This document shows, one piece after another, positions 1-64,000 of a stretch of 64,000 nucleotides of DNA. A model generated the notes under the pieces. It searched no databases. It had not been told where the DNA came from and worked only from the letters and a program-made list of their open reading frames with translations. Source of the stretch: Escherichia virus TH57; sequence record MT446422.1. One strand, 5' to 3'. Positions within the stretch are counted from its first letter, which is position 1, and each line of letters opens with the position of its first letter. The position numbers and the translations under genes are program-made.

Positions 1-164
1 AAATTGAAGTTGGCCGCCACAAAGGTCGTTTAATTGAACATTCACTTTACGAATTGTCGGATTCTCGTAAGTTACCCGATGAAGAATCTGCTTTAATTTT
101 TGCCGCGGCGGATTATATCCATTGGCTTGAAGCACAACTTCGCTTTTCTGATGAGGTCTTTTAA
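1..164 (+). CDS. 3' end of an ORF that starts upstream of the window (hypothetical protein)
   Basis: Frame open from the window edge (...IEVGRHKGRLIEHSLYELSDSRKLPDEESALIFAAADYIHWLEAQLRFSDEVF) to TAA 162-164, which overlaps the next ATG (TAATG coupling). Confidence 0.5.
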   Translation, partial: IEVGRHKGRLIEHSLYELSDSRKLPDEESALIFAAADYIHWLEAQLRFSDEVF

Positions 165-433
165 TGTTTTTAGAAATTGTTAATATTCATGCTGCTCAAT
201 CAGGTTTTATGAAAGAGCTTCAAGACGCAGGATTTAAAAATGGCGATGTTATCCAGGCGTTAAGACAACGTTTTGACCCTGATGTTGAATGTAATGTTTG
301 GGACGTTGTTGAAACAGATGAATACCTTTTTGATACCATAGAAATTGAAGGGTCATGGACTTGTATCACTGAGTATATGATAATTGATAATGGTAACGTT
401 GAATGCCATTATCCTTGTTTTAGGATTGTTTAA
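164..433 (+). CDS. hypothetical protein (89 aa)
   Basis: ORF track. Both ends are TAATG overlaps with neighbours, typical T4 early-gene packing. No motif recognised. Confidence 0.6.
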   Translation: MFLEIVNIHAAQSGFMKELQDAGFKNGDVIQALRQRFDPDVECNVWDVVETDEYLFDTIEIEGSWTCITEYMIIDNGNVECHYPCFRIV

Positions 434-609
434 TGAAAACTAAATTAGTCTATACTGAAAAGTTAAATGGTGCCAAGGTCTGGAAACTTCTTATCAAAGG
501 AAGTCCTACTGACCAGTTTATGGCCACCTGTGTGGGATTGTATACTCGCCCTACCAAAAAGATGATTCGTCAATTTAAACGGTTGCATCGCTCGTTCTAT
601 AATATTTAA
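433..609 (+). CDS. small hypothetical protein (58 aa) with basic RPTKK...HR tail
   Basis: Below the ORF-track cutoff. ATG 433 overlaps stop 431-433. MKTKLVYTEKLNGAKVWKLLIKGSPTDQFMATCVGLYTRPTKKMIRQFKRLHRSFYNI. The tail resembles ORF 24041..24262. Confidence 0.5.
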   Translation: MKTKLVYTEKLNGAKVWKLLIKGSPTDQFMATCVGLYTRPTKKMIRQFKRLHRSFYNI

Positions 610-644
610 TAAATACCCTTATCTAATAATGGTAAGGGTTTATT
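608..644 (+). promoter_or_regulatory. Gene 49 control region: late-like promoter AATAAATA plus a hairpin that sequesters the gene 49 SD
   Basis: AATAAATA 608-615. Stem ACCCTTA 615-621 / TAAGGGT 633-639, 11-nt loop, then TTATT. The SD AAGGG (634-638) is in the 3' arm, 6 nt before ATG 645. Confidence 0.55.
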
Positions 645-1118
645 ATGTTGTTGACTGGCAAATTATACAAAGAAGAAAAACAAAAACTTTATGATGCACA
701 AGCTGGTAAGTGTCCAATTTGCCACCGTGATTTGGACTCTGATGTTCAGGCCAACCATCTTGACCATGACCACGAATTGAACGGGCCAAAAGCCGGTAAG
801 GTTCGCGGGTTACTATGCAATCTGTGCAATGGAACAGAAGGGCAAATGAAGCATAAGTTCAGCCGTTCGGGTCTGAAAGGTCGTGATGTTGACTACCTGG
901 AATGGTTGGAGAGTTTGCTTGTCTATCTGAAATCTGATTATACCGAAAACAATATTCACCCCAATTTTGTAACAGACAAAGCCAAAGAGTTTGGCCGCCT
1001 GGGGAAAGAAGAAATGATTCGGGAAATGCTTTTGAATGGTATGACTTATAATGAATCTGACACCAAAACACAATTAATGGCTTCATTTAAGAAGCAGCTT
1101 AGAAAGAGTTTAAAATGA
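645..1118 (+). CDS. 49: Endonuclease VII (Holliday-junction resolvase), T4 gp49 homolog
   Basis: 157 aa, the T4 gp49 length. MLLTGKLYKEEKQK N-terminus, CPIC...HLDHDH...CNLCN zinc/HNH-like motifs and KKQLRKSLK C-terminus match my recollection of T4 EndoVII. nrdD follows, as in T4. Confidence 0.95.
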   Translation: MLLTGKLYKEEKQKLYDAQAGKCPICHRDLDSDVQANHLDHDHELNGPKAGKVRGLLCNLCNGTEGQMKHKFSRSGLKGRDVDYLEWLESLLVYLKSDYTENNIHPNFVTDKAKEFGRLGKEEMIREMLLNGMTYNESDTKTQLMASFKKQLRKSLK

Positions 1119-2932
1119 CAATTGAAAACGAAATTGAAGGATTGATTCATAAAACTAATAAAGACCTTTTAAACGAGAATGCTAATAAAGATTCTCGTGT
1201 TTTTCCAACTCAACGTGACCTTATGGCTGGTATTGTATCTAAACACATTGCCAAAAATATGGTCGCGTCTTTTATTATGAAAGCACATGAAAGCGGAATT
1301 ATTCATTTCCATGATATTGATTATTCCCCTGCTCTTCCATTTACTAATTGCTGTTTAGTAGATTTAAAAGGAATGCTTGAGAACGGATTTAAGCTTGGTA
1401 ACGCACAGATTGAAACTCCTAAATCAATTGGTGTTGCTACTGCAATTATGGCACAAATTACTGCACAGGTTGCTTCTCACCAATATGGTGGAACGACTTT
1501 TGCTAATGTAGACAAAGTATTTTCTCCTTATGTTAAACGTACATACGCAAAACATATTGAAGACGCAGAAAAATGGCAAATCACTGATGCATTGAATTAT
1601 GCCCAATCTAAAACAGAAAAAGACGTATACGATGCATTCCAAGCTTATGAATACGAAGTAAATACTCTCTTTAGTTCAAACGGACAAACGCCTTTTGTAA
1701 CCATTACATTTGGTACGGGAACTGACTGGACTGAACGAATGATTCAGAAAGCAATTCTGAAAAATCGTATCAAAGGTCTTGGTCGCGATGGGATAACTCC
1801 TATTTTCCCTAAACTTGTTATGTTCGTTGAAGAAGGTGTTAATCTTTATAAAGACGACCCGAACTATGATATTAAGCAGCTTGCTCTAGAGTGTGCAAGC
1901 AAAAGAATGTATCCTGATATTATTTCAGTTAAGAATAATAAAGCTATCACCGGTTCATCTATTCCTGTTTCTCCAATGGGTTGCCGTAGTTTCTTGAGCG
2001 TATGGAAAGATTCGACTGGTAATGAAATTCTTGATGGACGTAATAATCTTGGCGTTGTAACACTGAATCTTCCTCGTATTGCATTAGATTCTTATATTGG
2101 AACACAGTTCAATGAACAGAAATTTATCGAATTGTTTAATGAGCGAATGGATTTATGTTTTGAAGCATTGATGTGCAGAATTAGTTCCTTAAAAGGAATT
2201 AAAGCGACTGTTGCTCCTATTCTTTACCAAGAAGGTGCGTTCGGGGTTCGTCTTAAACCTGATGATGATATAATTGAGTTATTTAAAAACGGTAGAAGTT
2301 CAGTGTCTTTGGGATACATTGGTATTCACGAATTGAATATTCTTGTCGGTCGTGATATTGGGCAGGAAATTTTAACTAAAATGAATGCTCGTCTTAAGCA
2401 GTGGACCGAAAGAACCGGTTTTGCTTTTAGCTTGTATTCTACTCCCGCTGAAAACCTTTGTTATCGATTCTGTAAACTTGATACTGAAAAATATGGAAGT
2501 GTAAAAGATGTTACCGATAAAGGATGGTACACTAACAGTTTCCATGTTTCAGTAGAAGAAAATATTACTCCGTTTGAAAAGATTTCTCGCGAAGCACCAT
2601 ATCATTTCATTGCGACAGGTGGTCACATTTCTTATGTTGAACTTCCTGATATGAAAAATAACTTAAAAGGTCTTGAGGCTGTATGGGATTATGCTGCACA
2701 ACATTTAGATTATTTTGGTGTTAATATGCCAGTAGATAAATGTTTTACGTGTGGAAGTACCCATGAGATGACTCCTACTGAAAACGGATTTGTTTGTTCT
2801 ATTTGTGGAGAAACTGACCCTAAAAAGATGAACACAATAAGAAGAACATGCGGCTATCTTGGAAACCCGAACGAACGCGGATTTAATCTCGGCAAAAATA
2901 AAGAAATCATGCATAGGGTTAAACACCAATGA
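1115..2932 (+). CDS. nrdD: Anaerobic ribonucleoside-triphosphate reductase, large subunit
   Basis: 605 aa, as in T4 NrdD. C-terminal zinc ribbon CFTCGS...CSICG and glycyl-radical motif RRTCGYLG. Contiguous, with no intron. Confidence 0.95.
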   Translation: MTIENEIEGLIHKTNKDLLNENANKDSRVFPTQRDLMAGIVSKHIAKNMVASFIMKAHESGIIHFHDIDYSPALPFTNCCLVDLKGMLENGFKLGNAQIETPKSIGVATAIMAQITAQVASHQYGGTTFANVDKVFSPYVKRTYAKHIEDAEKWQITDALNYAQSKTEKDVYDAFQAYEYEVNTLFSSNGQTPFVTITFGTGTDWTERMIQKAILKNRIKGLGRDGITPIFPKLVMFVEEGVNLYKDDPNYDIKQLALECASKRMYPDIISVKNNKAITGSSIPVSPMGCRSFLSVWKDSTGNEILDGRNNLGVVTLNLPRIALDSYIGTQFNEQKFIELFNERMDLCFEALMCRISSLKGIKATVAPILYQEGAFGVRLKPDDDIIELFKNGRSSVSLGYIGIHELNILVGRDIGQEILTKMNARLKQWTERTGFAFSLYSTPAENLCYRFCKLDTEKYGSVKDVTDKGWYTNSFHVSVEENITPFEKISREAPYHFIATGGHISYVELPDMKNNLKGLEAVWDYAAQHLDYFGVNMPVDKCFTCGSTHEMTPTENGFVCSICGETDPKKMNTIRRTCGYLGNPNERGFNLGKNKEIMHRVKHQ

Positions 2933-3399
2933 ATTACGATAGAATATATCCTTGCGATTTTATTAATGGTCCTGGCTGCAGGGCCGTTCTTTTCGTTACA
3001 GGTTGTTTGCATAAATGCGAAGGGTGTTATAATAAATCAACATGGAATGCTAGAAATGGTGTTCCATTCACTGGTGAAACACTAGAACAATTAATTGAAT
3101 GTTTGAATAATGATTATATAGAAGGATTGACTATAACTGGAGGAGACCCTCTCTATCCCGATAACCGAGATGTTATTCACTCTGTGGTTCAAACTATTAA
3201 AAATCTTTATCCCAATAAAAGCATTTGGTTGTGGACCGGATATAAGTTTGAAGATATTAAACAACTAGAAATGCTTAAATATGTTGATGTTATTATTGAT
3301 GGGAAGTATGAGAAAAATCTTCCGACCAAAAAACTGTGGCGAGGGTCAGATAATCAGCGACTTTGGTCAAATACCGATGGGGTGTGGAAACATGATTAA
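2929..3399 (+). CDS. nrdG: Anaerobic ribonucleotide reductase activating protein (radical SAM)
   Basis: 156 aa. CLHKCEGC = CxxxCxxC radical-SAM cluster motif. ATGA overlap with nrdD. Confidence 0.9.
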   Translation: MNYDRIYPCDFINGPGCRAVLFVTGCLHKCEGCYNKSTWNARNGVPFTGETLEQLIECLNNDYIEGLTITGGDPLYPDNRDVIHSVVQTIKNLYPNKSIWLWTGYKFEDIKQLEMLKYVDVIIDGKYEKNLPTKKLWRGSDNQRLWSNTDGVWKHD

Positions 3400-3513
3400 A
3401 TTTAATTATATTATGGACACTATAAATGATATGATTTTTCATTTTGGTCCAGAATTTTATTCGCAGTATAGTTTAGTGTTTATCAATGCTTGGTTAATCA
3501 ATTAAGGGTAAAT

Positions 3514-3729
3514 ATGAATAAATTTCGTAATGCTACAGCAGATATTCTGGCAAACATAACGCTTGTGTTGTTCATCGTTTGTCTGCTTATTCTGGCTATC
3601 CCGTTTGGTTTACTGTTTGTTATCATCGGTTGGTTAAGCACCAATCCTGGCCTAGAAAGCTCTGAATTCAACAAACGAATCCAGGCTATTCATAGTACCA
3701 TTGCAAAAATGATGAAGGTGAAAGAATGA
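3514..3729 (+). CDS. small membrane protein (71 aa)
   Basis: ATG 3514 preceded by TAAGGG SD. Long hydrophobic stretch ANITLVLFIVCLLILAIPFGLLFVIIGWL. The ORF-track start 3490 is a non-ATG extension. Confidence 0.55.
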   Translation: MNKFRNATADILANITLVLFIVCLLILAIPFGLLFVIIGWLSTNPGLESSEFNKRIQAIHSTIAKMMKVKE

Positions 3730-4025
3730 AACGTTTTGAAGAATATGTAGCTACTAATTGGACCGCGTGGGACAAATTCGGTGATGAATGGTACTTCCAC
3801 GACTGTGACCTGGACCCGAAATTCTTTGCTGATAAAGAAGAAGACCTTAAAGATATCTATGCTCTATCTGAGATTCATGGAATCAAACCGACGGTTTATT
3901 TCTCTTTCAATGACACAGGTTTCCTTATTCAGGTTTATGTCCCGTATGCAACCGCCAGCGATGAAGAAGTTATTAAAACCTGGAACTACCAAGGAGTGAT
4001 TTCCTGTGGGCCAAAACTCGACTAA
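3726..4025 (+). CDS. hypothetical protein (99 aa)
   Basis: ORF track. ATGA overlap with upstream ORF. Confidence 0.6.
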   Translation: MKRFEEYVATNWTAWDKFGDEWYFHDCDLDPKFFADKEEDLKDIYALSEIHGIKPTVYFSFNDTGFLIQVYVPYATASDEEVIKTWNYQGVISCGPKLD

Positions 4026-4323
4026 GATTGAAATTTATGGTATCCCCGAAGAAGTCGGTCGATGCCCTGGTTGTATGCACGTAAGGAGCCTTCTGGGCTC
4101 CTTAAACCTTCCTTATACATTCTATTCAGTCCTTAACAAACAAGGCTCTGAAATCGCTTATGACAGGCCTTTAATCATGTCTTTGGCTAAGCGTGCTGGA
4201 TATCCTACCCTTAACATTCGTTACCCAGTGATTTTTGTCAATGATGAAAAAATGACAAATATTCCTGCCTTTAAAACAAAACTGATATCCCTGGGGTACG
4301 ACCAGGACTTAATTGAAGATTAA
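4006..4323 (+). CDS. glutaredoxin/thioredoxin-fold redoxin (NrdH/NrdC-like)
   Basis: IEIYG...CPGC active-site CxxC near the N-terminus and YPVIFVND (cis-Pro region). Size and position next to nrdG/nrdD as for T4 nrdH. GTG 4006 start behind AAGGAG (3990-3995). Confidence 0.6.
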   Translation: MGQNSTKIEIYGIPEEVGRCPGCMHVRSLLGSLNLPYTFYSVLNKQGSEIAYDRPLIMSLAKRAGYPTLNIRYPVIFVNDEKMTNIPAFKTKLISLGYDQDLIED

Positions 4324-4329
4324 AAAGGG

Positions 4330-4359
4330 GTGTACAAGCCCCTTTGAACGGTGTATCAT
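4330..4359 (+). promoter_or_regulatory. early (sigma-70 type) promoter
   Basis: -35 GTGTACA 4330-4336 (in the loop of the GGGG/CCCC hairpin 4327-4342), 17-nt spacer, -10 TATCAT 4354-4359. Leader CCATCAACTACTGATGAGGA. Confidence 0.6.
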
Positions 4360-4390
4360 TATCCCATCAACTACTGATGAGGAAAACAAA

Positions 4391-4573
4391 ATGGTTATTG
4401 AAGATAAAGAAATTAAACTTGACCATTATTATTCTGTAAATGGTTATCCTATACAAGTAACCAAAGTGACTGACCAAGATGTATGGTATCGTCCTTTGAA
4501 ATGGCCAGACGCTCCGTTGATGGTGTGCGACCGTAGCTTGTTCAATACAGTTGCGAAAGGACCTAAATTATGA
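4391..4573 (+). CDS. hypothetical protein (60 aa)
   Basis: ATG 4391 behind GAGGA of a conserved early leader (CCATCAACTACTGATGAGGA). The ORF-track start 4313 lies upstream of the promoter and is unlikely. Confidence 0.55.
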   Translation: MVIEDKEIKLDHYYSVNGYPIQVTKVTDQDVWYRPLKWPDAPLMVCDRSLFNTVAKGPKL

Positions 4574-4824
4574 GCCTGAAATTACACTCAATGAAAAATA
4601 TCATTACCCTTAATCTGGATGATGAGCGCCTGATTTTTCTCACCGTCACTGATAAGAATATTGAAATTGCAAATGGTCCTAAGACTTATTGTTGCCCAGT
4701 GAAGAATTGGAAACATGTAACCTTTTTGACCCTGGGTGAACGCCTGAAAGACCTTAAGTTGGATTTGGATGTCAAAGATATCCAGTACATTAAAAATCTT
4801 ATTGGATACAAACTGTTGAGGTAA
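4570..4824 (+). CDS. hypothetical protein (84 aa)
   Basis: ORF track. ATGA overlap. Confidence 0.55.
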   Translation: MSLKLHSMKNIITLNLDDERLIFLTVTDKNIEIANGPKTYCCPVKNWKHVTFLTLGERLKDLKLDLDVKDIQYIKNLIGYKLLR

Positions 4825-4826
4825 CT

Positions 4827-5120
4827 ATGGGTAAAACTATCCGTCGTAAAGAATTGTCTGTAAAAGATTTTTATTATTCCGGACGTCGTAAAGCACCAGA
4901 CGGTGTAAGTCAGGAACAAGTTGAAGAAAATATTTTCCGTTCAGACAAATGGAAGCGTATGCGTGGCGTTGATTCAGAAGTCAAGAATGAAATGAATCGT
5001 CAACTGCGCAAAGAAGTTCGCCAGTTGAAAAAAGATGTATACGTTGAGGATGATTTTGATTATAATACTTCTCACCGTGTTGCAAAGCGTAAATCAAATG
5101 AATGTTATCGTTACAGTTGA
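4827..5120 (+). CDS. hypothetical basic protein (97 aa)
   Basis: ORF track. GAGG SD 5 nt upstream. Lys/Arg rich. Confidence 0.55.
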   Translation: MGKTIRRKELSVKDFYYSGRRKAPDGVSQEQVEENIFRSDKWKRMRGVDSEVKNEMNRQLRKEVRQLKKDVYVEDDFDYNTSHRVAKRKSNECYRYS

Positions 5121-5127
5121 GGAAAAT

Positions 5128-5259
5128 ATGAATATCAAACGTATGCTTTTTAAACAAGGGTTATACACTTTAAATTCTGCTCCAAAAGGCGATACAACCA
5201 AGTGGTCAGTAAATGACTGGATTGAATTTATTGATGAAAACGGTAACTGGAAAATTTAA
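5128..5259 (+). CDS. small hypothetical protein (43 aa)
   Basis: ATG 5128 behind GAGGAAAAT. The longer track ORF (5035) overlaps the previous gene in another frame. Confidence 0.45.
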   Translation: MNIKRMLFKQGLYTLNSAPKGDTTKWSVNDWIEFIDENGNWKI

Positions 5260-5457
5260 ATGAACCCTGAATCTAAATTATCACAGCGAATTGCTGAAGC
5301 TCGTCGCCAGTTTTTTGAAAATATGATAGCTCAAGGTATCGATGACGAAGTTTTTCTAAACTGGTTTTGGAATCACAAGTATTCAAGTTGTTCAGGAGCG
5401 ATATTCATATCAGCCGCAATGATGTATGAAGGCTGGAAAGCGGCTAAAGCGCAATAA
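5260..5457 (+). CDS. hypothetical protein (65 aa)
   Basis: ORF track. Starts immediately after the upstream stop. Confidence 0.5.
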   Translation: MNPESKLSQRIAEARRQFFENMIAQGIDDEVFLNWFWNHKYSSCSGAIFISAAMMYEGWKAAKAQ

Positions 5458-5472
5458 AAACCAACGGGGTCA

Positions 5473-5481
5473 TGGTATAAT
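5473..5481 (+). promoter_or_regulatory. extended -10 promoter candidate
   Basis: TGgTATAAT inside the hairpin GGGTCAT/ATGACCC (5467-5486), upstream of ORF 5530. Confidence 0.4.
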
Positions 5482-5529
5482 GACCCTAGGATAATAAAAT
5501 TTTAATTTAATGAGACTGAGGAATATATC

Positions 5530-5856
5530 ATGACTGCATCTATCACTAACATCATCGCTAATTTCGCATTTACTAAAGTTAACACTCTGATGAAATCTGG
5601 TTTTGTTACTCCTGAGATTCTGGACCAGTGGGAAGGCGATGTACAGAAACTGATTATTGCAGAAGGTCAGACAATGGGTAAAGCGCGTATTCGTGAAAGC
5701 CTTGTCCAGTATATCCTGAATGAATTTGATGTAGTAGCGTTTGGTTTACCGCTTCTGCGTGAAAACAAAGAAGTTTCTGATAAAGCTATCAAGCGTATGA
5801 AGTCCCAACGCAAGAAGGGGTTTGTTGACCTGAAAATTGTTAAGGGTGCAAAATGA
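5530..5856 (+). CDS. hypothetical protein (108 aa)
   Basis: ORF track. GAGGAATATATC-ATG SD. Preceded by TGgTATAAT (5473-5481). Confidence 0.6.
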   Translation: MTASITNIIANFAFTKVNTLMKSGFVTPEILDQWEGDVQKLIIAEGQTMGKARIRESLVQYILNEFDVVAFGLPLLRENKEVSDKAIKRMKSQRKKGFVDLKIVKGAK

Positions 5857-6116
5857 TGTGCCCTGCTATTGAATTACCTGAAGGTGTTGCGGTAATAGTA
5901 TCCTACAAACATACGTATGCTAATGGAATTCGCCGAGCTCATAAAATTAGTCACGGTTACTATTTACAAAGGACTTTAAATTATTTCATTTCAATGGGAT
6001 ATGAATTCAGAATCTATCCTATGTGTACTAAAACCAAGTACACTAAAATCGATGCTTGGGAAGCTTGGGCGGAAGGCATGACATTAGACGAATTCCTGGA
6101 CTACTTAAATGATTAA
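5853..6116 (+). CDS. hypothetical protein (87 aa)
   Basis: ORF track. ATGA overlap. Confidence 0.55.
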   Translation: MMCPAIELPEGVAVIVSYKHTYANGIRRAHKISHGYYLQRTLNYFISMGYEFRIYPMCTKTKYTKIDAWEAWAEGMTLDEFLDYLND

Positions 6117-6375
6117 AATAAAACTCTCTAATTACGATAAAAACCTGGAAATGATTACTATGAAAGAAGAACTCCTGAATGATGTCCGCTTGACGGGTTA
6201 TGCAGTTCAATTTAATGATGTTGGTGTCCTCCAGATTGAAGGCGACCACTTTATTATTGAATATGAATTCCATCAGTATTGGTTGTATGCCAAAGATGAA
6301 GTAGGTGGGATTGATTATGTTGACCAGTTTGATAAGCTTGACGATGTTTTAGAAGCTGCCCAGATGGTTTACTGA
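6109..6375 (+). CDS. hypothetical protein (88 aa)
   Basis: ORF track. Overlaps the upstream stop. Confidence 0.5.
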   Translation: MIKIKLSNYDKNLEMITMKEELLNDVRLTGYAVQFNDVGVLQIEGDHFIIEYEFHQYWLYAKDEVGGIDYVDQFDKLDDVLEAAQMVY

Positions 6376-6641
6376 TGCACATCAATCATACAATGATATC
6401 CGTCCAGGACCTGGGAACGTTTTGGGTGGATGAATTTATGAAAATAACATTCTTCCCGCATGCAGAAGGGTATGGCTCTTGGGAGTCTCATATCGGTATG
6501 CTGAATGAAGGACAATACCGCAACGAGCATGACCGTTTGATGGAATTCATTAGCGATGCCGAGGTTATTCCTTATATTGACATCCATGAATTTAAGGCAA
6601 TTATGGAGAAGGTCTTTCAGGCTTACTGTTTACTTCGCTAA
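6375..6641 (+). CDS. hypothetical protein (88 aa)
   Basis: ORF track. TGATG overlap. Confidence 0.5.
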   Translation: MHINHTMISVQDLGTFWVDEFMKITFFPHAEGYGSWESHIGMLNEGQYRNEHDRLMEFISDAEVIPYIDIHEFKAIMEKVFQAYCLLR

Positions 6642-6666
6642 TGCTTTGTATTAAGGATGATATAAT
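6642..6666 (+). promoter_or_regulatory. MotA-dependent middle promoter candidate (gene 55)
   Basis: MotA-box-like TGCTTTG 6642-6648, 12-nt spacer, TATAAT 6661-6666. Confidence 0.55.
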
Positions 6667-6689
6667 ATTCATATACTAAGTGAGGCGAT

Positions 6690-7247
6690 ATGAACGAAAT
6701 TAAATTAACCAAGAATAACTATGTAAATAATAAAGAGCTTTTGAAAGCTATTTCGGAGTGGAAACAGAAGCTGAATGCGAACACCGACCCGAACAAAATT
6801 ATTCGCCAGAACGATGTTATTGGTCTGGCGATTATGCTTATAGCCGAAGGTCTTAGCAAACGTTTCAACTTCTCCGGATATACCCAATCCTGGAAGCAAG
6901 AAATGATAGCAGACGGAATTGAGGCCGCAATAAAAGGTCTTCATAACTTCGACGAAACAAAATACGATAATCCACATGCTTACATAACAATGGCTTGCTT
7001 CAATGCTTTCGTTCAGCGTATCAAAAAAGAACGTAAAGAAATGGCAAAGAAATATAGCTACTTCGTCCATAACGTATATGATTCACGTGACGACGATATG
7101 GTGGCTCTGGCTGATGAAACATTTATCCAGGACATCTACGACAAAATGACACAGTACGAATCCTCTTTAGTTAAAGCGCCAGGGTCTGATAAGAGCGCCA
7201 AAGATAAAGAAGGTGATTTGGATTTTTTATATGGAACATCAATTTGA
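6690..7247 (+). CDS. 55: Late-transcription sigma factor gp55
   Basis: 185 aa, the T4 gp55 length. C-terminal DLDFLYG matches the sliding-clamp-binding tail known for gp55. Position between the nrd genes and 47. Confidence 0.9.
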
Positions 7248-7464
7248 TATTACCGATTTTTTAGATAAAATCGAGGAAGACTTTACTGCGCTCCCATATT
7301 TCATTAAACTTTATCTGCGAGACATAAAAGGTCTTCCAATTGATATCGACCCTTTAAACGTCCGGAATCTGGAATTTACTTCACCGGATAATAACGTTGA
7401 TTACCGTTATCATGTGGATAATGCTAATCTATATTTTACAATTGAGTTAACTCCCAAGGATTAA
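7231..7464 (+). CDS. hypothetical protein (77 aa)
   Basis: First ATG (7231) of track ORF 7213..7464. Overlaps the end of gene 55. Confidence 0.45.
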
Positions 7465-7465
7465 T

Positions 7466-7777
7466 ATGCAAGCTCCAGATATTTCTCAACTGACCGATAA
7501 GCAGATTGAAGAAGCACAGGAACGTCTCGAAGAAGCGAACGCACTCGAAGCGCAGAGTCAAGCAGCAAAGATTCTGAAAAAGAATGCTCGTGAAATTGCA
7601 CGACTGAATAAGCATGCTCAAGGGGCAGTGCTGGAAAACAATTTTGAAGCATACAAATATGCTTTAGTTAAACTGCGTGGAATTTACCGCCAACCAGTTA
7701 CGGAAGACCTGATTAAGTTGATGTGGGAAACTACTCGCAAACAAATTTGGGAAATCGTAAATGGCATTAGTAAATAA
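7466..7777 (+). CDS. hypothetical coiled-coil protein (103 aa)
   Basis: ORF track. Glu/Ala/Lys-rich N-terminal half. Confidence 0.55.
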   Translation: MQAPDISQLTDKQIEEAQERLEEANALEAQSQAAKILKKNAREIARLNKHAQGAVLENNFEAYKYALVKLRGIYRQPVTEDLIKLMWETTRKQIWEIVNGISK

Positions 7778-7964
7778 ACCTTTTAAACGGCTTCTTGTTG
7801 GAGCCGCTTTCAGACTTCGCTCATACGGTAATATCTGTATCAAGCAGACCGAAACCGAATATAAAATGGTTGGTCAGTATTCTGATGGTATTTTTCAGAT
7901 TGAGCCTGTGGCCAAGGTTTGGGTGGATTCACACCAACTTAAGAAATGGTGGCAACGATGGTAG
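7761..7964 (+). CDS. questionable small ORF (67 aa)
   Basis: ORF track only. No SD, and a hairpin (CGGCT/AGCCG, about 7794-7814) lies inside its 5' part. Confidence 0.3.
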   Translation: MALVNKPFKRLLVGAAFRLRSYGNICIKQTETEYKMVGQYSDGIFQIEPVAKVWVDSHQLKKWWQRW

Positions 7965-8054
7965 GATTTTATGAAAGCGGATGTAACGAAGACGAACATC
8001 CGGATTTTTAAGCTTATGAACGACGAATAAGAAAAAGTTTAAGAGGTTTTATGA

Positions 8055-8228
8055 ATGACGAATTCGACGGATTTTGATAAGATTAAATCTGGCAAAAATG
8101 AGATGATACTTCAATTTGAAGCCGCTCGTATTAAAGCAGAAAATGAAGGCACTATTACCCATAAGAAAATCAAGTTCAAGTCTAATCGCGAACCTCTGTA
8201 TGGTGTATTAATTGGAAAGGAAGCCTAG
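8055..8228 (+). CDS. small hypothetical protein (57 aa)
   Basis: Below the track cutoff. AAGAGG 8 nt upstream. MTNSTDFDKIKSGKNEMILQFEAARIKAENEGTITHKKIKFKSNREPLYGVLIGKEA. A terminator follows. Confidence 0.45.
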   Translation: MTNSTDFDKIKSGKNEMILQFEAARIKAENEGTITHKKIKFKSNREPLYGVLIGKEA

Positions 8229-8240
8229 TGCTTCCTTTTT
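8219..8240 (+). terminator. rho-independent terminator
   Basis: GGAAGC 8219-8224 / GCTTCC 8230-8235, 5-nt loop, T5 run. Confidence 0.7.
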
Positions 8241-8264
8241 GCTTTATATTCGGGATGATAAAAT
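8240..8264 (+). promoter_or_regulatory. MotA-dependent middle promoter (gene 47 unit)
   Basis: TGCTTTA 8240-8246, 12-nt spacer, TAAAAT 8259-8264. Confidence 0.65.
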
Positions 8265-8284
8265 GAACCAACTGAGGAGAACAT

Positions 8285-8428
8285 ATGGAATTATTTTTAG
8301 GATATGTTGTGTTATTCATGGCATTCTACACATTCACACGAGCTTGTTGGATAGGATTCTTTTCTACTCCTGACGGGTTCATTTCAATAATTTTATTTTG
8401 CACTGCGATAACGGCGCTTGGCTTATGA
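8285..8428 (+). CDS. small membrane peptide (47 aa) coupled to gene 47
   Basis: Below the track cutoff. GAGGAGAACAT-ATG. MELFLGYVVLFMAFYTFTRACWIGFFSTPDGFISIILFCTAITALGL. Its stop overlaps the gene 47 ATG (ATGA). Confidence 0.5.
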   Translation: MELFLGYVVLFMAFYTFTRACWIGFFSTPDGFISIILFCTAITALGL

Positions 8429-9444
8429 AAATTTTAAATTTAGGTGATTGGCACTTGGGTGTCAAAGCTGACGACCCATGGGCTCAAAACATTCAACGTG
8501 ATGGTATTTTACAGGCGATTGCATATTCCAAAGCGAATGGAATTAAAGTTTGGATTCAATATGGTGATATTTTTGACGTCCGTAAGGCCGTAACGCATAA
8601 GACAATGGAATTCAGCCGCGAGATTATGGAACTCCTTCGTGAAGCAGGAATTACTATGCACACGATAGTCGGGAACCATGACATGAATCTGAAGAATAAG
8701 ATTCATCCTAATGCTATCACCGAACTCCTGAATAAGTATGACCATGTTAAAATCTACGACAAGCCAACGACTGTTGATTTTGACGGTTGTCAGATTGATA
8801 TGATTCCATGGATGTGTGACGAGAACGCGACTGACATTCATCAACACATCAAAACTTCTGGTGCCGAATATTGCATCGGTCACTGGGAATTAACCGGGTT
8901 TTATTTCTATAAAGGATTGAAATCCCACGGGCTTGAGCCTGATTTCCTTAAGAAGTACAAGCAAGTTTGGTCTGGGCACTTCCATACCATTTCAGAAGCT
9001 GCGAACGTTAAGTACATAGGAACGCCATGGACATTAACAGCAGGTGATGAGAATGACCCGCGCGGATTCTGGGAATTTGATACAGAAACCGAAGAGATGA
9101 AATTTATTCCGAATGAAACCACCTGGCATCGGAAGATTTTTTATCCAAACGAAACTATTAACTACGACGACTTCAAAGACTTATCAGTCCGTGTTATTGT
9201 AGAAAAAGTCGATAAAGACCTGACCAAGTTCGAATCTGAATTAGAAAAGCGTGTACATGAATTGCGTGTTGTCAATAAGGTTGATAACAGTGTTGATACG
9301 ACTGACTCCGAAGAAGAGTTAGACATAAAACGCTTAACTGATATGATGGCAGAATATATTGATGCATTACCTGACACCAATGAGAAAGAATCAAAAGCTC
9401 TTAAAGCATTGGCCAACAAATTATATCTTGAGGTGCAACCGTGA
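8425..9444 (+). CDS. 47: Recombination/repair nuclease subunit gp47 (Mre11-like)
   Basis: From MKILNLGDWHLG the product is 339 aa, as in T4 gp47. Phosphoesterase motifs GDWH, GDIFD, GNHD. The track start 8398 is an upstream extension. Confidence 0.93.
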   Translation: MKILNLGDWHLGVKADDPWAQNIQRDGILQAIAYSKANGIKVWIQYGDIFDVRKAVTHKTMEFSREIMELLREAGITMHTIVGNHDMNLKNKIHPNAITELLNKYDHVKIYDKPTTVDFDGCQIDMIPWMCDENATDIHQHIKTSGAEYCIGHWELTGFYFYKGLKSHGLEPDFLKKYKQVWSGHFHTISEAANVKYIGTPWTLTAGDENDPRGFWEFDTETEEMKFIPNETTWHRKIFYPNETINYDDFKDLSVRVIVEKVDKDLTKFESELEKRVHELRVVNKVDNSVDTTDSEEELDIKRLTDMMAEYIDALPDTNEKESKALKALANKLYLEVQP

Positions 9445-9704
9445 GACTTTATGATTTTAATGAAGCGGGGCTTGAACATATCCGCGAATGTGATGTGGTT
9501 GACGACGATAATCAACCGAATACTATTAAGTATTGGTTTGAAGCTATCACTGACCGGGAAACCGGTCAACTTATCAAAGTCTATGTAGTCACCGATTGGG
9601 CCGTAGAATTTAGTTTTAATGTAATGGAAGATGATACTCCAGAAACATTAATTCATATGGCTGAATCATGCATCAAGGATGCTTATAATGATGAAAATGT
9701 ATAA
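9441..9704 (+). CDS. hypothetical protein (87 aa), position of T4 46.2/46.1
   Basis: ORF track. GTGA overlap with the gene 47 stop. Confidence 0.5.
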   Translation: MRLYDFNEAGLEHIRECDVVDDDNQPNTIKYWFEAITDRETGQLIKVYVVTDWAVEFSFNVMEDDTPETLIHMAESCIKDAYNDENV

Positions 9705-9903
9705 ACATGATTTTCATATTGGCGATGGCTGGTTCGGTAATGTAGAATGGGACGTGGATGGTTCTTGGTATACCGGAACTATGTATGTCACTTCTGAATA
9801 TTCTGAAGGTGTTTCATGGGTCATGGAACTTGACGACGTGTTTGCTTCTTCCGAAGAAATGCTAGAATATGCTGAACAAACAATTCGTGAGAACAATACA
9901 TGA
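9679..9903 (+). CDS. hypothetical protein (about 70 aa), position of T4 46.1
   Basis: ORF track. Several possible ATGs (9679, 9688, 9691, 9697). ATGA overlap with gene 46. Confidence 0.5.
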   Translation: MLIMMKMYKHDFHIGDGWFGNVEWDVDGSWYTGTMYVTSEYSEGVSWVMELDDVFASSEEMLEYAEQTIRENNT

Positions 9904-11582
9904 AAACGTTTAAGCTTAAGAAAGTTATCTATAAAAATATTATGTCGGTTGGTGCTCAACCGATTACTGTTGAACTGGATAAAGTCCAGAAAACTCTTGT
10001 AACTGGCAAGAATGGCGCAGGGAAATCTACGTTCCTTGAAGCGGTTACCTTTGCTATGTTCGGTAAGCCTTTCCGTGATGTAAAGAAAGGTCAGCTGATT
10101 AACTCGAGCAACAAAAAAGATATGCTCGTTGAATTGTGGATGGAATATGATGGAAAAGAATACTATATCAAACGCGGGCAAAAACCCAATGTTTTTGAAA
10201 TCTCTTGTGGCGGTAAACGTCTTGATGAATCTGCCAGCAGTAAAGACTTCCAAGCGGAATTTGAACAGCTTATCGGAATGTCATACGCAAGCTTCAAACA
10301 AATTGTCGTACTCGGCACAGCTGGATATACCCCTTTTATGGGCCTATCCACTCCTGCCAGAAGAAAGCTTGTCGAAGACCTTTTAGAGGTTTCTGTACTG
10401 GCCGATATGGATAAGCTGAACAAATCTCTTATCCGCGAAGTCAATAGCCAAATCCAGGTGATGGATGTACAGCATGACGGTATCGTTCAACAGATTAAAA
10501 TCTATCAGGACAACGAAGACCGTCAAAGAAAATTGTCAGGCGATAATCTGTTGCGACTGCAAACGATGTATGATGAACTTGCCACAGAAGCACGTGGAAT
10601 CAAGGCAACTATCGAAGAAGCAACGACAAGACTGACCGAGATAATCTTGGGAGAAGACCCTGAGCACGAACTCACAAAGTTAAAGCAGGAATCATTCCTG
10701 ATTAAATCGAAGATTGACGATTATCGAAAGGTTGTTGGTCTGTACGAGAAAGGTGGTTGTTGTCAGACCTGTGCCAGTCAGTTGCATCCAGGAGACCCTA
10801 TTGTCGCCAGGATTGAGTCAAAGATTGAAGAATGTAATGCATCGGCTGATAAGCATAAAGCTCGCCAGAATGCTGTTCAGGAGCAATTTGATGCGTATAC
10901 CAAGGCAAGACAAAACCAGCGTACAATAGCTCAAGACATTCAAACTAAGAAACAAACCTTAGTCCAGACTGTCGAAAAAGCTAAAAAGGTTAAAGCATTA
11001 ATCGAGCAAGCCAAGTCAGAATTCATTGACCATGCAGCAGACATTAAAATGCTTCAAGACCAGCTTGATAAAATAGTCAAACAGAAATCTGACCTTGTGA
11101 TGGAAAAATATCAACGTGGTATCCTAACGGATATGTTGAAAGATTCTGGTATCAAGGGCGCGATTATTAAGAAATATATTCCTATCTTTAATAAGCAGAT
11201 AAACGCTTATCTTAAAGTTATGGAAGCTGATTATAGCTTTACGTTAGATGAAGAGTTCAACGAAACGATTAAATCTCGTGGACGTGAAGACTTTAGCTAT
11301 GCATCATTTAGCCAGGGTGAAAAAGCTCGTATAGATATTGCATTGCTGTTTACATGGCGCGATATTGCTGCGAAAGTATCTGGTGTTAATATTAACACAT
11401 TGATTCTGGATGAAGTTTTTGACTCGGCCACTGATGTAGAGGGTGTTAAAGCAATTGCTACCATCCTGAACAAATTGGAAGACACCAACATTTTTATTAT
11501 CAGTCACCGAGACCATGACCCGGAAGCATACGGGCAACATCTCCAGATGAAAAAAGTTGGTCGATTCACCGTTATGGAATAA
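9900..11582 (+). CDS. 46: Recombination/repair ATPase subunit gp46 (Rad50/SbcC-like)
   Basis: 560 aa, as in T4 gp46. Walker A GKNGAGKST, central coiled coil with a CCQTC zinc hook, signature SFSQGEKARIDIAL, Walker B LILDE. Confidence 0.95.
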   Translation: MKTFKLKKVIYKNIMSVGAQPITVELDKVQKTLVTGKNGAGKSTFLEAVTFAMFGKPFRDVKKGQLINSSNKKDMLVELWMEYDGKEYYIKRGQKPNVFEISCGGKRLDESASSKDFQAEFEQLIGMSYASFKQIVVLGTAGYTPFMGLSTPARRKLVEDLLEVSVLADMDKLNKSLIREVNSQIQVMDVQHDGIVQQIKIYQDNEDRQRKLSGDNLLRLQTMYDELATEARGIKATIEEATTRLTEIILGEDPEHELTKLKQESFLIKSKIDDYRKVVGLYEKGGCCQTCASQLHPGDPIVARIESKIEECNASADKHKARQNAVQEQFDAYTKARQNQRTIAQDIQTKKQTLVQTVEKAKKVKALIEQAKSEFIDHAADIKMLQDQLDKIVKQKSDLVMEKYQRGILTDMLKDSGIKGAIIKKYIPIFNKQINAYLKVMEADYSFTLDEEFNETIKSRGREDFSYASFSQGEKARIDIALLFTWRDIAAKVSGVNINTLILDEVFDSATDVEGVKAIATILNKLEDTNIFIISHRDHDPEAYGQHLQMKKVGRFTVME

Positions 11583-11606
11583 TGCTTTAAACAAGGATGT
11601 TATAAT
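11583..11606 (+). promoter_or_regulatory. MotA-dependent middle promoter
   Basis: TGCTTTA 11583-11589, 11-nt spacer, TATAAT 11601-11606. Confidence 0.6.
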
Positions 11607-11616
11607 AGAGGCTATT

Positions 11617-11808
11617 ATGGCTGACTTCTTAACCGGGCAGCATTTACTGGCTGTCCCTGAAATTAAACGGTATGTGTTAGTTAATACCTTTTCGAAAGAT
11701 GAACACCTTGTCACTGAACGTGACTTGCAAAACGCTTTCGGTGAAGAATATGTTAAAATAATCGCGAACAGACACAATGCCTGGTTCGCATATGAATACT
11801 TTGATTAA
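11617..11808 (+). CDS. small hypothetical protein (63 aa), position of T4 45.2
   Basis: First ATG downstream of middle promoter 11583-11606. The track ORF begins earlier, inside gene 46. Confidence 0.5.
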   Translation: MADFLTGQHLLAVPEIKRYVLVNTFSKDEHLVTERDLQNAFGEEYVKIIANRHNAWFAYEYFD

Positions 11809-11832
11809 TTGATAATGAATAGAGAGAATATT

Positions 11833-12240
11833 ATGAACAACGTAACTGCTAAAGATATCCAAGTTAAAACCATCCGCACTGACGCTAACCCGCATAACCA
11901 AAACCGTGTGCGCAAATCCTGGGTTCTGGCCTGTGATGAAGCATCTGCTACCCGTCTGCAGTCTCTGCCGCAAGAAATTAAATTCATGCTGTACGGTGTG
12001 ATTGATACTGATGTATCTGATAAGTGGATTGAACTGATGCGTAATCACTACAACGATTCACTGGCTGCTGGTGCTAAACTGGTTATCGACCGTGATGGTT
12101 CCGAACGTCTTGAAGATGATTATTGTGTTAACTCGGACGACCATCTGGTGCAAGCCGGTTCTATTATTGCTGCGCAACTTCCAGAGTATATTGAATCTCT
12201 TCCGGAAGCTATCCGCAAACAAATGGCAGTTGTTGCTTAA
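11833..12240 (+). CDS. rpbA: RNA-polymerase-binding protein RpbA candidate (by position)
   Basis: 135 aa ORF between 46 and 45, where T4 has rpbA (129 aa). No motif confirmed. Start chosen at the ATG behind AGAGAG. Confidence 0.4.
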   Translation: MNNVTAKDIQVKTIRTDANPHNQNRVRKSWVLACDEASATRLQSLPQEIKFMLYGVIDTDVSDKWIELMRNHYNDSLAAGAKLVIDRDGSERLEDDYCVNSDDHLVQAGSIIAAQLPEYIESLPEAIRKQMAVVA

Positions 12241-12270
12241 TTAATTTTGATTTGAATAAAAGGTAATTAA

Positions 12271-12966
12271 ATGAAATTCTCTAAAGACACTATCGCAGTT
12301 CTGAAAAACTTCACCTCCATCTACTCTGGCATTATGCTTAAGCCAGGTAATACCATCCTGACCCGTTCTGTAACTGGAGCGTCATATGGCGAAGCCGAAA
12401 TCAATGATACAATTGACTTTGAAGCTGCGATTTATGACCTGAACGGCTTCTTAAGTATCCTGGGCCTGGTAACTGACCAAGCTGAAGTATCTCTGGCTGA
12501 AGATGCATCGAATATCATTATCAAAGACCAACGTTCAACGATTCACTGGCCTGCAGCAGACCCGAGCACTATCGTGTTCCCTGCTAAGAAGATTCCTTTC
12601 CCGGTAGCTAAGGTTATCTTCGACCTGAAAGGCAGTGACCTGCAGCAGCTTCTGCGTGTGGCTGGTGGTTTGTCTCTGGATACTTTTGCAATCACCAACA
12701 AAGACGGTAAGATTGTTATCCATGGTTATAACCAGCTCGAAGATAAAGAATTAGCGCGTCCATTGTATTCCCTGGTGTGTGGTGATTACGAAGGTGATGC
12801 AGCGTTTAAATTTATCATTAACAAACTGAACATGAAAATGATTCCGGCTGATTACCGTGTTATGCTTTGGGCAAAAGATGATAAATTTGCTACGAAGTTT
12901 GAAGGTACACAAGCAAGCTATGTGATTGCAATGGAACAAGGCTCTAGCCACGAATTCCAAGATTAA
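12271..12966 (+). CDS. 45: DNA polymerase sliding clamp gp45
   Basis: 231 aa. MKFSKDTIAVLKNF..., AIYDLNGFL, WPAADPSTIVFP and LQQLLRV match recalled T4 gp45. Followed by 44/62. Confidence 0.95.
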   Translation: MKFSKDTIAVLKNFTSIYSGIMLKPGNTILTRSVTGASYGEAEINDTIDFEAAIYDLNGFLSILGLVTDQAEVSLAEDASNIIIKDQRSTIHWPAADPSTIVFPAKKIPFPVAKVIFDLKGSDLQQLLRVAGGLSLDTFAITNKDGKIVIHGYNQLEDKELARPLYSLVCGDYEGDAAFKFIINKLNMKMIPADYRVMLWAKDDKFATKFEGTQASYVIAMEQGSSHEFQD

Positions 12967-12971
12967 TAAAT

Positions 12972-12985
12972 GGGGCTTCGGCCCC
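12972..12985 (+). other. intercistronic GC hairpin between genes 45 and 44 (no U-run)
   Basis: GGGGC-TTCG-GCCCC. Followed by AUGAGGAAAAUAAUAAUG, the gene 44 initiation region, which is the RegA target region in T4. Confidence 0.5.
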
Positions 12986-13024
12986 ATGGAGTACAAAGTA
13001 GAAACTAATATGAGGAAAATAATA

Positions 13025-14002
13025 ATGGCAACAGTAATTAACGGTCTAACAGTCAACGAATCCGACTTCATGTGGGAACAAAAATACCGCCCAGGCACAT
13101 TATCAGAGTGTATTCTGCCGGCTCATGATAAAGAAACGTTAGAGGCGATTGTTAAAAAAGGTTTGATTCCTAACTTGATTCTGGTCAGTAGTTCCCCTGG
13201 CACCGGTAAGACAACAGTTGCGAAAGCTATGTGTGCGGATACGAATTCTGATATGTTGTTTGTTAACGGCTCCGATTGTCGAATTGACTTTGTGCGTAAT
13301 GAATTGACTCGCTTTGCATCATCCAAATCAATCGAAGGGCGCCGTAAGGTAATCGTTATCGATGAGTTTGACCGTGCAGGTCTGGCAGAATCCCAGCGAC
13401 ATCTTCGTAGTTTCATGGAAGCTTATTCGAGCAACTGTTCAATCATTATGACCGCGAACAACATCGATGGTATCATCACTCCATTGCAGTCCCGTTGCCG
13501 TGTGATTAAATTCGGTGAGTCAACCGATGAAGACCGTACCTCCATGCTTAAACAGATGATTCATCGTTCAGTGGCTATCTGTAAGAACGAAGGTGTTGAA
13601 ATCGAAGACCTGAAAGTTGTTGCTGCCCTGGTTAAGCATAACTTCCCGGACTTGCGTAAGACAATTAACGAGCTTGACCGTTACTCTGCGAAGGGTGTTA
13701 TCGATTCTGGTATCTTAAGTATCGTGACAAATAATCGCACTCCAATCGATGATGTGATTGATGCCCTTAAGGACCGTAACTTTAAAGTTCTCCGTGGCCT
13801 GGCACCGAAATTTGCAAATGATTATTCAAACTTCATTGCCAAGCTCGCTGATGAAATGTACGGCAAACTGACTGGTGCAAGCATCATCCGTATGTATGAG
13901 ATTGTGGGTGAGAACAATCAGTATCACGGGCTGGCAGCGAACACCGAAGTTCACTTGACTTATCTGTTTGCTCAACTGGCTGGGGAAATGAAATGGCTGT
14001 AA
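13025..14002 (+). CDS. 44: Clamp-loader large subunit gp44 (AAA+)
   Basis: ATG 13025 (MATVINGL...EQKYRPGTLSECILP) aligns with the T4 gp44 start. Walker A SPGTGKTT, VIDEFD, SRC motif (QSRCRV). The track start 12926 overlaps gene 45. Confidence 0.93.
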   Translation: MATVINGLTVNESDFMWEQKYRPGTLSECILPAHDKETLEAIVKKGLIPNLILVSSSPGTGKTTVAKAMCADTNSDMLFVNGSDCRIDFVRNELTRFASSKSIEGRRKVIVIDEFDRAGLAESQRHLRSFMEAYSSNCSIIMTANNIDGIITPLQSRCRVIKFGESTDEDRTSMLKQMIHRSVAICKNEGVEIEDLKVVAALVKHNFPDLRKTINELDRYSAKGVIDSGILSIVTNNRTPIDDVIDALKDRNFKVLRGLAPKFANDYSNFIAKLADEMYGKLTGASIIRMYEIVGENNQYHGLAANTEVHLTYLFAQLAGEMKWL

Positions 14003-14571
14003 GTCTCTTTGATGATGACGTTCAATTAAACGAACATGAGGTTGCGTGGAAATCACGTGACTTTAACAAAATTCAGGAATTGTCCGATTCATACAAAGAG
14101 AAAGCAGAAAATGAATTGTTCGCGATTCTTAATGACATAACCGTTAGCAAAAAACCACGGAACCTGATTCAATCGGAAAACTACAATAAATTCTGGTTGG
14201 AAAACGCATTGAGCCAACATGTCGATTGCATTATGCAGGTGAACGTGATGAACTTAATCGGTTCCGGGTTAACAGACCAACAGCATTATAATTATTTGCT
14301 GCATGCGGTTCCACAAGGCAAACGTTATGGTAAATGGGCAAAGGCTGAGCCGGATGCGGTCAACGTCCAGCTTGTGTTAAAGCTTTTAATGAAATATTAT
14401 ACAATTAATGCAGATGATGCTTTGATGTATATGGAAACATTGAAAGTCAAAGGTAGTCTTAAAGATGTTTTGAAAAAGACAAAAGGTCTGGTAACGGATG
14501 AATTCTTAAAGACCGTTACCAGTAATGTGAAAGAACAAAAAGAAATTAAAAAACAAATATTGGAATGGTAA
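13993..14571 (+). CDS. 62: Clamp-loader small subunit gp62
   Basis: 192 aa. SLFDDDVQLNEHEVAW, AVPQGKRYGKWAK and KNVKEQKEIKKQILEW match recalled T4 gp62. Overlaps the end of gene 44. Confidence 0.92.
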   Translation: MAVSLFDDDVQLNEHEVAWKSRDFNKIQELSDSYKEKAENELFAILNDITVSKKPRNLIQSENYNKFWLENALSQHVDCIMQVNVMNLIGSGLTDQQHYNYLLHAVPQGKRYGKWAKAEPDAVNVQLVLKLLMKYYTINADDALMYMETLKVKGSLKDVLKKTKGLVTDEFLKTVTSNVKEQKEIKKQILEW

Positions 14572-14572
14572 A

Positions 14573-14941
14573 ATGATTGAAATTACATTAAAGCAACCTG
14601 AAGACTTCCTGAAAGTTAAAGAAACTCTGACCCGTATGGGCATCGCAAATAATAAAGACCGTGTGCTGTACCAGAGCTGCCACATCCTCCAGAAGCAAGG
14701 TCGTTACTATATTGTTCACTTCAAAGAAATGCTGCGTATGGATGGTCGCCAGGTAGATATTGATGGTGAAGACTATCAGCGCCGTGATTCCATTGCTCAA
14801 CTGCTCGAAGACTGGGGCTTAATCACTATCAAAGAAGAAGAGCATAATGAATTGTTCGCAGTAACAAACAACTTCCGTGTTATCTCCTTTAAACAAAAAG
14901 ACGACTGGAAGCTCGTAGCCAAATATACAATTGGTAATTGA
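14573..14941 (+). CDS. regA: Translational repressor RegA
   Basis: 122 aa. MIEITLKQPEDFLKVKETLTRMGIANNKD...FKEMLRMDGRQV...KYTIGN is near-identical to recalled T4 RegA. Confidence 0.96.
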   Translation: MIEITLKQPEDFLKVKETLTRMGIANNKDRVLYQSCHILQKQGRYYIVHFKEMLRMDGRQVDIDGEDYQRRDSIAQLLEDWGLITIKEEEHNELFAVTNNFRVISFKQKDDWKLVAKYTIGN

Positions 14942-14942
14942 T

Positions 14943-15158
14943 ATGAAGCATGAAATTGAAACATGCGAACGCCTTAAAGAAATATATGGACTTTCCCCAA
15001 CTCAAACTATTTTTGACCTTTCCGAAGAACTTCAAATAGAATTTCAAAAGGAACTCAAGAAATTATTGCATCCTGGGCAGAGAGTCTTCCAGGCTATGGT
15101 TAGAACTAAAGATGAAAAGGGGAATCCGACCATCGAACGTCGTACAATAGAAATTTAA
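14943..15158 (+). CDS. hypothetical protein (71 aa), position of T4 43.1
   Basis: ATG 14943 two nt after the regA stop. A terminator follows. Confidence 0.5.
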   Translation: MKHEIETCERLKEIYGLSPTQTIFDLSEELQIEFQKELKKLLHPGQRVFQAMVRTKDEKGNPTIERRTIEI

Positions 15159-15164
15159 AGCAAA

Positions 15165-15182
15165 GGGACTTCGGTCCCTTTT
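15165..15182 (+). terminator. rho-independent terminator
   Basis: GGGAC-TTCG-GTCCC followed by TTTT. Confidence 0.7.
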
Positions 15183-15213
15183 GTAGTATAATAGCGTCAA
15201 GTCATAAAACAAA

Positions 15214-15243
15214 AGTCAATCACTCGACTATAAAGGAAACCAA
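15214..15243 (+). promoter_or_regulatory. gp43 autogenous translational operator candidate
   Basis: Hairpin AGTC 15214-15217 / GACT 15226-15229 with the 8-nt loop AATCACTC. The T4 operator loop recalled from the SELEX literature is AAUAACUC, so 7 of 8 match. Then AUAAAGGAAACCAA-AUG. Confidence 0.6.
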
Positions 15244-17958
15244 ATGCAAGAATTTTATTTAACTATCGAACAAATCGGTGACAATCTGCTTGAACGATAC
15301 ATTGACAAGAACGGTCATGAACGTGTTCGTGAAATCCCTTATGCTCCATGCTTGTTTATGCATGCCCGTGAAGACCAGGCTGCAAAGTATACAGACATCT
15401 ATAATAAAGGTTGTGTGAAAAAAGAATTCGATTCCATGCGTGATGCATCCCAGTGGATGAAGCGAATGAATGACATGGGTCTCGAAGCTATGGGTATGGA
15501 TGACTTTAAACTCGCATACTTGTCCGACCGTTACCCGCACGAAATCAAATACGATTCAAGTAAAATCCGTGTGGCTAACTTCGATATCGAGGTGACATCT
15601 CCTGATGGGTTCCCTGAGCCGTCTGAAGCACGTCACCCTATTGATGCCCTGACGCACTATGATTCGGTAGACGATAAATTCTATGTCTTTGACCTTTTGA
15701 GCTCACCATACGCCACTGTGGAGCAATGGTCTATCGATATTGCTGCTAAGCTGCAAGAAGATGGCGGCGATGAAGTCCCCGAAGAAATCCTGGAAAAAAT
15801 TGTTTATATGGCCTTCGATTCAGAAGAAGAAATGCTCCAGCAGTATTTGGTATTCTGGAACGAGAAAACTCCGGTTATGTTGACTGGTTGGAACATCGAG
15901 AAGTTTGATATTCCATATATCTACAACCGCCTTAAAAATGTGTTTGGTGAAGCTACGGCAAAACGTCTGAGTCCACATCGTCGTACAAAAGTTAAGGTCA
16001 TTAACAACGGATTCGGTGAAGAACAAGAAATCATTCAGATTCTGGGTATCTCTGTTCTGGATTATCTGGACCTGTATAAAAAGTTCAGCTTCACAAACCA
16101 ACCATCTTATTCGTTGGATTATGTTGCAGAATCTGAGCTGGGTGTTGGTAAACTCCCGTATGATGGTCCGATTTCTAAACTGCGTGAATCAAATCACCAA
16201 CGGTATATTTCTTATAACATCATCGACGTTTATCGTGTTGTGCAGATTGACCGTAAGCGACAGTTTATTAACCTAAGCCAGTCAATGGGTTATTATGCAA
16301 AAATGCAGATTCAGTCTGTATTCAGCCCAATCAAAACTTGGGATGCGATTATCTTTAACAGCCTGAAGACGCAAAACAAAGTCATTCCGGAAACCAAATC
16401 GCATGTTCGCCAATCGTTCCCTGGTGCATTTGTTAAGGAACCGATTCCGAACGCATACAAATACGTTATGAGCTGTGACTTAACATCTCTGTATCCGAGC
16501 ATCATCCGACAGATTAACATCAGTCCAGAAACGATTGCCGGGTCATTTGCACCTGCGCCGATGTACGAATACATTGCAGGAACTGCTGACCGTCCATCTG
16601 ATACATTTAGTTGTGCTCCAAACGGTATGATGTATTTTAAAGATGTTGCGGGTATTATTCCGACAGAAGTCACCAAGGTGTTTAATCAGCGTAAAGAACA
16701 CAAAGGCTATATGCTTGCGGCTCAACGTAATGGTGAACTGATTAAGGAAGCTCTGCGTAATCCAGGAACTGGTACAACCGAGCCTGAAGTTGATTATCGT
16801 TATGACTTTGATGACAATATGAAAACAACCTTGCATGGTCTGAATCAAACAGTCCTGAATGGTATGTTGTACAAAGCGCAGATGGAAGAAGTTGCTGGTA
16901 TGACCGCACAGATTAACCGTAAACTGCTTATCAACAGTTGTTATGGTGCTCTGGGTAATATCTGGTTCCGTTACTTTGACCTGCGAAATGCAACCGCGAT
17001 TACATCTTTCGGGCAACTTGCATTGCAGTGGATTGAGCGTAAAGTTAACGAATATTTTGATAGTGTTTGTGGTACAAGTGGTGAAACATATGTATTCTAT
17101 GGCGATACTGACTCCATTTATATCCAGTGCGATAACCTGATTAAAAAGGTTGGTGGCGAATCTAAATTCCGCGATACAAACCACCTGGTTGACTTCATGG
17201 ACAAGTTTGCGAAAGACCGTCTGGAACCAGCAATCGATAAAGCTTTCCGTGAACTAGCTGAATACATGAACAACAAACAGCACCTTATGTTTATGGACCG
17301 TGAAGCGATTGCATGTCCTCCACTTGGTTCTAAAGGTGTTGGTGGATTCTGGACGGCGAAGAAGCGTTATGCTCTGAACGTGTACGATATGGAAGGCACA
17401 CGATATGCTGTTCCGAAACTGAAAATCATGGGTCTGGAAACTCAAAAGTCGAGCACACCAAAAGCATGTCAGAAAGCTCTGAAAGAATGTATCCGCCGTA
17501 TGTTGCAAGAAGGTGAAGAATCTCTGCAGACGTACTTCAAGGAATTCAACAAGGAATTTAATGAGCTTAATTACATGACCATCGCAGGTGTATCATCGGT
17601 TAACAACATCCAGAAATATAATGAGGGTGGTTTCCCTGGATTTAAGTGTCCGGCTCATATCAAAGGCGTGCTTGCTTACATGCGTGCAACCAAAGGGCTG
17701 AAGACTGTTCCACAAATCATGGAAGGGGAAAAGGTGTATGTGCTTCCTCTTAAAGTTGGTAACCCGTTTGGCGAAACCGTGATTGCGTGGCCATCAGGGA
17801 TTGAACTCCCGATTGAAATTCGTGACCAAGTCTTGCAGTGGATGGACTACAACACACTGTTCCAGAAGACTTTTGTTAAGCCATTGACAGGGTTCTCTGA
17901 AGCAGCTAAGGTTGATTACGAGAAAAAAGCATCTCTTTTTGATATGTTTGACTTTTAA
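15244..17958 (+). CDS. 43: DNA polymerase gp43 (family B)
   Basis: 904 aa. Exo I FDIEV, DLTSLYPS, KKRY, YGDTDS. The clamp-binding C-terminus ASLFDMFDF is identical to recalled T4/RB69 sequence. Overall closer to my recollection of RB69 than of T4. Confidence 0.98.
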   Translation: MQEFYLTIEQIGDNLLERYIDKNGHERVREIPYAPCLFMHAREDQAAKYTDIYNKGCVKKEFDSMRDASQWMKRMNDMGLEAMGMDDFKLAYLSDRYPHEIKYDSSKIRVANFDIEVTSPDGFPEPSEARHPIDALTHYDSVDDKFYVFDLLSSPYATVEQWSIDIAAKLQEDGGDEVPEEILEKIVYMAFDSEEEMLQQYLVFWNEKTPVMLTGWNIEKFDIPYIYNRLKNVFGEATAKRLSPHRRTKVKVINNGFGEEQEIIQILGISVLDYLDLYKKFSFTNQPSYSLDYVAESELGVGKLPYDGPISKLRESNHQRYISYNIIDVYRVVQIDRKRQFINLSQSMGYYAKMQIQSVFSPIKTWDAIIFNSLKTQNKVIPETKSHVRQSFPGAFVKEPIPNAYKYVMSCDLTSLYPSIIRQINISPETIAGSFAPAPMYEYIAGTADRPSDTFSCAPNGMMYFKDVAGIIPTEVTKVFNQRKEHKGYMLAAQRNGELIKEALRNPGTGTTEPEVDYRYDFDDNMKTTLHGLNQTVLNGMLYKAQMEEVAGMTAQINRKLLINSCYGALGNIWFRYFDLRNATAITSFGQLALQWIERKVNEYFDSVCGTSGETYVFYGDTDSIYIQCDNLIKKVGGESKFRDTNHLVDFMDKFAKDRLEPAIDKAFRELAEYMNNKQHLMFMDREAIACPPLGSKGVGGFWTAKKRYALNVYDMEGTRYAVPKLKIMGLETQKSSTPKACQKALKECIRRMLQEGEESLQTYFKEFNKEFNELNYMTIAGVSSVNNIQKYNEGGFPGFKCPAHIKGVLAYMRATKGLKTVPQIMEGEKVYVLPLKVGNPFGETVIAWPSGIELPIEIRDQVLQWMDYNTLFQKTFVKPLTGFSEAAKVDYEKKASLFDMFDF

Positions 17959-17960
17959 GT

Positions 17961-17990
17961 GTTTACAACGGCAAAGGACTGCCGTATGAT
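17961..17990 (+). promoter_or_regulatory. early promoter (imm unit)
   Basis: GTTTACA 17961-17967, 17-nt spacer, TATGAT 17985-17990. Leader CCATCAACTGATGA is related to the conserved leader family. Confidence 0.55.
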
Positions 17991-18027
17991 TACTCCATCA
18001 ACTGATGAATAACTTAAGGATATTAAA

Positions 18028-18270
18028 ATGGAAACATTAATTGCGGGTACTGTTGTTCTGGGTGCTGGCTCTTTCTTCCTGGCTGCACTGGCATATTTTC
18101 TGCCGTGGATTATCGCACTACTGCGAGGAACCAAAAGTAATTGCGGAATCTTCTTTGTTAACCTCCTGTTAGGTTGGACAATGGTCGGATGGTTTATTGC
18201 ATTTATCTGGGCACTCGTTGCTGAGCGTAAATCAAACGCACAAGTAATTATCATCAAGGAAACCAAATGA
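18028..18270 (+). CDS. imm: Superinfection immunity protein Imm
   Basis: 80 aa, two TM segments. YFLPWIIALLRG...NLLLGWTMVGWFIAFIWAL fits the Imm_superinfect family signature. Directly downstream of 43, as T4 imm. Confidence 0.75.
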   Translation: METLIAGTVVLGAGSFFLAALAYFLPWIIALLRGTKSNCGIFFVNLLLGWTMVGWFIAFIWALVAERKSNAQVIIIKETK

Positions 18271-18410
18271 AGATAATTACAATTATTATACTGATTGCAT
18301 TTTTTAGTATGTCAATCTATTGGGCAATAATGACTCCGCATATGATTCCAACTTTAATTTTGGGTTGGGTATTTTTGGGGCTCCAAGCTCGCTATGAATG
18401 TTTTAATTGA
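18267..18410 (+). CDS. small membrane peptide (47 aa)
   Basis: Below the track cutoff. ATGA overlap with the imm stop. MKIITIIILIAFFSMSIYWAIMTPHMIPTLILGWVFLGLQARYECFN. Confidence 0.5.
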   Translation: MKIITIIILIAFFSMSIYWAIMTPHMIPTLILGWVFLGLQARYECFN

Positions 18411-18420
18411 GGAAAATACA

Positions 18421-18924
18421 ATGAAAAAGTTAGCTATCGCAGCTGTTATGCTGCTATCTGGTTGTGCTTACCAGGGCGATGTAGTTAATGTCAGTGAAAT
18501 TGGTAAAGCGCGAATTGCTGCAGACCGTCAGGTGCATAATGGTTCCTTTGATTTCAAAGGTGGTACTGGACTTATCTACAAACGCGACAACAATCAATGT
18601 GGAAACAACTGCGCAAAATATGCTCAACAAGAAATTGAGTACAAACGCGAGCAAGCTGCAAAGCATGACGAAATCATTGCCAAGCTGGAAGCAGAAACTA
18701 AGCGACAAAATGACTTGGATACTGTTAACCAGATTTCACAGGTCTGCATGTCATACATCAATATGCAGATAAACATCATGCGCGCGGAAGCTTATCAGGC
18801 AGCGGAGACGGGTTCTCCAAAAGCCAATGAGTATCGCGATATGTATCAGCGGTCTGCTCAAAATCGTCTGAGCTATATTAATAAATGTGTGGCTAAAGAG
18901 AAAGCCCGCCAAGGTATTAACTAA
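18421..18924 (+). CDS. predicted lipoprotein (167 aa)
   Basis: MKKLAIAAVMLLSGC has a signal peptide plus lipobox LSGC. GAGGAAAATACA-ATG. The track start 18394 is an extension. Occupies the slot of T4 42/beta-gt. Confidence 0.65.
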   Translation: MKKLAIAAVMLLSGCAYQGDVVNVSEIGKARIAADRQVHNGSFDFKGGTGLIYKRDNNQCGNNCAKYAQQEIEYKREQAAKHDEIIAKLEAETKRQNDLDTVNQISQVCMSYINMQINIMRAEAYQAAETGSPKANEYRDMYQRSAQNRLSYINKCVAKEKARQGIN

Positions 18925-18931
18925 CATTAAT

Positions 18932-18956
18932 TGCTCTAAAAATACAGTGATATAAT
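18932..18956 (+). promoter_or_regulatory. MotA-dependent middle promoter (uvsX)
   Basis: TGCTCTA 18932-18938, 12-nt spacer, TATAAT 18951-18956. T4 PuvsX is a classical middle promoter. Confidence 0.6.
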
Positions 18957-19009
18957 TATCCTATCTTAAACCTGTGAGAAAAATATAATGGTGCCTATGG
19001 AAAAAATGA

Positions 19010-20188
19010 ATGTCTATTGCAGATTTGAAATCCCGTTTGATTAAAGCTTCTACATCCAAAATGACTGCGACTCTTACTAAGTCCAAGTTTTTTAATGATA
19101 AAGATGTAGTTCGTACAAAAATCCCGATGCTGAACATTGCAATCAGCGGTGCACTAGATGGTGGTATGCAGTCAGGTTTGACTATTTTTGCTGGTCCGTC
19201 AAAACACTTTAAATCCAATATGGGTTTAACGATGGTCTCTGCATATATGAACAAATACCCCGAAGCAATCTGTTTGTTCTATGATTCAGAATTTGGTATC
19301 ACAGAAGCCTATCTGCGTGCAATGAAAGTAGACCCGGAGCGTGTTATCCACACACCAATCCAGTCGGTTGAACAATTGAAAGTTGATATGGTTAACCAGC
19401 TTGAAGCAATTGAGCGTGGTGAAAAAGTCATTATCTTTATTGACTCAATCGGTAACATGGCGTCAAAAAAAGAAACAGAAGATGCGATGAACGAAAAAGT
19501 CGTTGGCGATATGACTCGTGCTAAATCCCTGAAATCTCTGTTCCGTATTGTTACCCCATATTTTAGTATCAAGGATATTCCTTGTGTCGCGGTTAACCAT
19601 ACAATCGAGACGATTGAGATGTATAGCAAAACCGTTATGACCGGTGGTACAGGTGTTATGTATTCTGCGGACACCGTATTCATTATCGGCAAACGCCAGA
19701 TTAAAGAAACTGGTAAAGAACTTGAAGGTTTCCAATTTGTTCTGAATGCCGAAAAATCTCGTATGGTCAAAGAGAAAAGTAAATTCTTCATTGATGTAAA
19801 ATTCGATGGTGGTATTGACCCGTATTCTGGCCTGCTTGATATGGCAATGGAAATCGGATTTGTAGTGAAACCGAAAGTTGGTTGGTATAACCGTGAATAT
19901 CTTGATGTTGAGACCGGTGAAATGGTCCGCGAAGAAAAATCATGGCGTGCAAAAGATACTAACTGTACTGAATTCTGGGGCCCGTTGTTTAAGCACGAAC
20001 CTTTCCGTGACGCAATCAAACGCCATTACCAACTGGGTGCAATCGATAGCAATGCTGTTGTTGATGCCGAAGTTGATGCGCTTATTGCCTCCAAGGTTGA
20101 AAAATACTCTGCCCCTGAAGGTAAGGCAAAACCATCTGCGGCAGATATCGAAAACGATTTAGATATGATGGAAGACCTTGATGAATGA
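19010..20188 (+). CDS. uvsX: Recombinase UvsX (RecA-like)
   Basis: 392 aa. DLKSRLIKASTSK, Walker A GPSKHFKS, KSWRAKDTNCTEFWGPLFKH and an acidic C-terminus match recalled T4 UvsX. Confidence 0.97.
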   Translation: MSIADLKSRLIKASTSKMTATLTKSKFFNDKDVVRTKIPMLNIAISGALDGGMQSGLTIFAGPSKHFKSNMGLTMVSAYMNKYPEAICLFYDSEFGITEAYLRAMKVDPERVIHTPIQSVEQLKVDMVNQLEAIERGEKVIIFIDSIGNMASKKETEDAMNEKVVGDMTRAKSLKSLFRIVTPYFSIKDIPCVAVNHTIETIEMYSKTVMTGGTGVMYSADTVFIIGKRQIKETGKELEGFQFVLNAEKSRMVKEKSKFFIDVKFDGGIDPYSGLLDMAMEIGFVVKPKVGWYNREYLDVETGEMVREEKSWRAKDTNCTEFWGPLFKHEPFRDAIKRHYQLGAIDSNAVVDAEVDALIASKVEKYSAPEGKAKPSAADIENDLDMMEDLDE

Positions 20189-20522
20189 TATCGATTTATC
20201 TGATTTAGATAATTTCGAGAAAGATGCGGAGGGAGCTAAGGCTCCTTCTGTGCCTTACTACGAAAAAAGTTTGGAGATTATCCGGCAATCCATGGGAACC
20301 GTACGACAGGAAATTCTGTTATCACTCCCTGATGGGTCCAATCACATTGTGTACGTAACCGGAATTAAAATTGAACCATCTGGAAAAGTTTCCGTTGATT
20401 TCGGCACCCCTTCTGAAGACCGCAAAGCGGAGCTTGCAGTGCATGTAGAAAAGTGTGTTACAATGCAAATACAAGATGAAATTGATAAGATTAAAATGAA
20501 AAAGAGGTGGTGGAAGTGGTAG
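20181..20522 (+). CDS. 40: gp40-position protein (head vertex assembly chaperone in T4)
   Basis: 113 aa ORF between uvsX and 41, as T4 gene 40. Assignment is by position and size only. ATG 20181 (the track gives TTG 20178). Confidence 0.5.
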   Translation: MNDIDLSDLDNFEKDAEGAKAPSVPYYEKSLEIIRQSMGTVRQEILLSLPDGSNHIVYVTGIKIEPSGKVSVDFGTPSEDRKAELAVHVEKCVTMQIQDEIDKIKMKKRWWKW

Positions 20523-21946
20523 AAACTATTTTATCCCAGCTACTCTTTAACAAGGAATATTTTGTTAAAGTCTGGCCATATCTTAATAACACATATTTTG
20601 AAAAGGGTCCAGCAAAGACCCTTTTTAATACGATTAACGAACACGTAAAAGAATATCAAGCGGTACCAACTAAGACTGCACTTGATATCGCGCTCGACAG
20701 TTCTGACCTTTCTGAAGTCGAATATGAAGGCACAAAGAAACTCTTAGGAGTCCTGGCCGATACTCCAGAAGACCAGGAATGGTTGGTCAAAGAAACCGAG
20801 AAGTATGTACAGAAGTCTGCGATGTTCAATGCCACATCCAGGATTATCGAAATCCAGAGTAATGCCGAACTTCCAAAAGATAAACGTGATAAACGAATCC
20901 CAGATATTGGGGCTATCCCTGACATCATGCGCGATGCATTGTCCATCTGTTTTGACTCTGCTCTGGGGCATGACTGGTTAAACGATTACGAAGCTCGATT
21001 CCAGACTTATCTGAACAAATCGAAGAAGGTTCCGTTCCGTATTAACATCCTGAATAAAATCACGAAGGGTGGAGTTGAGTACGGCACAGAGAACGTTTTA
21101 CTGGCCGGGACAAACGTCGGCAAATCCCTTGGACTTTGTTCGTTAGCGGCTGACTATCTTCAGACTGGTCATAACGTGCTTTATATAAGCATGGAAATGG
21201 CTGAAGAAGTATGTGCCAAACGTATTGATGCCAACTTGTTGGATGTATCTCTGGATGATATTGATGAAGGTCATGTGTCATGGGCAGAATACAAAAGTAA
21301 GATGGAAAAATGGCGTGCTTCCGGGACTCTCGGGACTCTGAAGATAAAACAATATCCAACTGGGGGCGCGCATGCGGATACCTTCCGTGCATTACTGAAC
21401 GAGTACAAACTGAAGCAAGGATTTGTACCGGATGTGATTATTGTTGACTACCTGGCAATCTGCGCAAGCTCAAGACTGAAAACGTTTACCGAAAACAGTT
21501 ACGGCCTGATTAAGATGGTTGCAGAAGAACTTCGTGGTCTGGCGGTCGAGAAAAATGTGGTCCTGTGGACTGCAGCACAGACAACCAGGGGCGCAAACGT
21601 TGCAGCTGAGATTGACATGGCTGACATCGCAGAATCCTTTGGTATTGCTCACACGGCTGACTTTATGTTGGGTGTTGTTGAGACCGAAGAATTCGCTCAA
21701 ATGGGACTGCAGTTAATCAAACAGCTTAAGTCTCGTTATGGCGATAAGAACTACTATAATAAATTCAAGATGGGTGTTAAGAAAGGTAATCAACGCTGGT
21801 ATGAGGTTGATGATGATTCAGCTCCTAAACAAGGCCCTACGGTGAAAGAAGCCACTGGTGAGATGAATCGTCAGGCTGAAATGAATAGACAAACCAGGGT
21901 CAACAGGAGCGACCTGGATGACCTTGCCGCTCAAATGAAATTTTAA
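20507..21946 (+). CDS. 41: Replicative DNA helicase gp41 (DnaB-like)
   Basis: About 476-479 aa. ILSQLLFNKEYFVKVWPY, Walker A GTNVGKS, YISMEMAEEVCAKRIDAN, SRYGDKN. GTG start (20507, or 20516 which aligns with T4 MVEIILSH). Confidence 0.95.
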   Translation: MVEVVETILSQLLFNKEYFVKVWPYLNNTYFEKGPAKTLFNTINEHVKEYQAVPTKTALDIALDSSDLSEVEYEGTKKLLGVLADTPEDQEWLVKETEKYVQKSAMFNATSRIIEIQSNAELPKDKRDKRIPDIGAIPDIMRDALSICFDSALGHDWLNDYEARFQTYLNKSKKVPFRINILNKITKGGVEYGTENVLLAGTNVGKSLGLCSLAADYLQTGHNVLYISMEMAEEVCAKRIDANLLDVSLDDIDEGHVSWAEYKSKMEKWRASGTLGTLKIKQYPTGGAHADTFRALLNEYKLKQGFVPDVIIVDYLAICASSRLKTFTENSYGLIKMVAEELRGLAVEKNVVLWTAAQTTRGANVAAEIDMADIAESFGIAHTADFMLGVVETEEFAQMGLQLIKQLKSRYGDKNYYNKFKMGVKKGNQRWYEVDDDSAPKQGPTVKEATGEMNRQAEMNRQTRVNRSDLDDLAAQMKF

Positions 21947-21958
21947 AATATTTTAAAA

Positions 21959-21978
21959 GGGGCTTACAGCCCCTTTTT
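21959..21978 (+). terminator. rho-independent terminator after gene 41
   Basis: GGGGC-TTACA-GCCCC plus T5. Confidence 0.75.
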
Positions 21979-21991
21979 CTTATGTTATAAT
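21962..21991 (+). promoter_or_regulatory. early promoter overlapping the terminator (PeSL-like)
   Basis: -35 GCTTACA is the terminator loop, 17-nt spacer, TATAAT 21986-21991. Leader CCTATCAACTACTGGAGAATAAA-ATG. Confidence 0.65.
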
Positions 21992-22017
21992 GACCCTATC
22001 AACTACTGGAGAATAAA

Positions 22018-22335
22018 ATGAAAACTATTGATTGCAAAGCGGAATACAAAGTTTATTATCATGGCTCAAGCTCTAATGCTGGAATCCAAAATATGCTTTG
22101 CCCTCCTGATGCAACTGGTGTTCTGTCAGAAGTTGGGCGCAAGAAAAATTTAGGGCGTGTGTTTTTTACTGAAGATATTGGTTTGGCCCGTATCTATGCA
22201 GGAAGAGCAGCTCGCTCGTATGGAGGAGAACCCCGTCTTTATCGTGTGATTGCACCTGTTGACGTGGTTTGTTTAAATGATACTAAAGGTGCTACAGTTT
22301 ATCACGCTGACTGGGCCTTCTGTGAGGAAATCTAA
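22018..22335 (+). CDS. truncated ADP-ribosyltransferase-fold protein (Mod/Arr-like mini-ART)
   Basis: 105 aa. YYHGS...(29 aa)...GRVFFTEDIGLARIYAG parallels LYRGV...(22 aa)...GRITSFTEDYGIARDFAA of the Mod-type ART at 29063 in this window, with Arg->His and Ser->Phe at motif positions. Ends before the ExE region. Has its own early promoter. Confidence 0.45.
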   Translation: MKTIDCKAEYKVYYHGSSSNAGIQNMLCPPDATGVLSEVGRKKNLGRVFFTEDIGLARIYAGRAARSYGGEPRLYRVIAPVDVVCLNDTKGATVYHADWAFCEEI

Positions 22336-22548
22336 ATGTATAAATTAGAGAACGTAGTGTTTATTGGTTGGTTTGAAAATGGTAATATGTTTACCAAAGA
22401 AACTGCACTAGATGTTAGCGACCAAAATATGATTGAATGGGTCACAGTGCAGTATGCAGAAGTGAATAATGCGCTGGTGAAAGCCTTTGTTAATGACAAT
22501 AAAGTTTTTGAATATGATTATCGTATCCACTTATCTGAGGAAATCTAA
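22336..22548 (+). CDS. dmd: Dmd (discriminator of mRNA degradation; antitoxin against RnlA/LsoA)
   Basis: 70 aa. VVFIGWFENGNMFTKE...YAEVNNALVKAFVNDNKV matches recalled T4 Dmd (VVFMGWFKNESMFTKE...YAEVNKALVKAFIDDKKV). Adjacent to 41, as T4 61.5. Confidence 0.8.
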   Translation: MYKLENVVFIGWFENGNMFTKETALDVSDQNMIEWVTVQYAEVNNALVKAFVNDNKVFEYDYRIHLSEEI

Positions 22549-22890
22549 ATGGCTTTTAATCCAGAAGACCGCGTAAAAGTAACAATCAAAGTGAGTGCTG
22601 TTGGTGTACCATCTTTTGAACGTTCTAGCATGTTCCACCCAGCAGGTATTCACTGGTATGTCCAGAAGACTGCTGATAACTATAATGCACTGGTTGAAGC
22701 TTTTGTTGATGACAAGCTAATTCATAAAGTAGACATGCGTAAGGGTACTGCATTGCGTAATCTGATTTTGACCGTTGAAGCTCAACTGGTAAATGAAGAA
22801 ATCTGCCTTACTGATATTGAAGCAGCTCTTCATATTGCGCGTGCTGAATATTACAACTTGACTGGTTTTTCAGTTGAAGGCGAAAAATAA
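22549..22890 (+). CDS. Dmd-like paralog (113 aa), position of T4 61.4
   Basis: ADNYNALVEAFVDDKLIHKVDMR parallels AEVNNALVKAFVNDNKVFEYDYR of the preceding gene. The identical 16-nt junction TGAGGAAATCTAAATG precedes both genes. Confidence 0.55.
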   Translation: MAFNPEDRVKVTIKVSAVGVPSFERSSMFHPAGIHWYVQKTADNYNALVEAFVDDKLIHKVDMRKGTALRNLILTVEAQLVNEEICLTDIEAALHIARAEYYNLTGFSVEGEK

Positions 22891-22920
22891 GTGTACAACA
22901 AAGGGATAATGCTGTATATT
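22891..22920 (+). promoter_or_regulatory. early promoter (sp unit)
   Basis: GTGTACA 22891-22897, 17-nt spacer, TATATT 22915-22920. Hairpin GGGATAAT/ATTATCCC 22903-22925 spans the -10. Confidence 0.6.
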
Positions 22921-22948
22921 ATCCCTATCAACTACTGAGGAGATTGAA

Positions 22949-23242
22949 ATGAAAAAGTTATTAATTGCAGCAATTCTTACCGTAGCATCATGTGGTACAG
23001 CTCCAGTTACTGCTGGGCTTGATAAAGACCTTTGTGAGTGGTCTATGACCGCTGACCAGACTGATGTTGAACATCAGATTTATGCTGATATCATGAACAT
23101 AACTAAACGTGACCGTCCTGATATGGTTAAAGAAGTGTCTGACCAACTGGCTTCTGGTGACGTTATGCAGTATAACTATGTTCTGTATTGCGATGCTTCA
23201 TTCGACAACAGCAAAATTGTTCAATGGGTTACAGGTGAATAA
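22949..23242 (+). CDS. sp: Spackle (periplasmic inhibitor of gp5 lysozyme; superinfection exclusion)
   Basis: 97 aa, as in T4 Sp. Signal peptide. DKDLCEWSMTADQTDVE...VMQYNYVLYCD matches recalled T4 61.3. Confidence 0.8.
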   Translation: MKKLLIAAILTVASCGTAPVTAGLDKDLCEWSMTADQTDVEHQIYADIMNITKRDRPDMVKEVSDQLASGDVMQYNYVLYCDASFDNSKIVQWVTGE

Positions 23243-23243
23243 A

Positions 23244-23681
23244 ATGATTAACAGAAATTTGGTTATCAAAAAACTTCGCTGTAAAAATCCAAATGCGCAA
23301 GCATACAGAGTGTTTTGGAGCGACGAGATTCAATATCTGGGTTATTTTCTTGTTGACAGTGATAATAGAATTACGTTTGCTCATAAGCTTCTTAACAAAG
23401 AATTAAACCATTGGCAAGAACTTATTGCAGTCAAGTCTAAATTATTTTCATGCAATGCAATGCACCAATTGGTTTATTTTTTCGCTGATGGTATTCCTGA
23501 CAAGGTTGAGTTTGAAGGGTTTGAATTTAAAGACATCAATCCAGACAATGAATTGAATAATGATGTTGTTAATATGGGTATCCCTGGTAAGTACATCAAA
23601 AACAGTCTTTTGAAAATTCTGGAAAATCCTGTTTATTCAGTTGACGACCAAATTTTTAATGCCTTTATGAAGCGAGATTAA
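23244..23681 (+). CDS. hypothetical protein (145 aa) with DDQIFNAFMKR tail
   Basis: ATG 23244 just after the sp stop (the track ORF extends back over sp). The C-terminal 12 aa are shared with the next ORF. Position of T4 61.2/61.1. Confidence 0.6.
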   Translation: MINRNLVIKKLRCKNPNAQAYRVFWSDEIQYLGYFLVDSDNRITFAHKLLNKELNHWQELIAVKSKLFSCNAMHQLVYFFADGIPDKVEFEGFEFKDINPDNELNNDVVNMGIPGKYIKNSLLKILENPVYSVDDQIFNAFMKRD

Positions 23682-23682
23682 T

Positions 23683-24039
23683 ATGAGTTATTATAATTTT
23701 CTGAATTTTGAACTGGCCAGCAATAATGATGGTAATGCTCGTTATGAATTTCGTGAGCCTCGGTTTAATCAGGCGATTGGTTATATTATCGTTAAAGATG
23801 ATGTTATCATAAAGGCTCGCTCATTTATGGTAATGGATGGACCTTATGAAGATACTCGTGGATACCCATTTGATAAAAAGAATGTGCGCGATTGCGCAAT
23901 CTGGATAACTGGGAACCCTGAAATTGGGGTCATGATATCTACTGAAGCGAATGACATTCTGGAAGGGGTAGCCAAAGCTCAAGAACCGCCTACTGATATT
24001 GATGACCAGATTTTTAATGCCTTCATGAAGCGAGGTTAA
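23683..24039 (+). CDS. hypothetical protein (118 aa) with DDQIFNAFMKR tail
   Basis: ORF track. C-terminus IDDQIFNAFMKRG versus VDDQIFNAFMKRD in the upstream ORF. The 43-nt junctions are about 88 percent identical. Confidence 0.6.
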   Translation: MSYYNFLNFELASNNDGNARYEFREPRFNQAIGYIIVKDDVIIKARSFMVMDGPYEDTRGYPFDKKNVRDCAIWITGNPEIGVMISTEANDILEGVAKAQEPPTDIDDQIFNAFMKRG

Positions 24040-24040
24040 T

Positions 24041-24262
24041 ATGTTTGTTTTGACCCAATTCTCTAAAGCAATATATAGTTACTCTTGCCAGTGGGAAGTC
24101 TTTATTGATACTCCTTCGCCTAAGTATGGTGTTTTTGGACGAGTAACTACTCAAGCTTATGTTGCACGACCGACTAAACGTCAGATTCGTAAACTTAAAA
24201 AGGCACATCGTCAATTGATTAAAAGAAGGGAACAATATGAGTGCAATGTGTACGGGCTCTAA
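24041..24262 (+). CDS. hypothetical basic protein (73 aa), RPTK-tail family
   Basis: ORF track. YVARPTKRQIRKLKKAHRQ resembles YTRPTKKMIRQFKRLHR of ORF 433..609. Confidence 0.55.
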   Translation: MFVLTQFSKAIYSYSCQWEVFIDTPSPKYGVFGRVTTQAYVARPTKRQIRKLKKAHRQLIKRREQYECNVYGL

Positions 24263-24428
24263 GATTTCGGTCTTCCAGATTTTTGAAGAATATGAAATCG
24301 TGTCGCAAGACCAAGAAGCAATCCATGTTATCGCTGATGATGGTGTTACCTGGATTATTCCGTTGTATCATGAAGACACTTATGAAGTGACTGATGCAAA
24401 TGGTGATAAAGCTATCTTCGTTGTATAA
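24237..24428 (+). CDS. hypothetical acidic protein (63 aa)
   Basis: ORF track. AAGGGAACAAT-ATG. Confidence 0.5.
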   Translation: MSAMCTGSKISVFQIFEEYEIVSQDQEAIHVIADDGVTWIIPLYHEDTYEVTDANGDKAIFVV

Positions 24429-24431
24429 ATA
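24424..24431 (+). promoter_or_regulatory. late promoter
   Basis: Perfect TATAAATA, 16 nt before ATG 24448. Confidence 0.7.
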
Positions 24432-24447
24432 GCGGAAAGGGGGTGTT

Positions 24448-24615
24448 ATGAAAACATTCAAAGATTTTATAAACGAAGATATGGTTGCCGGTGATGCAGG
24501 TGGAAACCCAACTAATATCGCAACAGGTACCACTTCCGGGGCAGTTGTCAATAAAGGCCCTGAACAAATCCCATCAAAAAAGCGTAAGAACAAAGACGAT
24601 AAACCTACAGTATAA
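24448..24615 (+). CDS. small late protein (55 aa) with internal-protein-type capsid targeting sequence
   Basis: Below the track cutoff. Perfect late promoter TATAAATA 24424-24431, SD AAAGGGGG. MKTFKDFINE-DMVAGDAGGNPTNIATGTTSGAVVNKGPEQIPSKKRKNKDDKPTV. The first 10 aa parallel the T4 IPIII CTS MKTYQEFIAE. Confidence 0.6.
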   Translation: MKTFKDFINEDMVAGDAGGNPTNIATGTTSGAVVNKGPEQIPSKKRKNKDDKPTV

Positions 24616-24632
24616 TGGTCCCCCGGGACCAT
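24615..24632 (+). other. GC-rich hairpin just upstream of the gene 61 SD
   Basis: ATGGTCCC-CC-GGGACCAT (contains CCCGGG). No U-run. SD GAGGAAA follows at about 24639. Confidence 0.45.
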
Positions 24633-24647
24633 TGAAATGAGGAAACT

Positions 24648-25676
24648 ATGTCATATATTGATAAAGAATTTGCGGTCAGAGCTTTATCGTATCAACCACG
24701 TTATAGAGAAGTCACCGGGAGCACATTTAAAGCAAACTGTCGTTGTAAGGTTTGCGGGGACTCCCAGAAAGATTCACATAAGGCTCGATTCTGGGCGTAT
24801 ACCAATCCGTCTGATGGTGCGGTTTACGTGAAATGTTTTAACTGTGACTACTCCACGCATATAAGCAAATACATAAAAGAGTTTGAGCCGGATTTGCACC
24901 GGGAATATATGGTTGAGAAGTACAAGGAAAATGCCTTCGGTCGACAACGTAATGAAGTTGCAGAAACTCCGAAAGAACCAGAAAAAACTCCGGTTATTGA
25001 AGAGCTTGCTTTTTGCGAAAGAATCGATACTTTACCAGAAGCACATCCGATAGTTAAGTATGTGAAAAGTCGGTGTATTCCGAGCAATGTTTGGAACCGG
25101 TTATGGTTTACAAACAAATGGCCTGCATTAGTTAACTCCGTTAATCCTGGGACGTATAAGAATGAAACGAATGAACCACGCTTGGTTATTCCTATCTTCA
25201 ACGGCAAAAAAGAAATCGAATCTTTCCAAGGACGAGCTCTTCGCAAAGATGCACCACAAAAATATATCACAATCAAAGCTCACCCAGAAGCTTCCAAAGT
25301 CTATGGCGTAGACAAGATTGATGAGCGCAAGCGCGTGTGGGTAATGGAAGGTCCGATTGATAGTTTGTTTATCCCTAACAGCATTGCGATAACCGGTGGA
25401 ACATTAGCATTGGAAGCCGTTCCTTATGCTGAAACCCGAGTATGGGTAATGGACAACGAGCCAAGACATCCGGATACGATTAAACGTATGAAGAAACTCG
25501 TTGAAGCTGGCGAAGCTGTTATGTTCTGGGACAATGCACCATGGCATACGAAAGACATAAATGAGATGGTTAAATCGGAGGGTGCAACCCCTGAACAAAT
25601 CGAATCATATATGGCCGATAACGTTGCTCAAGGGCTGATGGCGAGAATGCGACTTTCGAAGTACGCAAAAGTTTAG
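24648..25676 (+). CDS. 61: DNA primase gp61
   Basis: 342 aa, as in T4. Zinc ribbon CRCKVCGDS...CFNC. EPRLVIPIFN, TOPRIM EGPIDSLF, DNEPRHPDTIKRM, MRLSKYAK. Confidence 0.96.
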   Translation: MSYIDKEFAVRALSYQPRYREVTGSTFKANCRCKVCGDSQKDSHKARFWAYTNPSDGAVYVKCFNCDYSTHISKYIKEFEPDLHREYMVEKYKENAFGRQRNEVAETPKEPEKTPVIEELAFCERIDTLPEAHPIVKYVKSRCIPSNVWNRLWFTNKWPALVNSVNPGTYKNETNEPRLVIPIFNGKKEIESFQGRALRKDAPQKYITIKAHPEASKVYGVDKIDERKRVWVMEGPIDSLFIPNSIAITGGTLALEAVPYAETRVWVMDNEPRHPDTIKRMKKLVEAGEAVMFWDNAPWHTKDINEMVKSEGATPEQIESYMADNVAQGLMARMRLSKYAKV

Positions 25677-25784
25677 GAAGGGATTCCGGTAAAGTAACCG
25701 ATGATGGAATGGATATGTTCCATTGTGACCTGAGGTAAGTGTACCCCTTGTGATGCAGCGATAGGCATAACCAGTAAGTTCTAC

Positions 25785-25982
25785 CTATATAAGGCCGATT
25801 AATGCCAGTGAAACATCTACAACTGATTCGAGTGCGATGACTGGCAATATAACGCCATGTGCCAATGCAACAGGGGCAACAATGAAATTCCAGAGTAGAA
25901 CTAAACAGAGTATCGAAAGGACTAGAATCGTTCGCTTACGACTGCCTTTGATGGCTTGAATTAGACTAGATAGTTTTAGCAT
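25785..25982 (-). CDS. small membrane protein (65 aa) on the opposite strand
   Basis: ATG at 25982 behind AAAGGAGGATAT. MLKLSSLIQAIKGSRKRTILVLSILCLVLLWNFIVAPVALAHGVILPVIALESVVDVSLALIGLI (basic N-terminus, two hydrophobic helices). CATAAATA late-like promoter 16 nt upstream. Confidence 0.55.
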   Translation of the reverse strand: MLKLSSLIQAIKGSRKRTILVLSILCLVLLWNFIVAPVALAHGVILPVIALESVVDVSLALIGLI

Positions 25983-25998
25983 ATATCCTCCTTTCTTG

Positions 25999-26006
25999 TA
26001 TTTATG
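25999..26006 (-). promoter_or_regulatory. late-like promoter (7/8) for the reverse-strand ORF
   Basis: The reverse complement reads CATAAATA, 16 nt before ATG 25982. It abuts the MotA box of the divergent gene 56 promoter, the same layout as 61723-61738. Confidence 0.45.
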
Positions 26007-26028
26007 CTTCAAACCAATATGATATAAT
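26005..26028 (+). promoter_or_regulatory. MotA-dependent middle promoter (gene 56)
   Basis: TGCTTCA 26005-26011, 11-nt spacer, TATAAT 26023-26028. Confidence 0.65.
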
Positions 26029-26066
26029 TAACATACAAACAACATGAATTGATAAGGAAAAATATA

Positions 26067-26585
26067 ATGGCTCATTTTAATGAATGTTCACAACTGATTG
26101 CTGGTGTTGACAAAGCTGAAGAAGCTTATGACAATGCAATTATCGAAGGCACTGACCCGCTGCAGATTATGCTTGATATGCAGAAATCATTGCAGGTCCG
26201 TTTGGCTACTGAAAAACCAGAATACAACTCACATCCAGACGAATTGGCTACCGCCGGCGATGTTGTTGCATGGCTTCGTAACCAGAAAGATTATGTTGAT
26301 GATGAATTCCGTGAACTTCTAACTTCTCTCGGTGGTATGTCTAATGGCGAGAAAGCTGCATCTAGTGTATGGAAGCCTTGGAAAGCCCAACATGCTGAAT
26401 TCCGTAATCGTCGTATTGATGAGTTGTCTCCTGAAGACCAGCTCGAAATTAAATTTGAGATGATTGACATCCTGCACTTTGTTCTGAACATGTTCCATGG
26501 TCTTGGCCTGTCGGCAGAAGAAATCTTTAAATTGTATTACCTGAAAAATGCTGAAAACTTTGCTCGTCAAGACCGAGGTTATTAA
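26067..26585 (+). CDS. 56: dCTP/dCDP pyrophosphatase gp56 (MazG-like)
   Basis: MAHFNECSQLIAGVDKA..., ELATAGDVVAWLRNQKDYVDDEFRELLTSLG and IFKLYYLKNAENFARQDRGY match recalled T4 gp56. The track start 26049 is an extension. Confidence 0.93.
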   Translation: MAHFNECSQLIAGVDKAEEAYDNAIIEGTDPLQIMLDMQKSLQVRLATEKPEYNSHPDELATAGDVVAWLRNQKDYVDDEFRELLTSLGGMSNGEKAASSVWKPWKAQHAEFRNRRIDELSPEDQLEIKFEMIDILHFVLNMFHGLGLSAEEIFKLYYLKNAENFARQDRGY

Positions 26586-26866
26586 TGGCTCGTTTAAATA
26601 AACGACAGCTTAAGAAAGCTCGTAAGAAGCATATTAATGATATAATTGAAAACGCTAATGTTGAAATCTTTGTAGAACTTTTAGCCAATCAACTAAAAAA
26701 TTTATCTAAACAAGAAATTGCTATGAATACTGAAAATGCTAAAAATGTAATCGAAACTCATAATGTTTTTGCCCAAGCTACTGCTGAATACATTGCTAAT
26801 CCTACTGCTGAAAATCTAGCTAAAATGACCGAAGCCAATAAAGCAGTCCAAGCCGCCAAATTGTAA
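26585..26866 (+). CDS. hypothetical protein (93 aa)
   Basis: ORF track. TAATG overlap with 56. Basic N-terminus RLNKRQLKKARKKH. Confidence 0.55.
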   Translation: MARLNKRQLKKARKKHINDIIENANVEIFVELLANQLKNLSKQEIAMNTENAKNVIETHNVFAQATAEYIANPTAENLAKMTEANKAVQAAKL

Positions 26867-26868
26867 GT

Positions 26869-26876
26869 TATAAATA
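26869..26876 (+). promoter_or_regulatory. late promoter (soc)
   Basis: Perfect TATAAATA, 31 nt before the soc ATG. Confidence 0.8.
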
Positions 26877-26907
26877 CACCTGTAATTAAACATCAAAGGA
26901 GTTTATT

Positions 26908-27141
26908 ATGGGTGGTTTCGTTAATATCAAAACCTTCACGCATGCAGCTGGTGAAGGTAAAGAAGTTAAAGGTACTGAGGTTTCAGTTCCATTTGAAATC
27001 TATTCTGATGCGCATCGTATTGCTAATGCTCATTATCAGACTTTCCCTTCGGCCGTTGCAGCCTATTCTACCGTAGTGACTGATGCTGCTGACTGGAAGA
27101 CCAAGAACGAGGCAATGTTTACGCCGACCGATATTGTTTAA
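26908..27141 (+). CDS. soc: Small outer capsid protein Soc
   Basis: 77 aa. FVNIKTF...GTEVSVPFEIYSDAHRIANAHYQTFPSAVAAYSTV matches recalled T4 Soc. A perfect late promoter lies upstream. Confidence 0.9.
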   Translation: MGGFVNIKTFTHAAGEGKEVKGTEVSVPFEIYSDAHRIANAHYQTFPSAVAAYSTVVTDAADWKTKNEAMFTPTDIV

Positions 27142-27146
27142 TTATA

Positions 27147-27169
27147 GGGAACCTTCGGGTTCCCTTTTT
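27147..27169 (+). terminator. rho-independent terminator after soc
   Basis: GGGAACC-TTCG-GGTTCCC plus T5. Confidence 0.8.
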
Positions 27170-27192
27170 GCTTTTAATAGAAGCGGTATAAT
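27169..27192 (+). promoter_or_regulatory. MotA-dependent middle promoter candidate
   Basis: TGCTTTT(A) 27169-27176, about 11-nt spacer, TATAAT 27187-27192. Confidence 0.55.
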
Positions 27193-27217
27193 TATTTCAA
27201 TTACAGAGGAGAATACT

Positions 27218-27415
27218 ATGTTAAACCGTTGGATTAAACCAAATAAAGCTTTAGATGAAATTATTGCTCATGATGTCCATTTTAAGTACGGATTGGGTGT
27301 GTTTGATGAGGTTATCGTACATTCATTCATGATGCATGACGATGACTCTTTAGAATTCAATATTGAAATCCGTTATGATGATGGTCAAGTTGAATTTAAA
27401 CGAGGTTTCCTATGA
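27218..27415 (+). CDS. hypothetical protein (65 aa)
   Basis: ATG behind GAGGAGAATACT, downstream of the middle promoter. The track ORF start 27083 lies inside soc. Confidence 0.5.
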   Translation: MLNRWIKPNKALDEIIAHDVHFKYGLGVFDEVIVHSFMMHDDDSLEFNIEIRYDDGQVEFKRGFL

Positions 27416-27771
27416 TTAGTTGGCTCAAGAATTTGTTCAAGACCAAACCAAACGAGGGTGTGGTTCCGGTTAGCCTGCCGGATGTTAAGCTAAGAGAATA
27501 TGTTTACATGGGTGACGGCATGATGGAAGAAGTTCGTCGACGTCCAGAAAAAGCCGGTAATGTCGGGCCAGGTGCATTACCATTGAATTCGAAAAAGTTA
27601 AAAGAGCATCTGGATTCAAGACGTCCTGCAAACCATATTAATACCACTCCAGTTATCGATACTACTTCGATTGTGGTTACGGCCGCTGCAGTCAGTTCCT
27701 GGACCGGTGATTCGTCTTATTCCTCCTATGATTCGGGAAGCTGTGATTCGTCTTCCAGCTCGTGTGATTAA
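27412..27771 (+). CDS. hypothetical protein (119 aa) with Ser/Tyr/Cys-rich acidic tail
   Basis: ORF track. ATGA overlap. Tail WTGDSSYSSYDSGSCDSSSSSCD. Confidence 0.55.
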   Translation: MISWLKNLFKTKPNEGVVPVSLPDVKLREYVYMGDGMMEEVRRRPEKAGNVGPGALPLNSKKLKEHLDSRRPANHINTTPVIDTTSIVVTAAAVSSWTGDSSYSSYDSGSCDSSSSSCD

Positions 27772-27966
27772 ATGAGAATTACAAGTTGGCTTAAAGATTG
27801 GTTGGTTACTCCAGGGATTGATGATTCCTGGGTGGCCAGAGCCGAGGAAGAAATGCAACGCGAAGCCGAAGAATGGGCTGTTAACGGGCTTAAAGCCATG
27901 CAGGAAAAGAAGACTGAACGAGCAGCGCTTAAACTGATGCGTGATATCTACGGAGATAAATCATGA
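27772..27966 (+). CDS. hypothetical protein (64 aa)
   Basis: ORF track. Starts directly after the upstream stop. Confidence 0.5.
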
Positions 27967-28112
27967 CACAAGAAGATGCTGAACGCCGAGCAAAAGAAGC
28001 ACTGGATTTGCTTTTGAAAATTGGCAGTAAAATGATGGAAGAAAACGAAAAGTACATCAAGGAAAATAAAGTTCCTGATGGTCCATTAGTCGGTAAGAGG
28101 AAAACATTATGA
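27963..28112 (+). CDS. small hypothetical protein (49 aa)
   Basis: Below the track cutoff. ATGA overlaps at both ends. [49 protein letters not shown]. Confidence 0.45.
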
Positions 28113-28597
28113 AAGTATATGAATTAGAATTCTATGTCCGTGATTCGGCAGGTCAAACACGACCTTACGATGCTACCGCATGCCTTATCATGGTTTACAA
28201 TGGCATGGATTCGGTTACTGAGTTAGAAACAAAATTAATGAACCTGACGATGCCAGAAAATGTCATGATGAAGGTATTTCATAACAAAAACGTTAATGTG
28301 GCTGAAGGGTGTCCGTTTACTGTTTCTGAAGCTCTGCACATCAAAGGCTATCGTCACCCGGACCCTTATGCAGAAGGTACTGCGGATATTTTCTATAAAG
28401 ATACCGATAGAATTTCAGAAGAACGCCTTAAAGGTCGCACATATCTGATTTCCACTACCGACGACCTTGCTGAAGTTGAACGTCAGATTTGGAAGCACTT
28501 TGATATTGGCTTACGCTTTACTTTAACAGAAGAAGCTATTCAAGATACTAAAATGCGTGCTCATATGTATGGTTACGGTCCGATTGGTGGTTACTAA
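28109..28597 (+). CDS. hypothetical protein (162 aa); positional and size candidate for T4 mrh
   Basis: ORF track. Lies between soc and the mod genes, where T4 has mrh (about 161 aa). No sequence confirmation. Confidence 0.55.
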
Positions 28598-28776
28598 TGG
28601 ATTTATTTGAACTTTTTGAAGAGCCTAAAGCTCATACGGAAGCCCGTGTGGACCTAGTTGACGAACTTGATGCGATTATACAGAAGCACGGTTTTAGTCT
28701 CCCAATGGAAGTTCTACGCGACCTGGCCTCATATTACGACGACCCACCTCCATGGGCACCATGGGTGAAACAATGA
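28597..28776 (+). CDS. small acidic hypothetical protein (59 aa)
   Basis: Below the track cutoff. TAATG and ATGA overlaps. [59 protein letters not shown]. Confidence 0.45.
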   Translation: MDLFELFEEPKAHTEARVDLVDELDAIIQKHGFSLPMEVLRDLASYYDDPPPWAPWVKQ

Positions 28777-29006
28777 ACTGGTTAACAAATATCCCCACAT
28801 CGGCACTGGATATCGACCGTAAACATGCTCATAAGGAAATTGAGCAACAAAAAATTAATCGTTTACAAAGGCTTAAGACTGAATCCGAGACAATTAAAGT
28901 CAAACGCCCGACAGAATCGAAAAGTTCTTACTCATCATATCAATCTCCGATTGGCATGGCCGTAGACATTGCAGTCTTTGGCACCCCACTTGGAGTATTT
29001 AAGTAG
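28773..29006 (+). CDS. hypothetical protein (77 aa) with SSYSSY motif and hydrophobic C-terminus
   Basis: ATG 28773 (ATGA overlap). ...TESKSSYSSYQSPIGMAVDIAVFGTPLGVFK. Confidence 0.5.
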   Translation: MNWLTNIPTSALDIDRKHAHKEIEQQKINRLQRLKTESETIKVKRPTESKSSYSSYQSPIGMAVDIAVFGTPLGVFK

Positions 29007-29035
29007 TTTACTTACTCCCCTCCTAATGACATAAT
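29006..29035 (+). promoter_or_regulatory. early promoter (modB unit)
   Basis: GTTTACT 29006-29012, 17-nt spacer, CATAAT 29030-29035. Confidence 0.5.
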
Positions 29036-29062
29036 GGTCTTTCTTACAACAGAGAGGCCATT

Positions 29063-29623
29063 ATGAACATCATCAAATCTGATACCGAACCCAACCAGTT
29101 AAAATTTAGTGAAATGGAGATAGCTTCATTATTTGAGTGCCGTACAGCAAAGGTTGATAAGACCTTGCATTCAAATGTCAACTCAATCATCAAGTCAAGG
29201 TTATCTATACCCGATACAGTCTTGTATCGTGGGGTAACCCAGCAAGAGATTGATTTATTAGATGAAGCAAAAGAATCAATGCAACCTTTTGAATTTGGAA
29301 GGATAACCTCCTTTACAGAAGACTATGGTATTGCCAGGGATTTTGCTGCAATGGAATATGTATCAAGGACTATCATCAGATTGAATCATACAAAAGCTTT
29401 TTGTTACCATGATGCGATGCGCAAAATTGCGCTTGATGTTCCACTGGAATTCTTCAATACTGCTTCTGGTTCCGAACAGGCGGCAACGTTAAGACGTGAA
29501 GAATATATGGACATGATTGATTCTGAGCTTGAATGGTTTGTTCCAGCTGACCAGAAATTCGTGATAGTTGATGCTGGATTTGTTGGTGATTATTATGTTC
29601 TTGACTGTGTACAAGAGCAATAA
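29063..29623 (+). CDS. modB: ADP-ribosyltransferase, Mod family (T4 modB position)
   Basis: 186 aa. R-S-E triad context: LYRGV, ITSFTEDYGIARDFA, SELEWFVP. First of a tandem pair upstream of srd, as T4 modB-modA. Confidence 0.7.
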   Translation: MNIIKSDTEPNQLKFSEMEIASLFECRTAKVDKTLHSNVNSIIKSRLSIPDTVLYRGVTQQEIDLLDEAKESMQPFEFGRITSFTEDYGIARDFAAMEYVSRTIIRLNHTKAFCYHDAMRKIALDVPLEFFNTASGSEQAATLRREEYMDMIDSELEWFVPADQKFVIVDAGFVGDYYVLDCVQEQ

Positions 29624-29636
29624 GACACGTTAATAT
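29607..29636 (+). promoter_or_regulatory. early promoter inside the 3' end of the first mod gene
   Basis: GTGTACA 29607-29613, 17-nt spacer, TAATAT 29631-29636. Leader CCTATCAACTACTGATGAGGA. Confidence 0.55.
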
Positions 29637-29667
29637 GTTCCTATCAACTACTGATGAGGATAATAAA

Positions 29668-30282
29668 ATGCTGTACACTGATGATGTTTTGAATGGAATT
29701 ATTGACACTGCTGCTTCTAGTGAGTCTTTTCGTGACCAATGTCAAGCGGAGATTGATGCTCTTTATACAGATGAAGAGCAATCGGTACTCTGGCAGTGTA
29801 TGGAAAATAAACCCGACTTGATTCAAGAAGACTTAACCAGGATTATCCGCAACAATCTGAATACTGCACCGCCTGCGGCATTGTTCCGTGGTATATCAAA
29901 GAAAACTATGGAATACCTGGAAGATTTAAGATATGTTGGTGCGACAATTGAGTTCAACCGTGTAATGAGTTTTTCCAGGGACTGGCAGGTTGCAAGAAAT
30001 TTTGCATCATACAGTTTCTATGGCACAAGGAACATTTTCTGTATAAACAATGCACCATATGCGTATAACTATCAGGAAGCAATCTTCAAAATGATTTGCG
30101 GTGCTCCTCCTGAAGAGTTCAATGGTGCATATCCAGAAGCAACCAGGAAGTCAAACTTGCACCTGGTTAATGATGAAGATGAGTTTATGTTTCCCGCTGG
30201 GACTACGCTCCGCGTAGACTTGATTGAAACACACCCATTGAATAACCTGTATACTGTTTGGCATTTAACTGTTTTGAACTAA
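29668..30282 (+). CDS. modA: ADP-ribosyltransferase, Mod family (T4 modA position)
   Basis: 204 aa from ATG 29668 (behind the conserved leader GATGAGGATAATAAA). LFRGIS, VMSFSRDWQVARNFA, EDEFMFPAG (ExE). Confidence 0.7.
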   Translation: MLYTDDVLNGIIDTAASSESFRDQCQAEIDALYTDEEQSVLWQCMENKPDLIQEDLTRIIRNNLNTAPPAALFRGISKKTMEYLEDLRYVGATIEFNRVMSFSRDWQVARNFASYSFYGTRNIFCINNAPYAYNYQEAIFKMICGAPPEEFNGAYPEATRKSNLHLVNDEDEFMFPAGTTLRVDLIETHPLNNLYTVWHLTVLN

Positions 30283-30341
30283 CCAAAGACCTTAGAACCA
30301 TTATACACAGTAAAAATAAAAGCGTTAAAGGTGAAAAAGTA

Positions 30342-30370
30342 GTGTACATAAAAGATGAATAGTATATAAT
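30342..30370 (+). promoter_or_regulatory. early promoter (srd unit)
   Basis: GTGTACA 30342-30348, 16-nt spacer, TATAAT 30365-30370. Leader GATTCCGTACTGAGTTA. Confidence 0.6.
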
Positions 30371-30415
30371 GATTCCGTACTGAGTTATTCACGTCCGTAA
30401 GATGAGAAAAATATC

Positions 30416-31162
30416 ATGACTTTATCAAAAACCAAAACACTGAAAGTTAAACGTCGTCTGGAACACACTCAAGCTTCTGCTAAACGTCGTGGTAAGGACT
30501 TTAACCTGGATTTCAATTACCTGGTTAACATTCTTGACCAAAAAGTTTGTGCTTATTCTGGTGAAGCATTTAATAACTCTGTTGAAGACGAGAAGTTATC
30601 ATTAGAACGTTTTAACAATGATATTGGTTATATCAAGGGTAATGTTATTCCTGTTAAAAAGAAATACAACACCATGCGTTCTGATTGGTCCCTGGATGAG
30701 CTTAAACAACGTCGTGATGATGTTGCTGTAAAAATTGCTCGCCCGTCCGCCAAGAAGATTGAAAAGTTAAATCTGACTTCAGAGAAATGGGAACAGATTA
30801 AAAAGGCATATAACCATATAAAGAACATTCAGCACAAACGTGAGAATCGCGTTAAGCATTATGCTCAAATGAGTAAATCAGAACAGTCCAAAGAAAACCA
30901 ATTAAAAATGGTTGCTTTGAAGGCTCGCATTGATGGTTCCCGTGTTGCGGAAGGTCATGAGCTTACTAAATTGAATGTTTTGCTCAAAGGCAATGACTGG
31001 AAAGTTACCAAGAAATTAACTGATGCTGAAACGCTTTTTGATTGCTATGATAAAATCATTCAAGGTCTTGAGCGTTTTGAGAAGATTGGTTTTATTGGTA
31101 AATTAAAACTGAAACGTGGTTTGCCTTTGAACGCGTCAATTTTTAAACTGATTAGAGGTTAA
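30416..31162 (+). CDS. srd: Srd-position protein (248 aa)
   Basis: Position between mod and dda and a size like T4 srd. The N-terminal part looks HNH/EndoVII-like (CAYSG...ERFNNDIGYIKGNVIPV). Assignment mainly positional. Confidence 0.5.
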   Translation: MTLSKTKTLKVKRRLEHTQASAKRRGKDFNLDFNYLVNILDQKVCAYSGEAFNNSVEDEKLSLERFNNDIGYIKGNVIPVKKKYNTMRSDWSLDELKQRRDDVAVKIARPSAKKIEKLNLTSEKWEQIKKAYNHIKNIQHKRENRVKHYAQMSKSEQSKENQLKMVALKARIDGSRVAEGHELTKLNVLLKGNDWKVTKKLTDAETLFDCYDKIIQGLERFEKIGFIGKLKLKRGLPLNASIFKLIRG

Positions 31163-31166
31163 TGTG

Positions 31167-31463
31167 ATGTACTACGCATATGTGCTGGTCCACAAAGATA
31201 AAGATGGTTTTGAACACCCATTGGAGTATGATGGAAAGGTGACCTTATACACCACAAAAGCTGGCGCAGATTATGAACTTGCCAACTATTCATATACTAC
31301 AAACCGCTATTTACGCATGGGACGTATTGAAACACGGTATATTCCCAGGAAGTGGTGGTTTGATAAGCGTGAAACAAAAACTGTTTTTCCTACTGAAGAA
31401 CGCGCACGAGAATTGAAATTAGTTTTAGATACTTTATATGTTAAGCGAGTAAAATTGGCATGA
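31167..31463 (+). CDS. hypothetical protein (98 aa), position of T4 dda.1
   Basis: ATG 31167 behind AGAGG (the track gives GTG 31164). ATGA overlap with dda. Confidence 0.55.
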   Translation: MYYAYVLVHKDKDGFEHPLEYDGKVTLYTTKAGADYELANYSYTTNRYLRMGRIETRYIPRKWWFDKRETKTVFPTEERARELKLVLDTLYVKRVKLA

Positions 31464-32788
31464 TTAAATTTGAAGACTTGAACACAGGACAAAAAGAAGC
31501 TTTTGATTATATCACTGAAGCTATTCAGCGACGTTCAGGGGAATGTATCACTCTGAATGGCCCAGCTGGCACAGGTAAGACCACTCTGACAAAATTTGTC
31601 ATTGACCACTTAGTGCGTAATGGAGTTATGGGAATTGTGCTCGCTGCACCAACTCACCAGGCGAAAAAAGTTTTATCTAAATTGTCTGGTCAAACAGCGA
31701 ATACAATCCATAGTATCCTGAAGATTAACCCGACCACATATGAAGACCAAAACGTTTTTGAACAGCGCGAAATGCCTGACATGTCAAAATGTAATGTTCT
31801 GGTTTGTGATGAAGCAAGTATGTATGACGGGTCTCTGTTTAAGATTATTCTTAACTCTGTTCCCGAATGGTGTACTATTCTTGGGATTGGTGATATGCAC
31901 CAGCTGCAGCCAGTTGACCCAGGAAGCACACAACAAAAGATAAGCCCATTCTTTACGCATCCTAAGTTCAAACAGATTCATCTGACTGAGGTCATGCGAA
32001 GTAATGCTCCTATCATTGAAGTGGCGACAGAAATTCGCAATGGTGGTTGGTTCCGTGACTGCATGTATGAAGGCCATGGCGTGCAAGGTTTCACCTCACA
32101 AACCGCTTTAAAGGATTTCATGATAAACTATTTCAGTATTGTAAAAGATGCTGATATGTTGATGGAAAACAGGATGTATGCATACACGAATAAATCAGTT
32201 GAAAAACTGAACAATATTATTCGTCGCAAGCTATATGAAACGGACAAAGCATTTTTACCGTATGAAGTCCTGGTTATGCAAGAGCCACACATGAAAGAGC
32301 TGGAATTTGAAGGTAAGAAATTCAGCGAAATTATTTTTAACAATGGTCAGTTAGTTCGCATCAAGGATTGCAAATACACTTCCACCATTCTCCGCTGTAA
32401 AGGCGAATCGCACCAGTTAGTGATTAATTACTGGGACCTGGAAGTTGAGTCAATTGATGAAGATGAAGAATATCAGGTTGACCGCATTAAAGTTTTACCA
32501 GAAGACCAGCAACCAAAATTCCAGGCATATCTGGCGAAAGTTGCTGACACATACAAACAGATGAAAGCCGCTGGTAAACGTCCAGAGTGGAAAGACTTCT
32601 GGAAAGCGCGCAGGACCTTCTTGAAAGTTCGTGCTCTTCCGGTCAGTACAATCCATAAGGCACAGGGCGTTTCAGTGGACAAAGCATTCATCTATACTCC
32701 ATGCATCCATATGGCCGAAGCTTCATTAGCGAGCCAGTTGGCTTATGTAGGAATCACACGAGCGAGGTACGACGCATATTATGTATAA
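31460..32788 (+). CDS. dda: Dda DNA helicase (SF1B)
   Basis: 442 aa. Walker A GPAGTGKTT, VCDEASM, TIHKAQG, YVGITRAR. Confidence 0.95.
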   Translation: MIKFEDLNTGQKEAFDYITEAIQRRSGECITLNGPAGTGKTTLTKFVIDHLVRNGVMGIVLAAPTHQAKKVLSKLSGQTANTIHSILKINPTTYEDQNVFEQREMPDMSKCNVLVCDEASMYDGSLFKIILNSVPEWCTILGIGDMHQLQPVDPGSTQQKISPFFTHPKFKQIHLTEVMRSNAPIIEVATEIRNGGWFRDCMYEGHGVQGFTSQTALKDFMINYFSIVKDADMLMENRMYAYTNKSVEKLNNIIRRKLYETDKAFLPYEVLVMQEPHMKELEFEGKKFSEIIFNNGQLVRIKDCKYTSTILRCKGESHQLVINYWDLEVESIDEDEEYQVDRIKVLPEDQQPKFQAYLAKVADTYKQMKAAGKRPEWKDFWKARRTFLKVRALPVSTIHKAQGVSVDKAFIYTPCIHMAEASLASQLAYVGITRARYDAYYV

Positions 32789-33026
32789 GGTACATAAAGA
32801 AGATTTAGATAATCTTATCTATGGTATTCAGGACGCGGTTGAATTTTTCGAAGATAATCCAACTATCGTCGTGCAGGGTAATTACGTTTTGCTGGAACTG
32901 AATCTTATTCGGAAACGTATGGCCGCGATTGAATATTTTAACAATGAAGAGCCAGGGATTTTTATCTCCGACTATGTTGCTGGTGAAATTCAGAAATTAA
33001 AAGAGATGTGCGATGGTTGCTGGTGA
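32781..33026 (+). CDS. hypothetical protein (81 aa); C-terminus altered by a 40-bp tandem duplication
   Basis: ORF track. Overlaps the dda stop. The last residues ...EMCDGCW read into duplicate copy 2. Confidence 0.55.
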   Translation: MYKVHKEDLDNLIYGIQDAVEFFEDNPTIVVQGNYVLLELNLIRKRMAAIEYFNNEEPGIFISDYVAGEIQKLKEMCDGCW

Positions 33027-33055
33027 AATTCAAAAATTAAAAGAGATGTGCGATG
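32976..33055 (+). repeat. 40-bp tandem direct duplication (2 copies, 1 mismatch) spanning the dexA translation start
   Basis: GTTGCTGGTGAAATTCAGAAATTAAAAGAGATGTGCGATG at 32976-33015 and again at 33016-33055 (G 32993 versus A 33033). Confidence 0.95.
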
Positions 33056-33736
33056 ATTGATGCTATTATTGACTTTGAAACTCTAGGAAACGGCTCGAAG
33101 GGAGCCGTTATTGACCTGGCTCTGATTACATTCGAATCTGACCCTGCTATTGTGGAATCATTCGAAACTCTGGTTAATCGCGGCAAACGTATTAAGTTCA
33201 GCCTCGAATACCAAAAAGGTAAGCGGTTGTTCGACACAACAACCATGGGTTGGTGGAAAAAACAATCACCAGAAGCTCGTGTTAACCTGACTCCTTCTGC
33301 GCATGATGTTGATACTCTGACCGGTATCCAACAGGCGATTGACTATCTGAATGGCAATGGAATTAACAAATACGAAAGCCTTATGTGGTGCCGTGGAATG
33401 TCTTTTGACTTCCCGTTGTTTGTCGACCTTATCCGCGACCTACAGCGCAATGAGGGGATTCCTGAGCGTGAATTGAATACCTACGGTCTGGAGCCGGTTG
33501 TATTCTGGAATCAGCGAGATATCAGGACAGCCATCGAAGCCTTATCACTCGTCCGTAAGATGTGTGAAACCCCATTACCGAAAGGGACTTTAGATGGATT
33601 TGTGGCGCACGATTCGGTACATGACTGCGCGAAAGATATTTTGATGTTGAAGTACGCCCAACGCTATGCTCTTGGTTTGGATGAAGTTCCTTCCGAAGAA
33701 GATGCAGACCCGTTATCTTTACCGAAAAAACGATAA
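33053..33736 (+). CDS. dexA: Exonuclease A (DexA, DEDD 3'-5' exonuclease)
   Basis: 227 aa, as in T4 DexA. MIDAIIDFETLG (Exo I), HDSVHDCAKD (Exo III). Confidence 0.9.
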   Translation: MIDAIIDFETLGNGSKGAVIDLALITFESDPAIVESFETLVNRGKRIKFSLEYQKGKRLFDTTTMGWWKKQSPEARVNLTPSAHDVDTLTGIQQAIDYLNGNGINKYESLMWCRGMSFDFPLFVDLIRDLQRNEGIPERELNTYGLEPVVFWNQRDIRTAIEALSLVRKMCETPLPKGTLDGFVAHDSVHDCAKDILMLKYAQRYALGLDEVPSEEDADPLSLPKKR

Positions 33737-33742
33737 AAAGTA

Positions 33743-33772
33743 GTGTACAAGGCCAATAGAAAGAGACATAAT
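33743..33772 (+). promoter_or_regulatory. early promoter
   Basis: GTGTACA 33743-33749, 17-nt spacer, CATAAT 33767-33772. Leader CTCATCAACTACTGATGAGGA. Confidence 0.6.
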
Positions 33773-33803
33773 CATCTCATCAACTACTGATGAGGATAAC
33801 AAA

Positions 33804-34061
33804 ATGATTACTTCTTTTGAAATTGGCCAACAATATGAAATGTCTGCTCTTCAAGCTGCTGAAGCAGGTCTGACTAAAGCGTTTGAATGTGCATTTGCAA
33901 ATATTCGTGGTAAAATCTTTACTGTCAATAAAATTGCGGTATATGATAAAGAAACAGACATGAACAAAGGCATCTACCTGAACGTGTCAAATGCAAAAGG
34001 CCGTCGTGAAATTATGGTTGTACAACCTAATCAACTGGCGATGTTCAATAAGGTTGCATAA
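33804..34061 (+). CDS. hypothetical protein (85 aa), one copy of an ~80-aa repeat module
   Basis: ORF track. FEIGQQYEM...GKIFTVNK...EIMVVQPNQL parallels two modules in the next ORF. Confidence 0.55.
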   Translation: MITSFEIGQQYEMSALQAAEAGLTKAFECAFANIRGKIFTVNKIAVYDKETDMNKGIYLNVSNAKGRREIMVVQPNQLAMFNKVA

Positions 34062-34816
34062 TGAAACCAGAATTTATTGACTTTGATGTTGTAAGCACTT
34101 ATGTGTGTCCAATTAAACCATTAAAACTTGAGAAACAAAATATGACTATTGAAATTAACAAAACTTATCAACTGATTGAACCTATTATTCAAAACGCAGC
34201 TATGATTTCTGGGTATAATACTTTGACTGATGCTTTAGGTGAAGGTGAATTTGTTGTTGAAACTTTTGTAAAAAGTAACTGGTTTGATAAAGCATATATT
34301 TTGCATGCCCGTCGTCTGGATACTAATGAAGTGGAAAAAATTATGGTTTATGAAGCTGAGATTGAACTTTTCAAAGAAGTTGAAGAAACTCCTATCAAAG
34401 TTGGTAAAACATATCAGCTTATTGAAGATGGTAGTCAGTTTGATAATGCTATCGCACTGCATGCAGGCTGGCGTGTGCTGAAAGGTATTTTTGGCTTTGC
34501 TCCATTTACCGTTGAAACAGTTAAGTACCACAATCACTTAAATATCTTTGAATTTACTGCAATTAATGAATCAGGTGACAATCTTGAAGCTATCCTTTAT
34601 CCGCGTGAATCTGTACTGTTGGAAGAAGTTAACGAACTGGGTGACCCTATTGACTTGTTATGTAAACCAGTTCAAATCAAACGCCCATTTAACAGTTCCA
34701 TTTGTGGTTGGGTAACAGACCAGTGGATTGAAGATGGGGTTGAACTCCTGAACGTCGTCCATGCTGGTGAATTTACTGTTGTCCCACGTTCCATGGTTGT
34801 TCAAATTTTTAATTAA
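34061..34816 (+). CDS. hypothetical protein (251 aa): two repeat modules plus a MotB-like C-terminal domain
   Basis: INKTYQLIEP...FVVETF... and VGKTYQLIED...FTVETV... are internal repeats. C-terminal GWVTDQWIEDGVELLNVVHAGEFTVVPRS matches GYITDQWVEEGVKLYNIVFLGTFKVVPES of ORF 34894. Confidence 0.6.
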   Translation: MKPEFIDFDVVSTYVCPIKPLKLEKQNMTIEINKTYQLIEPIIQNAAMISGYNTLTDALGEGEFVVETFVKSNWFDKAYILHARRLDTNEVEKIMVYEAEIELFKEVEETPIKVGKTYQLIEDGSQFDNAIALHAGWRVLKGIFGFAPFTVETVKYHNHLNIFEFTAINESGDNLEAILYPRESVLLEEVNELGDPIDLLCKPVQIKRPFNSSICGWVTDQWIEDGVELLNVVHAGEFTVVPRSMVVQIFN

Positions 34817-34821
34817 GTTTA

Positions 34822-34851
34822 GTGTACAAACTCTTGGGGTCGGAGTATAAT
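34822..34851 (+). promoter_or_regulatory. early promoter (motB-like unit)
   Basis: GTGTACA 34822-34828, 17-nt spacer, TATAAT 34846-34851 inside the hairpin GGGGTC/GACCCC 34836-34857. Confidence 0.6.
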
Positions 34852-34893
34852 GACCCCACTGGAGAATAAACTTATTAACCAAGAGAGAAAATT

Positions 34894-35385
34894 ATGAAAG
34901 TTGAAGCTGGTGATATTGTACGTGTTTCTAAAGAATCTCGTTCCAAAGCTGCTGGTCGTTTTGTTGAGGTTGTGGGTCTTCGCACTAATTTAGCAGGTGG
35001 AATTAAAGAAGTTAAAGTGCGCATCATTCCTAAAAATGGTCAGACTGAAACTCAATTGGCTTATGTGCATCCTAAATTCCTGGAATCAACCGAATTTACT
35101 GGGTACATCGCTCCTGTGGCCGAAGAAGTTGAAACTATTGACCAGTCTCATGTTGGGGTTGATTTTAAATGGAAATTGGGCAAAGGTGTCTTTTTTGTTT
35201 CACCTAAACCGTTTGAATATAATTGTCAGTATGGTCCGACTTATGAAACCACTAGCATGTCTGGTTATATCACAGACCAATGGGTTGAAGAAGGTGTCAA
35301 ACTGTATAATATCGTGTTCCTTGGAACCTTTAAGGTTGTTCCTGAGAGCTTTATTGTCGAGTATGCTGATATTCATTTTGCCTAA
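34894..35385 (+). CDS. motB: MotB-like DNA-binding protein candidate
   Basis: 163 aa (T4 MotB is 162 aa). KOW-like N-terminus GDIVRVSKESRSKAAGRFVEVVG. Position downstream of dexA, as in T4. Confidence 0.5.
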   Translation: MKVEAGDIVRVSKESRSKAAGRFVEVVGLRTNLAGGIKEVKVRIIPKNGQTETQLAYVHPKFLESTEFTGYIAPVAEEVETIDQSHVGVDFKWKLGKGVFFVSPKPFEYNCQYGPTYETTSMSGYITDQWVEEGVKLYNIVFLGTFKVVPESFIVEYADIHFA

Positions 35386-35432
35386 ATTATAAAAATGATA
35401 GGGTAATTTGCCCTATCAATGAGGAGAATATT

Positions 35433-35657
35433 ATGTTTAATGAAGATTGTGTGACCACTTCCCTGACTGCTGAAGAGTTTTGGGATACTGCTGAAAGTGA
35501 TAAAGTGATTGTGAAGAAAAACATCAATGAATTTCTTTGCACCACTGATATCATTTATGTGTATGCAGACAAAGACGCAGAACTACCTAGCTATGCGTTG
35601 TTCCGTGAAGAATCAGAAGATGGTACAGATTTTTGGAAGGAGATTTATAATGTCTAA
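35433..35657 (+). CDS. hypothetical acidic protein (74 aa)
   Basis: ORF track. GAGGAGAATATT-ATG. Confidence 0.55.
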   Translation: MFNEDCVTTSLTAEEFWDTAESDKVIVKKNINEFLCTTDIIYVYADKDAELPSYALFREESEDGTDFWKEIYNV

Positions 35658-36009
35658 ATTTGAAACTGATAAGTGGTATTATTTTAAAGATAATGTTGCT
35701 GAAAGCAGATTCCGTTTGTTATGCACAGATAATGATAATATAGCCAATGCTATAATCAATGGCGAGGGATTTAGACCAGTCAGAATTGAAGATGGTGATG
35801 TGTGTAAAATGGAATTATCAACTGGTGAATTTGTGAGCCTATTCATAAAGGAAGATGAATTCCGTTTCTTTGAAGAAGAAAAAGATGACGGCGATGAAGA
35901 AACTGAAGCTCCAGAAATCACTGCATTCCCATTGACTAAAATCACCATTAGTAATAATGAAGAAGCCTGGTCAGTTTTCCAGATGTTGAAAGCACACTTT
36001 AAGGAATAA
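35650..36009 (+). CDS. hypothetical acidic protein (119 aa)
   Basis: ATG 35650 overlapping the upstream stop. The track ORF start 35527 overlaps the previous gene. Confidence 0.5.
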   Translation: MSKFETDKWYYFKDNVAESRFRLLCTDNDNIANAIINGEGFRPVRIEDGDVCKMELSTGEFVSLFIKEDEFRFFEEEKDDGDEETEAPEITAFPLTKITISNNEEAWSVFQMLKAHFKE

Positions 36010-36016
36010 TTTAGAG

Positions 36017-36190
36017 ATGCCACTTTATGATTACAAATGCCAATCTGAAGACTGCGCAAAAGAATACGAAAAAATCAAGAAAATCTCTGAAAGAGATAAT
36101 GATGTTTGTCCTGATTGTCATCGGCTGGCTGTTCGGCTAGTCTCGGCCCCCAAACATGTTAATGGTGGGGTTTACGACCTGCTTAAATGA
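36017..36190 (+). CDS. FmdB-type zinc-ribbon protein (57 aa)
   Basis: Below the track cutoff. MPLYDYKCQSEDCAKEYE...CPDCH fits the MPxYxYxC...CPxC pattern of the CxxC_CxxC_SSSS family. Confidence 0.55.
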   Translation: MPLYDYKCQSEDCAKEYEKIKKISERDNDVCPDCHRLAVRLVSAPKHVNGGVYDLLK

Positions 36191-36196
36191 GGAAAT

Positions 36197-36457
36197 ATGA
36201 AATATATTAATCGTTCTATTGCCGCGCTGGTTTTGGCAGTTTCATTGACTGGTTGTACTGATGCAGATAATGCTGTTCGCGTATTAGATGCAAACGGCTA
36301 TGAGCAAATCCAAATCACCGGATATAACTGGTTTGGATGCTCTAAAGATGATTTCCAGCATACTGGTTTTACAGCAGTGGGTTCAACTGGTAAGAAAGTT
36401 GAAGGAACTGTTTGTTCTGGATTGTTGTTCAAGAATTCAACCATCCGATTTGAATAA
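36197..36457 (+). CDS. predicted lipoprotein (86 aa)
   Basis: MKYINRSIAALVLAVSLTGC has a signal peptide plus lipobox LTGC. A terminator follows. Confidence 0.65.
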   Translation: MKYINRSIAALVLAVSLTGCTDADNAVRVLDANGYEQIQITGYNWFGCSKDDFQHTGFTAVGSTGKKVEGTVCSGLLFKNSTIRFE

Positions 36458-36475
36458 GGCCTTCGGGCCTTTTTG
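36457..36475 (+). terminator. rho-independent terminator
   Basis: AGGCC-TTCG-GGCCT plus T-run. Confidence 0.75.
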
Positions 36476-36498
36476 CTTTAAAATATGTGACTTATAAT
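36474..36498 (+). promoter_or_regulatory. MotA-dependent middle promoter (gene 39)
   Basis: TGCTTTA 36474-36480, 12-nt spacer, TATAAT 36493-36498. Confidence 0.7.
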
Positions 36499-36520
36499 AC
36501 CTCCATACACAAGAGGAAAG

Positions 36521-38353
36521 ATGATGATTAATAATGAAATTAAAGTACTCTCGGACGTCGAGCATATCAAAAAACGTTCCGGGATGTATATTGGTTCCAG
36601 TTCAAATGAAGCGCATGAGCGATTCTTGTTTGGTGAATATAAGTCCGTAAGCTATGTTCCTGGTATTGTAAAACTGATTGATGAAATTATTGATAACTCT
36701 GTTGATGAAGCAATTCGCACCAGTTTTAAATTTGCCAATAAAATTGATGTCCAAATTAAAGATAATCAGATTTCGGTTTCTGATAATGGCCGTGGTATTC
36801 CACAGGCAATGGTTACAGACCAAAACGGTGAACAAATCCCTGGCCCTGTTGCAGCATGGACTATTCCAAAAGCAGGTGGCAACTTCGGCGATGATGCTGA
36901 ACGTAAAACTGGCGGGATGAATGGCGTCGGGTCTTCTCTGACCAATATTTTCTCCGTATTGTTCACCGGGATTACCGCTGATGGGGCGAACGAAATTACT
37001 GTTAACTGCTCCAACGGTATGGAAAACAAATGTTGGTCGACTAAGAAATCAAAGGGTAAAGGTACGACTGTTATATTTATTCCAGATTTTAGTCACTTTG
37101 AAGAAAATAGTCTGTCCCAGATTTATCTGGATATTACATTGGACCGTCTGCAGACTCTTGCTGTTGTTTATCCGGATATTCAGTTCACCTTTAATGGTAA
37201 AAAGGTTGATGGCAACTTCAAGAAGTTCTCCAAGCAATTCGGAACCGAAGTTGTTATTCAGGAAACTGATACAGTATCGATGGCCTTTACGACCAGCCCA
37301 GACGGTTTCCGTCAGTTGACTTATGTCAACAACATTCATACAAAGAATGGCGGACACCACGTTGAATGTGTTATGGATGATATCTGTGAACACCTTCAGC
37401 CGGCGATTAAGCGCAAATATAAAGGCATTGAGGTGACCAAGGCACGAGTTAAAGAATGTCTCACCATGCTTATGTTCATCCGCGATATGAGCAACATGCG
37501 ATTTGATTCCCAAACCAAGGAGCGATTGACTTCTCCGGCTGGTGAAATCCGAAATCACATTAAGATTGATGCTAAGAAAATCGCGCAAGCTATTCTGAAA
37601 AATGAACCGCTGATTATGCCGATTGTTGAAGCTGCATTAGCCCGTAAATTGGCTGCAGAGAAAGCAGCAGAGACTAAGGCAAATAAGAAAGCTTCAAAGG
37701 CCAAGGTACAAAAGCATATCAAGGCCAACGAATGGGGCAATGATAAGTTGGAAACGACTCTATTCCTGACCGAAGGGGATTCTGCAACTGGCCCATTTAT
37801 CAAGGTTCGCGACCGTGAATTGCAGGGTGCTTATCCATTACGGGGCAAGTTTAAAAACACATGGGGCCTGAAAGCTATTGACGTTATGAAGAACGCTGAA
37901 GCCTTTGATGTGTGTGCAATTACTGGATTAACGATTGGACAACCGGCCGAGAATATGAATTACCGAAACATTGCTATCATGACAGATGCGGATGTGGATG
38001 GTGTCGGTAGTATCTATCCATCGTTATTGGCGTTTTTCAGTAACTGGCCAGAGCTGTTCCATGAAGGACGAATTCGCTTTGTGAAAACTCCTGTTATTAT
38101 TGCGCAGCTCAAAGATAAACAAGAATGGTTCTATTCTCTTCCTGACTATGAAGAAGCTAAGGATAAACTTCCGAAGCACACCATCCGATACATCAAGGGA
38201 CTTGGTTCTCTGGAAGATGCCGAGTACAAACGCGTATTGCTCGAACCGGTATTCGAAGTTGTTCAATTGCCTGACAACTGGAAAGAACTGTTTGAAATGT
38301 TATTCGGTAAAGATTCCCAGCAGCGCAAAGATTGGATGAATGCGACGCTATAA
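36521..38353 (+). CDS. 39: DNA topoisomerase II large subunit, unsplit gp39 (39+60 fused)
   Basis: 610 aa. GHKL ATPase motifs (DNSVDE, DNGRGIP, GGMNGVGSS) plus TOPRIM (EGDSA, DADVDG) in one frame, so no gene 60 split or bypass. Confidence 0.95.
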   Translation: MMINNEIKVLSDVEHIKKRSGMYIGSSSNEAHERFLFGEYKSVSYVPGIVKLIDEIIDNSVDEAIRTSFKFANKIDVQIKDNQISVSDNGRGIPQAMVTDQNGEQIPGPVAAWTIPKAGGNFGDDAERKTGGMNGVGSSLTNIFSVLFTGITADGANEITVNCSNGMENKCWSTKKSKGKGTTVIFIPDFSHFEENSLSQIYLDITLDRLQTLAVVYPDIQFTFNGKKVDGNFKKFSKQFGTEVVIQETDTVSMAFTTSPDGFRQLTYVNNIHTKNGGHHVECVMDDICEHLQPAIKRKYKGIEVTKARVKECLTMLMFIRDMSNMRFDSQTKERLTSPAGEIRNHIKIDAKKIAQAILKNEPLIMPIVEAALARKLAAEKAAETKANKKASKAKVQKHIKANEWGNDKLETTLFLTEGDSATGPFIKVRDRELQGAYPLRGKFKNTWGLKAIDVMKNAEAFDVCAITGLTIGQPAENMNYRNIAIMTDADVDGVGSIYPSLLAFFSNWPELFHEGRIRFVKTPVIIAQLKDKQEWFYSLPDYEEAKDKLPKHTIRYIKGLGSLEDAEYKRVLLEPVFEVVQLPDNWKELFEMLFGKDSQQRKDWMNATL

Positions 38354-38356
38354 ATA
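38349..38356 (+). promoter_or_regulatory. late promoter candidate overlapping the gene 39 stop codon
   Basis: Perfect TATAAATA. Followed by the 16-nt perfect palindrome GGGAGAATATTCTCCC (38362-38377) and ORF 38394. Confidence 0.5.
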
Positions 38357-38393
38357 GATGTGGGAGAATATTCTCCCGCTACTAGGAGACAAT

Positions 38394-38546
38394 ATGACTA
38401 AATACTGGATTACACTCGCTACCGGTGAATATGGTTTTCTCTGGGCAGAGAAAAAGCCTTTGTTTGCAGAATTTGTAACAATCACGTGCGAAACCTGGGA
38501 AGGTGAAACTTTCATGGCGTATGGTCAAGTCTATAAAGTAGAATAA
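38394..38546 (+). CDS. small hypothetical protein (50 aa)
   Basis: ATG 38394 behind TAGGAGACAAT. TATAAATA at 38349-38356 upstream. A terminator follows. Confidence 0.45.
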   Translation: MTKYWITLATGEYGFLWAEKKPLFAEFVTITCETWEGETFMAYGQVYKVE

Positions 38547-38551
38547 AATTT

Positions 38552-38575
38552 GGTCTCCTTCGGGAGACCTTTTTA
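38552..38575 (+). terminator. rho-independent terminator
   Basis: GGTCTCC-TTCG-GGAGACC plus T5. Confidence 0.8.
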
Positions 38576-38577
38576 TT

Positions 38578-38607
38578 ATGTACAAGCCACAAAAATTGTG
38601 TTAAGAT
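38578..38607 (+). promoter_or_regulatory. early promoter (rIIA unit)
   Basis: ATGTACA 38578-38584, 17-nt spacer, TAAGAT 38602-38607. Confidence 0.5.
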
Positions 38608-38624
38608 GTCTTTGAGGTGAAAAT

Positions 38625-38909
38625 ATGATTATGTCTGACGGAAGTTTAGTTAATCTGCAAAATGTTGCACGGTGTATTATGGAAGCAGGTCTAAGGAAGG
38701 TGCAGGGGCTCCCAGATAACGACAGGAAGCGAAGTTACTTGTTAGCTGTAAGAACAACAGCCATGAGCATTAAGGCTGGCCAGAAGGTCCCTGAGGAGCG
38801 AATTGAAGCACTCCTTGCATTGATATACCATGACCAAGAACATAAAGCTACCATGCGTAGTATGAGAAAAATATTACAGGAGATTGGAAATGACGAACTT
38901 CAAAGTTAA
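38625..38909 (+). CDS. hypothetical protein (94 aa)
   Basis: ORF track. GAGGTGAAAAT-ATG. Downstream of early promoter 38578-38607. Confidence 0.55.
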   Translation: MIMSDGSLVNLQNVARCIMEAGLRKVQGLPDNDRKRSYLLAVRTTAMSIKAGQKVPEERIEALLALIYHDQEHKATMRSMRKILQEIGNDELQS

Positions 38910-39093
38910 TATGGAACTGTTTGATAAGGCTATCCATAAAGAGTACCGTGTTATCCAACGATTTTTTGATATAAGAGAAGCTGAAGAGTTTAAAGAACGC
39001 TTCAAAGAAATCCGTATTAAAATAGCTTCTGACGCCGCAACAAAGGATGAACTTCTTGAAGTTGCAGAATTAATCAAACGTAACATAAAGTGA
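38890..39093 (+). CDS. hypothetical protein (67 aa), position of T4 rIIA.1
   Basis: ATG 38890 behind GGAG (the track gives TTG 38884). Confidence 0.5.
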   Translation: MTNFKVNMELFDKAIHKEYRVIQRFFDIREAEEFKERFKEIRIKIASDAATKDELLEVAELIKRNIK

Positions 39094-39100
39094 GAAAAAC

Positions 39101-41335
39101 ATGATTTTAGAAACTGAAAAGGAAACAATCCTTGGTAATGGTGCCAAGGCATCAGCATTCACAATCCAGGCATCTCCAAAGGTGTTTAAGATTCTGACCA
39201 GCGACCTTTATACAAACAAGGTGCGCGCGGTTGTTCGTGAGCTGATTACCAATATGATTGATGCTCATATGCTCAATGGTTGTCAGGATAAATTCATTGT
39301 GCAAGCTCCTGGTGAACTGGACCCACGTTTTGTATGTCGTGACTTTGGTCCGGGTATGAGTGATTTCCAGATTCGTGGTGATGAAAATACTCCAGGTCTG
39401 TATAACAGTTTCTTTGCATCATCCAAGGCTGAATCCAACGATTTTATTGGTGGCTTTGGCCTGGGTTCTAAATCTCCGTTCAGTTATACCGAGACGTTTA
39501 GCCTGATTTCATATCATGATGGTCAAGTTAACGGTTATGTCGCTTATATGGATGGCGATGGCCCACAGATTAAGCCAACCTTTAGCGAACCAATGAAACC
39601 TGGTGACCGCACAGGGATTGAAGTTGTTGTCCCGGTTGATAGTAATGATTTTGGTAAGTTCCGCTACGAGATTGCGTATATCATGCGTCCATTTGCTGGA
39701 CTGGCTGAAGTGCAAGGCGTAGGCGAAATTAATTACTTCCCAGAATTTGATGATTATTATGCTCCAGCGCGTATTGATTATAGCAGCCCAGAACGTTATG
39801 GACTTTATGCAATTTACGGCGGTATTGTTTATCCGATTGGTGACGGTTATACAAAGAAAACCTGGATGACTGCCAAAAATGATGTTGTCTTTATTAAGTT
39901 CCCGATGGGTTCGTTGGATATTGCACCTTCTCGCGAAGCATTATCACTGGACAAACGTACGGTCGCAAATATCGTTGAACGTATTGAATCGCTTGATAAG
40001 AAGGTCATGGAAGATGATTGTAAGAAATGGCAGGAATCAGAATGTATCCGCCATACGTATCGCGAATTGCAGAGTCTGAGTTATGAAGCTCGTAATTTTC
40101 TGAAAGCTCGTAATGCTGAAACGAAATTTACAAAATCACAATTGACTTTTAACCAGATGTACGAAATGTTCGAGCTGGACAAAGACCTTATTAATGCCGG
40201 GGTTGTCTATGATATCTATAGCACCACCCGTCTGAAACGTCTGCGTAACTCAAGCTCGAACACGAATACTGCAAGCCTGACAAGCATGTTTGGTATTCAT
40301 AATGATACCTTGAATATTGTTATTGACGATGCTAAAGGGCGAATTGCGATGATTCGTGGTATCAGTTCAATGCTGTATGACACCAGCGCGAAAGCCAAAA
40401 AGCTCAAAGCATCTGGTAAAGTTCCGACTGTGCAGGGTAGTAGTCTATTGTTCGTTGACCCAACCAGCGAAATTCAAACACGTCTGATGGTTCAACTTCA
40501 AGAACGATTTAAAGGCGATACAGTTAATATCTATCGTACGTCTGAACTGACCGCCCTTGTAAAAGACTGGATTCCGGTTGCGGACCCGAAAGAGCGTGTT
40601 AAGTCAAAGACTCCATCGGTGATTCGTTGGACTAAAACCAATGGTCGATGGCAGGCTGTTGAAGAATTTACATGCGCTGCTGATGCAGAGGAAATCGATG
40701 GTTATGCTGTATTCATTAACCGTAGCAACATTTCCCCGTTGAATCAGGATTATGGCGTCACGAACTTCGGGACCCAGACATTGTGCAAACTGGCAAACCT
40801 GTTGGAAATCAATGAATTCTGTGTTATTCGTCCACAGCTTCAGAAAAAGGTTACCAAGCTGGCGCAGTGTGATTGTCTGATTGAAGCTGCAGTCAATCGT
40901 TATGTGGAATTGATTGATTCAGTTGATGCGGACCAGTACATTGCCGCTTCAAGCCGTTCGCGTTATTATATTCCTATCCTGTCTGAATATGCAGAACTGA
41001 ATTTTATGTTCAAGTATTTTTATGCAAAAGATGTTCAGAAAGATGTGAACACTGACTATGCCGAACTAATGCAGTTCAATAAGTTCTTTGCTTATAACGC
41101 ATATAACAGTGGAACAGTTGATAAGACCATGCAGGAAACTCTGGTCCTTTGTAATAAGATTTATGACGACCTGACCAAAAACGCTTCGGTAACAAGCGAT
41201 AAAATGGTTTTTGAATTTGAAAAGAATCACCCGATTGTTTCACACTTTTTATATAACCGTAACGCCATGTCAACTGAACAAGTACAGAACGTTGCTCAAA
41301 TCATGAAGGCCGTGGAAGCGGCCAATAAGGAATAA
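39101..41335 (+). CDS. rIIA: rIIA protein (protector from prophage-induced early lysis)
   Basis: 744 aa (T4 725 aa). N-terminal GHKL-like VRELITNMIDAH...GLGSKSPF. Follows gene 39 and precedes rIIB, as in T4. Confidence 0.9.
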   Translation: MILETEKETILGNGAKASAFTIQASPKVFKILTSDLYTNKVRAVVRELITNMIDAHMLNGCQDKFIVQAPGELDPRFVCRDFGPGMSDFQIRGDENTPGLYNSFFASSKAESNDFIGGFGLGSKSPFSYTETFSLISYHDGQVNGYVAYMDGDGPQIKPTFSEPMKPGDRTGIEVVVPVDSNDFGKFRYEIAYIMRPFAGLAEVQGVGEINYFPEFDDYYAPARIDYSSPERYGLYAIYGGIVYPIGDGYTKKTWMTAKNDVVFIKFPMGSLDIAPSREALSLDKRTVANIVERIESLDKKVMEDDCKKWQESECIRHTYRELQSLSYEARNFLKARNAETKFTKSQLTFNQMYEMFELDKDLINAGVVYDIYSTTRLKRLRNSSSNTNTASLTSMFGIHNDTLNIVIDDAKGRIAMIRGISSMLYDTSAKAKKLKASGKVPTVQGSSLLFVDPTSEIQTRLMVQLQERFKGDTVNIYRTSELTALVKDWIPVADPKERVKSKTPSVIRWTKTNGRWQAVEEFTCAADAEEIDGYAVFINRSNISPLNQDYGVTNFGTQTLCKLANLLEINEFCVIRPQLQKKVTKLAQCDCLIEAAVNRYVELIDSVDADQYIAASSRSRYYIPILSEYAELNFMFKYFYAKDVQKDVNTDYAELMQFNKFFAYNAYNSGTVDKTMQETLVLCNKIYDDLTKNASVTSDKMVFEFEKNHPIVSHFLYNRNAMSTEQVQNVAQIMKAVEAANKE

Positions 41336-41336
41336 T

Positions 41337-42311
41337 ATGTTTAATATTAAAGCTTTATCCAAATTTGACCAAAACCAGGTAGTTTCTCTTTATAAAACTG
41401 GTAATTATACCCAACAGGAACTAGCAGATAATTTCGGTGTATCGGTTGACACCATTCGCCGTGTTTTGAAAAATGATAAAGAATCAAAATTATCTAAAAC
41501 CATTTCTGCATCACTGAAAGCAGCTGTTGGTGTGGCGATTAATGCTCCGGTGACAGTAACGGTTGAAGTCCCGGTTGTTGAAGATACAATCGGCGGGAGC
41601 CGCCCGGAAATCGTATGGAATGCATCAAGCAAATTCGTTTCCATCACCGAAGGTCGTACGGTCTGGAACGCAACAAAAGACCATAAACACTTTAATGATA
41701 TTATTCAGGCATTGATTGAATCTCGTTTTGATGATGCTATCGAGTTTATCTCAATCAAAGCTGCAGTACAAAAATATGTGAAAGGCGATGTGCGTATTGA
41801 AGGTGGTAGTTTGTTCTATCAGGGAATTGAACTGCGCTCTGGCCTGGTTACTCGTATCATTGATTCAATGCAAAATGGCGAAGACTTTGAATTCTATCTG
41901 CCGTTCCTTGAGAATCTCCTTGAGAACCCGAGTGAGAAAGCTGTACAGCGTTTGTTTGACTTCCTGGTTGCAAACGATATCGAAATCACCGAAGATGGCC
42001 ATTTCATCGCCTGGAAAATGGTTCGTTCAACCTACAAAGATTGCCACTCAAACACATTCGACAACAGCCCTGGCCAATATGTTAAAATGCCGCGCTCTCG
42101 TGTGAATGACAATGACGAACAGACCTGTTCAACTGGGCTGCACGTTTGTTCTAAAGGTTATATCGGAAGTGGCTTTGGTCATGGTGATGGGCGCATCGTA
42201 TCCTGTAAAGTTCACCCGCGCGATGTTGTAAGCATCCCGGTGGATTATAATGATTCCAAAATGAGGGTATGTGGTTATCTGGTCCTTGATGATGTAACTG
42301 AACAATTCTAA
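41337..42311 (+). CDS. rIIB: rIIB protein
   Basis: 324 aa (T4 312 aa), immediately after rIIA. Assignment by synteny and size. Confidence 0.8.
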   Translation: MFNIKALSKFDQNQVVSLYKTGNYTQQELADNFGVSVDTIRRVLKNDKESKLSKTISASLKAAVGVAINAPVTVTVEVPVVEDTIGGSRPEIVWNASSKFVSITEGRTVWNATKDHKHFNDIIQALIESRFDDAIEFISIKAAVQKYVKGDVRIEGGSLFYQGIELRSGLVTRIIDSMQNGEDFEFYLPFLENLLENPSEKAVQRLFDFLVANDIEITEDGHFIAWKMVRSTYKDCHSNTFDNSPGQYVKMPRSRVNDNDEQTCSTGLHVCSKGYIGSGFGHGDGRIVSCKVHPRDVVSIPVDYNDSKMRVCGYLVLDDVTEQF

Positions 42312-42318
42312 ATGAATC

Positions 42319-42332
42319 GGGGCTTCGGCCCC
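42319..42332 (+). other. GC hairpin after rIIB (no U-run)
   Basis: GGGGC-TTCG-GCCCC. Confidence 0.5.
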
Positions 42333-42344
42333 TAATGAGGCTTT

Positions 42345-42542
42345 ATGTTAGGTTTCCAAGCACGTGTAGTTGAAGAATATGACCAGCTGGTTTTGAAAAT
42401 CAATGCTCTTGAAGAATTTATTAAGGGCGGTGTTTTTGAAACTCTCGATGCTCGTCAACAAGGTCTTTTGATTGCCCAGTTAGATGCAATGGGTGCTTAT
42501 GCTCATGTACTGGCAATTCGTATCTCTTATTTTGGTGAATAA
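42345..42542 (+). CDS. hypothetical protein (65 aa)
   Basis: ORF track. GAGG SD. Confidence 0.55.
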   Translation: MLGFQARVVEEYDQLVLKINALEEFIKGGVFETLDARQQGLLIAQLDAMGAYAHVLAIRISYFGE

Positions 42543-42545
42543 ATT

Positions 42546-42815
42546 ATGATTAAGCATTTCAATGTGTCAGACCGTGACATCAAAGTTTCAAATCTCCGGG
42601 GTCACCATTACGCAGGAATAGTTTACTGTGGCAAGCTCATCAAGCATGAAGGTGATGTTCACTATGGCTGGTTGGAATGTGATGAAGTAGTTGTTGGGGA
42701 ATTCCCTGACCCGGATTCTGATACATTTGATGCTAATGACCGTTTGTATTATGGCGAGCTTCATATCCGGGGAATCGTCGGTATCGATGAGGTAAAAGAT
42801 GATTCAGAAGAGTAA
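42546..42815 (+). CDS. hypothetical protein (89 aa)
   Basis: ORF track. Confidence 0.5.
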   Translation: MIKHFNVSDRDIKVSNLRGHHYAGIVYCGKLIKHEGDVHYGWLECDEVVVGEFPDPDSDTFDANDRLYYGELHIRGIVGIDEVKDDSEE

Positions 42816-43392
42816 AACATGGGAGCATCTGAAAAAGATGCCCTCCTTTCTTTATACAAAGGAAGACTTAACACCTGAATCCCTACAAAAGATTGTAGAC
42901 ACGGCCAGGTATTCATTGCGTAAAGACCCAGGTCAAGACCGTGAGCAAGTCATGCAAAGATGTATGGTGGCTACAATGGCAGAACAAGCTATTGCTAAAT
43001 GGACCTCCGGCTTTTTATGCGGCGGTGATGAAGATTACGATAATCCTTATTCCTTTGCATTTGATGTAGTTTCGAAGGAAGGGGTAAGAATCGAAGTCAA
43101 GACCCACCAGTCTGGTTCCAAATGGATATCCGTGCATACTGGTAGTCAGGGCGATTATCCACATGGTTACGGGATTAATCTTGGTCCTTTTATGCAACAC
43201 AAGCTTGCTGACCTTATGATTATGTTTAATGTAAAAGAGACTATCAAAGGTTATAGATTTAAACCAAAATTCCTTGCTGGGCCTGGGGCTTTTGTTCCTG
43301 AGTCCGGTCTTGTGCAGAAGTCACAAGGGGATGGCTGGTACCTCCGTTCTTGTTCAGAAGAAAAATTCCCCTATCACCGGTTTACAAGCTGA
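42799..43392 (+). CDS. denB: PD-(D/E)xK-like nuclease candidate; positional equivalent of denB (endonuclease IV)
   Basis: 197 aa (T4 DenB 185 aa) between rIIB and ndd. FAFDVVSKEGVRIEVKT looks like a D...ExK nuclease motif. Not confirmed by alignment. Confidence 0.4.
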   Translation: MIQKSKTWEHLKKMPSFLYTKEDLTPESLQKIVDTARYSLRKDPGQDREQVMQRCMVATMAEQAIAKWTSGFLCGGDEDYDNPYSFAFDVVSKEGVRIEVKTHQSGSKWISVHTGSQGDYPHGYGINLGPFMQHKLADLMIMFNVKETIKGYRFKPKFLAGPGAFVPESGLVQKSQGDGWYLRSCSEEKFPYHRFTS

Positions 43393-43404
43393 ACCAACCA
43401 TGTA

Positions 43405-43438
43405 ATAATGTCCTCACACCAACAAATGAGGACATTAT
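43405..43438 (+). promoter_or_regulatory. 12-bp hairpin sequestering the SD of ORF 43440
   Basis: ATAATGTCCTCA 43405-43416 pairs perfectly with TGAGGACATTAT 43427-43438, 10-nt loop. SD GAGGA 43428-43432. ATG 43440. Confidence 0.65.
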
Positions 43439-43439
43439 C

Positions 43440-43715
43440 ATGGACCACGTTACTACTCACAACATTAAACAAATTCTTATTCAAGCACTCAAAAACAACA
43501 ACATCAATTTTCCAACCCATGAAATTTTTGATGTGGTATTCAACGAAGTCCAGGGTCAAGTTGCATATTATGACGTTATCGTTTATCTTTCAGAATTTGA
43601 AGTCTACCACCTGACTGAAATCGCTTTCTATCTCTATCGTGGAACAGCAGATTTTACTGGTGTCGTGAATGCAGTTGGCGCATATAAAGAAGTTAAAGAA
43701 CAAATGCACAATTAA
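43440..43715 (+). CDS. hypothetical protein (91 aa) with hairpin-sequestered SD
   Basis: ATG 43440. Its SD GAGGA (43428-43432) lies in the 3' arm of a 12-bp hairpin. Confidence 0.5.
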   Translation: MDHVTTHNIKQILIQALKNNNINFPTHEIFDVVFNEVQGQVAYYDVIVYLSEFEVYHLTEIAFYLYRGTADFTGVVNAVGAYKEVKEQMHN

Positions 43716-43725
43716 TTAAAAAGTA

Positions 43726-43755
43726 GTGTACATCAGTATGGAGTCTATGTATAAT
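43726..43755 (+). promoter_or_regulatory. early promoter
   Basis: GTGTACA 43726-43732, 17-nt spacer, TATAAT 43750-43755. Leader GATTCCATACTGAGTTA. Confidence 0.65.
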
Positions 43756-43789
43756 GATTCCATACTGAGTTACCAAACTGGAGAATAAA

Positions 43790-43945
43790 ATGAAACCTGC
43801 TCAATATGCAATGACTTTATACCTTGAAGTTAATGGCGATATTACTGAATTTTTTAAATTAATGCAACAGCGTGGAAAAAGTTTTGCAGTTACTGAGCGT
43901 CAATTTTACGCTTGCCGTAAAAATACATACAATCGTTATGCATGA
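43790..43945 (+). CDS. small hypothetical protein (51 aa)
   Basis: Below the track cutoff. GGAGAATAAA-ATG conserved leader. MKPAQYAMTLYLEVNGDITEFFKLMQQRGKSFAVTERQFYACRKNTYNRYA. Confidence 0.5.
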   Translation: MKPAQYAMTLYLEVNGDITEFFKLMQQRGKSFAVTERQFYACRKNTYNRYA

Positions 43946-43955
43946 GGAAAATAAA

Positions 43956-44222
43956 ATGGATATTAAATTATACTACGCCAAACACAAAGTTACAGGTATG
44001 GTTGTTGCCGCTATGTATGATGCGTCAGGTGATGGTGATGATGTTACCACAGAATTGTCTCTTTCTGATTGTAAATTTCTTCGTCCATTGATTGCATCAA
44101 AGGAAGATTTGGAAAAGCTTATTGATGGAAAACTGGATAATGTTGATGGCATAGATATTCTTTATGACCTTCGCACCGCATTGCACAGGGGTCTGATTGA
44201 AATAAAAGAGGTGATATTTTGA
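43956..44222 (+). CDS. hypothetical protein (88 aa)
   Basis: ATG 43956 behind GAGGAAAATAAA. The track start 43872 overlaps the previous ORF. Confidence 0.5.
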   Translation: MDIKLYYAKHKVTGMVVAAMYDASGDGDDVTTELSLSDCKFLRPLIASKEDLEKLIDGKLDNVDGIDILYDLRTALHRGLIEIKEVIF

Positions 44223-44312
44223 GCAGCAAAACCTGGTGTCTTATCTGGATGCTGTGTATCCCAGTAATTTGCGTTTGTTTTAGTTTATTATTAATGAAAC
44301 TTGCATAAAAGA

Positions 44313-44341
44313 GTGTACATCTCCGGTGGTTGTAGTATAAT
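44313..44341 (+). promoter_or_regulatory. early promoter
   Basis: GTGTACA 44313-44319, 16-nt spacer, TATAAT 44336-44341. Leader CCTATCAACTACTGGAG. Confidence 0.6.
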
Positions 44342-44367
44342 GAACCTATCAACTACTGGAGATGATT

Positions 44368-44484
44368 ATGAAAAAGTTACTTAAAGCCATTTGGAACATG
44401 TTTGTATTGTTTGTTGTCCTGAGCATTTTCCCAATTGTTTTTATGATTGACCATGTGCGCGTTTACTTTAACTATTTCTTTTGA
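44368..44484 (+). CDS. small membrane peptide (38 aa)
   Basis: Below the track cutoff. Conserved leader ...ACTACTGGAGATGATT-ATG. MKKLLKAIWNMFVLFVVLSIFPIVFMIDHVRVYFNYFF. Confidence 0.45.
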   Translation: MKKLLKAIWNMFVLFVVLSIFPIVFMIDHVRVYFNYFF

Positions 44485-44494
44485 GGATAATATT

Positions 44495-44701
44495 ATGAAT
44501 TACAATTCACAATTTCAGAAATCCAATCGTCGCTTTGACTTTATGTTCAAGTTTATTGTGGCGATGATTATCCTGATTTTCATTGGTGCCATTGCAATGA
44601 TTAGTTTCCAGCTCTGGATTGCTGCTGAAGTGTTCACACAAATCCAGGATAATGGTTTGAAGTCTGTTGTTGATGTAATTTGGAATGGAGCTAAGCAATG
44701 A
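44495..44701 (+). CDS. small membrane protein (68 aa)
   Basis: ATG 44495 behind GAGGATAATATT. TM segment FKFIVAMIILIFIGAIAMISFQLWIAA. Confidence 0.5.
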   Translation: MNYNSQFQKSNRRFDFMFKFIVAMIILIFIGAIAMISFQLWIAAEVFTQIQDNGLKSVVDVIWNGAKQ

Positions 44702-44943
44702 AACTTTTTAAAGACATTGCAGTTGGTGAAAAATTTGTCCTGGGTAATGGTCAACAACTGATTCGCATTTCGCCTTTAATGGATAACAGCGAGCGCCCCG
44801 TGCGCACTGAAAACTGTTTGGATTATCCTTTTTATCAGAAGCGTTTTGCAATTGAAAATAATACTGAGTGCTTCACAGTTGATGAACTGATGGAATCATC
44901 AGAAGAAGTTGACTTGTGGGATGGCGCAGTAGACCCTGAATAA
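44698..44943 (+). CDS. hypothetical protein (81 aa)
   Basis: ORF track. ATGA overlap. Confidence 0.5.
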   Translation: MKLFKDIAVGEKFVLGNGQQLIRISPLMDNSERPVRTENCLDYPFYQKRFAIENNTECFTVDELMESSEEVDLWDGAVDPE

Positions 44944-44958
44944 ATTGAGGAAATCATT

Positions 44959-45300
44959 ATGTCTAAATTATTTTTTGGTAATGCCAATGTTATGTTCTTT
45001 AAGAACCTTAGTCTCCAAGATGCAGCTTTATGTAATCAAGGGCAGATTCCAGGGTTACATTTAAAAACTGTAATGAGCACAGATTTTGTTTTTGTTCAAG
45101 ACCCTGATACAGGTTTTTACAGATTTATTAAATTCCGTATGTGCATGGACCCCGACTATCGCAATGCTTACTATGTAAGTTATGAAAATGTTATTAAAGA
45201 ATTACGTAATACCTATGGATATGCTTTGATAAACCTGAATAAGGTGTATAACGCTACTTGTTACACCCCCGAATTTATTTTAGAACAACTTCAAAAATAG
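44959..45300 (+). CDS. hypothetical protein (113 aa)
   Basis: ORF track. GAGGAAATCATT-ATG. Confidence 0.55.
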   Translation: MSKLFFGNANVMFFKNLSLQDAALCNQGQIPGLHLKTVMSTDFVFVQDPDTGFYRFIKFRMCMDPDYRNAYYVSYENVIKELRNTYGYALINLNKVYNATCYTPEFILEQLQK

Positions 45301-45329
45301 TGTACAAACTCATGGGGTCAGAGTATAAT
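45300..45329 (+). promoter_or_regulatory. early promoter (ndd unit)
   Basis: GTGTACA 45300-45306, 17-nt spacer, TATAAT 45324-45329 inside the hairpin GGGGTC/GACCCC 45314-45335. Confidence 0.65.
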
Positions 45330-45373
45330 GACCCCACTGGAGCACAAAACTTTAACTTACTGAGGAAATTAAT

Positions 45374-45823
45374 ATGACTACTTACATGACCCGTCGTGAC
45401 GTACTGAATGCTGGCGCTACCACTGTTGCTCACATCCATAATGGCAATTATGTTGTAGGGCGTCCAACTAAAGAAGCTATCACCCAACCAGGTTTTTATT
45501 TCGTGGTTAAAGGTGAAGGCGAATCACGTATTGTTGCTGCACGTTTTTACGTTGGTAACCAACGTTCACAACAAGGGTTTGACACTGTATTAAGTCACAT
45601 CCGCAAACAGCGTTCACAACTGTCGCGCACAATGGCGAACAATGGTGTTATCTATGAAGTCCTGTTTGTTCCAGTTTCTAAAATGAAACCTTTGACAACT
45701 GGTTATGGTAAAGGTCAAATTGCGATGGCGTTCACACGCTCACATAGTTCTGATTGTCAGACCCTTTCAGAAATGAATCGCATGCTTGCTGATAACTTTA
45801 AATTCATTTTGCAGAGCTATTAA
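45374..45823 (+). CDS. ndd: Nucleoid disruption protein Ndd
   Basis: 149 aa. [31 protein letters not shown]...[20 protein letters not shown]...[16 protein letters not shown] matches recalled T4 Ndd. Confidence 0.88.
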
Positions 45824-45824
45824 T

Positions 45825-45905
45825 ATGAGTAATTTCCATAATGAACATGTGATGCAATGGCATCGTCATAATCTGAAATTAACCGGCGTCTTTGGGCGCC
45901 CTTGA
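45825..45905 (+). CDS. stp: Stp peptide (26 aa; suppressor of T4 polynucleotide kinase/ligase mutants, activator of the PrrC anticodon nuclease)
   Basis: Below the track cutoff. [26 protein letters not shown] versus recalled T4 Stp [26 protein letters not shown]. Directly after ndd, as in T4. Confidence 0.85.
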
Positions 45906-45912
45906 GGAAAAT

Positions 45913-46068
45913 ATGAATAAATTTGTTTATAGTGTAGCTTTTTTCTGTTGGTCATTTGTATTTGTTGGAACATTATTAACTGGAGAAACTTCAGTATTTT
46001 CACAGGCGATTGCTCAAGGTACCGTAGCGGTTTTATCACTATTTAAATTATTGGATAAAAATGATTAA
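45913..46068 (+). CDS. ac: Ac-position small membrane protein (51 aa, acridine sensitivity locus in T4)
   Basis: Below the track cutoff. GAGGAAAAT-ATG. MNKFVYSVAFFCWSFVFVGTLLTGETSVFSQAIAQGTVAVLSLFKLLDKND. Size and position between stp and 52 as for T4 ac. Confidence 0.55.
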   Translation: MNKFVYSVAFFCWSFVFVGTLLTGETSVFSQAIAQGTVAVLSLFKLLDKND

Positions 46069-46201
46069 GAAAATCTTGGGCTACTCATTAGCCCTTGCTA
46101 CCTTATTGGTGGCGCTGTATTATGGAGTTGTATTTGCATTAGTGCAGGTTGTGCTTTTTATTTCTGATGCTATAATGGCAGTACATTCGTTAATCTGGTA
46201 A
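46061..46201 (+). CDS. small membrane peptide (46 aa)
   Basis: Below the track cutoff. Overlaps the end of ac. MIKKILGYSLALATLLVALYYGVVFALVQVVLFISDAIMAVHSLIW. Confidence 0.45.
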   Translation: MIKKILGYSLALATLLVALYYGVVFALVQVVLFISDAIMAVHSLIW

Positions 46202-46209
46202 GGTGATAT

Positions 46210-47589
46210 ATGTCTGACGTTTTAAGTATGATGTCCAAACAGTTCAGTGATTCCATGGGGTCCCTTAACCCACGCAGTCTAAAAGACATTATTGATGTGG
46301 AAGCATTGTCATATGCTATCTACACTGTGGAAGGTCGTGCCATCCCAAACATGATTGATGGTTTTAAACCAGTTCACAGATTTGTTATGGCGAGAGCATT
46401 AGACCTGGCTCGTGGCGATAAGAATAAATTCCATAAGGTTGCCTCCATTGCAGGTGGCGTAGCTGATTATGGTTATCACCATGGCGAAGCATCAGCGGAA
46501 GAAGCAACTTCTGGTCTGGTCGCAACATATAAAAATGAATACCCCATGTTTGATGGGCAAGGCAACTTTGGTTCCAGAATGGTGCCAGAAGCATCATCAG
46601 CTCGTTATGTATTCGCAAGGGTTTCAAAGAACTTTTATAACTTGTTTAAGGATACAGAATATGCTCCGGTCCATCCTGATGAAGAACATAAGCCTCCTGC
46701 TTTTTATCTTCCTGTTATTCCTACTGTATTACTTAACGCCACTTCTGGGATTGCTGTTGGCTTCGCTACTGATATTCTTCCTCATTCGTTCCAGGACGTC
46801 AAGGAAGCTGTTAAAGCTATCGTGGAAGGTCGTGAGCCGGTTGCTCCGAAAGTAAAATATCCAGAATTCCGTGGTGAAGTTGTTGAGCTGGAAGAGCCTG
46901 GTAAGTATGAGCTTCATGGCACGTACAAAATGACTTCCAGGACTCAAATGGAAATTACTGAAATCCCGGTCCAATGGAACCTGGAAAAGTATACAAGTAA
47001 AATCCTGGACCCACTGGAAGAGAAAGGTTTTATCACCTGGAAAGATAACTGTGGCGAGCATGGTTTTGGGTTTAAGATTAAATTCCGTAAGGAATACAAG
47101 CTGGATGGCACTGAAGAAGAAAATCATGAGAAAATCATGAAAGACTTTGGTCTGATTGAGAAGCTCTCCCAGAACTTAACTGTACTTAATCACAAAGGCA
47201 AATTGGCTGAATACACCAACACGCTTGACCTGATTCGCGATTTCGTTGATGTCCGTAAGACTTATGTCCAAGTGCGAATTGACAGTAAGATTAAAGAAAC
47301 TGAAGCCGCGTTTAAACTGGCCCGAGCAAAAGTCTTCTTTATTAAAGAAGTGATTGATGGTAAGGTTGTTATCCAGGGGAAACCTCGTAAGAAGTTGATT
47401 GAGGAGCTCCAGGCGAGTGAAATATATGGCGATTATGCAGAGAAGTTAGTGGCGATGAACATCTACCATATGACCTCTGATGAAGCCAAGAAGCTTGCAG
47501 ACGAAGCAAAGGCTAAGAAAGCCGAGCATGAGTACTGGAAGACAACTGATGTTAAAACTGAATACCTTAATGATTTGGAGGCTCTATGA
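46210..47589 (+). CDS. 52: DNA topoisomerase II medium subunit gp52
   Basis: 459 aa. GyrA/ParC-like N-terminus (RAIPNMIDGFKPVHRF, HHGE, ARY active-site Tyr context). Confidence 0.93.
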   Translation: MSDVLSMMSKQFSDSMGSLNPRSLKDIIDVEALSYAIYTVEGRAIPNMIDGFKPVHRFVMARALDLARGDKNKFHKVASIAGGVADYGYHHGEASAEEATSGLVATYKNEYPMFDGQGNFGSRMVPEASSARYVFARVSKNFYNLFKDTEYAPVHPDEEHKPPAFYLPVIPTVLLNATSGIAVGFATDILPHSFQDVKEAVKAIVEGREPVAPKVKYPEFRGEVVELEEPGKYELHGTYKMTSRTQMEITEIPVQWNLEKYTSKILDPLEEKGFITWKDNCGEHGFGFKIKFRKEYKLDGTEEENHEKIMKDFGLIEKLSQNLTVLNHKGKLAEYTNTLDLIRDFVDVRKTYVQVRIDSKIKETEAAFKLARAKVFFIKEVIDGKVVIQGKPRKKLIEELQASEIYGDYAEKLVAMNIYHMTSDEAKKLADEAKAKKAEHEYWKTTDVKTEYLNDLEAL

Positions 47590-47684
47590 GTTTTGGAGTT
47601 GAGTTTGCATTGCTTTGTATTTTCGCGGCAATCGCGGGTGTGATTGTTGGTATGTTTATTGGTAATAAGATAGATAAAGACTAG
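47586..47684 (+). CDS. small membrane peptide (32 aa)
   Basis: Below the track cutoff. ATGA overlap with the gene 52 stop. MSFGVEFALLCIFAAIAGVIVGMFIGNKIDKD. A terminator follows. Confidence 0.4.
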   Translation: MSFGVEFALLCIFAAIAGVIVGMFIGNKIDKD

Positions 47685-47706
47685 GGCCCTTCGGGGTCCT
47701 TTTTTA
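47683..47706 (+). terminator. rho-independent terminator after the gene 52 unit
   Basis: AGGGCCC-TTCG-GGGTCCT (one G-U pair) plus T6. Confidence 0.75.
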
Positions 47707-47718
47707 TTTTAAAAAGTA

Positions 47719-47748
47719 GTGTACAAGTCCCTTGACCCGATGCATAAT
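47719..47748 (+). promoter_or_regulatory. early promoter (motA unit)
   Basis: GTGTACA 47719-47725, 17-nt spacer, CATAAT 47743-47748. Leader GATTCCATACTGAGTTA. Confidence 0.6.
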
Positions 47749-47797
47749 GATTCCATACTGAGTTACACACTGAATCATAAAAATTTTGGAGAATAAA

Positions 47798-48013
47798 ATG
47801 TTTACTGCACAACAGAATGAAGGTCAAGAATACATCAACGCCAAATTCAAATCTAACAAAGAAGCTTGTTATTACTACTTTGACATGTTCAAACTGGCAA
47901 ACTCTAAAGAAGAACGTAAACAAGCGATTGATGTTATTGTTTCTACTTCCCATATGAAACGTACTGTGGTACAATCATATGCATCAAATTATATGAAATC
48001 TATTAAGGGATAA
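47798..48013 (+). CDS. hypothetical protein (71 aa), position of T4 motA.1
   Basis: ATG behind the GGAGAATAAA leader of early promoter 47719-47748. Confidence 0.55.
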   Translation: MFTAQQNEGQEYINAKFKSNKEACYYYFDMFKLANSKEERKQAIDVIVSTSHMKRTVVQSYASNYMKSIKG

Positions 48014-48015
48014 TT

Positions 48016-48624
48016 GTGAACAAGTTAAATTATATCGTTAAATGCTCCCAGAACGCCTTACATGAGACTGATGTCAATGCCCTGGTGTTTGTATACAAAA
48101 ACAACTTTGTGCGTCCAGAGGTTGTTTTAAACCAGCAGAACACATCAATTGATAGTGTGCAGACATTGTTGAATAACAACTATGTTGAAGCTTCTGGTGA
48201 TGGTTTGATGGTTACAGAAAAAGGTGTTGACCTTATTCTGGATGCAGCTGAACTTTGGGCAAATGAAAATAATCCTGACCTTCTGGAAGTGAAGAAGACA
48301 AGAACAAAACGCGGTGTGACTGATGAAATGGAAGCGACTGCAGAATATATCAAAGAGCAATTGTTGTCTATTGGTATTGACTTTAAGAGCATTTCAGAAG
48401 ACCGCAGCAATCTGATTGTGAAGTTCAAGCGTGTCAAGACATTAAAACAGATTGATGTACGTCGTGATGGTCAGATTCGCGTGCATGCGTATAATACTGA
48501 ACAAAAGATAGTAAAACAGTTTACAGACGTGGGATTTAGCGTTAAAGTGGGTGGATTAAATACCTACATTGACAACGTTATGTCAACTGAAAACATTCAA
48601 CATGTTATTAACATCTTAAAGTGA
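48016..48624 (+). CDS. motA: Middle-transcription activator MotA
   Basis: 202 aa, GTG start. YIVKCSQNAL..., SGDGLMVTEKG, ...HVINILK parallel recalled T4 MotA (YIIKASNDVL, SGDGLIITGE). Next to 52, as in T4. Confidence 0.85.
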   Translation: MNKLNYIVKCSQNALHETDVNALVFVYKNNFVRPEVVLNQQNTSIDSVQTLLNNNYVEASGDGLMVTEKGVDLILDAAELWANENNPDLLEVKKTRTKRGVTDEMEATAEYIKEQLLSIGIDFKSISEDRSNLIVKFKRVKTLKQIDVRRDGQIRVHAYNTEQKIVKQFTDVGFSVKVGGLNTYIDNVMSTENIQHVINILK

Positions 48625-48634
48625 GGAAATTGTT

Positions 48635-48811
48635 ATGAACATCTATCTGATTAAGTACCTAAAAGATGGTAAAGAACGTGATTACCAAATCCCCGCAAAA
48701 AATGAATATGATGCGTGTGTTCGCCTTGGTCAGATTCATGGTGATGACCGTGAATATCGCAATGATGTTGAAATTGAAATCCAATCTGTAACTTTGAAAG
48801 TGAGAGGCTAA
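48635..48811 (+). CDS. small hypothetical protein (58 aa)
   Basis: Below the track cutoff. GAGGAAATTGTT-ATG. MNIYLIKYLKDGKERDYQIPAKNEYDACVRLGQIHGDDREYRNDVEIEIQSVTLKVRG. Confidence 0.5.
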   Translation: MNIYLIKYLKDGKERDYQIPAKNEYDACVRLGQIHGDDREYRNDVEIEIQSVTLKVRG

Positions 48812-48813
48812 TC

Positions 48814-49146
48814 ATGAATAAGCTGAATATTGTTAATGAATTGCGTGCTTGCGTAGAACCTACTCAAGAGGGTTGGGATGTTTGGTATCATGGCGCTTAC
48901 CTTGGGACTATTGTCAAGGTCAAAGCTGGTCAGTATCTTATTCACCGCCAGGATGATGCAACAGCACCGTTTGGCGTCCGCAAGAACTTCATGGCAGCGA
49001 TTGGCGCCTTTGTTCCAGCAGCATATGAAGTCTATAAAGCTGACTATAAGGAATACCAGGAATCACAACCAGTTATTCGCTCAATTGGTGTCAATAAAGC
49101 TCAACAGAAAAGTCTGTGGCAACGTGTTAAAGGTTGGTTCAAATGA
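48814..49146 (+). CDS. hypothetical protein (110 aa)
   Basis: ORF track. GAGAGG SD. Confidence 0.55.
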   Translation: MNKLNIVNELRACVEPTQEGWDVWYHGAYLGTIVKVKAGQYLIHRQDDATAPFGVRKNFMAAIGAFVPAAYEVYKADYKEYQESQPVIRSIGVNKAQQKSLWQRVKGWFK

Positions 49147-49481
49147 TTCCTATGGAGCTAAATTGGGATGGCGAAGGTCATTCCCTTAAATTGATTGAAG
49201 AGCAACGTAACGCTTGGGATGAGCGTTGTGCCCTGGTGAATGGTATTAAGGTAATTTATAACCTTCATCTCCAAATTGATAATATTCCTCTTGAGTTTGG
49301 TATGCAGTTATCACGTTTTCTTGAGATTATTACTATAGAAAAAGTATCCATAACTTCATTTGGTGTATGTCAAACAGTTGATATCAAATTGGCTTCTTCT
49401 GATAAAGGCGAGTTGATTGGTATTGGTGATAAAATTCATGAATTCGTGAAATATAATGGTTATAAGGTGATTATCAAATGA
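49143..49481 (+). CDS. hypothetical protein (112 aa)
   Basis: ATG 49143 (ATGA overlap). The track start is 49134. Confidence 0.5.
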
Positions 49482-49966
49482 ATCCATTAAAAGGTAAAGA
49501 ATTATCTTTTAAAGACCGTATGGCTTTATTGGATAAAGCTCTTTCTCGTGAGACACCTGAAAGTCTAGCGGCTAAATTACAGGCATCCGGTGACTATACA
49601 GAATATACAGAAGAAGATGTTTTAGAAGAAGTCCCAGAAATCTGTTGGCAGATTGCTCATTGGAACAACAATGAAAAATATCAGCGACGAATTGTATGCG
49701 CTGCCAACCGCTTTAGATTAAAAGATGGCGGGACTTTGGTTATTCCTGGCGCCAGACATTATTCAAAAGATATGGCAGAAGTGCTTGACCAGGTAAGTGA
49801 TAAACTTGTATCAGACCATGTTTGTGGTGATAATCAAGGATTCATTGACCAATACAGCAATTACTGGACCCGTGAAGAAGCAATGATTATTGCGACTTAT
49901 GCAAATCAAGTGCGTATTGAACGTGGTGGTAGTGAAAAAGAACTTTACTCTGAGGACCTTTACTAA
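49478..49966 (+). CDS. hypothetical protein (162 aa)
   Basis: ORF track. ATGA overlap. Confidence 0.6.
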
Positions 49967-50247
49967 TGAATCTTAAACAACTCCAGATTGATGCAATCGA
50001 AGCCCATATTAACCATATTAAACGTCTGAATGTTATGCTGGAAGACAACTGGGGAACTTATGTCAACCAACCGGCCTGGGATGCATTAGACCATGAATAT
50101 ATAAAGAATATTAGTTCCAAGACAATTCATGGAAATATGGAAGGCCTAAAGCCATTCTTGCGTGATATGTATATTGCTACTAATAAAGAAATTATTGGCT
50201 CTTTGGAATATCAATTAAGGAAATTGCATGAACAATCTGGTAGCTAA
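49966..50247 (+). CDS. hypothetical protein (93 aa)
   Basis: ORF track. TAATG overlap. Confidence 0.55.
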   Translation: MNLKQLQIDAIEAHINHIKRLNVMLEDNWGTYVNQPAWDALDHEYIKNISSKTIHGNMEGLKPFLRDMYIATNKEIIGSLEYQLRKLHEQSGS

Positions 50248-50347
50248 ACACGATTTCAATAAGGCATCTGTCCATAAGGACAAGAAGAAAAATTTTAAAG
50301 AGTCCAATCGCAAACAGAAACATAAGGGTAAAGGCTATGATTACTAA
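50228..50347 (+). CDS. small very basic peptide (39 aa)
   Basis: Below the track cutoff. MNNLVAKHDFNKASVHKDKKKNFKESNRKQKHKGKGYDY. Overlaps both neighbours. Confidence 0.35.
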   Translation: MNNLVAKHDFNKASVHKDKKKNFKESNRKQKHKGKGYDY

Positions 50348-50627
50348 ACTCCATACATATCAAGCAACTGAATTGGTTATTCTTATTGATGAGCTTTTTA
50401 AAATCCATGCTTCAGTTCCAGCCGAAATCTATGCAGAAATTCTTTGTGATTTGGATAGCAGCTTTGGCTATATTCAACCGGAATATACAATTAGATTCTC
50501 TAGTGAACGACCTGGCTACGCTAAAGTGGTTTTTGGTCCTGGATTAGATGAAGAACAAGTATTAAGAGAAATTCAAGAAGAAATTGATGATTTTGGTTTA
50601 GAAGATTACATCGAGGAATCACTATGA
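50337..50627 (+). CDS. arn: acidic protein (96 aa); positional candidate for Arn (anti-McrBC DNA mimic)
   Basis: Strongly acidic (EEQVLREIQEEIDDFGLEDYIEESL). Size near T4 Arn (92 aa) and located between motA and asiA. Sequence identity not verified. Confidence 0.4.
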   Translation: MITKLHTYQATELVILIDELFKIHASVPAEIYAEILCDLDSSFGYIQPEYTIRFSSERPGYAKVVFGPGLDEEQVLREIQEEIDDFGLEDYIEESL

Positions 50628-50788
50628 GTCATAACTTAGAGAACACCATCACTGGCCAACGTACACACGAATCGACTTGCTTTGATGAATTCCTGGGAGC
50701 CGATTTTAAGTTCCAGGAACCAGTTGAACAGATGTATCAGGAATATGTTGTACAGATGGAAAATCATGTGTACAACCCAGAGGAATAA
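50624..50788 (+). CDS. small hypothetical protein (54 aa), position of T4 asiA.1
   Basis: Below the track cutoff. ATGA overlap. MSHNLENTITGQRTHESTCFDEFLGADFKFQEPVEQMYQEYVVQMENHVYNPEE. Confidence 0.45.
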   Translation: MSHNLENTITGQRTHESTCFDEFLGADFKFQEPVEQMYQEYVVQMENHVYNPEE

Positions 50789-50797
50789 TAGTACAAT
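50768..50797 (+). promoter_or_regulatory. early promoter (asiA)
   Basis: GTGTACA 50768-50774, 17-nt spacer, TACAAT 50792-50797. Confidence 0.5.
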
Positions 50798-50846
50798 ATC
50801 CTTACTGAATAATTGAATGTCTTATTGAATACTTGAGTAAATTAAA

Positions 50847-51122
50847 ATGACTAAATTTGAAATTGTTTCTGAAATTGTTACTATAACTTCAATTTTGATT
50901 AAAACCGACCGGGAAGATATTACGATGAAGCGTGATGTGTTTATCGCGTTTTTGAATGAGTTGGGATTAAGGAATGAGAATGGTAATGAGTTAAACAATG
51001 TATCGTTTAACAAGTTGTTTAAAAGTTTATCTGAAGATGAAATTGAACAAATCATTGAACAATTTAACGAAGGATTCGAAGATATACACCGATATCTGAT
51101 GATGTATACCTCCGGATTCTAA
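50847..51122 (+). CDS. asiA: Anti-sigma-70 factor AsiA
   Basis: 91 aa. EIVTITSILIKTDREDI...FIAFLNELG...IIEQFNEGFEDIHRYLMMYT parallels recalled T4 AsiA (EIITVASILIKFSREDI...FIAFLNEIG...LIDEFNEGFEGVYRYLEMYT). Confidence 0.92.
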   Translation: MTKFEIVSEIVTITSILIKTDREDITMKRDVFIAFLNELGLRNENGNELNNVSFNKLFKSLSEDEIEQIIEQFNEGFEDIHRYLMMYTSGF

Positions 51123-51772
51123 CGTGTACGCCCGAGCGTACGACCTGCTTGCCCACACATAGCAGAAAGCCTATCAAAACTAAGGTCGGGTTTTTGCTTA
51201 TACCAGTACAGCGAGACTGTACCTGCATAAACGTTTTCCAAATTAAAGAATGGGCAGCTGAACATATATTCGAAGCTGCTTTTTTTCTTTGTTGGTAAGA
51301 ATACAGATTCCGTGCCGGATTCAAAATAATTACCATTAACCCCCGCCAAATATTCCGCTGAAGTTTTATCTATTGGAAACCCACCCAAGTTTTTTTCGTC
51401 GACTGTATCAGGTAATATCCCCTCATAACCCACCATATCCACGAAGTAGTTAAGGTTAGTTGGTCTAAAAGAATATATTGCTGTAAAGTCTGCCCCACTT
51501 GATGAGTGAACTATCTGGATTTGCTCGATAGCTGCAATTTTAAATCTGTTATCCTGGTCTTGCCTTATCATTTCTGTGTACGAGGCATATGAAGCATCCC
51601 TATACGCATCTAAAATTGCATCACCTTTATACCAGATTACCGCCATTAAAAATAATAGAACAATAACTAGTACCCGGGAAAAAACAACTTTCCCGGTTGC
51701 ATTATCTTTAAAAATTCTATCAAGAAGTCCAAAAAGTAGGTCGGGTATTGAGATTCCTACTTTTGGTTCCAT
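51119..51772 (-). CDS. t: Holin T
   Basis: 217 aa. DLLFGLLDRIFKDNATGKV, one TM segment, YSFRPTNLNYFVD, YMFSCPFFNLENVYAGT match recalled T4 holin. TATAAATA lies 18 nt upstream. Confidence 0.95.
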   Translation of the reverse strand: MEPKVGISIPDLLFGLLDRIFKDNATGKVVFSRVLVIVLLFLMAVIWYKGDAILDAYRDASYASYTEMIRQDQDNRFKIAAIEQIQIVHSSSGADFTAIYSFRPTNLNYFVDMVGYEGILPDTVDEKNLGGFPIDKTSAEYLAGVNGNYFESGTESVFLPTKKKSSFEYMFSCPFFNLENVYAGTVSLYWYKQKPDLSFDRLSAMCGQAGRTLGRTR

Positions 51773-51790
51773 ACTTTTCTCCTTTAAAGA

Positions 51791-51798
51791 TATTTATA
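51791..51798 (-). promoter_or_regulatory. late promoter (holin t)
   Basis: The + strand reads TATTTATA, so TATAAATA on the - strand, 18 nt before the t start. Confidence 0.75.
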
Positions 51799-51812
51799 AT
51801 GCTTTTGCGTTA

Positions 51813-52358
51813 TTATTTTTTAAACAATCCTTTGAAGAATGATTTTTTCTCTTTCTCTGGCCAAGCCGGGAATTCACCACCAAGGTGTTCGTGTTTTTCT
51901 AAAAGAGCAAAGAAACGTTTAAGATTCTGGTGATAGAATTTTTCTTTCTTATCGGCGACTGAGGCTTCAACCATATTACTTAATACCTGGAATTCTTTAT
52001 ACAAATCGTCAATTTTTCGATTACGAATTAAAACGCGTTTATAGGTTTCGTCTTCTTTCCAGCCATCGTCGGTCCACACATCAAATTCACCAGGCTCGTC
52101 AAAAGATATACCGACTGGGCTTCCTATGTCATTTATTAAGATTTCTTCTTTATTAAAAGTCCATGCACGTTTGCCTCGATGGTCTTCTTCATAAATCCAA
52201 TCTTGAACGCGTTCATCAAATACAACGGCGAAACCTTCTTTAGGTTCCAATGGTTCCTTTGTGGTTGAGTGAGCCGGGAGACCAAGACCTTTAATGGGTT
52301 TATAATTTTCTTCTTTGTAAAATTCTTTTGTGTCAAAATAAAAATGATAAATTTTCAT
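51813..52358 (-). CDS. 38: Tail-fibre assembly chaperone gp38 (T4 type)
   Basis: MKIYHFYFDTKEFYKEENYKPIKGLGLPAHST... is near-identical to recalled T4 gp38 (183 aa). ATG at 52358 (the track adds 2 codons from a TTG). Confidence 0.93.
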   Translation of the reverse strand: MKIYHFYFDTKEFYKEENYKPIKGLGLPAHSTTKEPLEPKEGFAVVFDERVQDWIYEEDHRGKRAWTFNKEEILINDIGSPVGISFDEPGEFDVWTDDGWKEDETYKRVLIRNRKIDDLYKEFQVLSNMVEASVADKKEKFYHQNLKRFFALLEKHEHLGGEFPAWPEKEKKSFFKGLFKK

Positions 52359-52362
52359 ATTC

Positions 52363-52380
52363 AAAAGGGGCCGAAGCCCC
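52363..52380 (-). terminator. hairpin/attenuator between genes 37 and 38
   Basis: On the - strand: GGGGC-TTCG-GCCCC then TTTT, 4 nt before the gene 38 ATG. Confidence 0.5.
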
Positions 52381-52386
52381 CTCTCC

Positions 52387-55300
52387 TTATGCTAAACGAA
52401 CGATATAGTTAAAAGCAATGTTTTTAACCGTGTTTTCTGTATTACCTGTACTATTTACAGTGATAGTATGACCGTGCGAACCAATTGCTACCGAGTGGGT
52501 ATGAGCACCAATACCTACAGTATGTGTATGGGCACCAATACCTACAGTATGCGCGTGGTTACCTGTGGTACTTGTGGTTCCTGACCAAGAGTGGGTATGA
52601 GCACCATCATTTGATGTTTTACCAATAGAGCTACTAATACCGATAACACTGGTTGAATTAAATCCAGTCATACCAGACGAGGCAGATACTGAATTAACAC
52701 CGTCTGGAAATAACCCGTTTGGATTATTTCCACTCGAATATCTAGGACCTGAACGAGCGTGCTGGTGAGCACCGGCTGAACTGGTAGTACCACTTACTGT
52801 ATGGTTATGGTTGCCAGTAGTATTACTGGTTTTAGTACCATAGTCAAAACTTGAAGAGGTCTTAGTGCCATAATCAAAGCTTGATGTAGTTTTAGTACCT
52901 AAATCAGTATTAGATGCTGAAGCACTATGGTTATGAGCCTTAACACCATCAGCTTCGGCACTCAACACCGCACGTCCACTTGGTTTACCTTTAATAGTCT
53001 GCCCGCGCATATCCGGAATAGTACCTGTAGGATATGCAACAGCAAGCTTAGGATAAGCACCTGTATCAAAGGTCTGACCTTCCATCAAAGCAAATCCAGC
53101 AGGAACTGAATCACTTGGCCACGGAATCGGAGCGCCAACAGGATAAGGTATCTGAGCATCGGAGTACATCATATACACTTGTCCACGCAGATGACCGGTA
53201 GGTAATTCTGTCACAGGTGTTTGATATCCACCATTAAGTCCAATTACCGAAATATAACGGGTATTTTCCGTGGCGTCATATTCAACTATAAGTTTGTCTG
53301 CATAAGTCCCGGCATACAGATAAACATCATAATCATCACCGGAGGTATTAATTGTTGCTATATTAGTAAATCCATTACCCGTGCGCCCCCATAAGGTAGC
53401 GTTAATACCTTTAGGATTGTCATTACTGGTACGAAGAACTACTTCAGTAATTGTAGCCTGTTCCGGTGAATTTACATTGTATCCATTACCACCTATAATC
53501 TTAAATTGAGCAGTTGATACCGACTGTGGCATAGTTACAGTAGCAAATTTATACCAACCTGCAGTTGAACTACCAGACCAAGTGCCAACATTAACTTTAC
53601 GGTCTAAAGTAGTGTTCAGGTTTTTAAAGTTTTCTAATGCAGTGCTGCCTGTAATATTACCGTCAGGACCAATACGAACATCGGAACCAATTTTAAGTGC
53701 CTTGGTTATATCAACAGTATCAGAGTTTAATGCAATACCATGGGAGTAGGTATAGTTATGTAAACGAACAACGTTGCCGCCGTCGCCGATACCGAGATAC
53801 CATTTTGTAACATCTGCTTTACGACCCTGGATAAAGTTGGATGACGCCTGAGAAGAAGCATTTACCACAATGGCGTCGGAATCCATATTAACACGCAATC
53901 TACAGTCGGTCTGAACAAATTTACTTACGTTGTCTACTGTAAAAAGTGGACCGCCTGTAGAAGTTTTATTACCCATTATAACCGTGCCATTAGCCAAATT
54001 AATGGAAAGCGGGCGAAGGTCGCTTATTCCACCGTTTTCACCGGCATTCTGAAGAGTAGGAATAAGATGGAATGAAGCAGAAGAACCTGTTTCTGAACGA
54101 CGGAAAATCATACCATATTCAGCGTTCCAAATTCTTAATGCATCTGCGGTACCGCCCATTTTAACTTGGCCGTTAATTGAGGCCCCACCTTGGACAAACA
54201 AACCGTTAGACATAGTAACATTGCCACCAAAAGAACCCTTACCTGAAGCGGTAATATCACCAAGACCAACGATATGACCTGTTTCAACAGTTCCATTAAA
54301 CTTAAAGTTGACAGGGCCAACACCATCTGCAACGGCAGGGTTTGTACGTTGGGCATAAAAATAATAACCTTGTGAATCTGAAACTTCCCATACTGTTTCA
54401 CGATTACCTTTTTCGGCGTTAAATGAGTTACCCCATGCCTTAATTGTAACTGTATTTTTGTTCTGGCCATTTCGGGTACCAGCGTCCCAGTTAATTGTTT
54501 TAGTACCATCTACACCGGAAGGAGCTTTAAATGATAATGCATTGGTATTGTCATCACCGTTTAAAAATAAACCAGTACGCATAGAAATGCGATTGGTAGA
54601 GTCAAATGTACCATCTGCTCTAATAGCAACTCTATTGGACCCGGTTTTAACATCTAAAATACCTGGCTCAACAAGAAGCCCGTCGCCCATACTAACAGAC
54701 ATACGACCTTGGCCACGGAAATAGTGATACATCTTTGCATTGCTGCTATAACCGATATGAGTCTGACCATCACCATTATTATTACCGTCGACATCAGTGC
54801 GCGCGGTAAACATTGCCTGATTGCTATTAGGGAAATCCCATGTAGTACCAGAATCACGGCTATAACCAACCATCAATTTCTTAGTGCTGTTAATACCGTT
54901 GTTCAAAACGGTAGCAGATGAAATACCGTTGGCCATCAGGTCATAAACGCCATCACGAACCCATTTAATACCGGTGTCATTATCACCAATTGCAATACCG
55001 ATAGAAATGGCAGAATCTAAAGGATAGCGTCCATTTGTACCATTATCCGGAAGACCTACAGAAATTGATTTACCCGCAGTAATACGTCCGGAGTTATCAA
55101 ACGCCCATTGGAAAGATGAAGGACCCACACCAGTCCACCAAGAAATTTCTTGTGGTTTACCTTTGCGACAATCAGCAATTTCATGGAAAATACTTGATGC
55201 ACTTGATGCACGCAATTTACGCAAATAGTTTAAACCATTAGTAGTATCATCAGAACCATCGGCAGGCGGGTTATAAACCCAAGTAGGTAAAGAAACCCAG

Positions 55301-55947
55301 TCGTATCCTATATTTGCATTAGCTACAAATGATTTTGTACTGAAATTAATATTTTTGGTAACAATTTCAGGACCGGTGATAATACCATTAGCCGAATTTA
55401 TGTTGCCTGATGCAGAAATATTACCTGCTGATACCATTAAACTACCGGTATCAACTTGAAAATTACCATTACGATTAAAGGTCCAATATTTTGAATCACC
55501 AGCTTCATTAATATAGTGGAATTTAAAACTACCTTCCGAAACTAATGTGCCTGCTGAAAATGTTCCATCTTTAAAGCGTTGTTTAATCAGTGGGTTGTAT
55601 TCTGAAGTAGATGCAGCCGCACTTAAATCAGCAAAAATAGGAGCTTTGGCACTGTGCTGGCCTGCCCAAGAGCCACTACCTGTCGTACGATAGTTAAATT
55701 CTATATAACCACCAGAGGCAACAATTTCAGGACCGTTTAAATTCAGGGTCCCGTTAATAGTTACATTTCCATCAACCTGTCCACCCTTTGCAAAGCCTAA
55801 ATCAATAATCTGTCCTTGGTCTGACTTAGTAAAAATGGTACGGTCACGCAAGTTAATAGCCAGTTCACCTTCATCTAACTGGGCTGCAGTAGGCTTGGCT
55901 CCTGCTATTTTACTTCTTTTAAATTGTATCGATTTTAAAGTAGCCAT
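52387..55947 (-). CDS. 37: Long tail fibre distal subunit gp37 (receptor-recognising)
   Basis: 1186 aa. N-terminus [17 protein letters not shown]-terminal HxH iron-binding repeats ([36 protein letters not shown]) and [16 protein letters not shown] end, as recalled for T4 gp37 (1026 aa). Confidence 0.96.
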
Positions 55948-55955
55948 AATGCCTC

Positions 55956-56615
55956 TTAATAATATCCAAAATCTTCAGATGTGCCTCTAAGAACAACCTG
56001 GTCGATACGAGGAACGTGTTCGTTCAATGTACCTGGGTTCCTAGATATGAAATTCGGGGCTGAAAGAACGCCAGCCATAGATTGTATGCTACTATTATTT
56101 ATTTGGACCTGTTTTGCGTTATCCACATCACTTAATCCAACTTGTGCTTTTGACGGAGTATTCCCTGGAGAAAACACTCGACCTGATTCGTCTTTAATTT
56201 GACGACCAAGGATATCACCCATTACAGTAAGACGGTTTGCACCTACAACAGTAGTCGGGTCGAAAATTACAAACGGTGTTCCATCCGATGTCTCAAGACC
56301 CAGACCTTTGCTCATTCTAAATGAGAAAGAATATGTAGCAGACATTGGGGATGTATTGGTTTTTCTACCCAATTTAACCCAATACCCATCGGAATCTTTA
56401 AATTGTAAGTCTTTATCAAAGTTTACTGTACTTAAATAATTCCCACCATTAGCTTTAGAAACAAAGTCGTTATCTGCTGCTTGCGGTTTATTGAATTCTG
56501 TATATACTTTATATGTTTTGTAAAATAAATCATTGCTTACTGGCGTCAACGGAAAGTTGCCCTGGTGCCAGATAACTGAGCCCCCAGTCGTTGAGCCTAC
56601 TCTTAAATCGGCCAT
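55956..56615 (-). CDS. 36: Long tail fibre distal connector gp36
   Basis: 219 aa. [23 protein letters not shown]...DFGYY matches recalled T4 gp36 termini. Confidence 0.93.
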
Positions 56616-56640
56616 AATATTCCCCTTTATTAGATAAGAG

Positions 56641-56648
56641 TATTTATA
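56641..56648 (-). promoter_or_regulatory. late promoter (genes 36-37-38)
   Basis: TATAAATA on the - strand, 25 nt before the gene 36 start. Confidence 0.8.
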
Positions 56649-56651
56649 ATG

Positions 56652-56671
56652 AAAAAAGGACCCGAAGGTCC
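56652..56671 (-). terminator. rho-independent terminator after gene 35
   Basis: On the - strand: GGACC-TTCG-GGTCC plus T6. Confidence 0.75.
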
Positions 56672-57808
56672 TTATTCTTTTTCACGGAATTCTGCAGCAA
56701 ATACAAATCCAGATTGACTGGACCTTGTTGCATTTTTATCATTCAATTGTGCAATGACATTACCAAGATTTCCCGGTTCTCCAGCTACAACCATTCTTAT
56801 GCCGTTGACACCGATTTCTGCAGATTTAGCTTGTGTTTCTTGTCGAGCGATTTCTGTAAAGAAAATATTCCTTACTCCACCTTGCCCTGCAGCAGCGGTC
56901 TTCCTTGCGTACAGTGTAAATCCATCGGCATTCGGTGGAACAACTACATAACGTTCAAACGTCATCCATGCACCAGCCGGTGGGCTTGCTTGACCCGTAG
57001 CAGGAATATCATAATCGTTTGACTGAATCATAGTCTGTCCATTAAAGAATCGAACAGACATCTGAGTTGTTCCAAGGTCTTTAAGTGCCTGGTCATATGT
57101 CAGTTGAAACTTCAGGTAAAAAGTATCACCCGGAGCCATATTATAATCGGCCGCAGGAGTGATGGGAGAGTCTGTGGGGAAACGTTTTATTTCTTGTGTA
57201 CTATTACTGTAATATGTGTTTTCGTCTTCCACGACGCGCAGAGGGAATCCTGTGCCGCCCACATCAGCAAAGTCGTCATACACCATTTCCAATGGAGTCA
57301 ATACATCCTCAACAGTTACCCCGTCATTATACAACACATGCTCTTTAACGATTGCATTTCGACCAGTTATATAAAAAGCCGAATACGAAGTATCAACTTG
57401 GTCAATCAACCACTTATCCGGAAATGCAGTCGAGCCGTGTGTTCTGAACCAATCAATTAAAGTTTGAGAAGCATTCAATTTCCCCTGTGATATCAAACAA
57501 ACAATCCTACCCGCTGGAATGGAATTAATATAAGTCACAAATGCCTGTGAAATGACATCATAGTCTTTTGTGAAGCCATAGTTTTTAGTTGCAGTGATTG
57601 TATTTGTTACTGGGTCAATCTCAATAAGGTTTAATCCATTTTGGAAGTTCTGAGGCCCGAAGGCCTCATCTTGAAACTTAACGTAGGGATAGTTTGGCGA
57701 TTTGGTACAAGTCCCTGCAATCGACAATTTATATCTTACTGCGTTATTTTCAGAAAGCACGGGAACTTGGACATATCCCTGTCCAAATTCTGCCATCAAT
57801 CTTTCCAT
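56672..57808 (-). CDS. 35: Long tail fibre hinge protein gp35
   Basis: 378 aa. MERLMAEFGQGYVQ... and GVNGIR... match recalled T4 gp35. Confidence 0.92.
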   Translation of the reverse strand: MERLMAEFGQGYVQVPVLSENNAVRYKLSIAGTCTKSPNYPYVKFQDEAFGPQNFQNGLNLIEIDPVTNTITATKNYGFTKDYDVISQAFVTYINSIPAGRIVCLISQGKLNASQTLIDWFRTHGSTAFPDKWLIDQVDTSYSAFYITGRNAIVKEHVLYNDGVTVEDVLTPLEMVYDDFADVGGTGFPLRVVEDENTYYSNSTQEIKRFPTDSPITPAADYNMAPGDTFYLKFQLTYDQALKDLGTTQMSVRFFNGQTMIQSNDYDIPATGQASPPAGAWMTFERYVVVPPNADGFTLYARKTAAAGQGGVRNIFFTEIARQETQAKSAEIGVNGIRMVVAGEPGNLGNVIAQLNDKNATRSSQSGFVFAAEFREKE

Positions 57809-57816
57809 AATACCTC

Positions 57817-60800
57817 TTATGGTGTATCAATCCATTCGAATTTAACGGATTTGGTTACTGGGTCCGGAACAATACGTACATTACCGATTCTTAACCAATC
57901 TCTGATAGTCAGGTTACTCATCGATGCATTATCAGAAGGCAATGCACCGATATCCGAAGGCTGAGGAGGGTTACCACCATCAAATACCTGAACAAAACCT
58001 GACCATGCGTTTTTGTTCTGCTGCCATGTACGAGTCCAGCGAGTAGTGCTTCCATCTGCTGTGTTTGGATAGGTAATCCAATCCTGGTAAAGTGAATTCA
58101 GCGTGTTACCAAACTGGGTCAAAGTACCCGGAGACTTAACTTCTTCACCACGAACCAGATAAGGCAGACCAGTTACTTCGTTGGTCTTTTCAACCATTTT
58201 GAAATAACCTGGGAACTGATTATATGTGGCTGAATCGTTAATGTCGATAGACCAAAAACCTGCATTATCCATTGTAGGTTTTCTGCTATAGATGTCAGAA
58301 GTCTTATCTCCTGTAACCCTTGCATATTTCTGAACAGCTAAGCCGTTGTTAAGTGTAGCTTTGTTGCTTACCGTAAGGAAGTTGTTAATAGTAACAGCGC
58401 CTTCGAATCTAGATTCACTATTAGCAACTAGCCCTGTGGTTGTGATACCAGAAGCTTTAGTAACACTAAGACCGCCGTTAATTATAGCAGACCCATTACC
58501 AAGAACAAAATTACCTGCAGTTATTTCTAAATCACCATTCCGTCTAAAGGTCCATTTGCGCTGGGGTTTTACCGAATCTATATAATGAAGAATAAAAGCA
58601 CCTTCATCATTTGAGGTGGGTTCATTTATCAATGTGCCAAAGGTAAATGTCCCATCTTTATAACGTTGCTTAATTAAAGGAACGTATCTAGATGAGCCAG
58701 ACGGAGTAGTTATATTTAAAAATACAGGAGCTTTAACATTACTATCGTGTTGAGAGTTCCAAGTACCCGAGCCTTGAGATTCTGAAGTGAACTCAATGTA
58801 ATTCAGAGCACCTACTGTAGAATTGCTATTGATTGTAGTAGCACCAGTTAATGTGGTATTATTTGAAGTAACAGAACCACTCAAATTAACTACGCCAGTA
58901 ACTGTCAAAGTACTTTCAATTCTTACAGGCTGTTTAAATGTCATAGTAGCGTTAATATCCTGGGCTACATCACGACGAATAAACTGGGTTGAATCCAGGT
59001 TGTCCAATTTATCAGAGTCTACCGCTTTAGCCAAACGCGGCAGGAAGTTACCAAGGGTTTTGTTTAACTCATACGGAGAGATAGCATAGCTATTTTTCTC
59101 GTACAGGTCAAGAGCCTGAGTAGAACCTGCAGTTGCATTACCGACAAAAGTAATTGCGCCTTCAGACATCTTAGCAAAGCCGCGGGTCGTCGTGGTTGCT
59201 GCCCATGTTGGTTCGGACTGCGCAATCCATTTCAGACTAACAGGAGAAACAGCCAGAACAGAACTTGTTCCTGCGATAGTTTCTGCACGAGTAGCGATGC
59301 GAACAATACCTTCGGTGTCTTCTGTAGCTTTTTTCGACATCAACTTAAGCGGAGTAACGATAGTTTTATCATCAGTACCCGTGTTTACTTCCAACTGAGT
59401 AGCCAGTCTTGCGGTGCCACGTTGAGTCTCATTTGCTTCAAGAATATTCAGCGTATAATGGTCCCAGAGCGTCCCTGTTTCTACTAAACCACTTGCTGCA
59501 ATAACAGAAGTACGAGCAGTATTATTAAATCTAGTTTTAATTTTTAATGGCGTTGCAATACGAGTATCATCTGTACCAGTATCAAATTCTGATTGCGTAG
59601 CAATCTCGGCTATGCCGGATAATGATTCTGTTGCTTTACGGTCATTCAACGTTTTAGGAGTTACAGCTCTGGTATAATCAGTACCGGCATTAGTTTCAAC
59701 CTGAGTTGCAATCTCGATTAAACCGTGGTTTGAATCTGTTGCTCTGCGGGCACCTAATGTTTCAGGAGTCACGACCGAGTTACTGAATCCTATATTTGTT
59801 GCACCAGCGTTAACTTCTGACTGAGTTGCTAGATATACAGCACCTTGGTTATTCTGGTCAGCTTTATATTGGTCTAAAGCTTTAGGAGAAATAACTAAAT
59901 TAGTTGTATTTTTGTTATAAACGTTGGTACCAACAGTTATACGGCTTGCCGCTGGAGTAGTCCCGGTAGTAGGAACATACTTAACGATACCAGATAGGCT
60001 TTCTGAGCCCTGACGAGCTTGTAGCTTACGCGGAGTGATGATGGTAGTATCATCAGTGCCTGCATCAGTTTCTTGTTGTGTGGCGATTTCTGCAAGCCCA
60101 CGTCTTGTTTCTGTGGCTGTACGTTCGTTTAACTTTTTCGGAGAGACGATGATGTCGTCCTGGAAAGCAAAAGTCGTATCCTGATTCACCTGGGCAGTGT
60201 TAGCAATTCGCGCAATACCACGACGTGATTCAGTGGCCACACGGTTAGCTAAAGTCTGCGGGGTAATCGCTAATTCTTTTTCAGGGTTATTTTCATGGTC
60301 AACGTTAGCCTGAGCCTGGTTGGCCAGTGCAATAACACCCAAACGAGCACGAGTCAAATCATCTTTCGAGTCAACACGTTCAACAGTCGGAACGTTCTGA
60401 GCAACAACCCAGTAGTTAATGTTATTATCTGTATCTTCAAGATAACTTAATTCGATAACCGGAGTATAGCTTATATTGCCATTGAAAGTCAGAGAGTCAA
60501 CCAGTACCCATTCAGTATCAGGTGGATATTCCGAACGTTTCGGGAACTGAAGCAGTTGAACAGAAGACGCGATTTTATCAGTAGCCGAAGCTTTAATATT
60601 AACAGTCTGTGCCTTGCGAAGATAGTTCAGAGCAATCTTAACTACGTCCCCAGAACGAACCCCCGTCGGAAGGTCGATGTTAATTGTCTGTGAAGTGTTG
60701 TTATCATTACCAAACACGATGATACTTTCATTTGGCAGCAATTTCACACTGTCACGAATTACGCGCAAGCGAGTTTTATTATCACCGTCCCAGGGTACCC

Positions 60801-61692
60801 ACAGTTTTTCAGTGGCATTATAAACGAAGAAACCATCACCAGTAGTACGGAATTCCATACTGTGCTGGCCCTGTTTACCCAGAGAGCTTGACTCGTCAAA
60901 CGTTTCAACATCCAGGTGGTATAATGGCCCTAATCCATCTATATCTACTGATTTGACAATATCGCCTTGGTTAGCATACTTAGGAAGAATAAATGTAATT
61001 TTTTCTGCAGTCGTATAATGACGCATAATAAAATCTGATGCTTGAGTTCGATATTTACCAGAGCTTGGTTCAATTCTTATTCCGCGTTCTTCGTTACCTG
61101 CTTCCCAGAACTGCCATAAACGGTTAGAGAAAATAAGCATATTATAAGAGAACGGCTTACTGATTAATACTTCAGTAAATTGGTTACCGAAACGGACAAT
61201 CTTTTGGTTACCTTGACCAGGCACATTGCTCGATTGAACTTTGATTTCATTATAACCGGTATTACCGCCGATATCTTTAATAACGATGGTATCACCATCA
61301 GTCGGGTTCGGAGGCAATGTAAATGTGGTAAAGCTTGCAGCTGAGTCGACTGCGATAAATTCCCCGGAGCGAAGCTGACGAGTTGGTGATGCAACAGTTT
61401 CCCATTTCGGGTCAGTACGGGTTGCGGTCCAATATTGCTGAACAAACGGGCCAGCTGGTTCTGCGATTTCACGTTGGGAAACCCAAATACGGTTATCATA
61501 GATAACTGCAAAATCTTTCTTATATCCGCGTGTTGCATCATATTGTTGAATTGTGTTTTCTTCTATAAAGAAGTCTACGTTTACGCCGTCTGACAAAACT
61601 GAGAAATCAGCTTTCGCGACATTAATGACTTTCTCACCAGCAGCATCGAGACCGGATGTTGCTCTGAATGCTGGTTTTAAAATATCGGCCAT
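57817..61692 (-). CDS. 34: Long tail fibre proximal subunit gp34
   Basis: 1291 aa (T4 1289 aa). Repeated ~40-aa motif ATExxxG(I/L)xxxATxxExxxGTDDxxxxTPxxL. TATAAATA upstream. Confidence 0.95.
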   Translation of the reverse strand: MADILKPAFRATSGLDAAGEKVINVAKADFSVLSDGVNVDFFIEENTIQQYDATRGYKKDFAVIYDNRIWVSQREIAEPAGPFVQQYWTATRTDPKWETVASPTRQLRSGEFIAVDSAASFTTFTLPPNPTDGDTIVIKDIGGNTGYNEIKVQSSNVPGQGNQKIVRFGNQFTEVLISKPFSYNMLIFSNRLWQFWEAGNEERGIRIEPSSGKYRTQASDFIMRHYTTAEKITFILPKYANQGDIVKSVDIDGLGPLYHLDVETFDESSSLGKQGQHSMEFRTTGDGFFVYNATEKLWVPWDGDNKTRLRVIRDSVKLLPNESIIVFGNDNNTSQTINIDLPTGVRSGDVVKIALNYLRKAQTVNIKASATDKIASSVQLLQFPKRSEYPPDTEWVLVDSLTFNGNISYTPVIELSYLEDTDNNINYWVVAQNVPTVERVDSKDDLTRARLGVIALANQAQANVDHENNPEKELAITPQTLANRVATESRRGIARIANTAQVNQDTTFAFQDDIIVSPKKLNERTATETRRGLAEIATQQETDAGTDDTTIITPRKLQARQGSESLSGIVKYVPTTGTTPAASRITVGTNVYNKNTTNLVISPKALDQYKADQNNQGAVYLATQSEVNAGATNIGFSNSVVTPETLGARRATDSNHGLIEIATQVETNAGTDYTRAVTPKTLNDRKATESLSGIAEIATQSEFDTGTDDTRIATPLKIKTRFNNTARTSVIAASGLVETGTLWDHYTLNILEANETQRGTARLATQLEVNTGTDDKTIVTPLKLMSKKATEDTEGIVRIATRAETIAGTSSVLAVSPVSLKWIAQSEPTWAATTTTRGFAKMSEGAITFVGNATAGSTQALDLYEKNSYAISPYELNKTLGNFLPRLAKAVDSDKLDNLDSTQFIRRDVAQDINATMTFKQPVRIESTLTVTGVVNLSGSVTSNNTTLTGATTINSNSTVGALNYIEFTSESQGSGTWNSQHDSNVKAPVFLNITTPSGSSRYVPLIKQRYKDGTFTFGTLINEPTSNDEGAFILHYIDSVKPQRKWTFRRNGDLEITAGNFVLGNGSAIINGGLSVTKASGITTTGLVANSESRFEGAVTINNFLTVSNKATLNNGLAVQKYARVTGDKTSDIYSRKPTMDNAGFWSIDINDSATYNQFPGYFKMVEKTNEVTGLPYLVRGEEVKSPGTLTQFGNTLNSLYQDWITYPNTADGSTTRWTRTWQQNKNAWSGFVQVFDGGNPPQPSDIGALPSDNASMSNLTIRDWLRIGNVRIVPDPVTKSVKFEWIDTP

Positions 61693-61722
61693 GTGCTTTA
61701 TCCTTATTGATTGGTATACGTG

Positions 61723-61730
61723 TATTTATA
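61723..61730 (-). promoter_or_regulatory. late promoter (gene 34)
   Basis: TATAAATA on the - strand, 30 nt before the gene 34 start. Confidence 0.8.
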
Positions 61731-61731
61731 T

Positions 61732-61756
61732 TGCTTTAAAAATTTTATGCTAATAT
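61732..61756 (+). promoter_or_regulatory. MotA-dependent middle promoter (rnh)
   Basis: TGCTTTA 61732-61738, 12-nt spacer, TAATAT 61751-61756. Back to back with the gene 34 late promoter. Confidence 0.6.
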
Positions 61757-61787
61757 AATCGAGTCAACTAATTGAACAGAGGTTCAT

Positions 61788-62732
61788 ATGAATTTAGATT
61801 TTTTACTCCCTGAAGAAGACCGTCAAAAAGATGGTTTTCTGTTACTCGATTTTAGCCAGCTTATCATGGCAGCAGCCTTCCAGGAATTCGGTAAAGACGC
61901 AGGCTTCCCTAAGGTGACAACCGCAATGACCAGACATCTGGTTCTGAACTCTATCAGAAAAAACATTGTACAGTTTAAAAAGCTCGGTTATACAATCCCA
62001 ATTATTTGTGTTGATAATTCAAAGAATGGTTATTGGCGCCGCACGAAATCTTATTATTATAAGAAAAACCGTGCAAAAGCCCGTGAAGAGTCACAATTTG
62101 ATTGGGAAGGCCTACATGCTGCCATGCACATCATCATTGATGAAATGGAAAAACACATGCCTTACATCGTGATGAATATGGATAAAATTGAGGCTGATGA
62201 CCATATTGCGGTATTAACGAAGTTGCTCACCGGTCTCGGGCATCCGGTTATGATTGTTTCTTCGGATGGTGACTTTACCCAGCTGCATAAATTCCCTGGG
62301 GTAAAACAATGGTCTCCGATGCAGAAAAAATATGTCAAAACCAAATCAGGCGATGCCCTTATGGATTGCGTGACCAAGGTTGTTAAAGGTGACAAAAAAG
62401 ATAACGTGTCGAGCATCAAAGTTCGTGGTGATTTTTATTACACTCATGAAGAAGGTGAACGTACTCCACCGACCCGCGCAGCTGAACTTGAACAAATTGC
62501 ACTCAACTATTACGACCATGACGTTTTGAAAACGCTTTTAACAGAAGAGCAATATAATAGATTCTGTGAAAACCAATTGTTGATTGATATGGACTTTATT
62601 CCAACGGAAATATCCGCTTCAATCTTAGAACGATATAATAACTACACTATCCCAGCCAAAAGTAAAGTTTATCCTTACTTTGTTAAGTCTGGTCTGTCTA
62701 AACTAACTGCAAATATTGCTGAATTTTATTAA
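61788..62732 (+). CDS. rnh: RNase H (5'-3' exonuclease / flap endonuclease)
   Basis: 314 aa. YWRR..YYYKKNR.KAREES.FDWEG, EADDHIAVL, SSDGDFTQLHK and GDKKDNV match recalled T4 RNase H. Confidence 0.95.
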   Translation: MNLDFLLPEEDRQKDGFLLLDFSQLIMAAAFQEFGKDAGFPKVTTAMTRHLVLNSIRKNIVQFKKLGYTIPIICVDNSKNGYWRRTKSYYYKKNRAKAREESQFDWEGLHAAMHIIIDEMEKHMPYIVMNMDKIEADDHIAVLTKLLTGLGHPVMIVSSDGDFTQLHKFPGVKQWSPMQKKYVKTKSGDALMDCVTKVVKGDKKDNVSSIKVRGDFYYTHEEGERTPPTRAAELEQIALNYYDHDVLKTLLTEEQYNRFCENQLLIDMDFIPTEISASILERYNNYTIPAKSKVYPYFVKSGLSKLTANIAEFY

Positions 62733-62740
62733 GGTATATT

Positions 62741-63010
62741 ATGAAAGAGAAAAAAGTGAAAGTTGAATTTTGTCCTGATACTCATGGCGCTGAACTGGCC
62801 AAGCTGATTAAAGCTGCTTCCGATACCAAATTAAAAATGGAAGCATATGCAGACGAAATTAAAGACCTTAAAGATAAGGCAAAAACTGAATTAGGCGTTG
62901 ACGGTAAGATGTTCAATACACAGCTCGGCCTGTATCATAAAGGCACTCGTGAACGTTTTGAAGATGAAAAAACCGAAGCTGTGGAGCTCTATGATGTCCT
63001 CTTTAGTTAA
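62741..63010 (+). CDS. dsbA: Double-stranded DNA-binding protein DsbA
   Basis: 89 aa, as in T4. ELGVDGKMFN...LYHK...VELYD matches recalled T4 DsbA. Confidence 0.88.
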   Translation: MKEKKVKVEFCPDTHGAELAKLIKAASDTKLKMEAYADEIKDLKDKAKTELGVDGKMFNTQLGLYHKGTRERFEDEKTEAVELYDVLFS

Positions 63011-63284
63011 TTTCGATACACAGAAAACTGAATCGCCTTCCGGGGCGATTAGTAAGCAGCAAAACGGGCTTGATATTGAAGCCATGGTTGAGTCAACTGA
63101 AATGTCTTATCTGGAAGCTGCGACTGCCTGGTTGGAAGAACGTGGAATTCCTGAAGGTAATTTTGCGCGATACATTCCTGCGGGAATCATTGATAAGATT
63201 ATGAACGAAGCCTATGATGATAACCTGCTTCGTCCGAGTATGTCTCGTACACAGAAAACTAATACGCTGGACTTTTTGTTATGA
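62991..63284 (+). CDS. 33: Late-transcription co-activator gp33
   Basis: MSYLEAATAWLEE...IPEG.FA.YIP.GII.KI...NLLRPS...KTNTLDFLL (clamp-binding tail) matches recalled T4 gp33. Start uncertain: ATG 62991 behind GGAG, with alternatives 62964 and 62898. Confidence 0.85.
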   Translation: MMSSLVNFDTQKTESPSGAISKQQNGLDIEAMVESTEMSYLEAATAWLEERGIPEGNFARYIPAGIIDKIMNEAYDDNLLRPSMSRTQKTNTLDFLL

Positions 63285-63948
63285 TTACGATTCGCATGCC
63301 TCCAAATAACAACCGATACATAAATGGTAAATCAGTATATCAACTGTACTTATCCATCAAACAGCATTTTTCGGGTCGTTATGATATTATCAAATATAAC
63401 TGGACCATGCGAATCTCCGATAGTGCTTATCAAAAACGTCGTGATAAGTATTTTTTCGAAAAGCTTAGTGATAAGTACACTCTCAAAGAATTAACGTTAA
63501 TATTCATGTCAAACCTGGTCGCGAACCAGGATGCATGGATAGGCGATATAAGTGATGCCGATGCTCTGATATTTTATAGGGAATACATCGGCAGACTTAA
63601 AAGAATTAGACAAGTATACGAAGATGATATAAAGAATATCTATTACTTCAGTAAGAAAGTCGAAGTCAAATCGCTTCAAGAGATTTTCGAGATAATACTA
63701 AAGTGAATACAAGTTATATTTTCAAACTTCTCCAATCGAATGTTATCTCATTTGAAACGTTTTGTTTGCTTGATTCATTTTTAGATATTATAAATAAACA
63801 TGATGAACAGACTAACGACTTGGTTTGGGAAAAGTATTCAACCAAACTAAATGCCTATAAGAAAATCTTAAATATCGATTCTCTTGAAGCTCGTAAATTG
63901 TTCATCGAGACCGTTAAAAACTGTCAAATAACGCTTCAAGCACTTTGA
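63281..63948 (+). pseudogene. 59: Helicase-loading protein gp59, reading frame interrupted by an apparent 1-nt deletion near 63692
   Basis: ORF 63281..63706 matches recalled T4 gp59 residues 1 to about 139 (IRMP...YINGKSVYQLYL...NLVANQDAWIGDISDADAL.FYREYIGRLK...YYFSKKVEV). It then ends EIFEIILK*. ORF 63703..63948, in another frame, continues with SYIFKLLQSNVISFETF...DKHDEQT. Inserting one T after GAG (63689-63691) restores EIFEYNTKVNTSYIF. Confidence 0.8.
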
Positions 63949-64000
63949 AGTATAATTAATACGTAATCAAAACAACTGCTAAAAATCAAATAATCTAAGG

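Follow-up and report, generated by a model that had tools for sequence, protein, structure and literature searches.

Gene 61.1 of a VR7-type T-even phage encodes a conserved, probably head-targeted paralog of the maturation junction of the major capsid protein

The 64,000-nt stretch of Escherichia virus TH57 DNA (MT446422.1) analysed here, hereafter the window, belongs to a VR7/SP18-type T-even phage (98% to TH54). Directly upstream of gene 61 it carries a 55-aa ORF that, by sequence similarity and synteny, is the ortholog of T4 gene 61.1 (NP_049649). Judged from its sequence, the product is probably a conserved head-targeted peptide, paralogous to the maturation junction of the capsid protein itself. 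Residues 1-46 align as a paralog of gp23 ~54-102, a region that takes in the propeptide end, the gp23* N-fist and a basic patch, with the gp21 cleavage sites falling exactly in register; this relationship was overlooked in the first-pass annotation. We favour, at a probability of about 0.5, the reading that 61.1 is a prohead-targeted, gp21-processed and head-associated peptide that arose from a partial copy of gene 23.

The encoded peptide is 100% identical to VR7 gp61.1 and 86% identical to T4 gp61.1 over residues 1-42, and it matched the PHROGs family phrog_1823 (E 1e-32, residues 1-52). Both the short and the long form of 61.1 matched only families of unknown function in PHROGs and no family in Pfam. 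The gene adjoins gene 61 from T4 to KVP40 and was listed among the ORFs without function conserved in T4, RB69, RB49, RB43, 44RR and Aeh1 (Nolan et al. 2006, PMC1524935). The first-pass annotation had described a new gene at an odd locus, a view that has to be dropped for an ORF syntenic with gene 61 and on that list since 2006. No discussion of 61.1 function was found in the literature accessible for search, and its anatomy as a copy of the gp23 junction, in a gene already known, appears to be unreported there.

By tblastn, 61.1 is kept in hundreds of phage records, the total of 1,518 also counting records matched via gp23 only. The pN/pS ratio of ~0.25-0.29 indicates purifying selection on both leader (0.25) and core. 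Conservation, pN/pS and the detection of an ortholog as protein establish 61.1 as a real gene. The same evidence ruled out a chance ORF as well as the antisense ORF 24219-24632 as a real gene, and purifying selection ruled out a degenerate gene-23 fragment. The late promoter motif overlapping the upstream stop, the strong Shine-Dalgarno sequence followed by an ATG, and the 55-aa frame starting with the leader were all verified at their positions (Table 1). In the neighbourhood of 61.1, the window encodes Dmd, a Dmd-like fusion, spackle and two AdfA-like paralogs; the T4 neighbours are dmd, 61.4 (tifA), sp and 61.2 (adfA).

Table 1. Features of the 61.1 locus, with positions in the window
Feature	Position	Strand	Remarks
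Upstream 63-aa ORF (phrog_3249)	24237..24428	+	Kept 5' of short and long 61.1 forms
T4-type late promoter motif TATAAATA	24424..24431	+	Overlaps TAA stop (24426-24428) of upstream ORF; promoter function predicted
Shine-Dalgarno sequence AAAGGGGG	24436..24443	+	4 nt 5' of ATG
55-aa ORF (61.1)	24448..24615	+	ATG at 24448; reads MKTFKDFINEDMVAGDAGGNPTNIATGTTSGAVVNKGPEQIPSKKRKNKDDKPTV
61.1 leader, residues 1-10 (MKTFKDFINE)	24448..24477	+	CTS-like; corresponds to gp23 56-65; ends I-N-E, a gp21-type (L/I)-x-E site
61.1 core, residues 11-38 (DMVAGDAGGNPTNIATGTTSGAVVNKGP)	24478..24561	+	Paralog of gp23* N-fist (gp23 66-93); near-invariant in both forms
61.1 C-terminal part, residues 39-55 (EQIPSKKRKNKDDKPTV), and stop	24562..24615	+	Lys/Arg cluster aligned to gp23 MVRR (98-101)
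GC-rich hairpin, stop codon included	24613..24634	+	9 pairs, loop CCCG, -16.5 kcal/mol, z -2.73
Gene 61 (DNA primase)	24648..25676	+	Conserved 3' neighbour of 61.1

Residues 2-46 of 61.1 aligned with T4 gp23 57-101 without gaps, at 44% identity (E 5e-11), and F-I-N-E|D of 61.1 was placed opposite F-L-T-E|A of gp23, which is the E65|A66 maturation cut. In profile-profile comparison, the short-form profile matched gp23 (96.7%, E 3.7e-10; hhalign) and the long-form profile matched gp23 54-102 (96.8%, E 2.8e-10). In the long form, EIFEALP-LFE|DMVAGD was aligned to KIAQAFGSFLTE|AEIGGD of gp23. The extent of this profile alignment puts the start of the shared gp23-like module ~11 residues ahead of the cut, and the short form consists essentially of this module. 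Significant PDB matches were to gp23 chains only, over residues 58-94. Genes annotated as major capsid in Serratia, Aeromonas and Vibrio phages were also among the hits of the database-wide tblastn search, which explains why annotation pipelines label 61.1 a 'major capsid (domain) protein'. No HK97-fold body (A, P and I domains) was found in 61.1, only gp23 ~54-102 being matched, and Pfam returned no hit. Because the HK97 body is missing, 61.1 is not a capsid protein, and it is misleadingly named 'major capsid domain-containing protein' in databases.

Residues 66-91 of gp23* form the N-fist (PMC7136217), which touches four subunits, helps to build the Soc sites and is missing from gp24* (PMC9958956). 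In the unexpanded prohead, gp23 66-105 is disordered and internal and is thought to be in contact with the gp22 core or scaffold; the head-length mutations A66D, A94V and G97S map within this stretch (PMC9546572). The 61.1 core is likewise predicted to be disordered. A Gol/Lit-type decoy was rejected, as the homology ends at gp23 P93, where the Gol region, which we take to be 93-122, starts. Covariation between 61.1 cores and the N-fist of the same phage's gp23 was examined in 33 contig pairs and was uninformative because the gp23 N-fist is practically invariant across these pairs. Hints came from two exceptions only: the KVP40 61.1 has 18/29 identities to its own N-fist versus 13/29 to the T4 N-fist, and in one lineage 61.1 reads GGYDADNIA, as does gp23 (GYDAxNIA).

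The leader MKTFKDFINE is identical at 8/10 positions to the start of VR7 Ip6 (MKTYQEFINE), a sequence that also begins VR7 ORF153c, while VR7 Ip10 and ORF127c begin MKTYQEFITE. T4 gp61.1 starts with MKTFKEFIKE, of which the first 7 residues are those of T4 IPI (MKTFKEF) and 8/10 are shared with IPII and IPIII, whose N-terminus is MKTYQEFIAE. A scan for the capsid targeting sequence (CTS) pattern over ~150 kb on both strands, covering the window and the T4, VR7 and CC31 loci, returned only ip genes, 61.1 and CC31 uvsW.1. The proposal that the leader is of the T4 internal-protein CTS type was thus upheld. The I-N-E|D of 61.1 also stands in register with gp23 L-T-E|A. The P1' residue at the predicted gp21 site is Asp in window 61.1 versus Ala/Ser at known gp21 sites. 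Since gp23 56-65, the 61.1 leader and the CTS resemble one another, the end of the gp23 propeptide may be what the CTS derives from or mimics.

Comparison of 42 related loci revealed two forms of 61.1. Phages of the T4, VR7 and RB69 types, with some others, have the short form (52-56 aa). The long form (~155 aa) is that of most other genera, including CC31, RB49-like phages, Acinetobacter phages, phiR1-RT/TG1 and KVP40; in it, an unrelated, mostly helical N-domain of ~105 aa replaces the leader. The core MVAGDxGGxxxNIAxGTTxGAxxNKGP and the Lys/Arg cluster are near-invariant in both forms (42 loci, KVP40/Octan). Immediately ahead of MVAGD, 20/20 diverse long forms have (L/I/M/V)-x-E-x and every short form has hydrophobic-x-E. 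The MKTYQEFIAE-type sequence, present in window 61.1, is missing from the long-form orthologs and from the L029 clade; a short-form clade other than that of the window 61.1 begins MTLLEKYKQSLSE. The first-pass reading had made the conservation of MKT(F/Y)x(D/E)FIxE among homologs decisive, and many homologs, among them those with the N-domain, do not have it. Its basic tail (KKRKNK) reduces to a short conserved Lys/Arg cluster, beyond which the tail is variable, and the T4 mature peptide is net acidic.

The N-domain alone matched 1,872 clusters at 50% identity and the unknown-function families phrog_18642 and phrog_2086. It extends to Kyanoviridae, and pelagiphage HTVC008M joins it to a different C-terminus. 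Since the N-domain is kept in Kyanoviridae with other C-termini, the family has a function that head targeting does not explain. No similarity was found between the N-domain and T4 gp22 or gp68. The AlphaFold2 model of the long form had a mean pLDDT of 61.5, too low for a meaningful fold search. The N-domain is present in outgroups, so the short form is read as the derived state, and from these comparisons it looks like a minimal module.

In T4 late genes, the late promoter motif lies ~10 bp upstream of the late 5' end and acts in a gp55/gp33/gp45-dependent manner. A single TATAAATA motif in the AT-rich window is within chance (7 copies observed versus 5.1 expected; 24/100 shuffles reached 7). 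Its conserved position is beyond chance: five diverged clades with differing flanks have a perfect TATAAATA 21-35 nt 5' of the 61.1 start, and one-off variants occur at this place in another clade (AATAAATA) and elsewhere (GATAAATA, ATTAAATA and GTTAAATA). T4 61.1 has the one-mismatch motif TATGAATA at -21. An A at -13 is the commonest natural late-promoter variant in T4 (9/50 sites), and other T4-like phages show little conservation at -13 (PMC2988020, PMC1524935). The T4 61.1 mRNA has been classed as early and its protein was undetected in the time-resolved proteome of infected cells; in the same table, the ipII and ipIII mRNAs are 'early' and their proteins 'late' (PMC9697503, Table S2). 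In KVP40, 61.1 has no late motif, and the 61.1 start and the stop of the helicase gene 5' of it overlap. The T4 and KVP40 cases weaken late-only expression of 61.1. The first-pass description of a late-promoter-driven ORF finds support in a motif position conserved in several lineages, and is tempered by the T4 mismatch, the early T4 mRNA and the motif-free KVP40 gene.

Downstream of the 61.1 stop, a GC hairpin carries a T-run in several lineages, which makes the locus a self-contained promoter-ORF-terminator unit, as in lineage L018. The hairpin in the window is stable but without a T-run, so a late transcript would run on into gene 61, and the late promoter could equally serve gene 61. A further copy of TATAAATA at 26869 precedes a soc-like ORF ending in a terminator, indicating that late units embedded on the + strand are normal in this window.

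Association of a 61.1 ortholog with phage particles comes from phiR1-RT, whose g036 product (Gp036) is a 160-aa long form. Gp036 was detected in purified particles by LC-MS/MS with a score of 44.13, 61.88% coverage and 9 unique peptides, and was re-annotated by the authors as a putative structural protein (Mohanraj et al. 2019, PMC6893735, Tables S3 and S4). It ranked level with gp12 (10 peptides) and gp2 (11) and above thymidylate synthase, DNA polymerase and dCTPase (3-4 each), and the preparation also held replication enzymes, with gp32, lysozyme and gp57B at levels similar to Gp036 (PMC6893735). Given those similar levels, carry-over of Gp036 is possible. The 99 covered residues necessarily include the N-domain, which is therefore not simply a discarded propeptide. 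The predicted cut site falls within a 39-residue tryptic peptide (predicted cleaved end SMVAGN... versus uncleaved ELPVLESMVAGN...VVNK), so the MS coverage does not discriminate between cleaved and uncleaved forms. The 52-aa, CTS-type product of phiR1-RT g134 (MKTYIEFINE...) was found in particles as well (PMC6893735 data), indicating that tiny CTS peptides can be packaged. The first-pass claim that the product enters the head gains support from this long-form ortholog, in a preparation with carry-over proteins. No particle proteome was found in the papers on fPS-phages and fHyAci03; fHy-Eco03 is not T4-like.

On the favoured reading, the 55-residue pro-peptide is a free-standing copy of gp23 ~54-102 made up of a 10-residue amphipathic leader, a 28-residue Gly/Thr-rich N-fist-like segment and a short Lys/Arg cluster. 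The leader, ending in Ile-Asn-Glu, is the counterpart of both the gp23 propeptide end and the internal-protein CTS. The peptide would be made late from TATAAATA at 24424, and possibly earlier too via read-through from upstream. It may then be recruited to the prohead through the leader, the N-fist-like segment or both, by binding to the scaffold core as is thought for internal proteins and the gp23 N-terminal region. The gp21 prohead protease is predicted to cut after Glu10, and a ~4.6 kDa intrinsically disordered peptide (DMVAGD...) would remain associated with the head. The near-invariant mature part, the homology to the capsid protein and a position by gene 61 that is fixed even in KVP40 favour a housekeeping role in assembly or structure. 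These sequence comparisons point to a function in head assembly or stability rather than host-specific counter-defence.

To an assembly factor that is not kept in the virion we give a modest chance. As a competitor or chaperone-like regulator active in the cell or the prohead, the free junction and N-fist might, for example, occupy the gp23 docking sites on the gp22 core, tune head length or expansion, or buffer gp21 activity, and would then be degraded or escape through capsomer pores along with the peptides of the scaffold. The early T4 transcript and the translationally coupled KVP40 gene would fit such a factor, as would the disordered core and the head-length mutations A66D, A94V and G97S in the homologous, supposedly scaffold-contacting gp23 region. 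To our knowledge, T4 head studies have never listed 61.1 as a component, which also counts in its favour. A head-initiation factor, gene 40, belongs to the same 'early' cluster; T4 gp40 is listed as a head vertex assembly chaperone (PMC9697503, Table S2), and phiR1-RT g041, annotated 'Phage capsid and scaffold', sits at the position equivalent to gene 40. Against loss from the virion stand the particle data for the phiR1-RT ortholog, which place it level with true structural proteins, and the resemblance of the late motif and CTS-like leader to those of retained internal proteins.

A role as capsid cement seems unlikely. With no N-fist on gp24*, N-fist-accepting sites would be left vacant on the hexamers next to gp24 pentamers or the portal, and the cleaved free N-fist might fill them, stabilising the expanded shell or completing Soc sites. 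Such a role is suggested by the homology of the 61.1 core to an element that touches four subunits and helps to form Soc sites, by the extreme conservation of both the core and the gp23 N-fist, by the KVP40 61.1 being nearer to its own N-fist (18/29 versus 13/29) and by the lineage that copies GYDAxNIA. It is at odds with the T4 prolate-head and portal-vertex cryo-EM papers examined, which mention no unassigned density, and with the gp24* N-terminus, which already reaches onto neighbouring hexamers (PMC9546572). No general covariation was seen, the gp23 N-fist being invariant, and a free peptide would have to cross from the inside of the shell to the outside.

The first-pass annotation preferred an injected anti-defence peptide, packaged by its CTS, trimmed by gp21 and ejected with the DNA to block a host defence as IPI* blocks GmrSD. 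We consider this improbable. The CTS-like leader, the late promoter motif and the particle-associated ortholog agree with it, as do the nearby Dmd, spackle and AdfA-like genes; Srikant et al. call the region an anti-TA island and suggest other genes there as candidates. The idea of anti-defence is based only on this neighbourhood and the analogy with IPI. T-even internal proteins are described as highly diverse, with the CTS alone conserved (PMC3012670), whereas the mature part of 61.1 is homologous to a capsid element and hardly varies between T4 and the phages of Acinetobacter and Vibrio. Moreover, in phages such as KVP40, 61.1 stays by gene 61 where none of the surrounding genes within ~5 kb is annotated as a T4 anti-TA gene, and searches of Pfam and PHROGs linked it to no named protein. 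Overall, the first-pass account is partly supported: the CTS-like leader, the conserved motif position and the proposed head destination survive from it, and the novelty, the conserved MKT N-terminus and the basic tail do not.

A replication accessory working with the neighbouring genes 41 and 61, in which the gp23 and CTS similarities are evolutionary relics, is very improbable: strict family-wide synteny between the helicase and primase genes, the early class of the T4 mRNA and the conservation of the N-domain independently of the gp23-like module speak for it, but T-even phages lost the N-domain and keep the gp23-like module under purifying selection, the register of the cleavage site is conserved and an ortholog is particle-associated.

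Should 61.1 encode a head peptide processed by gp21, then the present list of T4 head components lacks an entry. We tentatively raise the idea, which we hold as less probable than not by a wide way, that 61.1 may be an unrecognised T4 head component, a gp21-cut copy of the junction and N-fist that fills empty N-fist sites or competes for scaffold docking and thereby tunes assembly. A free N-fist paralog would provide a handle on the gp23 N-terminal region, where head-length mutations lie, and on its interaction with the scaffold. The CTS is in wide use for loading T4 nanoparticles with foreign proteins, and a link between the CTS and the gp23 junction would suggest what the prohead core or the protease recognises. 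If the CTS indeed derives from or mimics the gp23 propeptide end, 61.1 would be an evolutionary link from the capsid protein to the injected internal proteins. The analysis also corrects the recurrent mis-annotation of 61.1 as 'major capsid protein' and concerns one of the few ORFs without assigned function conserved across T4-like phages (PMC1524935).

Among known systems, 61.1 may be closest in its working to a CTS-bearing internal protein, by analogy and minus the hypervariable mature part encoded in ip loci. With T4 IPI, IPII and IPIII and the T-even Ip proteins it shares the 10-mer MKT(Y/F)x(E/D)F(I/V)xE ending in the (L/I)-x-E gp21 site, the small size and the late-promoter motif, and its ortholog was found in particles. 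Unlike these proteins, 61.1 lies outside the ip loci, and its mature part is homologous to gp23 and conserved across genera rather than hypervariable (42 loci, KVP40/Octan); in most 61.1 genera the CTS is swapped for the ~105-aa domain, and P1' is Asp, not Ala/Ser. With gp23 ~54-102 it shares 44-48 gapless columns with the cut in register and disorder outside the expanded lattice, but it is only about 40% identical to it and lacks the HK97 body, a Pfam Gp23 match and the Gol region. The long form (phrog_2086; CC31 61.1, KVP40.0019 and phiR1-RT Gp036) shares the core, the Lys/Arg cluster, the cleavage-type motif, the position, the promoter motif and the 3' hairpin, and differs by the phrog_18642-like helical N-domain, widespread in the T4 superfamily and missing from window 61.1.

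The prohead core proteins gp67, gp68 and gp22 give rise to small head peptides, among them the internal peptides. Like 61.1, they are small, and they assemble in the core and are cut by gp21 at (L/I)-x-E to leave short peptides in or near the head, a fate that is predicted for 61.1. They differ from it in having no sequence similarity and in their genes, which lie in the 20-24 head cluster, and their peptides are acidic scaffold remnants rather than capsid paralogs.

In phiR1-RT, T4 and CC31, UvsW.1 (76 aa) carries a leader resembling the capsid targeting sequence (CTS) of T4 internal proteins and ending in L/I-x-E|A (MIKPFKEILQE|A, MLLEFKQFLYE|A and MKTFEEVIYE|A among the three phages). A perfect TATAAATA lies ~35 nt upstream of the phiR1-RT gene, and LC-MS/MS of purified phiR1-RT particles detected its product with a very high score (196.7), 71% coverage and 8 peptides. 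UvsW.1 is possibly a second protein that is packaged into the head but has gone unrecognised. Additionally, phiR1-RT g134, with the N-terminus MKTYIEFINE and two peptides detected in particles, illustrates how small a packaged CTS peptide can be. In Pelagibacter phage HTVC008M, the very basic ORF beside the homolog of the 61.1 N-terminal domain starts with MRTYRAFKKDPDVVE, which loosely resembles a CTS-type start; this likeness may be due to chance.

Coordinates of the features discussed (L-numbers denote loci outside the window)
Feature	Source	Position	Setting
uvsW.1 (76 aa; g188)	phiR1-RT, L103	253-483	outside window
uvsW.1 frame	T4, L104	~2710-2940	outside window
uvsW.1	CC31, L047	18572-18802	outside window
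g134 (52 aa)	phiR1-RT, L105	8421-8579	flanked by tRNA genes
123-aa ORF	HTVC008M, L048	4603-4974	directly downstream of N-domain homolog
61.1	IMG/VR contig 2706796756, L027	2501-2668	
TATAAATA	window	26869-26876	5' of soc-like ORF
soc-like ORF	window	26908-27141	between TATAAATA and hairpin
Terminator-like hairpin	window	27146-27165	3' of soc-like ORF
105-aa ORF, phrog_2110 (unknown function)	window	22018-22335	immediately 3' of gene 41
Dmd	window	22336-22548	within region 22336-22890
phrog_8539 ORF	window	23244-23681	adjoins phrog_4122 ORF
phrog_4122 ORF	window	23683-24039	adjoins phrog_8539 ORF

The 61.1 core of the IMG/VR contig reads GDGGYDADNIA, as in gp23 (GDHGYDAQNIA), whereas the usual 61.1 has GGNPxNIA; the likeness points to gene conversion involving gene 23 and 61.1. 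Many lineages (L007-L012 and L022-L045; e.g., L008 at ~2660-2700) share TGATATAATGG at the 61.1 stop codon, giving a perfect TATAAT directly 5' of the hairpin that follows the stop. This TATAAT may serve gene 61 as a -10 element or may belong to the hairpin context. T4 lacks TGATATAATGG and the TATAAT at this stop, and its gene 61 starts 3 nt past it.

Window positions 26869-27165 make up a late unit that sits inside the early region, 2.3 kb 3' of 61.1. The gp23 N-fist (residues 66-91 of gp23*) forms part of the Soc binding sites.

The region of phage UPEC07 corresponding to 22018-22335 contains a feature annotated as 'nucleotidyltransferase', a possible counterpart of the phrog_2110 ORF. The 113-aa ORF that follows Dmd, and shares the region 22336-22890 with it, likewise matches the Dmd family (phrog_2102) over its residues 30-65 and appears to be a paralog or fusion of Dmd-like type. 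The phrog_8539 and phrog_4122 ORFs appear to form an anti-DarT-like pair, duplicated or diversified; both C-termini read DDQIFNAFMKR(D/G), resembling the end of T4 gp61.2/AdfA (…DDQIFNAFMNRG).

What the first reader, a model, noticed from the sequence alone, without database searches (positions are those of the whole stretch)
63281..63948. Gene 59 (helicase loader) is split by an apparent single-nucleotide deletion
Seen in sequence:
- ORF 63281..63706 matches what I recall of T4 gp59 up to ...KKVEV..(K/Q)EIFE, then reads IILK-stop.
- ORF 63703..63948, in a different frame, continues with ...SYIFKLLQSNVISFETF.LLDSFL.II.KHDEQT..LVW..Y..KL.AY.KILNIDS.
- Inserting one T after GAG 63689-63691 (GAG-TAT-AAT-ACT-AAA-GTG-AAT-ACA-AGT-TAT) restores EIFEYNTKVNTSYIF, close to the T4 sequence EIFEYNPKVQSSYIF.
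- The site is not a homopolymer, and I see no X-XXY-YYZ slippery heptamer.

The possibilities are a sequencing error, a genuine gene 59 mutant (T4 59- mutants are viable with a DNA-arrest phenotype), or two separately translated halves. The second half has only a GTG start and no clear SD.
Basis: partly seen in the sequence, partly recalled or inferred. Interest (0 to 1): 0.5.

Follow-up and report, generated by a model that had tools for sequence, protein, structure and literature searches.

The report
Assembly error splits phage gene 59
The helicase-loader gene 59 of this T4-like phage looks broken by one missing T, but an independent assembly of what appears to be the same phage's reads has the T and an intact gene. 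The split is therefore almost certainly an error in the deposited genome, not biology.

Summary
Window 63281..63706 (141 aa) and 63703..63948 (81 aa) are the two pieces of a T4-type gene 59. The window lacks one T after GAG 63689-63691 that all seven close relatives compared at the DNA level have. Putting the T back gives a 222-aa protein identical to gp59 of phage P896.

The lesion does not appear to be a property of the phage. The window's genome is 171,230 bp long, which matches Escherichia phage TH57 (MT446422; Illumina MiSeq, 59x, Geneious de novo assembly). The Logan assembly of SRA run SRR11772948 matches 63,954 of the 64,000 window positions with no mismatch. It has a single gap, which is this T, and it calls gene 59 as one 222-aa CDS.

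No other public sequence carries the deletion. No other conserved gene in the window is frameshifted. There is no slippery site, no significant RNA structure and no ribosome-binding site for the second piece. The break lies inside the C-terminal domain and removes two highly conserved residues.

Verdict: a consensus error in the deposited record is most likely (about 0.85). A real deletion variant in the phage stock is the main alternative (about 0.1). The gene is an ordinary gp59 orthologue, so interest is low.

The parts
63281..63948 (+). Gene 59 (gp59, loader of the gp41 replicative helicase). It is 668 nt in this record, against 669 nt (222 aa) in relatives and in the independent assembly of the same phage.
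   Evidence: Pfam T4_Gp59_N plus T4_Gp59_C. The repaired product matches PDB 1C1K, T4 gp59, at E = 3e-107. Synteny is rnh-dsbA-33-59-32 as in annotated Gaprivervirus genomes.
63281..63706 (+). Piece 1: gp59 codons 1-137, then four out-of-frame codons (IILK) and a TGA stop.
   Evidence: ORF list. tblastn with P896 and TH54 gp59 aligns residues 1-137 to 63281-63691 in frame 2 at 99-100% identity.
63691..63692 (+). Site of the missing T, between G63691 and A63692. Relatives read GAG TAT AAT; the record reads GAG ATA ATA.
   Evidence: Alignment A1. It is the only difference between the window and Logan contig SRR11772948_87 over 16,185 aligned columns.
63692..63948 (+). Piece 2 in the other frame: the remainder of gp59 (residues 138-222). 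The mechanical ORF starts at GTG 63703, which is Val142 of the intact protein and overlaps the TGA stop of piece 1 (GTGA).
   Evidence: ORF list. tblastn aligns residues 136-222 to 63685-63945 in frame 1 at 97.7% identity. Differences from P896 downstream of the break are 2 synonymous and 0 non-synonymous.

Best explanation
The split is an error in the consensus of the deposited genome, not a feature of the phage. The window belongs to a Gaprivervirus (T4-like) whose genome length matches Escherichia phage TH57 (GenBank MT446422). That genome was assembled from about 59x Illumina MiSeq reads with the Geneious de novo assembler. One T was lost from the consensus inside gene 59 (GAG-TAT-AAT became GAG-ATA-AT). 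This shifts the frame after codon 137 and mechanically produces a 141-aa ORF and an 81-aa ORF. The phage itself most likely encodes a normal single-chain 222-aa gp59: an N-terminal HMG-like fork-binding domain and a C-terminal helical domain, which loads gp41 helicase onto gp32-coated DNA.

Shown: the deletion exists in the record and is unique to it, and an independent assembly that is otherwise identical has the T. Inferred: SRR11772948 is the read set of TH57, and the loss happened during consensus calling rather than in a sub-population of the stock.
For: 1. Independent assembly of the same phage.
- The exact product of the repaired gene is encoded on Logan contig SRR11772948_87.
- The two Logan contigs of that run (_46 and _87) match window positions 1-47770 and 47817-64000, which is 63,954 of 64,000 positions. 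There are 0 mismatches and 1 gap, the T at 63691/63692.
- Every other public relative is at most about 98% identical over the same stretches.
- In that assembly gene 59 is called as one 222-aa CDS with both Pfam domains.

2. Identity and method of the record.
- Both truncated products occur on one NCBI contig only, of 171,230 bp.
- Hinkley et al. 2020 list TH57 at 171,230 bp: MT446422, SRX8326096, MiSeq 2x250, 59.2x, Geneious Prime de novo assembler, plaque-purified three times (PMC7498436).

3. The deletion is unique.
- All seven relatives compared at DNA level have the T.
- The 14 other listed members of the 40-member 90% protein cluster are 217-222 aa and read EIFEYNTK(V/A)NTSYIF.
- A DNA pattern with the T made optional found only the T allele in viral contigs, and nothing in genome or metagenome contigs.
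- Nearly all of the 120 listed homologue clusters are single-chain proteins of 205-222 aa with both domains, apart from six shorter forms of 175-193 aa. None is a fragment the size of either piece here.

4. No decay. The repaired product is 100% identical to P896 gp59, with 10 synonymous and 0 non-synonymous differences.

5. Biology argues against a null allele. gp59 is described as essential, with one of the strongest DNA-arrest phenotypes (PMC3016281).
Against: - The site is not a homopolymer, and Illumina consensus deletions at such sites are uncommon.
- The record is otherwise clean. Gene 59 is the only two-frame hit among 261 relative ORFs with hits in the window, and there is no other difference from the Logan assembly in the window. 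The assembly pipeline is therefore not generally error-prone.
- I could not see the reads or their allele counts.
- The link from SRR11772948 to TH57 is inferred from sequence identity and the accession range. It was not looked up.
- Logan keeps one path through a bubble, so a mixed population with a substantial deletion fraction is not excluded.
Confidence: 0.85

Rival explanations
1. A genuine one-base deletion exists in the sequenced TH57 stock, either fixed or as a large sub-population. It gives a gp59 truncated after residue 137: an HMG-like N-domain plus the first helices of the C-domain, without most of the C-domain. The result would be a 59-defective, DNA-arrest-type phage that survives on leaky origin-dependent or Dda-assisted replication, or by complementation from wild-type genomes at high multiplicity.
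For: - The deletion is at a non-homopolymer site in an otherwise error-free 64 kb, which is not typical of Illumina artefacts.
- The stock went through three single-plaque bottlenecks, which can fix new mutations.
- In T4, gp41 can load without gp59, though slowly, and 59 mutants make some early DNA.
- Dda is intact in the window at 31460..32788.
Against: - The independent assembly of the matching read set contains the T and no other difference, so T-bearing reads are at least abundant.
- gp59 is called essential in T4.
- No degradation has accumulated: there are 0 non-synonymous changes against P896.
- No other record or metagenome has this allele.
Confidence: 0.1
2. This is a bona fide split gene. 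Piece 1 is translated normally and ribosomes re-initiate at GTG 63703, which overlaps the TGA stop (GTGA). The two chains then reassemble into a working loader.
For: - The stop and start overlap as GTGA, an arrangement that can support termination-reinitiation.
- In the AlphaFold model of the close homologue P0002 (pLDDT 88.6), the break falls in a non-helical stretch, residues 137-145, between helices 133-136 and 146-152.
Against: - No relative shares the split.
- The flanking DNA is the same as in intact genes, so nothing has adapted to a split.
- GTG 63703 is simply Val142 of the intact protein.
- There is no Shine-Dalgarno sequence beyond a GAG 11 nt upstream.
- The break is inside the C-domain, at Pfam T4_Gp59_C profile positions 24-33 of 109, not at the domain border.
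- The two chains together would lack residues 138-141, including invariant N139 and nearly invariant Y138.
- The phage's own reads give an unsplit gene.
Confidence: 0.02
3. Programmed recoding restores full-length gp59 from the shifted sequence, by -1 ribosomal frameshifting or by transcriptional slippage.
For: The two frames overlap over 63655-63706, so a -1 shift in that stretch would join them.
Against: - There is no X-XXY-YYZ heptamer in the overlap, and the longest run is TTTT.
- The downstream RNA fold is not significant, with z = -1.59 and 15 of 200 shuffles folding at least as well.
- The sequence context is identical to relatives that need no recoding.
- The split is not conserved anywhere.
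Confidence: 0.01

Closest known systems
Bacteriophage T4 gp59 helicase-loading protein (PDB 1C1K; Pfam PF08993 T4_Gp59_N plus PF08994 T4_Gp59_C)
   Same: The repaired product aligns over residues 1-216 at E = 3e-107, and T2/T6-type gp59 homologues are about 75% identical to it. It has both Pfam domains and sits between gene 33 and gene 32. The predicted fold is all-helical with two domains.
   Different: It is 222 aa rather than 217, with a slightly longer C-terminus (...NCQITLQAL). In the deposited record only, the reading frame is broken after codon 137.
gp59 of Gaprivervirus phages (P896, TH54, VR20, VR25, VR26, ECML-359, DCP80 and others)
   Same: The DNA is 96-98.4% identical over the gene 33-59 stretch searched. 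The repaired protein is 100% identical to P896 gp59. Gene order is the same.
   Different: All of them have the T and an uninterrupted 669-nt gene. In SP18/VR7-type phages the gene encodes a 217-aa protein instead.
T4 gene 59 amber mutants (DNA-arrest phenotype)
   Same: If the deletion were real, the product would be truncated as in a nonsense mutant. The expected phenotype would be arrested late, recombination-dependent replication.
   Different: Nothing shows that the phage carries the lesion, and the independent assembly has an intact gene. Suppression by uvsW (dar) mutations could not be examined because uvsW lies outside the window.

Membership tests
T4-type gp59 helicase loader | N-terminal domain PF08993 (T4_Gp59_N) | tested here: met
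   E = 6e-49, full profile 1-93, residues 14-106 of piece 1.
T4-type gp59 helicase loader | C-terminal domain PF08994 (T4_Gp59_C) on the same polypeptide | tested here: inconclusive
   In the record the domain is divided: profile positions 1-24 on piece 1 and 33-108 on piece 2. In the independent assembly of the same phage it lies on one 222-aa chain.
T4-type gp59 helicase loader | Sequence similarity to the solved T4 protein (1C1K) | tested here: met
   E = 3e-107 over residues 1-216 for the repaired product.
T4-type gp59 helicase loader | Conserved position between gene 33 and gene 32 | tested here: met
   Gene 33 overlaps the start of gene 59 (ATGA at 63281-63284). Gene 32 follows 60 nt downstream in the matching Logan contig. 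Gene 32 itself lies beyond the window.
T4-type gp59 helicase loader | Loads gp41 onto gp32-coated forks and binds forked DNA | not testable with these tools
   This is a biochemical property, inferred from orthology only.
Programmed -1 ribosomal frameshift site | Slippery heptamer X XXY YYZ in the overlap of the two frames | tested here: not met
   The codons of 63653-63706 were read directly and contain no such heptamer.
Programmed -1 ribosomal frameshift site | Stable stimulatory RNA structure downstream | tested here: not met
   Minimum free energy -24.5 kcal/mol, z = -1.59, with 15 of 200 shuffles folding as well.
Programmed -1 ribosomal frameshift site | Conservation of the two-frame arrangement in relatives | tested here: not met
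   All relatives are in a single frame.
Naturally split gene (two translated halves) | The split is shared by relatives, with both halves conserved | tested here: not met
   Each half occurs on one contig only. Only the T allele was found in pattern scans.
Naturally split gene (two translated halves) | The second half has its own start codon and ribosome-binding site | tested here: not met
   The only candidate is GTG 63703, which is Val142 of the intact protein. There is no in-frame ATG and no SD beyond a GAG 11 nt upstream.

The most novel reading that the evidence does not exclude
The deletion allele is real and abundant in the TH57 lysate, so a Gaprivervirus with gp59 cut after residue 137 propagates. 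This could happen because the fork-binding N-fragment and a re-initiated C-fragment (GTGA overlap) reassemble. It could also happen because gp59 is more dispensable in this genus than in T4, for example through Dda or gp59-independent gp41 loading.
Probability: 0.06. Interest if true: 0.35.

Novelty: not a real feature. Interest (0 to 1): 0.05.

Why it matters
The main value is as a data-quality flag. The deposited genome, apparently MT446422 (phage TH57), carries a one-base consensus error that turns a core replication gene into two fragments. Gene callers and protein databases have already taken up the 141-aa and 81-aa products as singletons. Correcting the record would remove two spurious proteins. 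If the deletion were real, it would be a natural gp59 truncation in a T4-like phage and a modestly interesting handle on how dispensable the helicase loader is. The evidence here points the other way.

Tried and rejected
- **General sequencing noise.** I ran tblastn with 285 ORFs of at least 70 aa from P896 and TH54 against the window, of which 261 gave hits. Gene 59 was the only two-frame hit. The 17 other flagged cases (internal stops) were antisense or off-frame ORFs, or over-extended starts such as P896 imm. The reverse test, window ORFs against P896 and TH54, gave no two-frame hit. The record is therefore not generally error-ridden.\n- **The window's own record.** Neither truncated product is on record for contig look-up. 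The window is absent from the phages, plasmids and E. coli collections.\n- **Exact look-ups that failed.** The gene 39 look-up failed because of a start-codon difference. One gp35 look-up failed because I gave wrong minus-strand coordinates. The rIIA look-up returned only an unrelated contig.\n- **Literature searches.** Searches for '171230 bp' and 'SRR11772948' found nothing. Three Gaprivervirus papers were checked for a 171,230-bp genome without success. The TH accession search then found the announcement paper.\n- **Papers not held.** Shah 1976 and Miller 2003 are not held, so burst-size data for 59 mutants were not obtained.\n- **Recoding and split-gene readings.** Both were examined and rejected.

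Full report
**What is in the sequence.** The window holds ORF 63281..63706 (+, ATG, 141 aa) and ORF 63703..63948 (+, GTG, 81 aa) in adjacent frames. Pfam assigns the whole T4_Gp59_N domain (E = 6e-49) and the first 24 profile positions of T4_Gp59_C to the first ORF. It assigns T4_Gp59_C profile positions 33-108 (E = 7e-29) to the second. The surroundings are a T4-like replication and tail-fibre block (rnh, dsbA, 33, 59) of a Gaprivervirus. The closest records are 96-98.4% identical over this stretch.

An alignment of 63620-63760 with four relatives shows one difference in length. The relatives read GAG(or GAA)-TAT-AAT, while the window reads GAG-ATA-AT, so one T is missing after 63691. Inserting it gives a 669-nt gene. 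Its 222-aa product is identical to gp59 of phage P896 and aligns to T4 gp59 (PDB 1C1K) at E = 3e-107, with the break after Glu137.

**Is it shared or unique?** All annotated relatives have one uninterrupted gene of 669 nt, or a 217-aa form where a homing endonuclease sits downstream. In the 90% identity cluster of 40 members, the 14 other listed sequences are 217-222 aa and read EIFEYNTK(V/A)NTSYIF. Each of the two truncated products is found on a single NCBI contig of 171,230 bp. A DNA pattern spanning the site with the T made optional matched only T-bearing alleles in viral contigs (VR20, VR25, VR26). It matched nothing in the genome or metagenome collections. Nearly all of the 120 listed homologue clusters are single chains of 205-222 aa with both domains, apart from six shorter forms of 175-193 aa. 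The split is private to this record.

**Is the record generally noisy?** No. ORFs of at least 70 aa from P896 and TH54 were compared with the window by tblastn, and 261 gave hits. Gene 59 was the only case of two adjacent hits in different frames. The other flagged cases were antisense or off-frame ORFs, or over-extended start calls. The reverse comparison found no frameshift in P896 or TH54.

**The decisive comparison.** The repaired protein was looked up by exact sequence and found on contig _87 (95,886 bp) of the Logan assembly of SRA run SRR11772948. Further look-ups with other window proteins retrieved the rest of that contig and contig _46 (53,732 bp) of the same run.

- Together these loci cover window 1-47770 and 47817-64000. 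The missing 46 nt are only a limit on how much flank could be fetched.
- They are identical to the window at every position, with exactly one gap: the T at 63691/63692.
- Other public relatives reach at most about 98% over the same stretches.
- In the Logan contig, gene 59 is called as one 222-aa CDS with both Pfam domains, followed 60 nt later by gene 32.
- A second run, SRR33738510, holds a nearly identical phage (one mismatch in 3.7 kb) that also has the T.

Its sister record TH54 is labelled UNVERIFIED and carries no annotation. MT446422 itself is not in the searchable phage collection. This explains why no 100% match appeared. That SRR11772948 is the TH57 run is an inference from identity and accession range.

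**Interpretation.** A read-based assembler cannot invent a base, so T-bearing reads exist and form the dominant path in that run. The simplest account is that the T was lost when the deposited consensus was made. Four things weigh against a real null allele:

- gp59 is described as essential in T4, with one of the strongest DNA-arrest phenotypes (PMC3016281);
- the downstream part shows no decay, with 0 non-synonymous differences from P896;
- the allele is absent from all other data;
- the window and the Logan assembly do not differ anywhere else.

On the other side, the site is not a homopolymer and the record is otherwise clean, so this error is not a typical Illumina artefact. I could not inspect read counts, so a mixed stock remains possible. 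I put the consensus error at about 0.85 and a real variant at about 0.1.

**Other readings.** A functional split gene is unlikely for several reasons.

- The break lies inside the C-terminal domain rather than at the domain border.
- The model places it in a non-helical stretch, residues 137-145, but the two chains would lack residues 138-141, including invariant N139 and nearly invariant Y138.
- The only possible start for the second piece is GTG 63703, which is Val142 of the intact protein. It has no real Shine-Dalgarno sequence, although it overlaps the stop as GTGA.
- The flanking DNA is the same as in intact relatives.

Programmed frameshifting is also unlikely. There is no slippery heptamer, the longest run is TTTT, and the downstream fold is not significant (z = -1.59).

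**Comparison with the known.** Once repaired, the gene is an ordinary member of the T4 gp59 family. It is a two-domain helical adapter that binds forked DNA and loads gp41 helicase onto gp32-covered DNA (PMC3012046, PMC3016280). Nothing about it is new.

**Verdict.** The biological interpretations are not supported. The 'sequencing error' option is supported in the specific form of a consensus error in the deposited assembly. Interest is low. The practical outcome is that the record should be corrected, and that the 141-aa and 81-aa proteins derived from it are spurious.

Noticed in passing
That accession is not in the searchable phage collection. The best hit there is 98.4% over the gene 33-59 stretch (TH40, TH54, ECML-359, P8) and 96.7% for TH54 over 25 kb.
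   Followed up: yes
downstream of 63948 (beyond the window); relatives H23-H33: SP18, VR7, RZ, DK-13 and related phages carry a segG-like homing endonuclease between genes 59 and 32. Those whose gp59 sequence was retrieved (SP18, VR7, RZ) have a different gp59 C-terminus (217 aa...VKGCKF instead of ...VKNCQITLQAL). This looks like a co-conversion tract. The Logan contig matching the window (L034) has gene 32 just 60 nt after gene 59 and no endonuclease.
   Followed up: partly
window 17983-18270 (imm): P896 annotates Imm with 15 extra N-terminal residues. The window has a stop codon in that leader and an 80-aa ORF at 18028..18270. This is most likely an over-extended start call in P896, not a lesion in the window.
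   Followed up: yes
L015 and L033 (Logan SRR33738510): A different SRA run, whose higher accession number suggests a later date, contains short contigs almost identical to the window: 0 mismatches in 1,159 nt and 1 mismatch in 2,555 nt. They also carry the T. Essentially the same phage has therefore been sampled again.
   Followed up: partly
window 47684-47816: The two Logan contigs of SRR11772948 meet at about 47748-47770. This is intergenic DNA just after a terminator-like hairpin (GGGCCCTTCGGGGTCC followed by a T run, 47684-47707). No local repeat explains the break in the assembly.
   Followed up: partly
L022 (Logan SRR25010926), homologous to window about 24700-42000: This relative carries a 496-aa GIY-YIG gene and a 252-aa Endonuclease_7-family gene that are absent from the window at the corresponding places (near gene 61 and upstream of gene 39). 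This is mobile-endonuclease polymorphism within the genus.
   Followed up: no
window 63949-64000: The A/T-rich stretch after gene 59 is the leader of gene 32. In T4 this leader holds the gp32 autoregulatory translational operator. The window ends before gene 32 starts.
   Followed up: no
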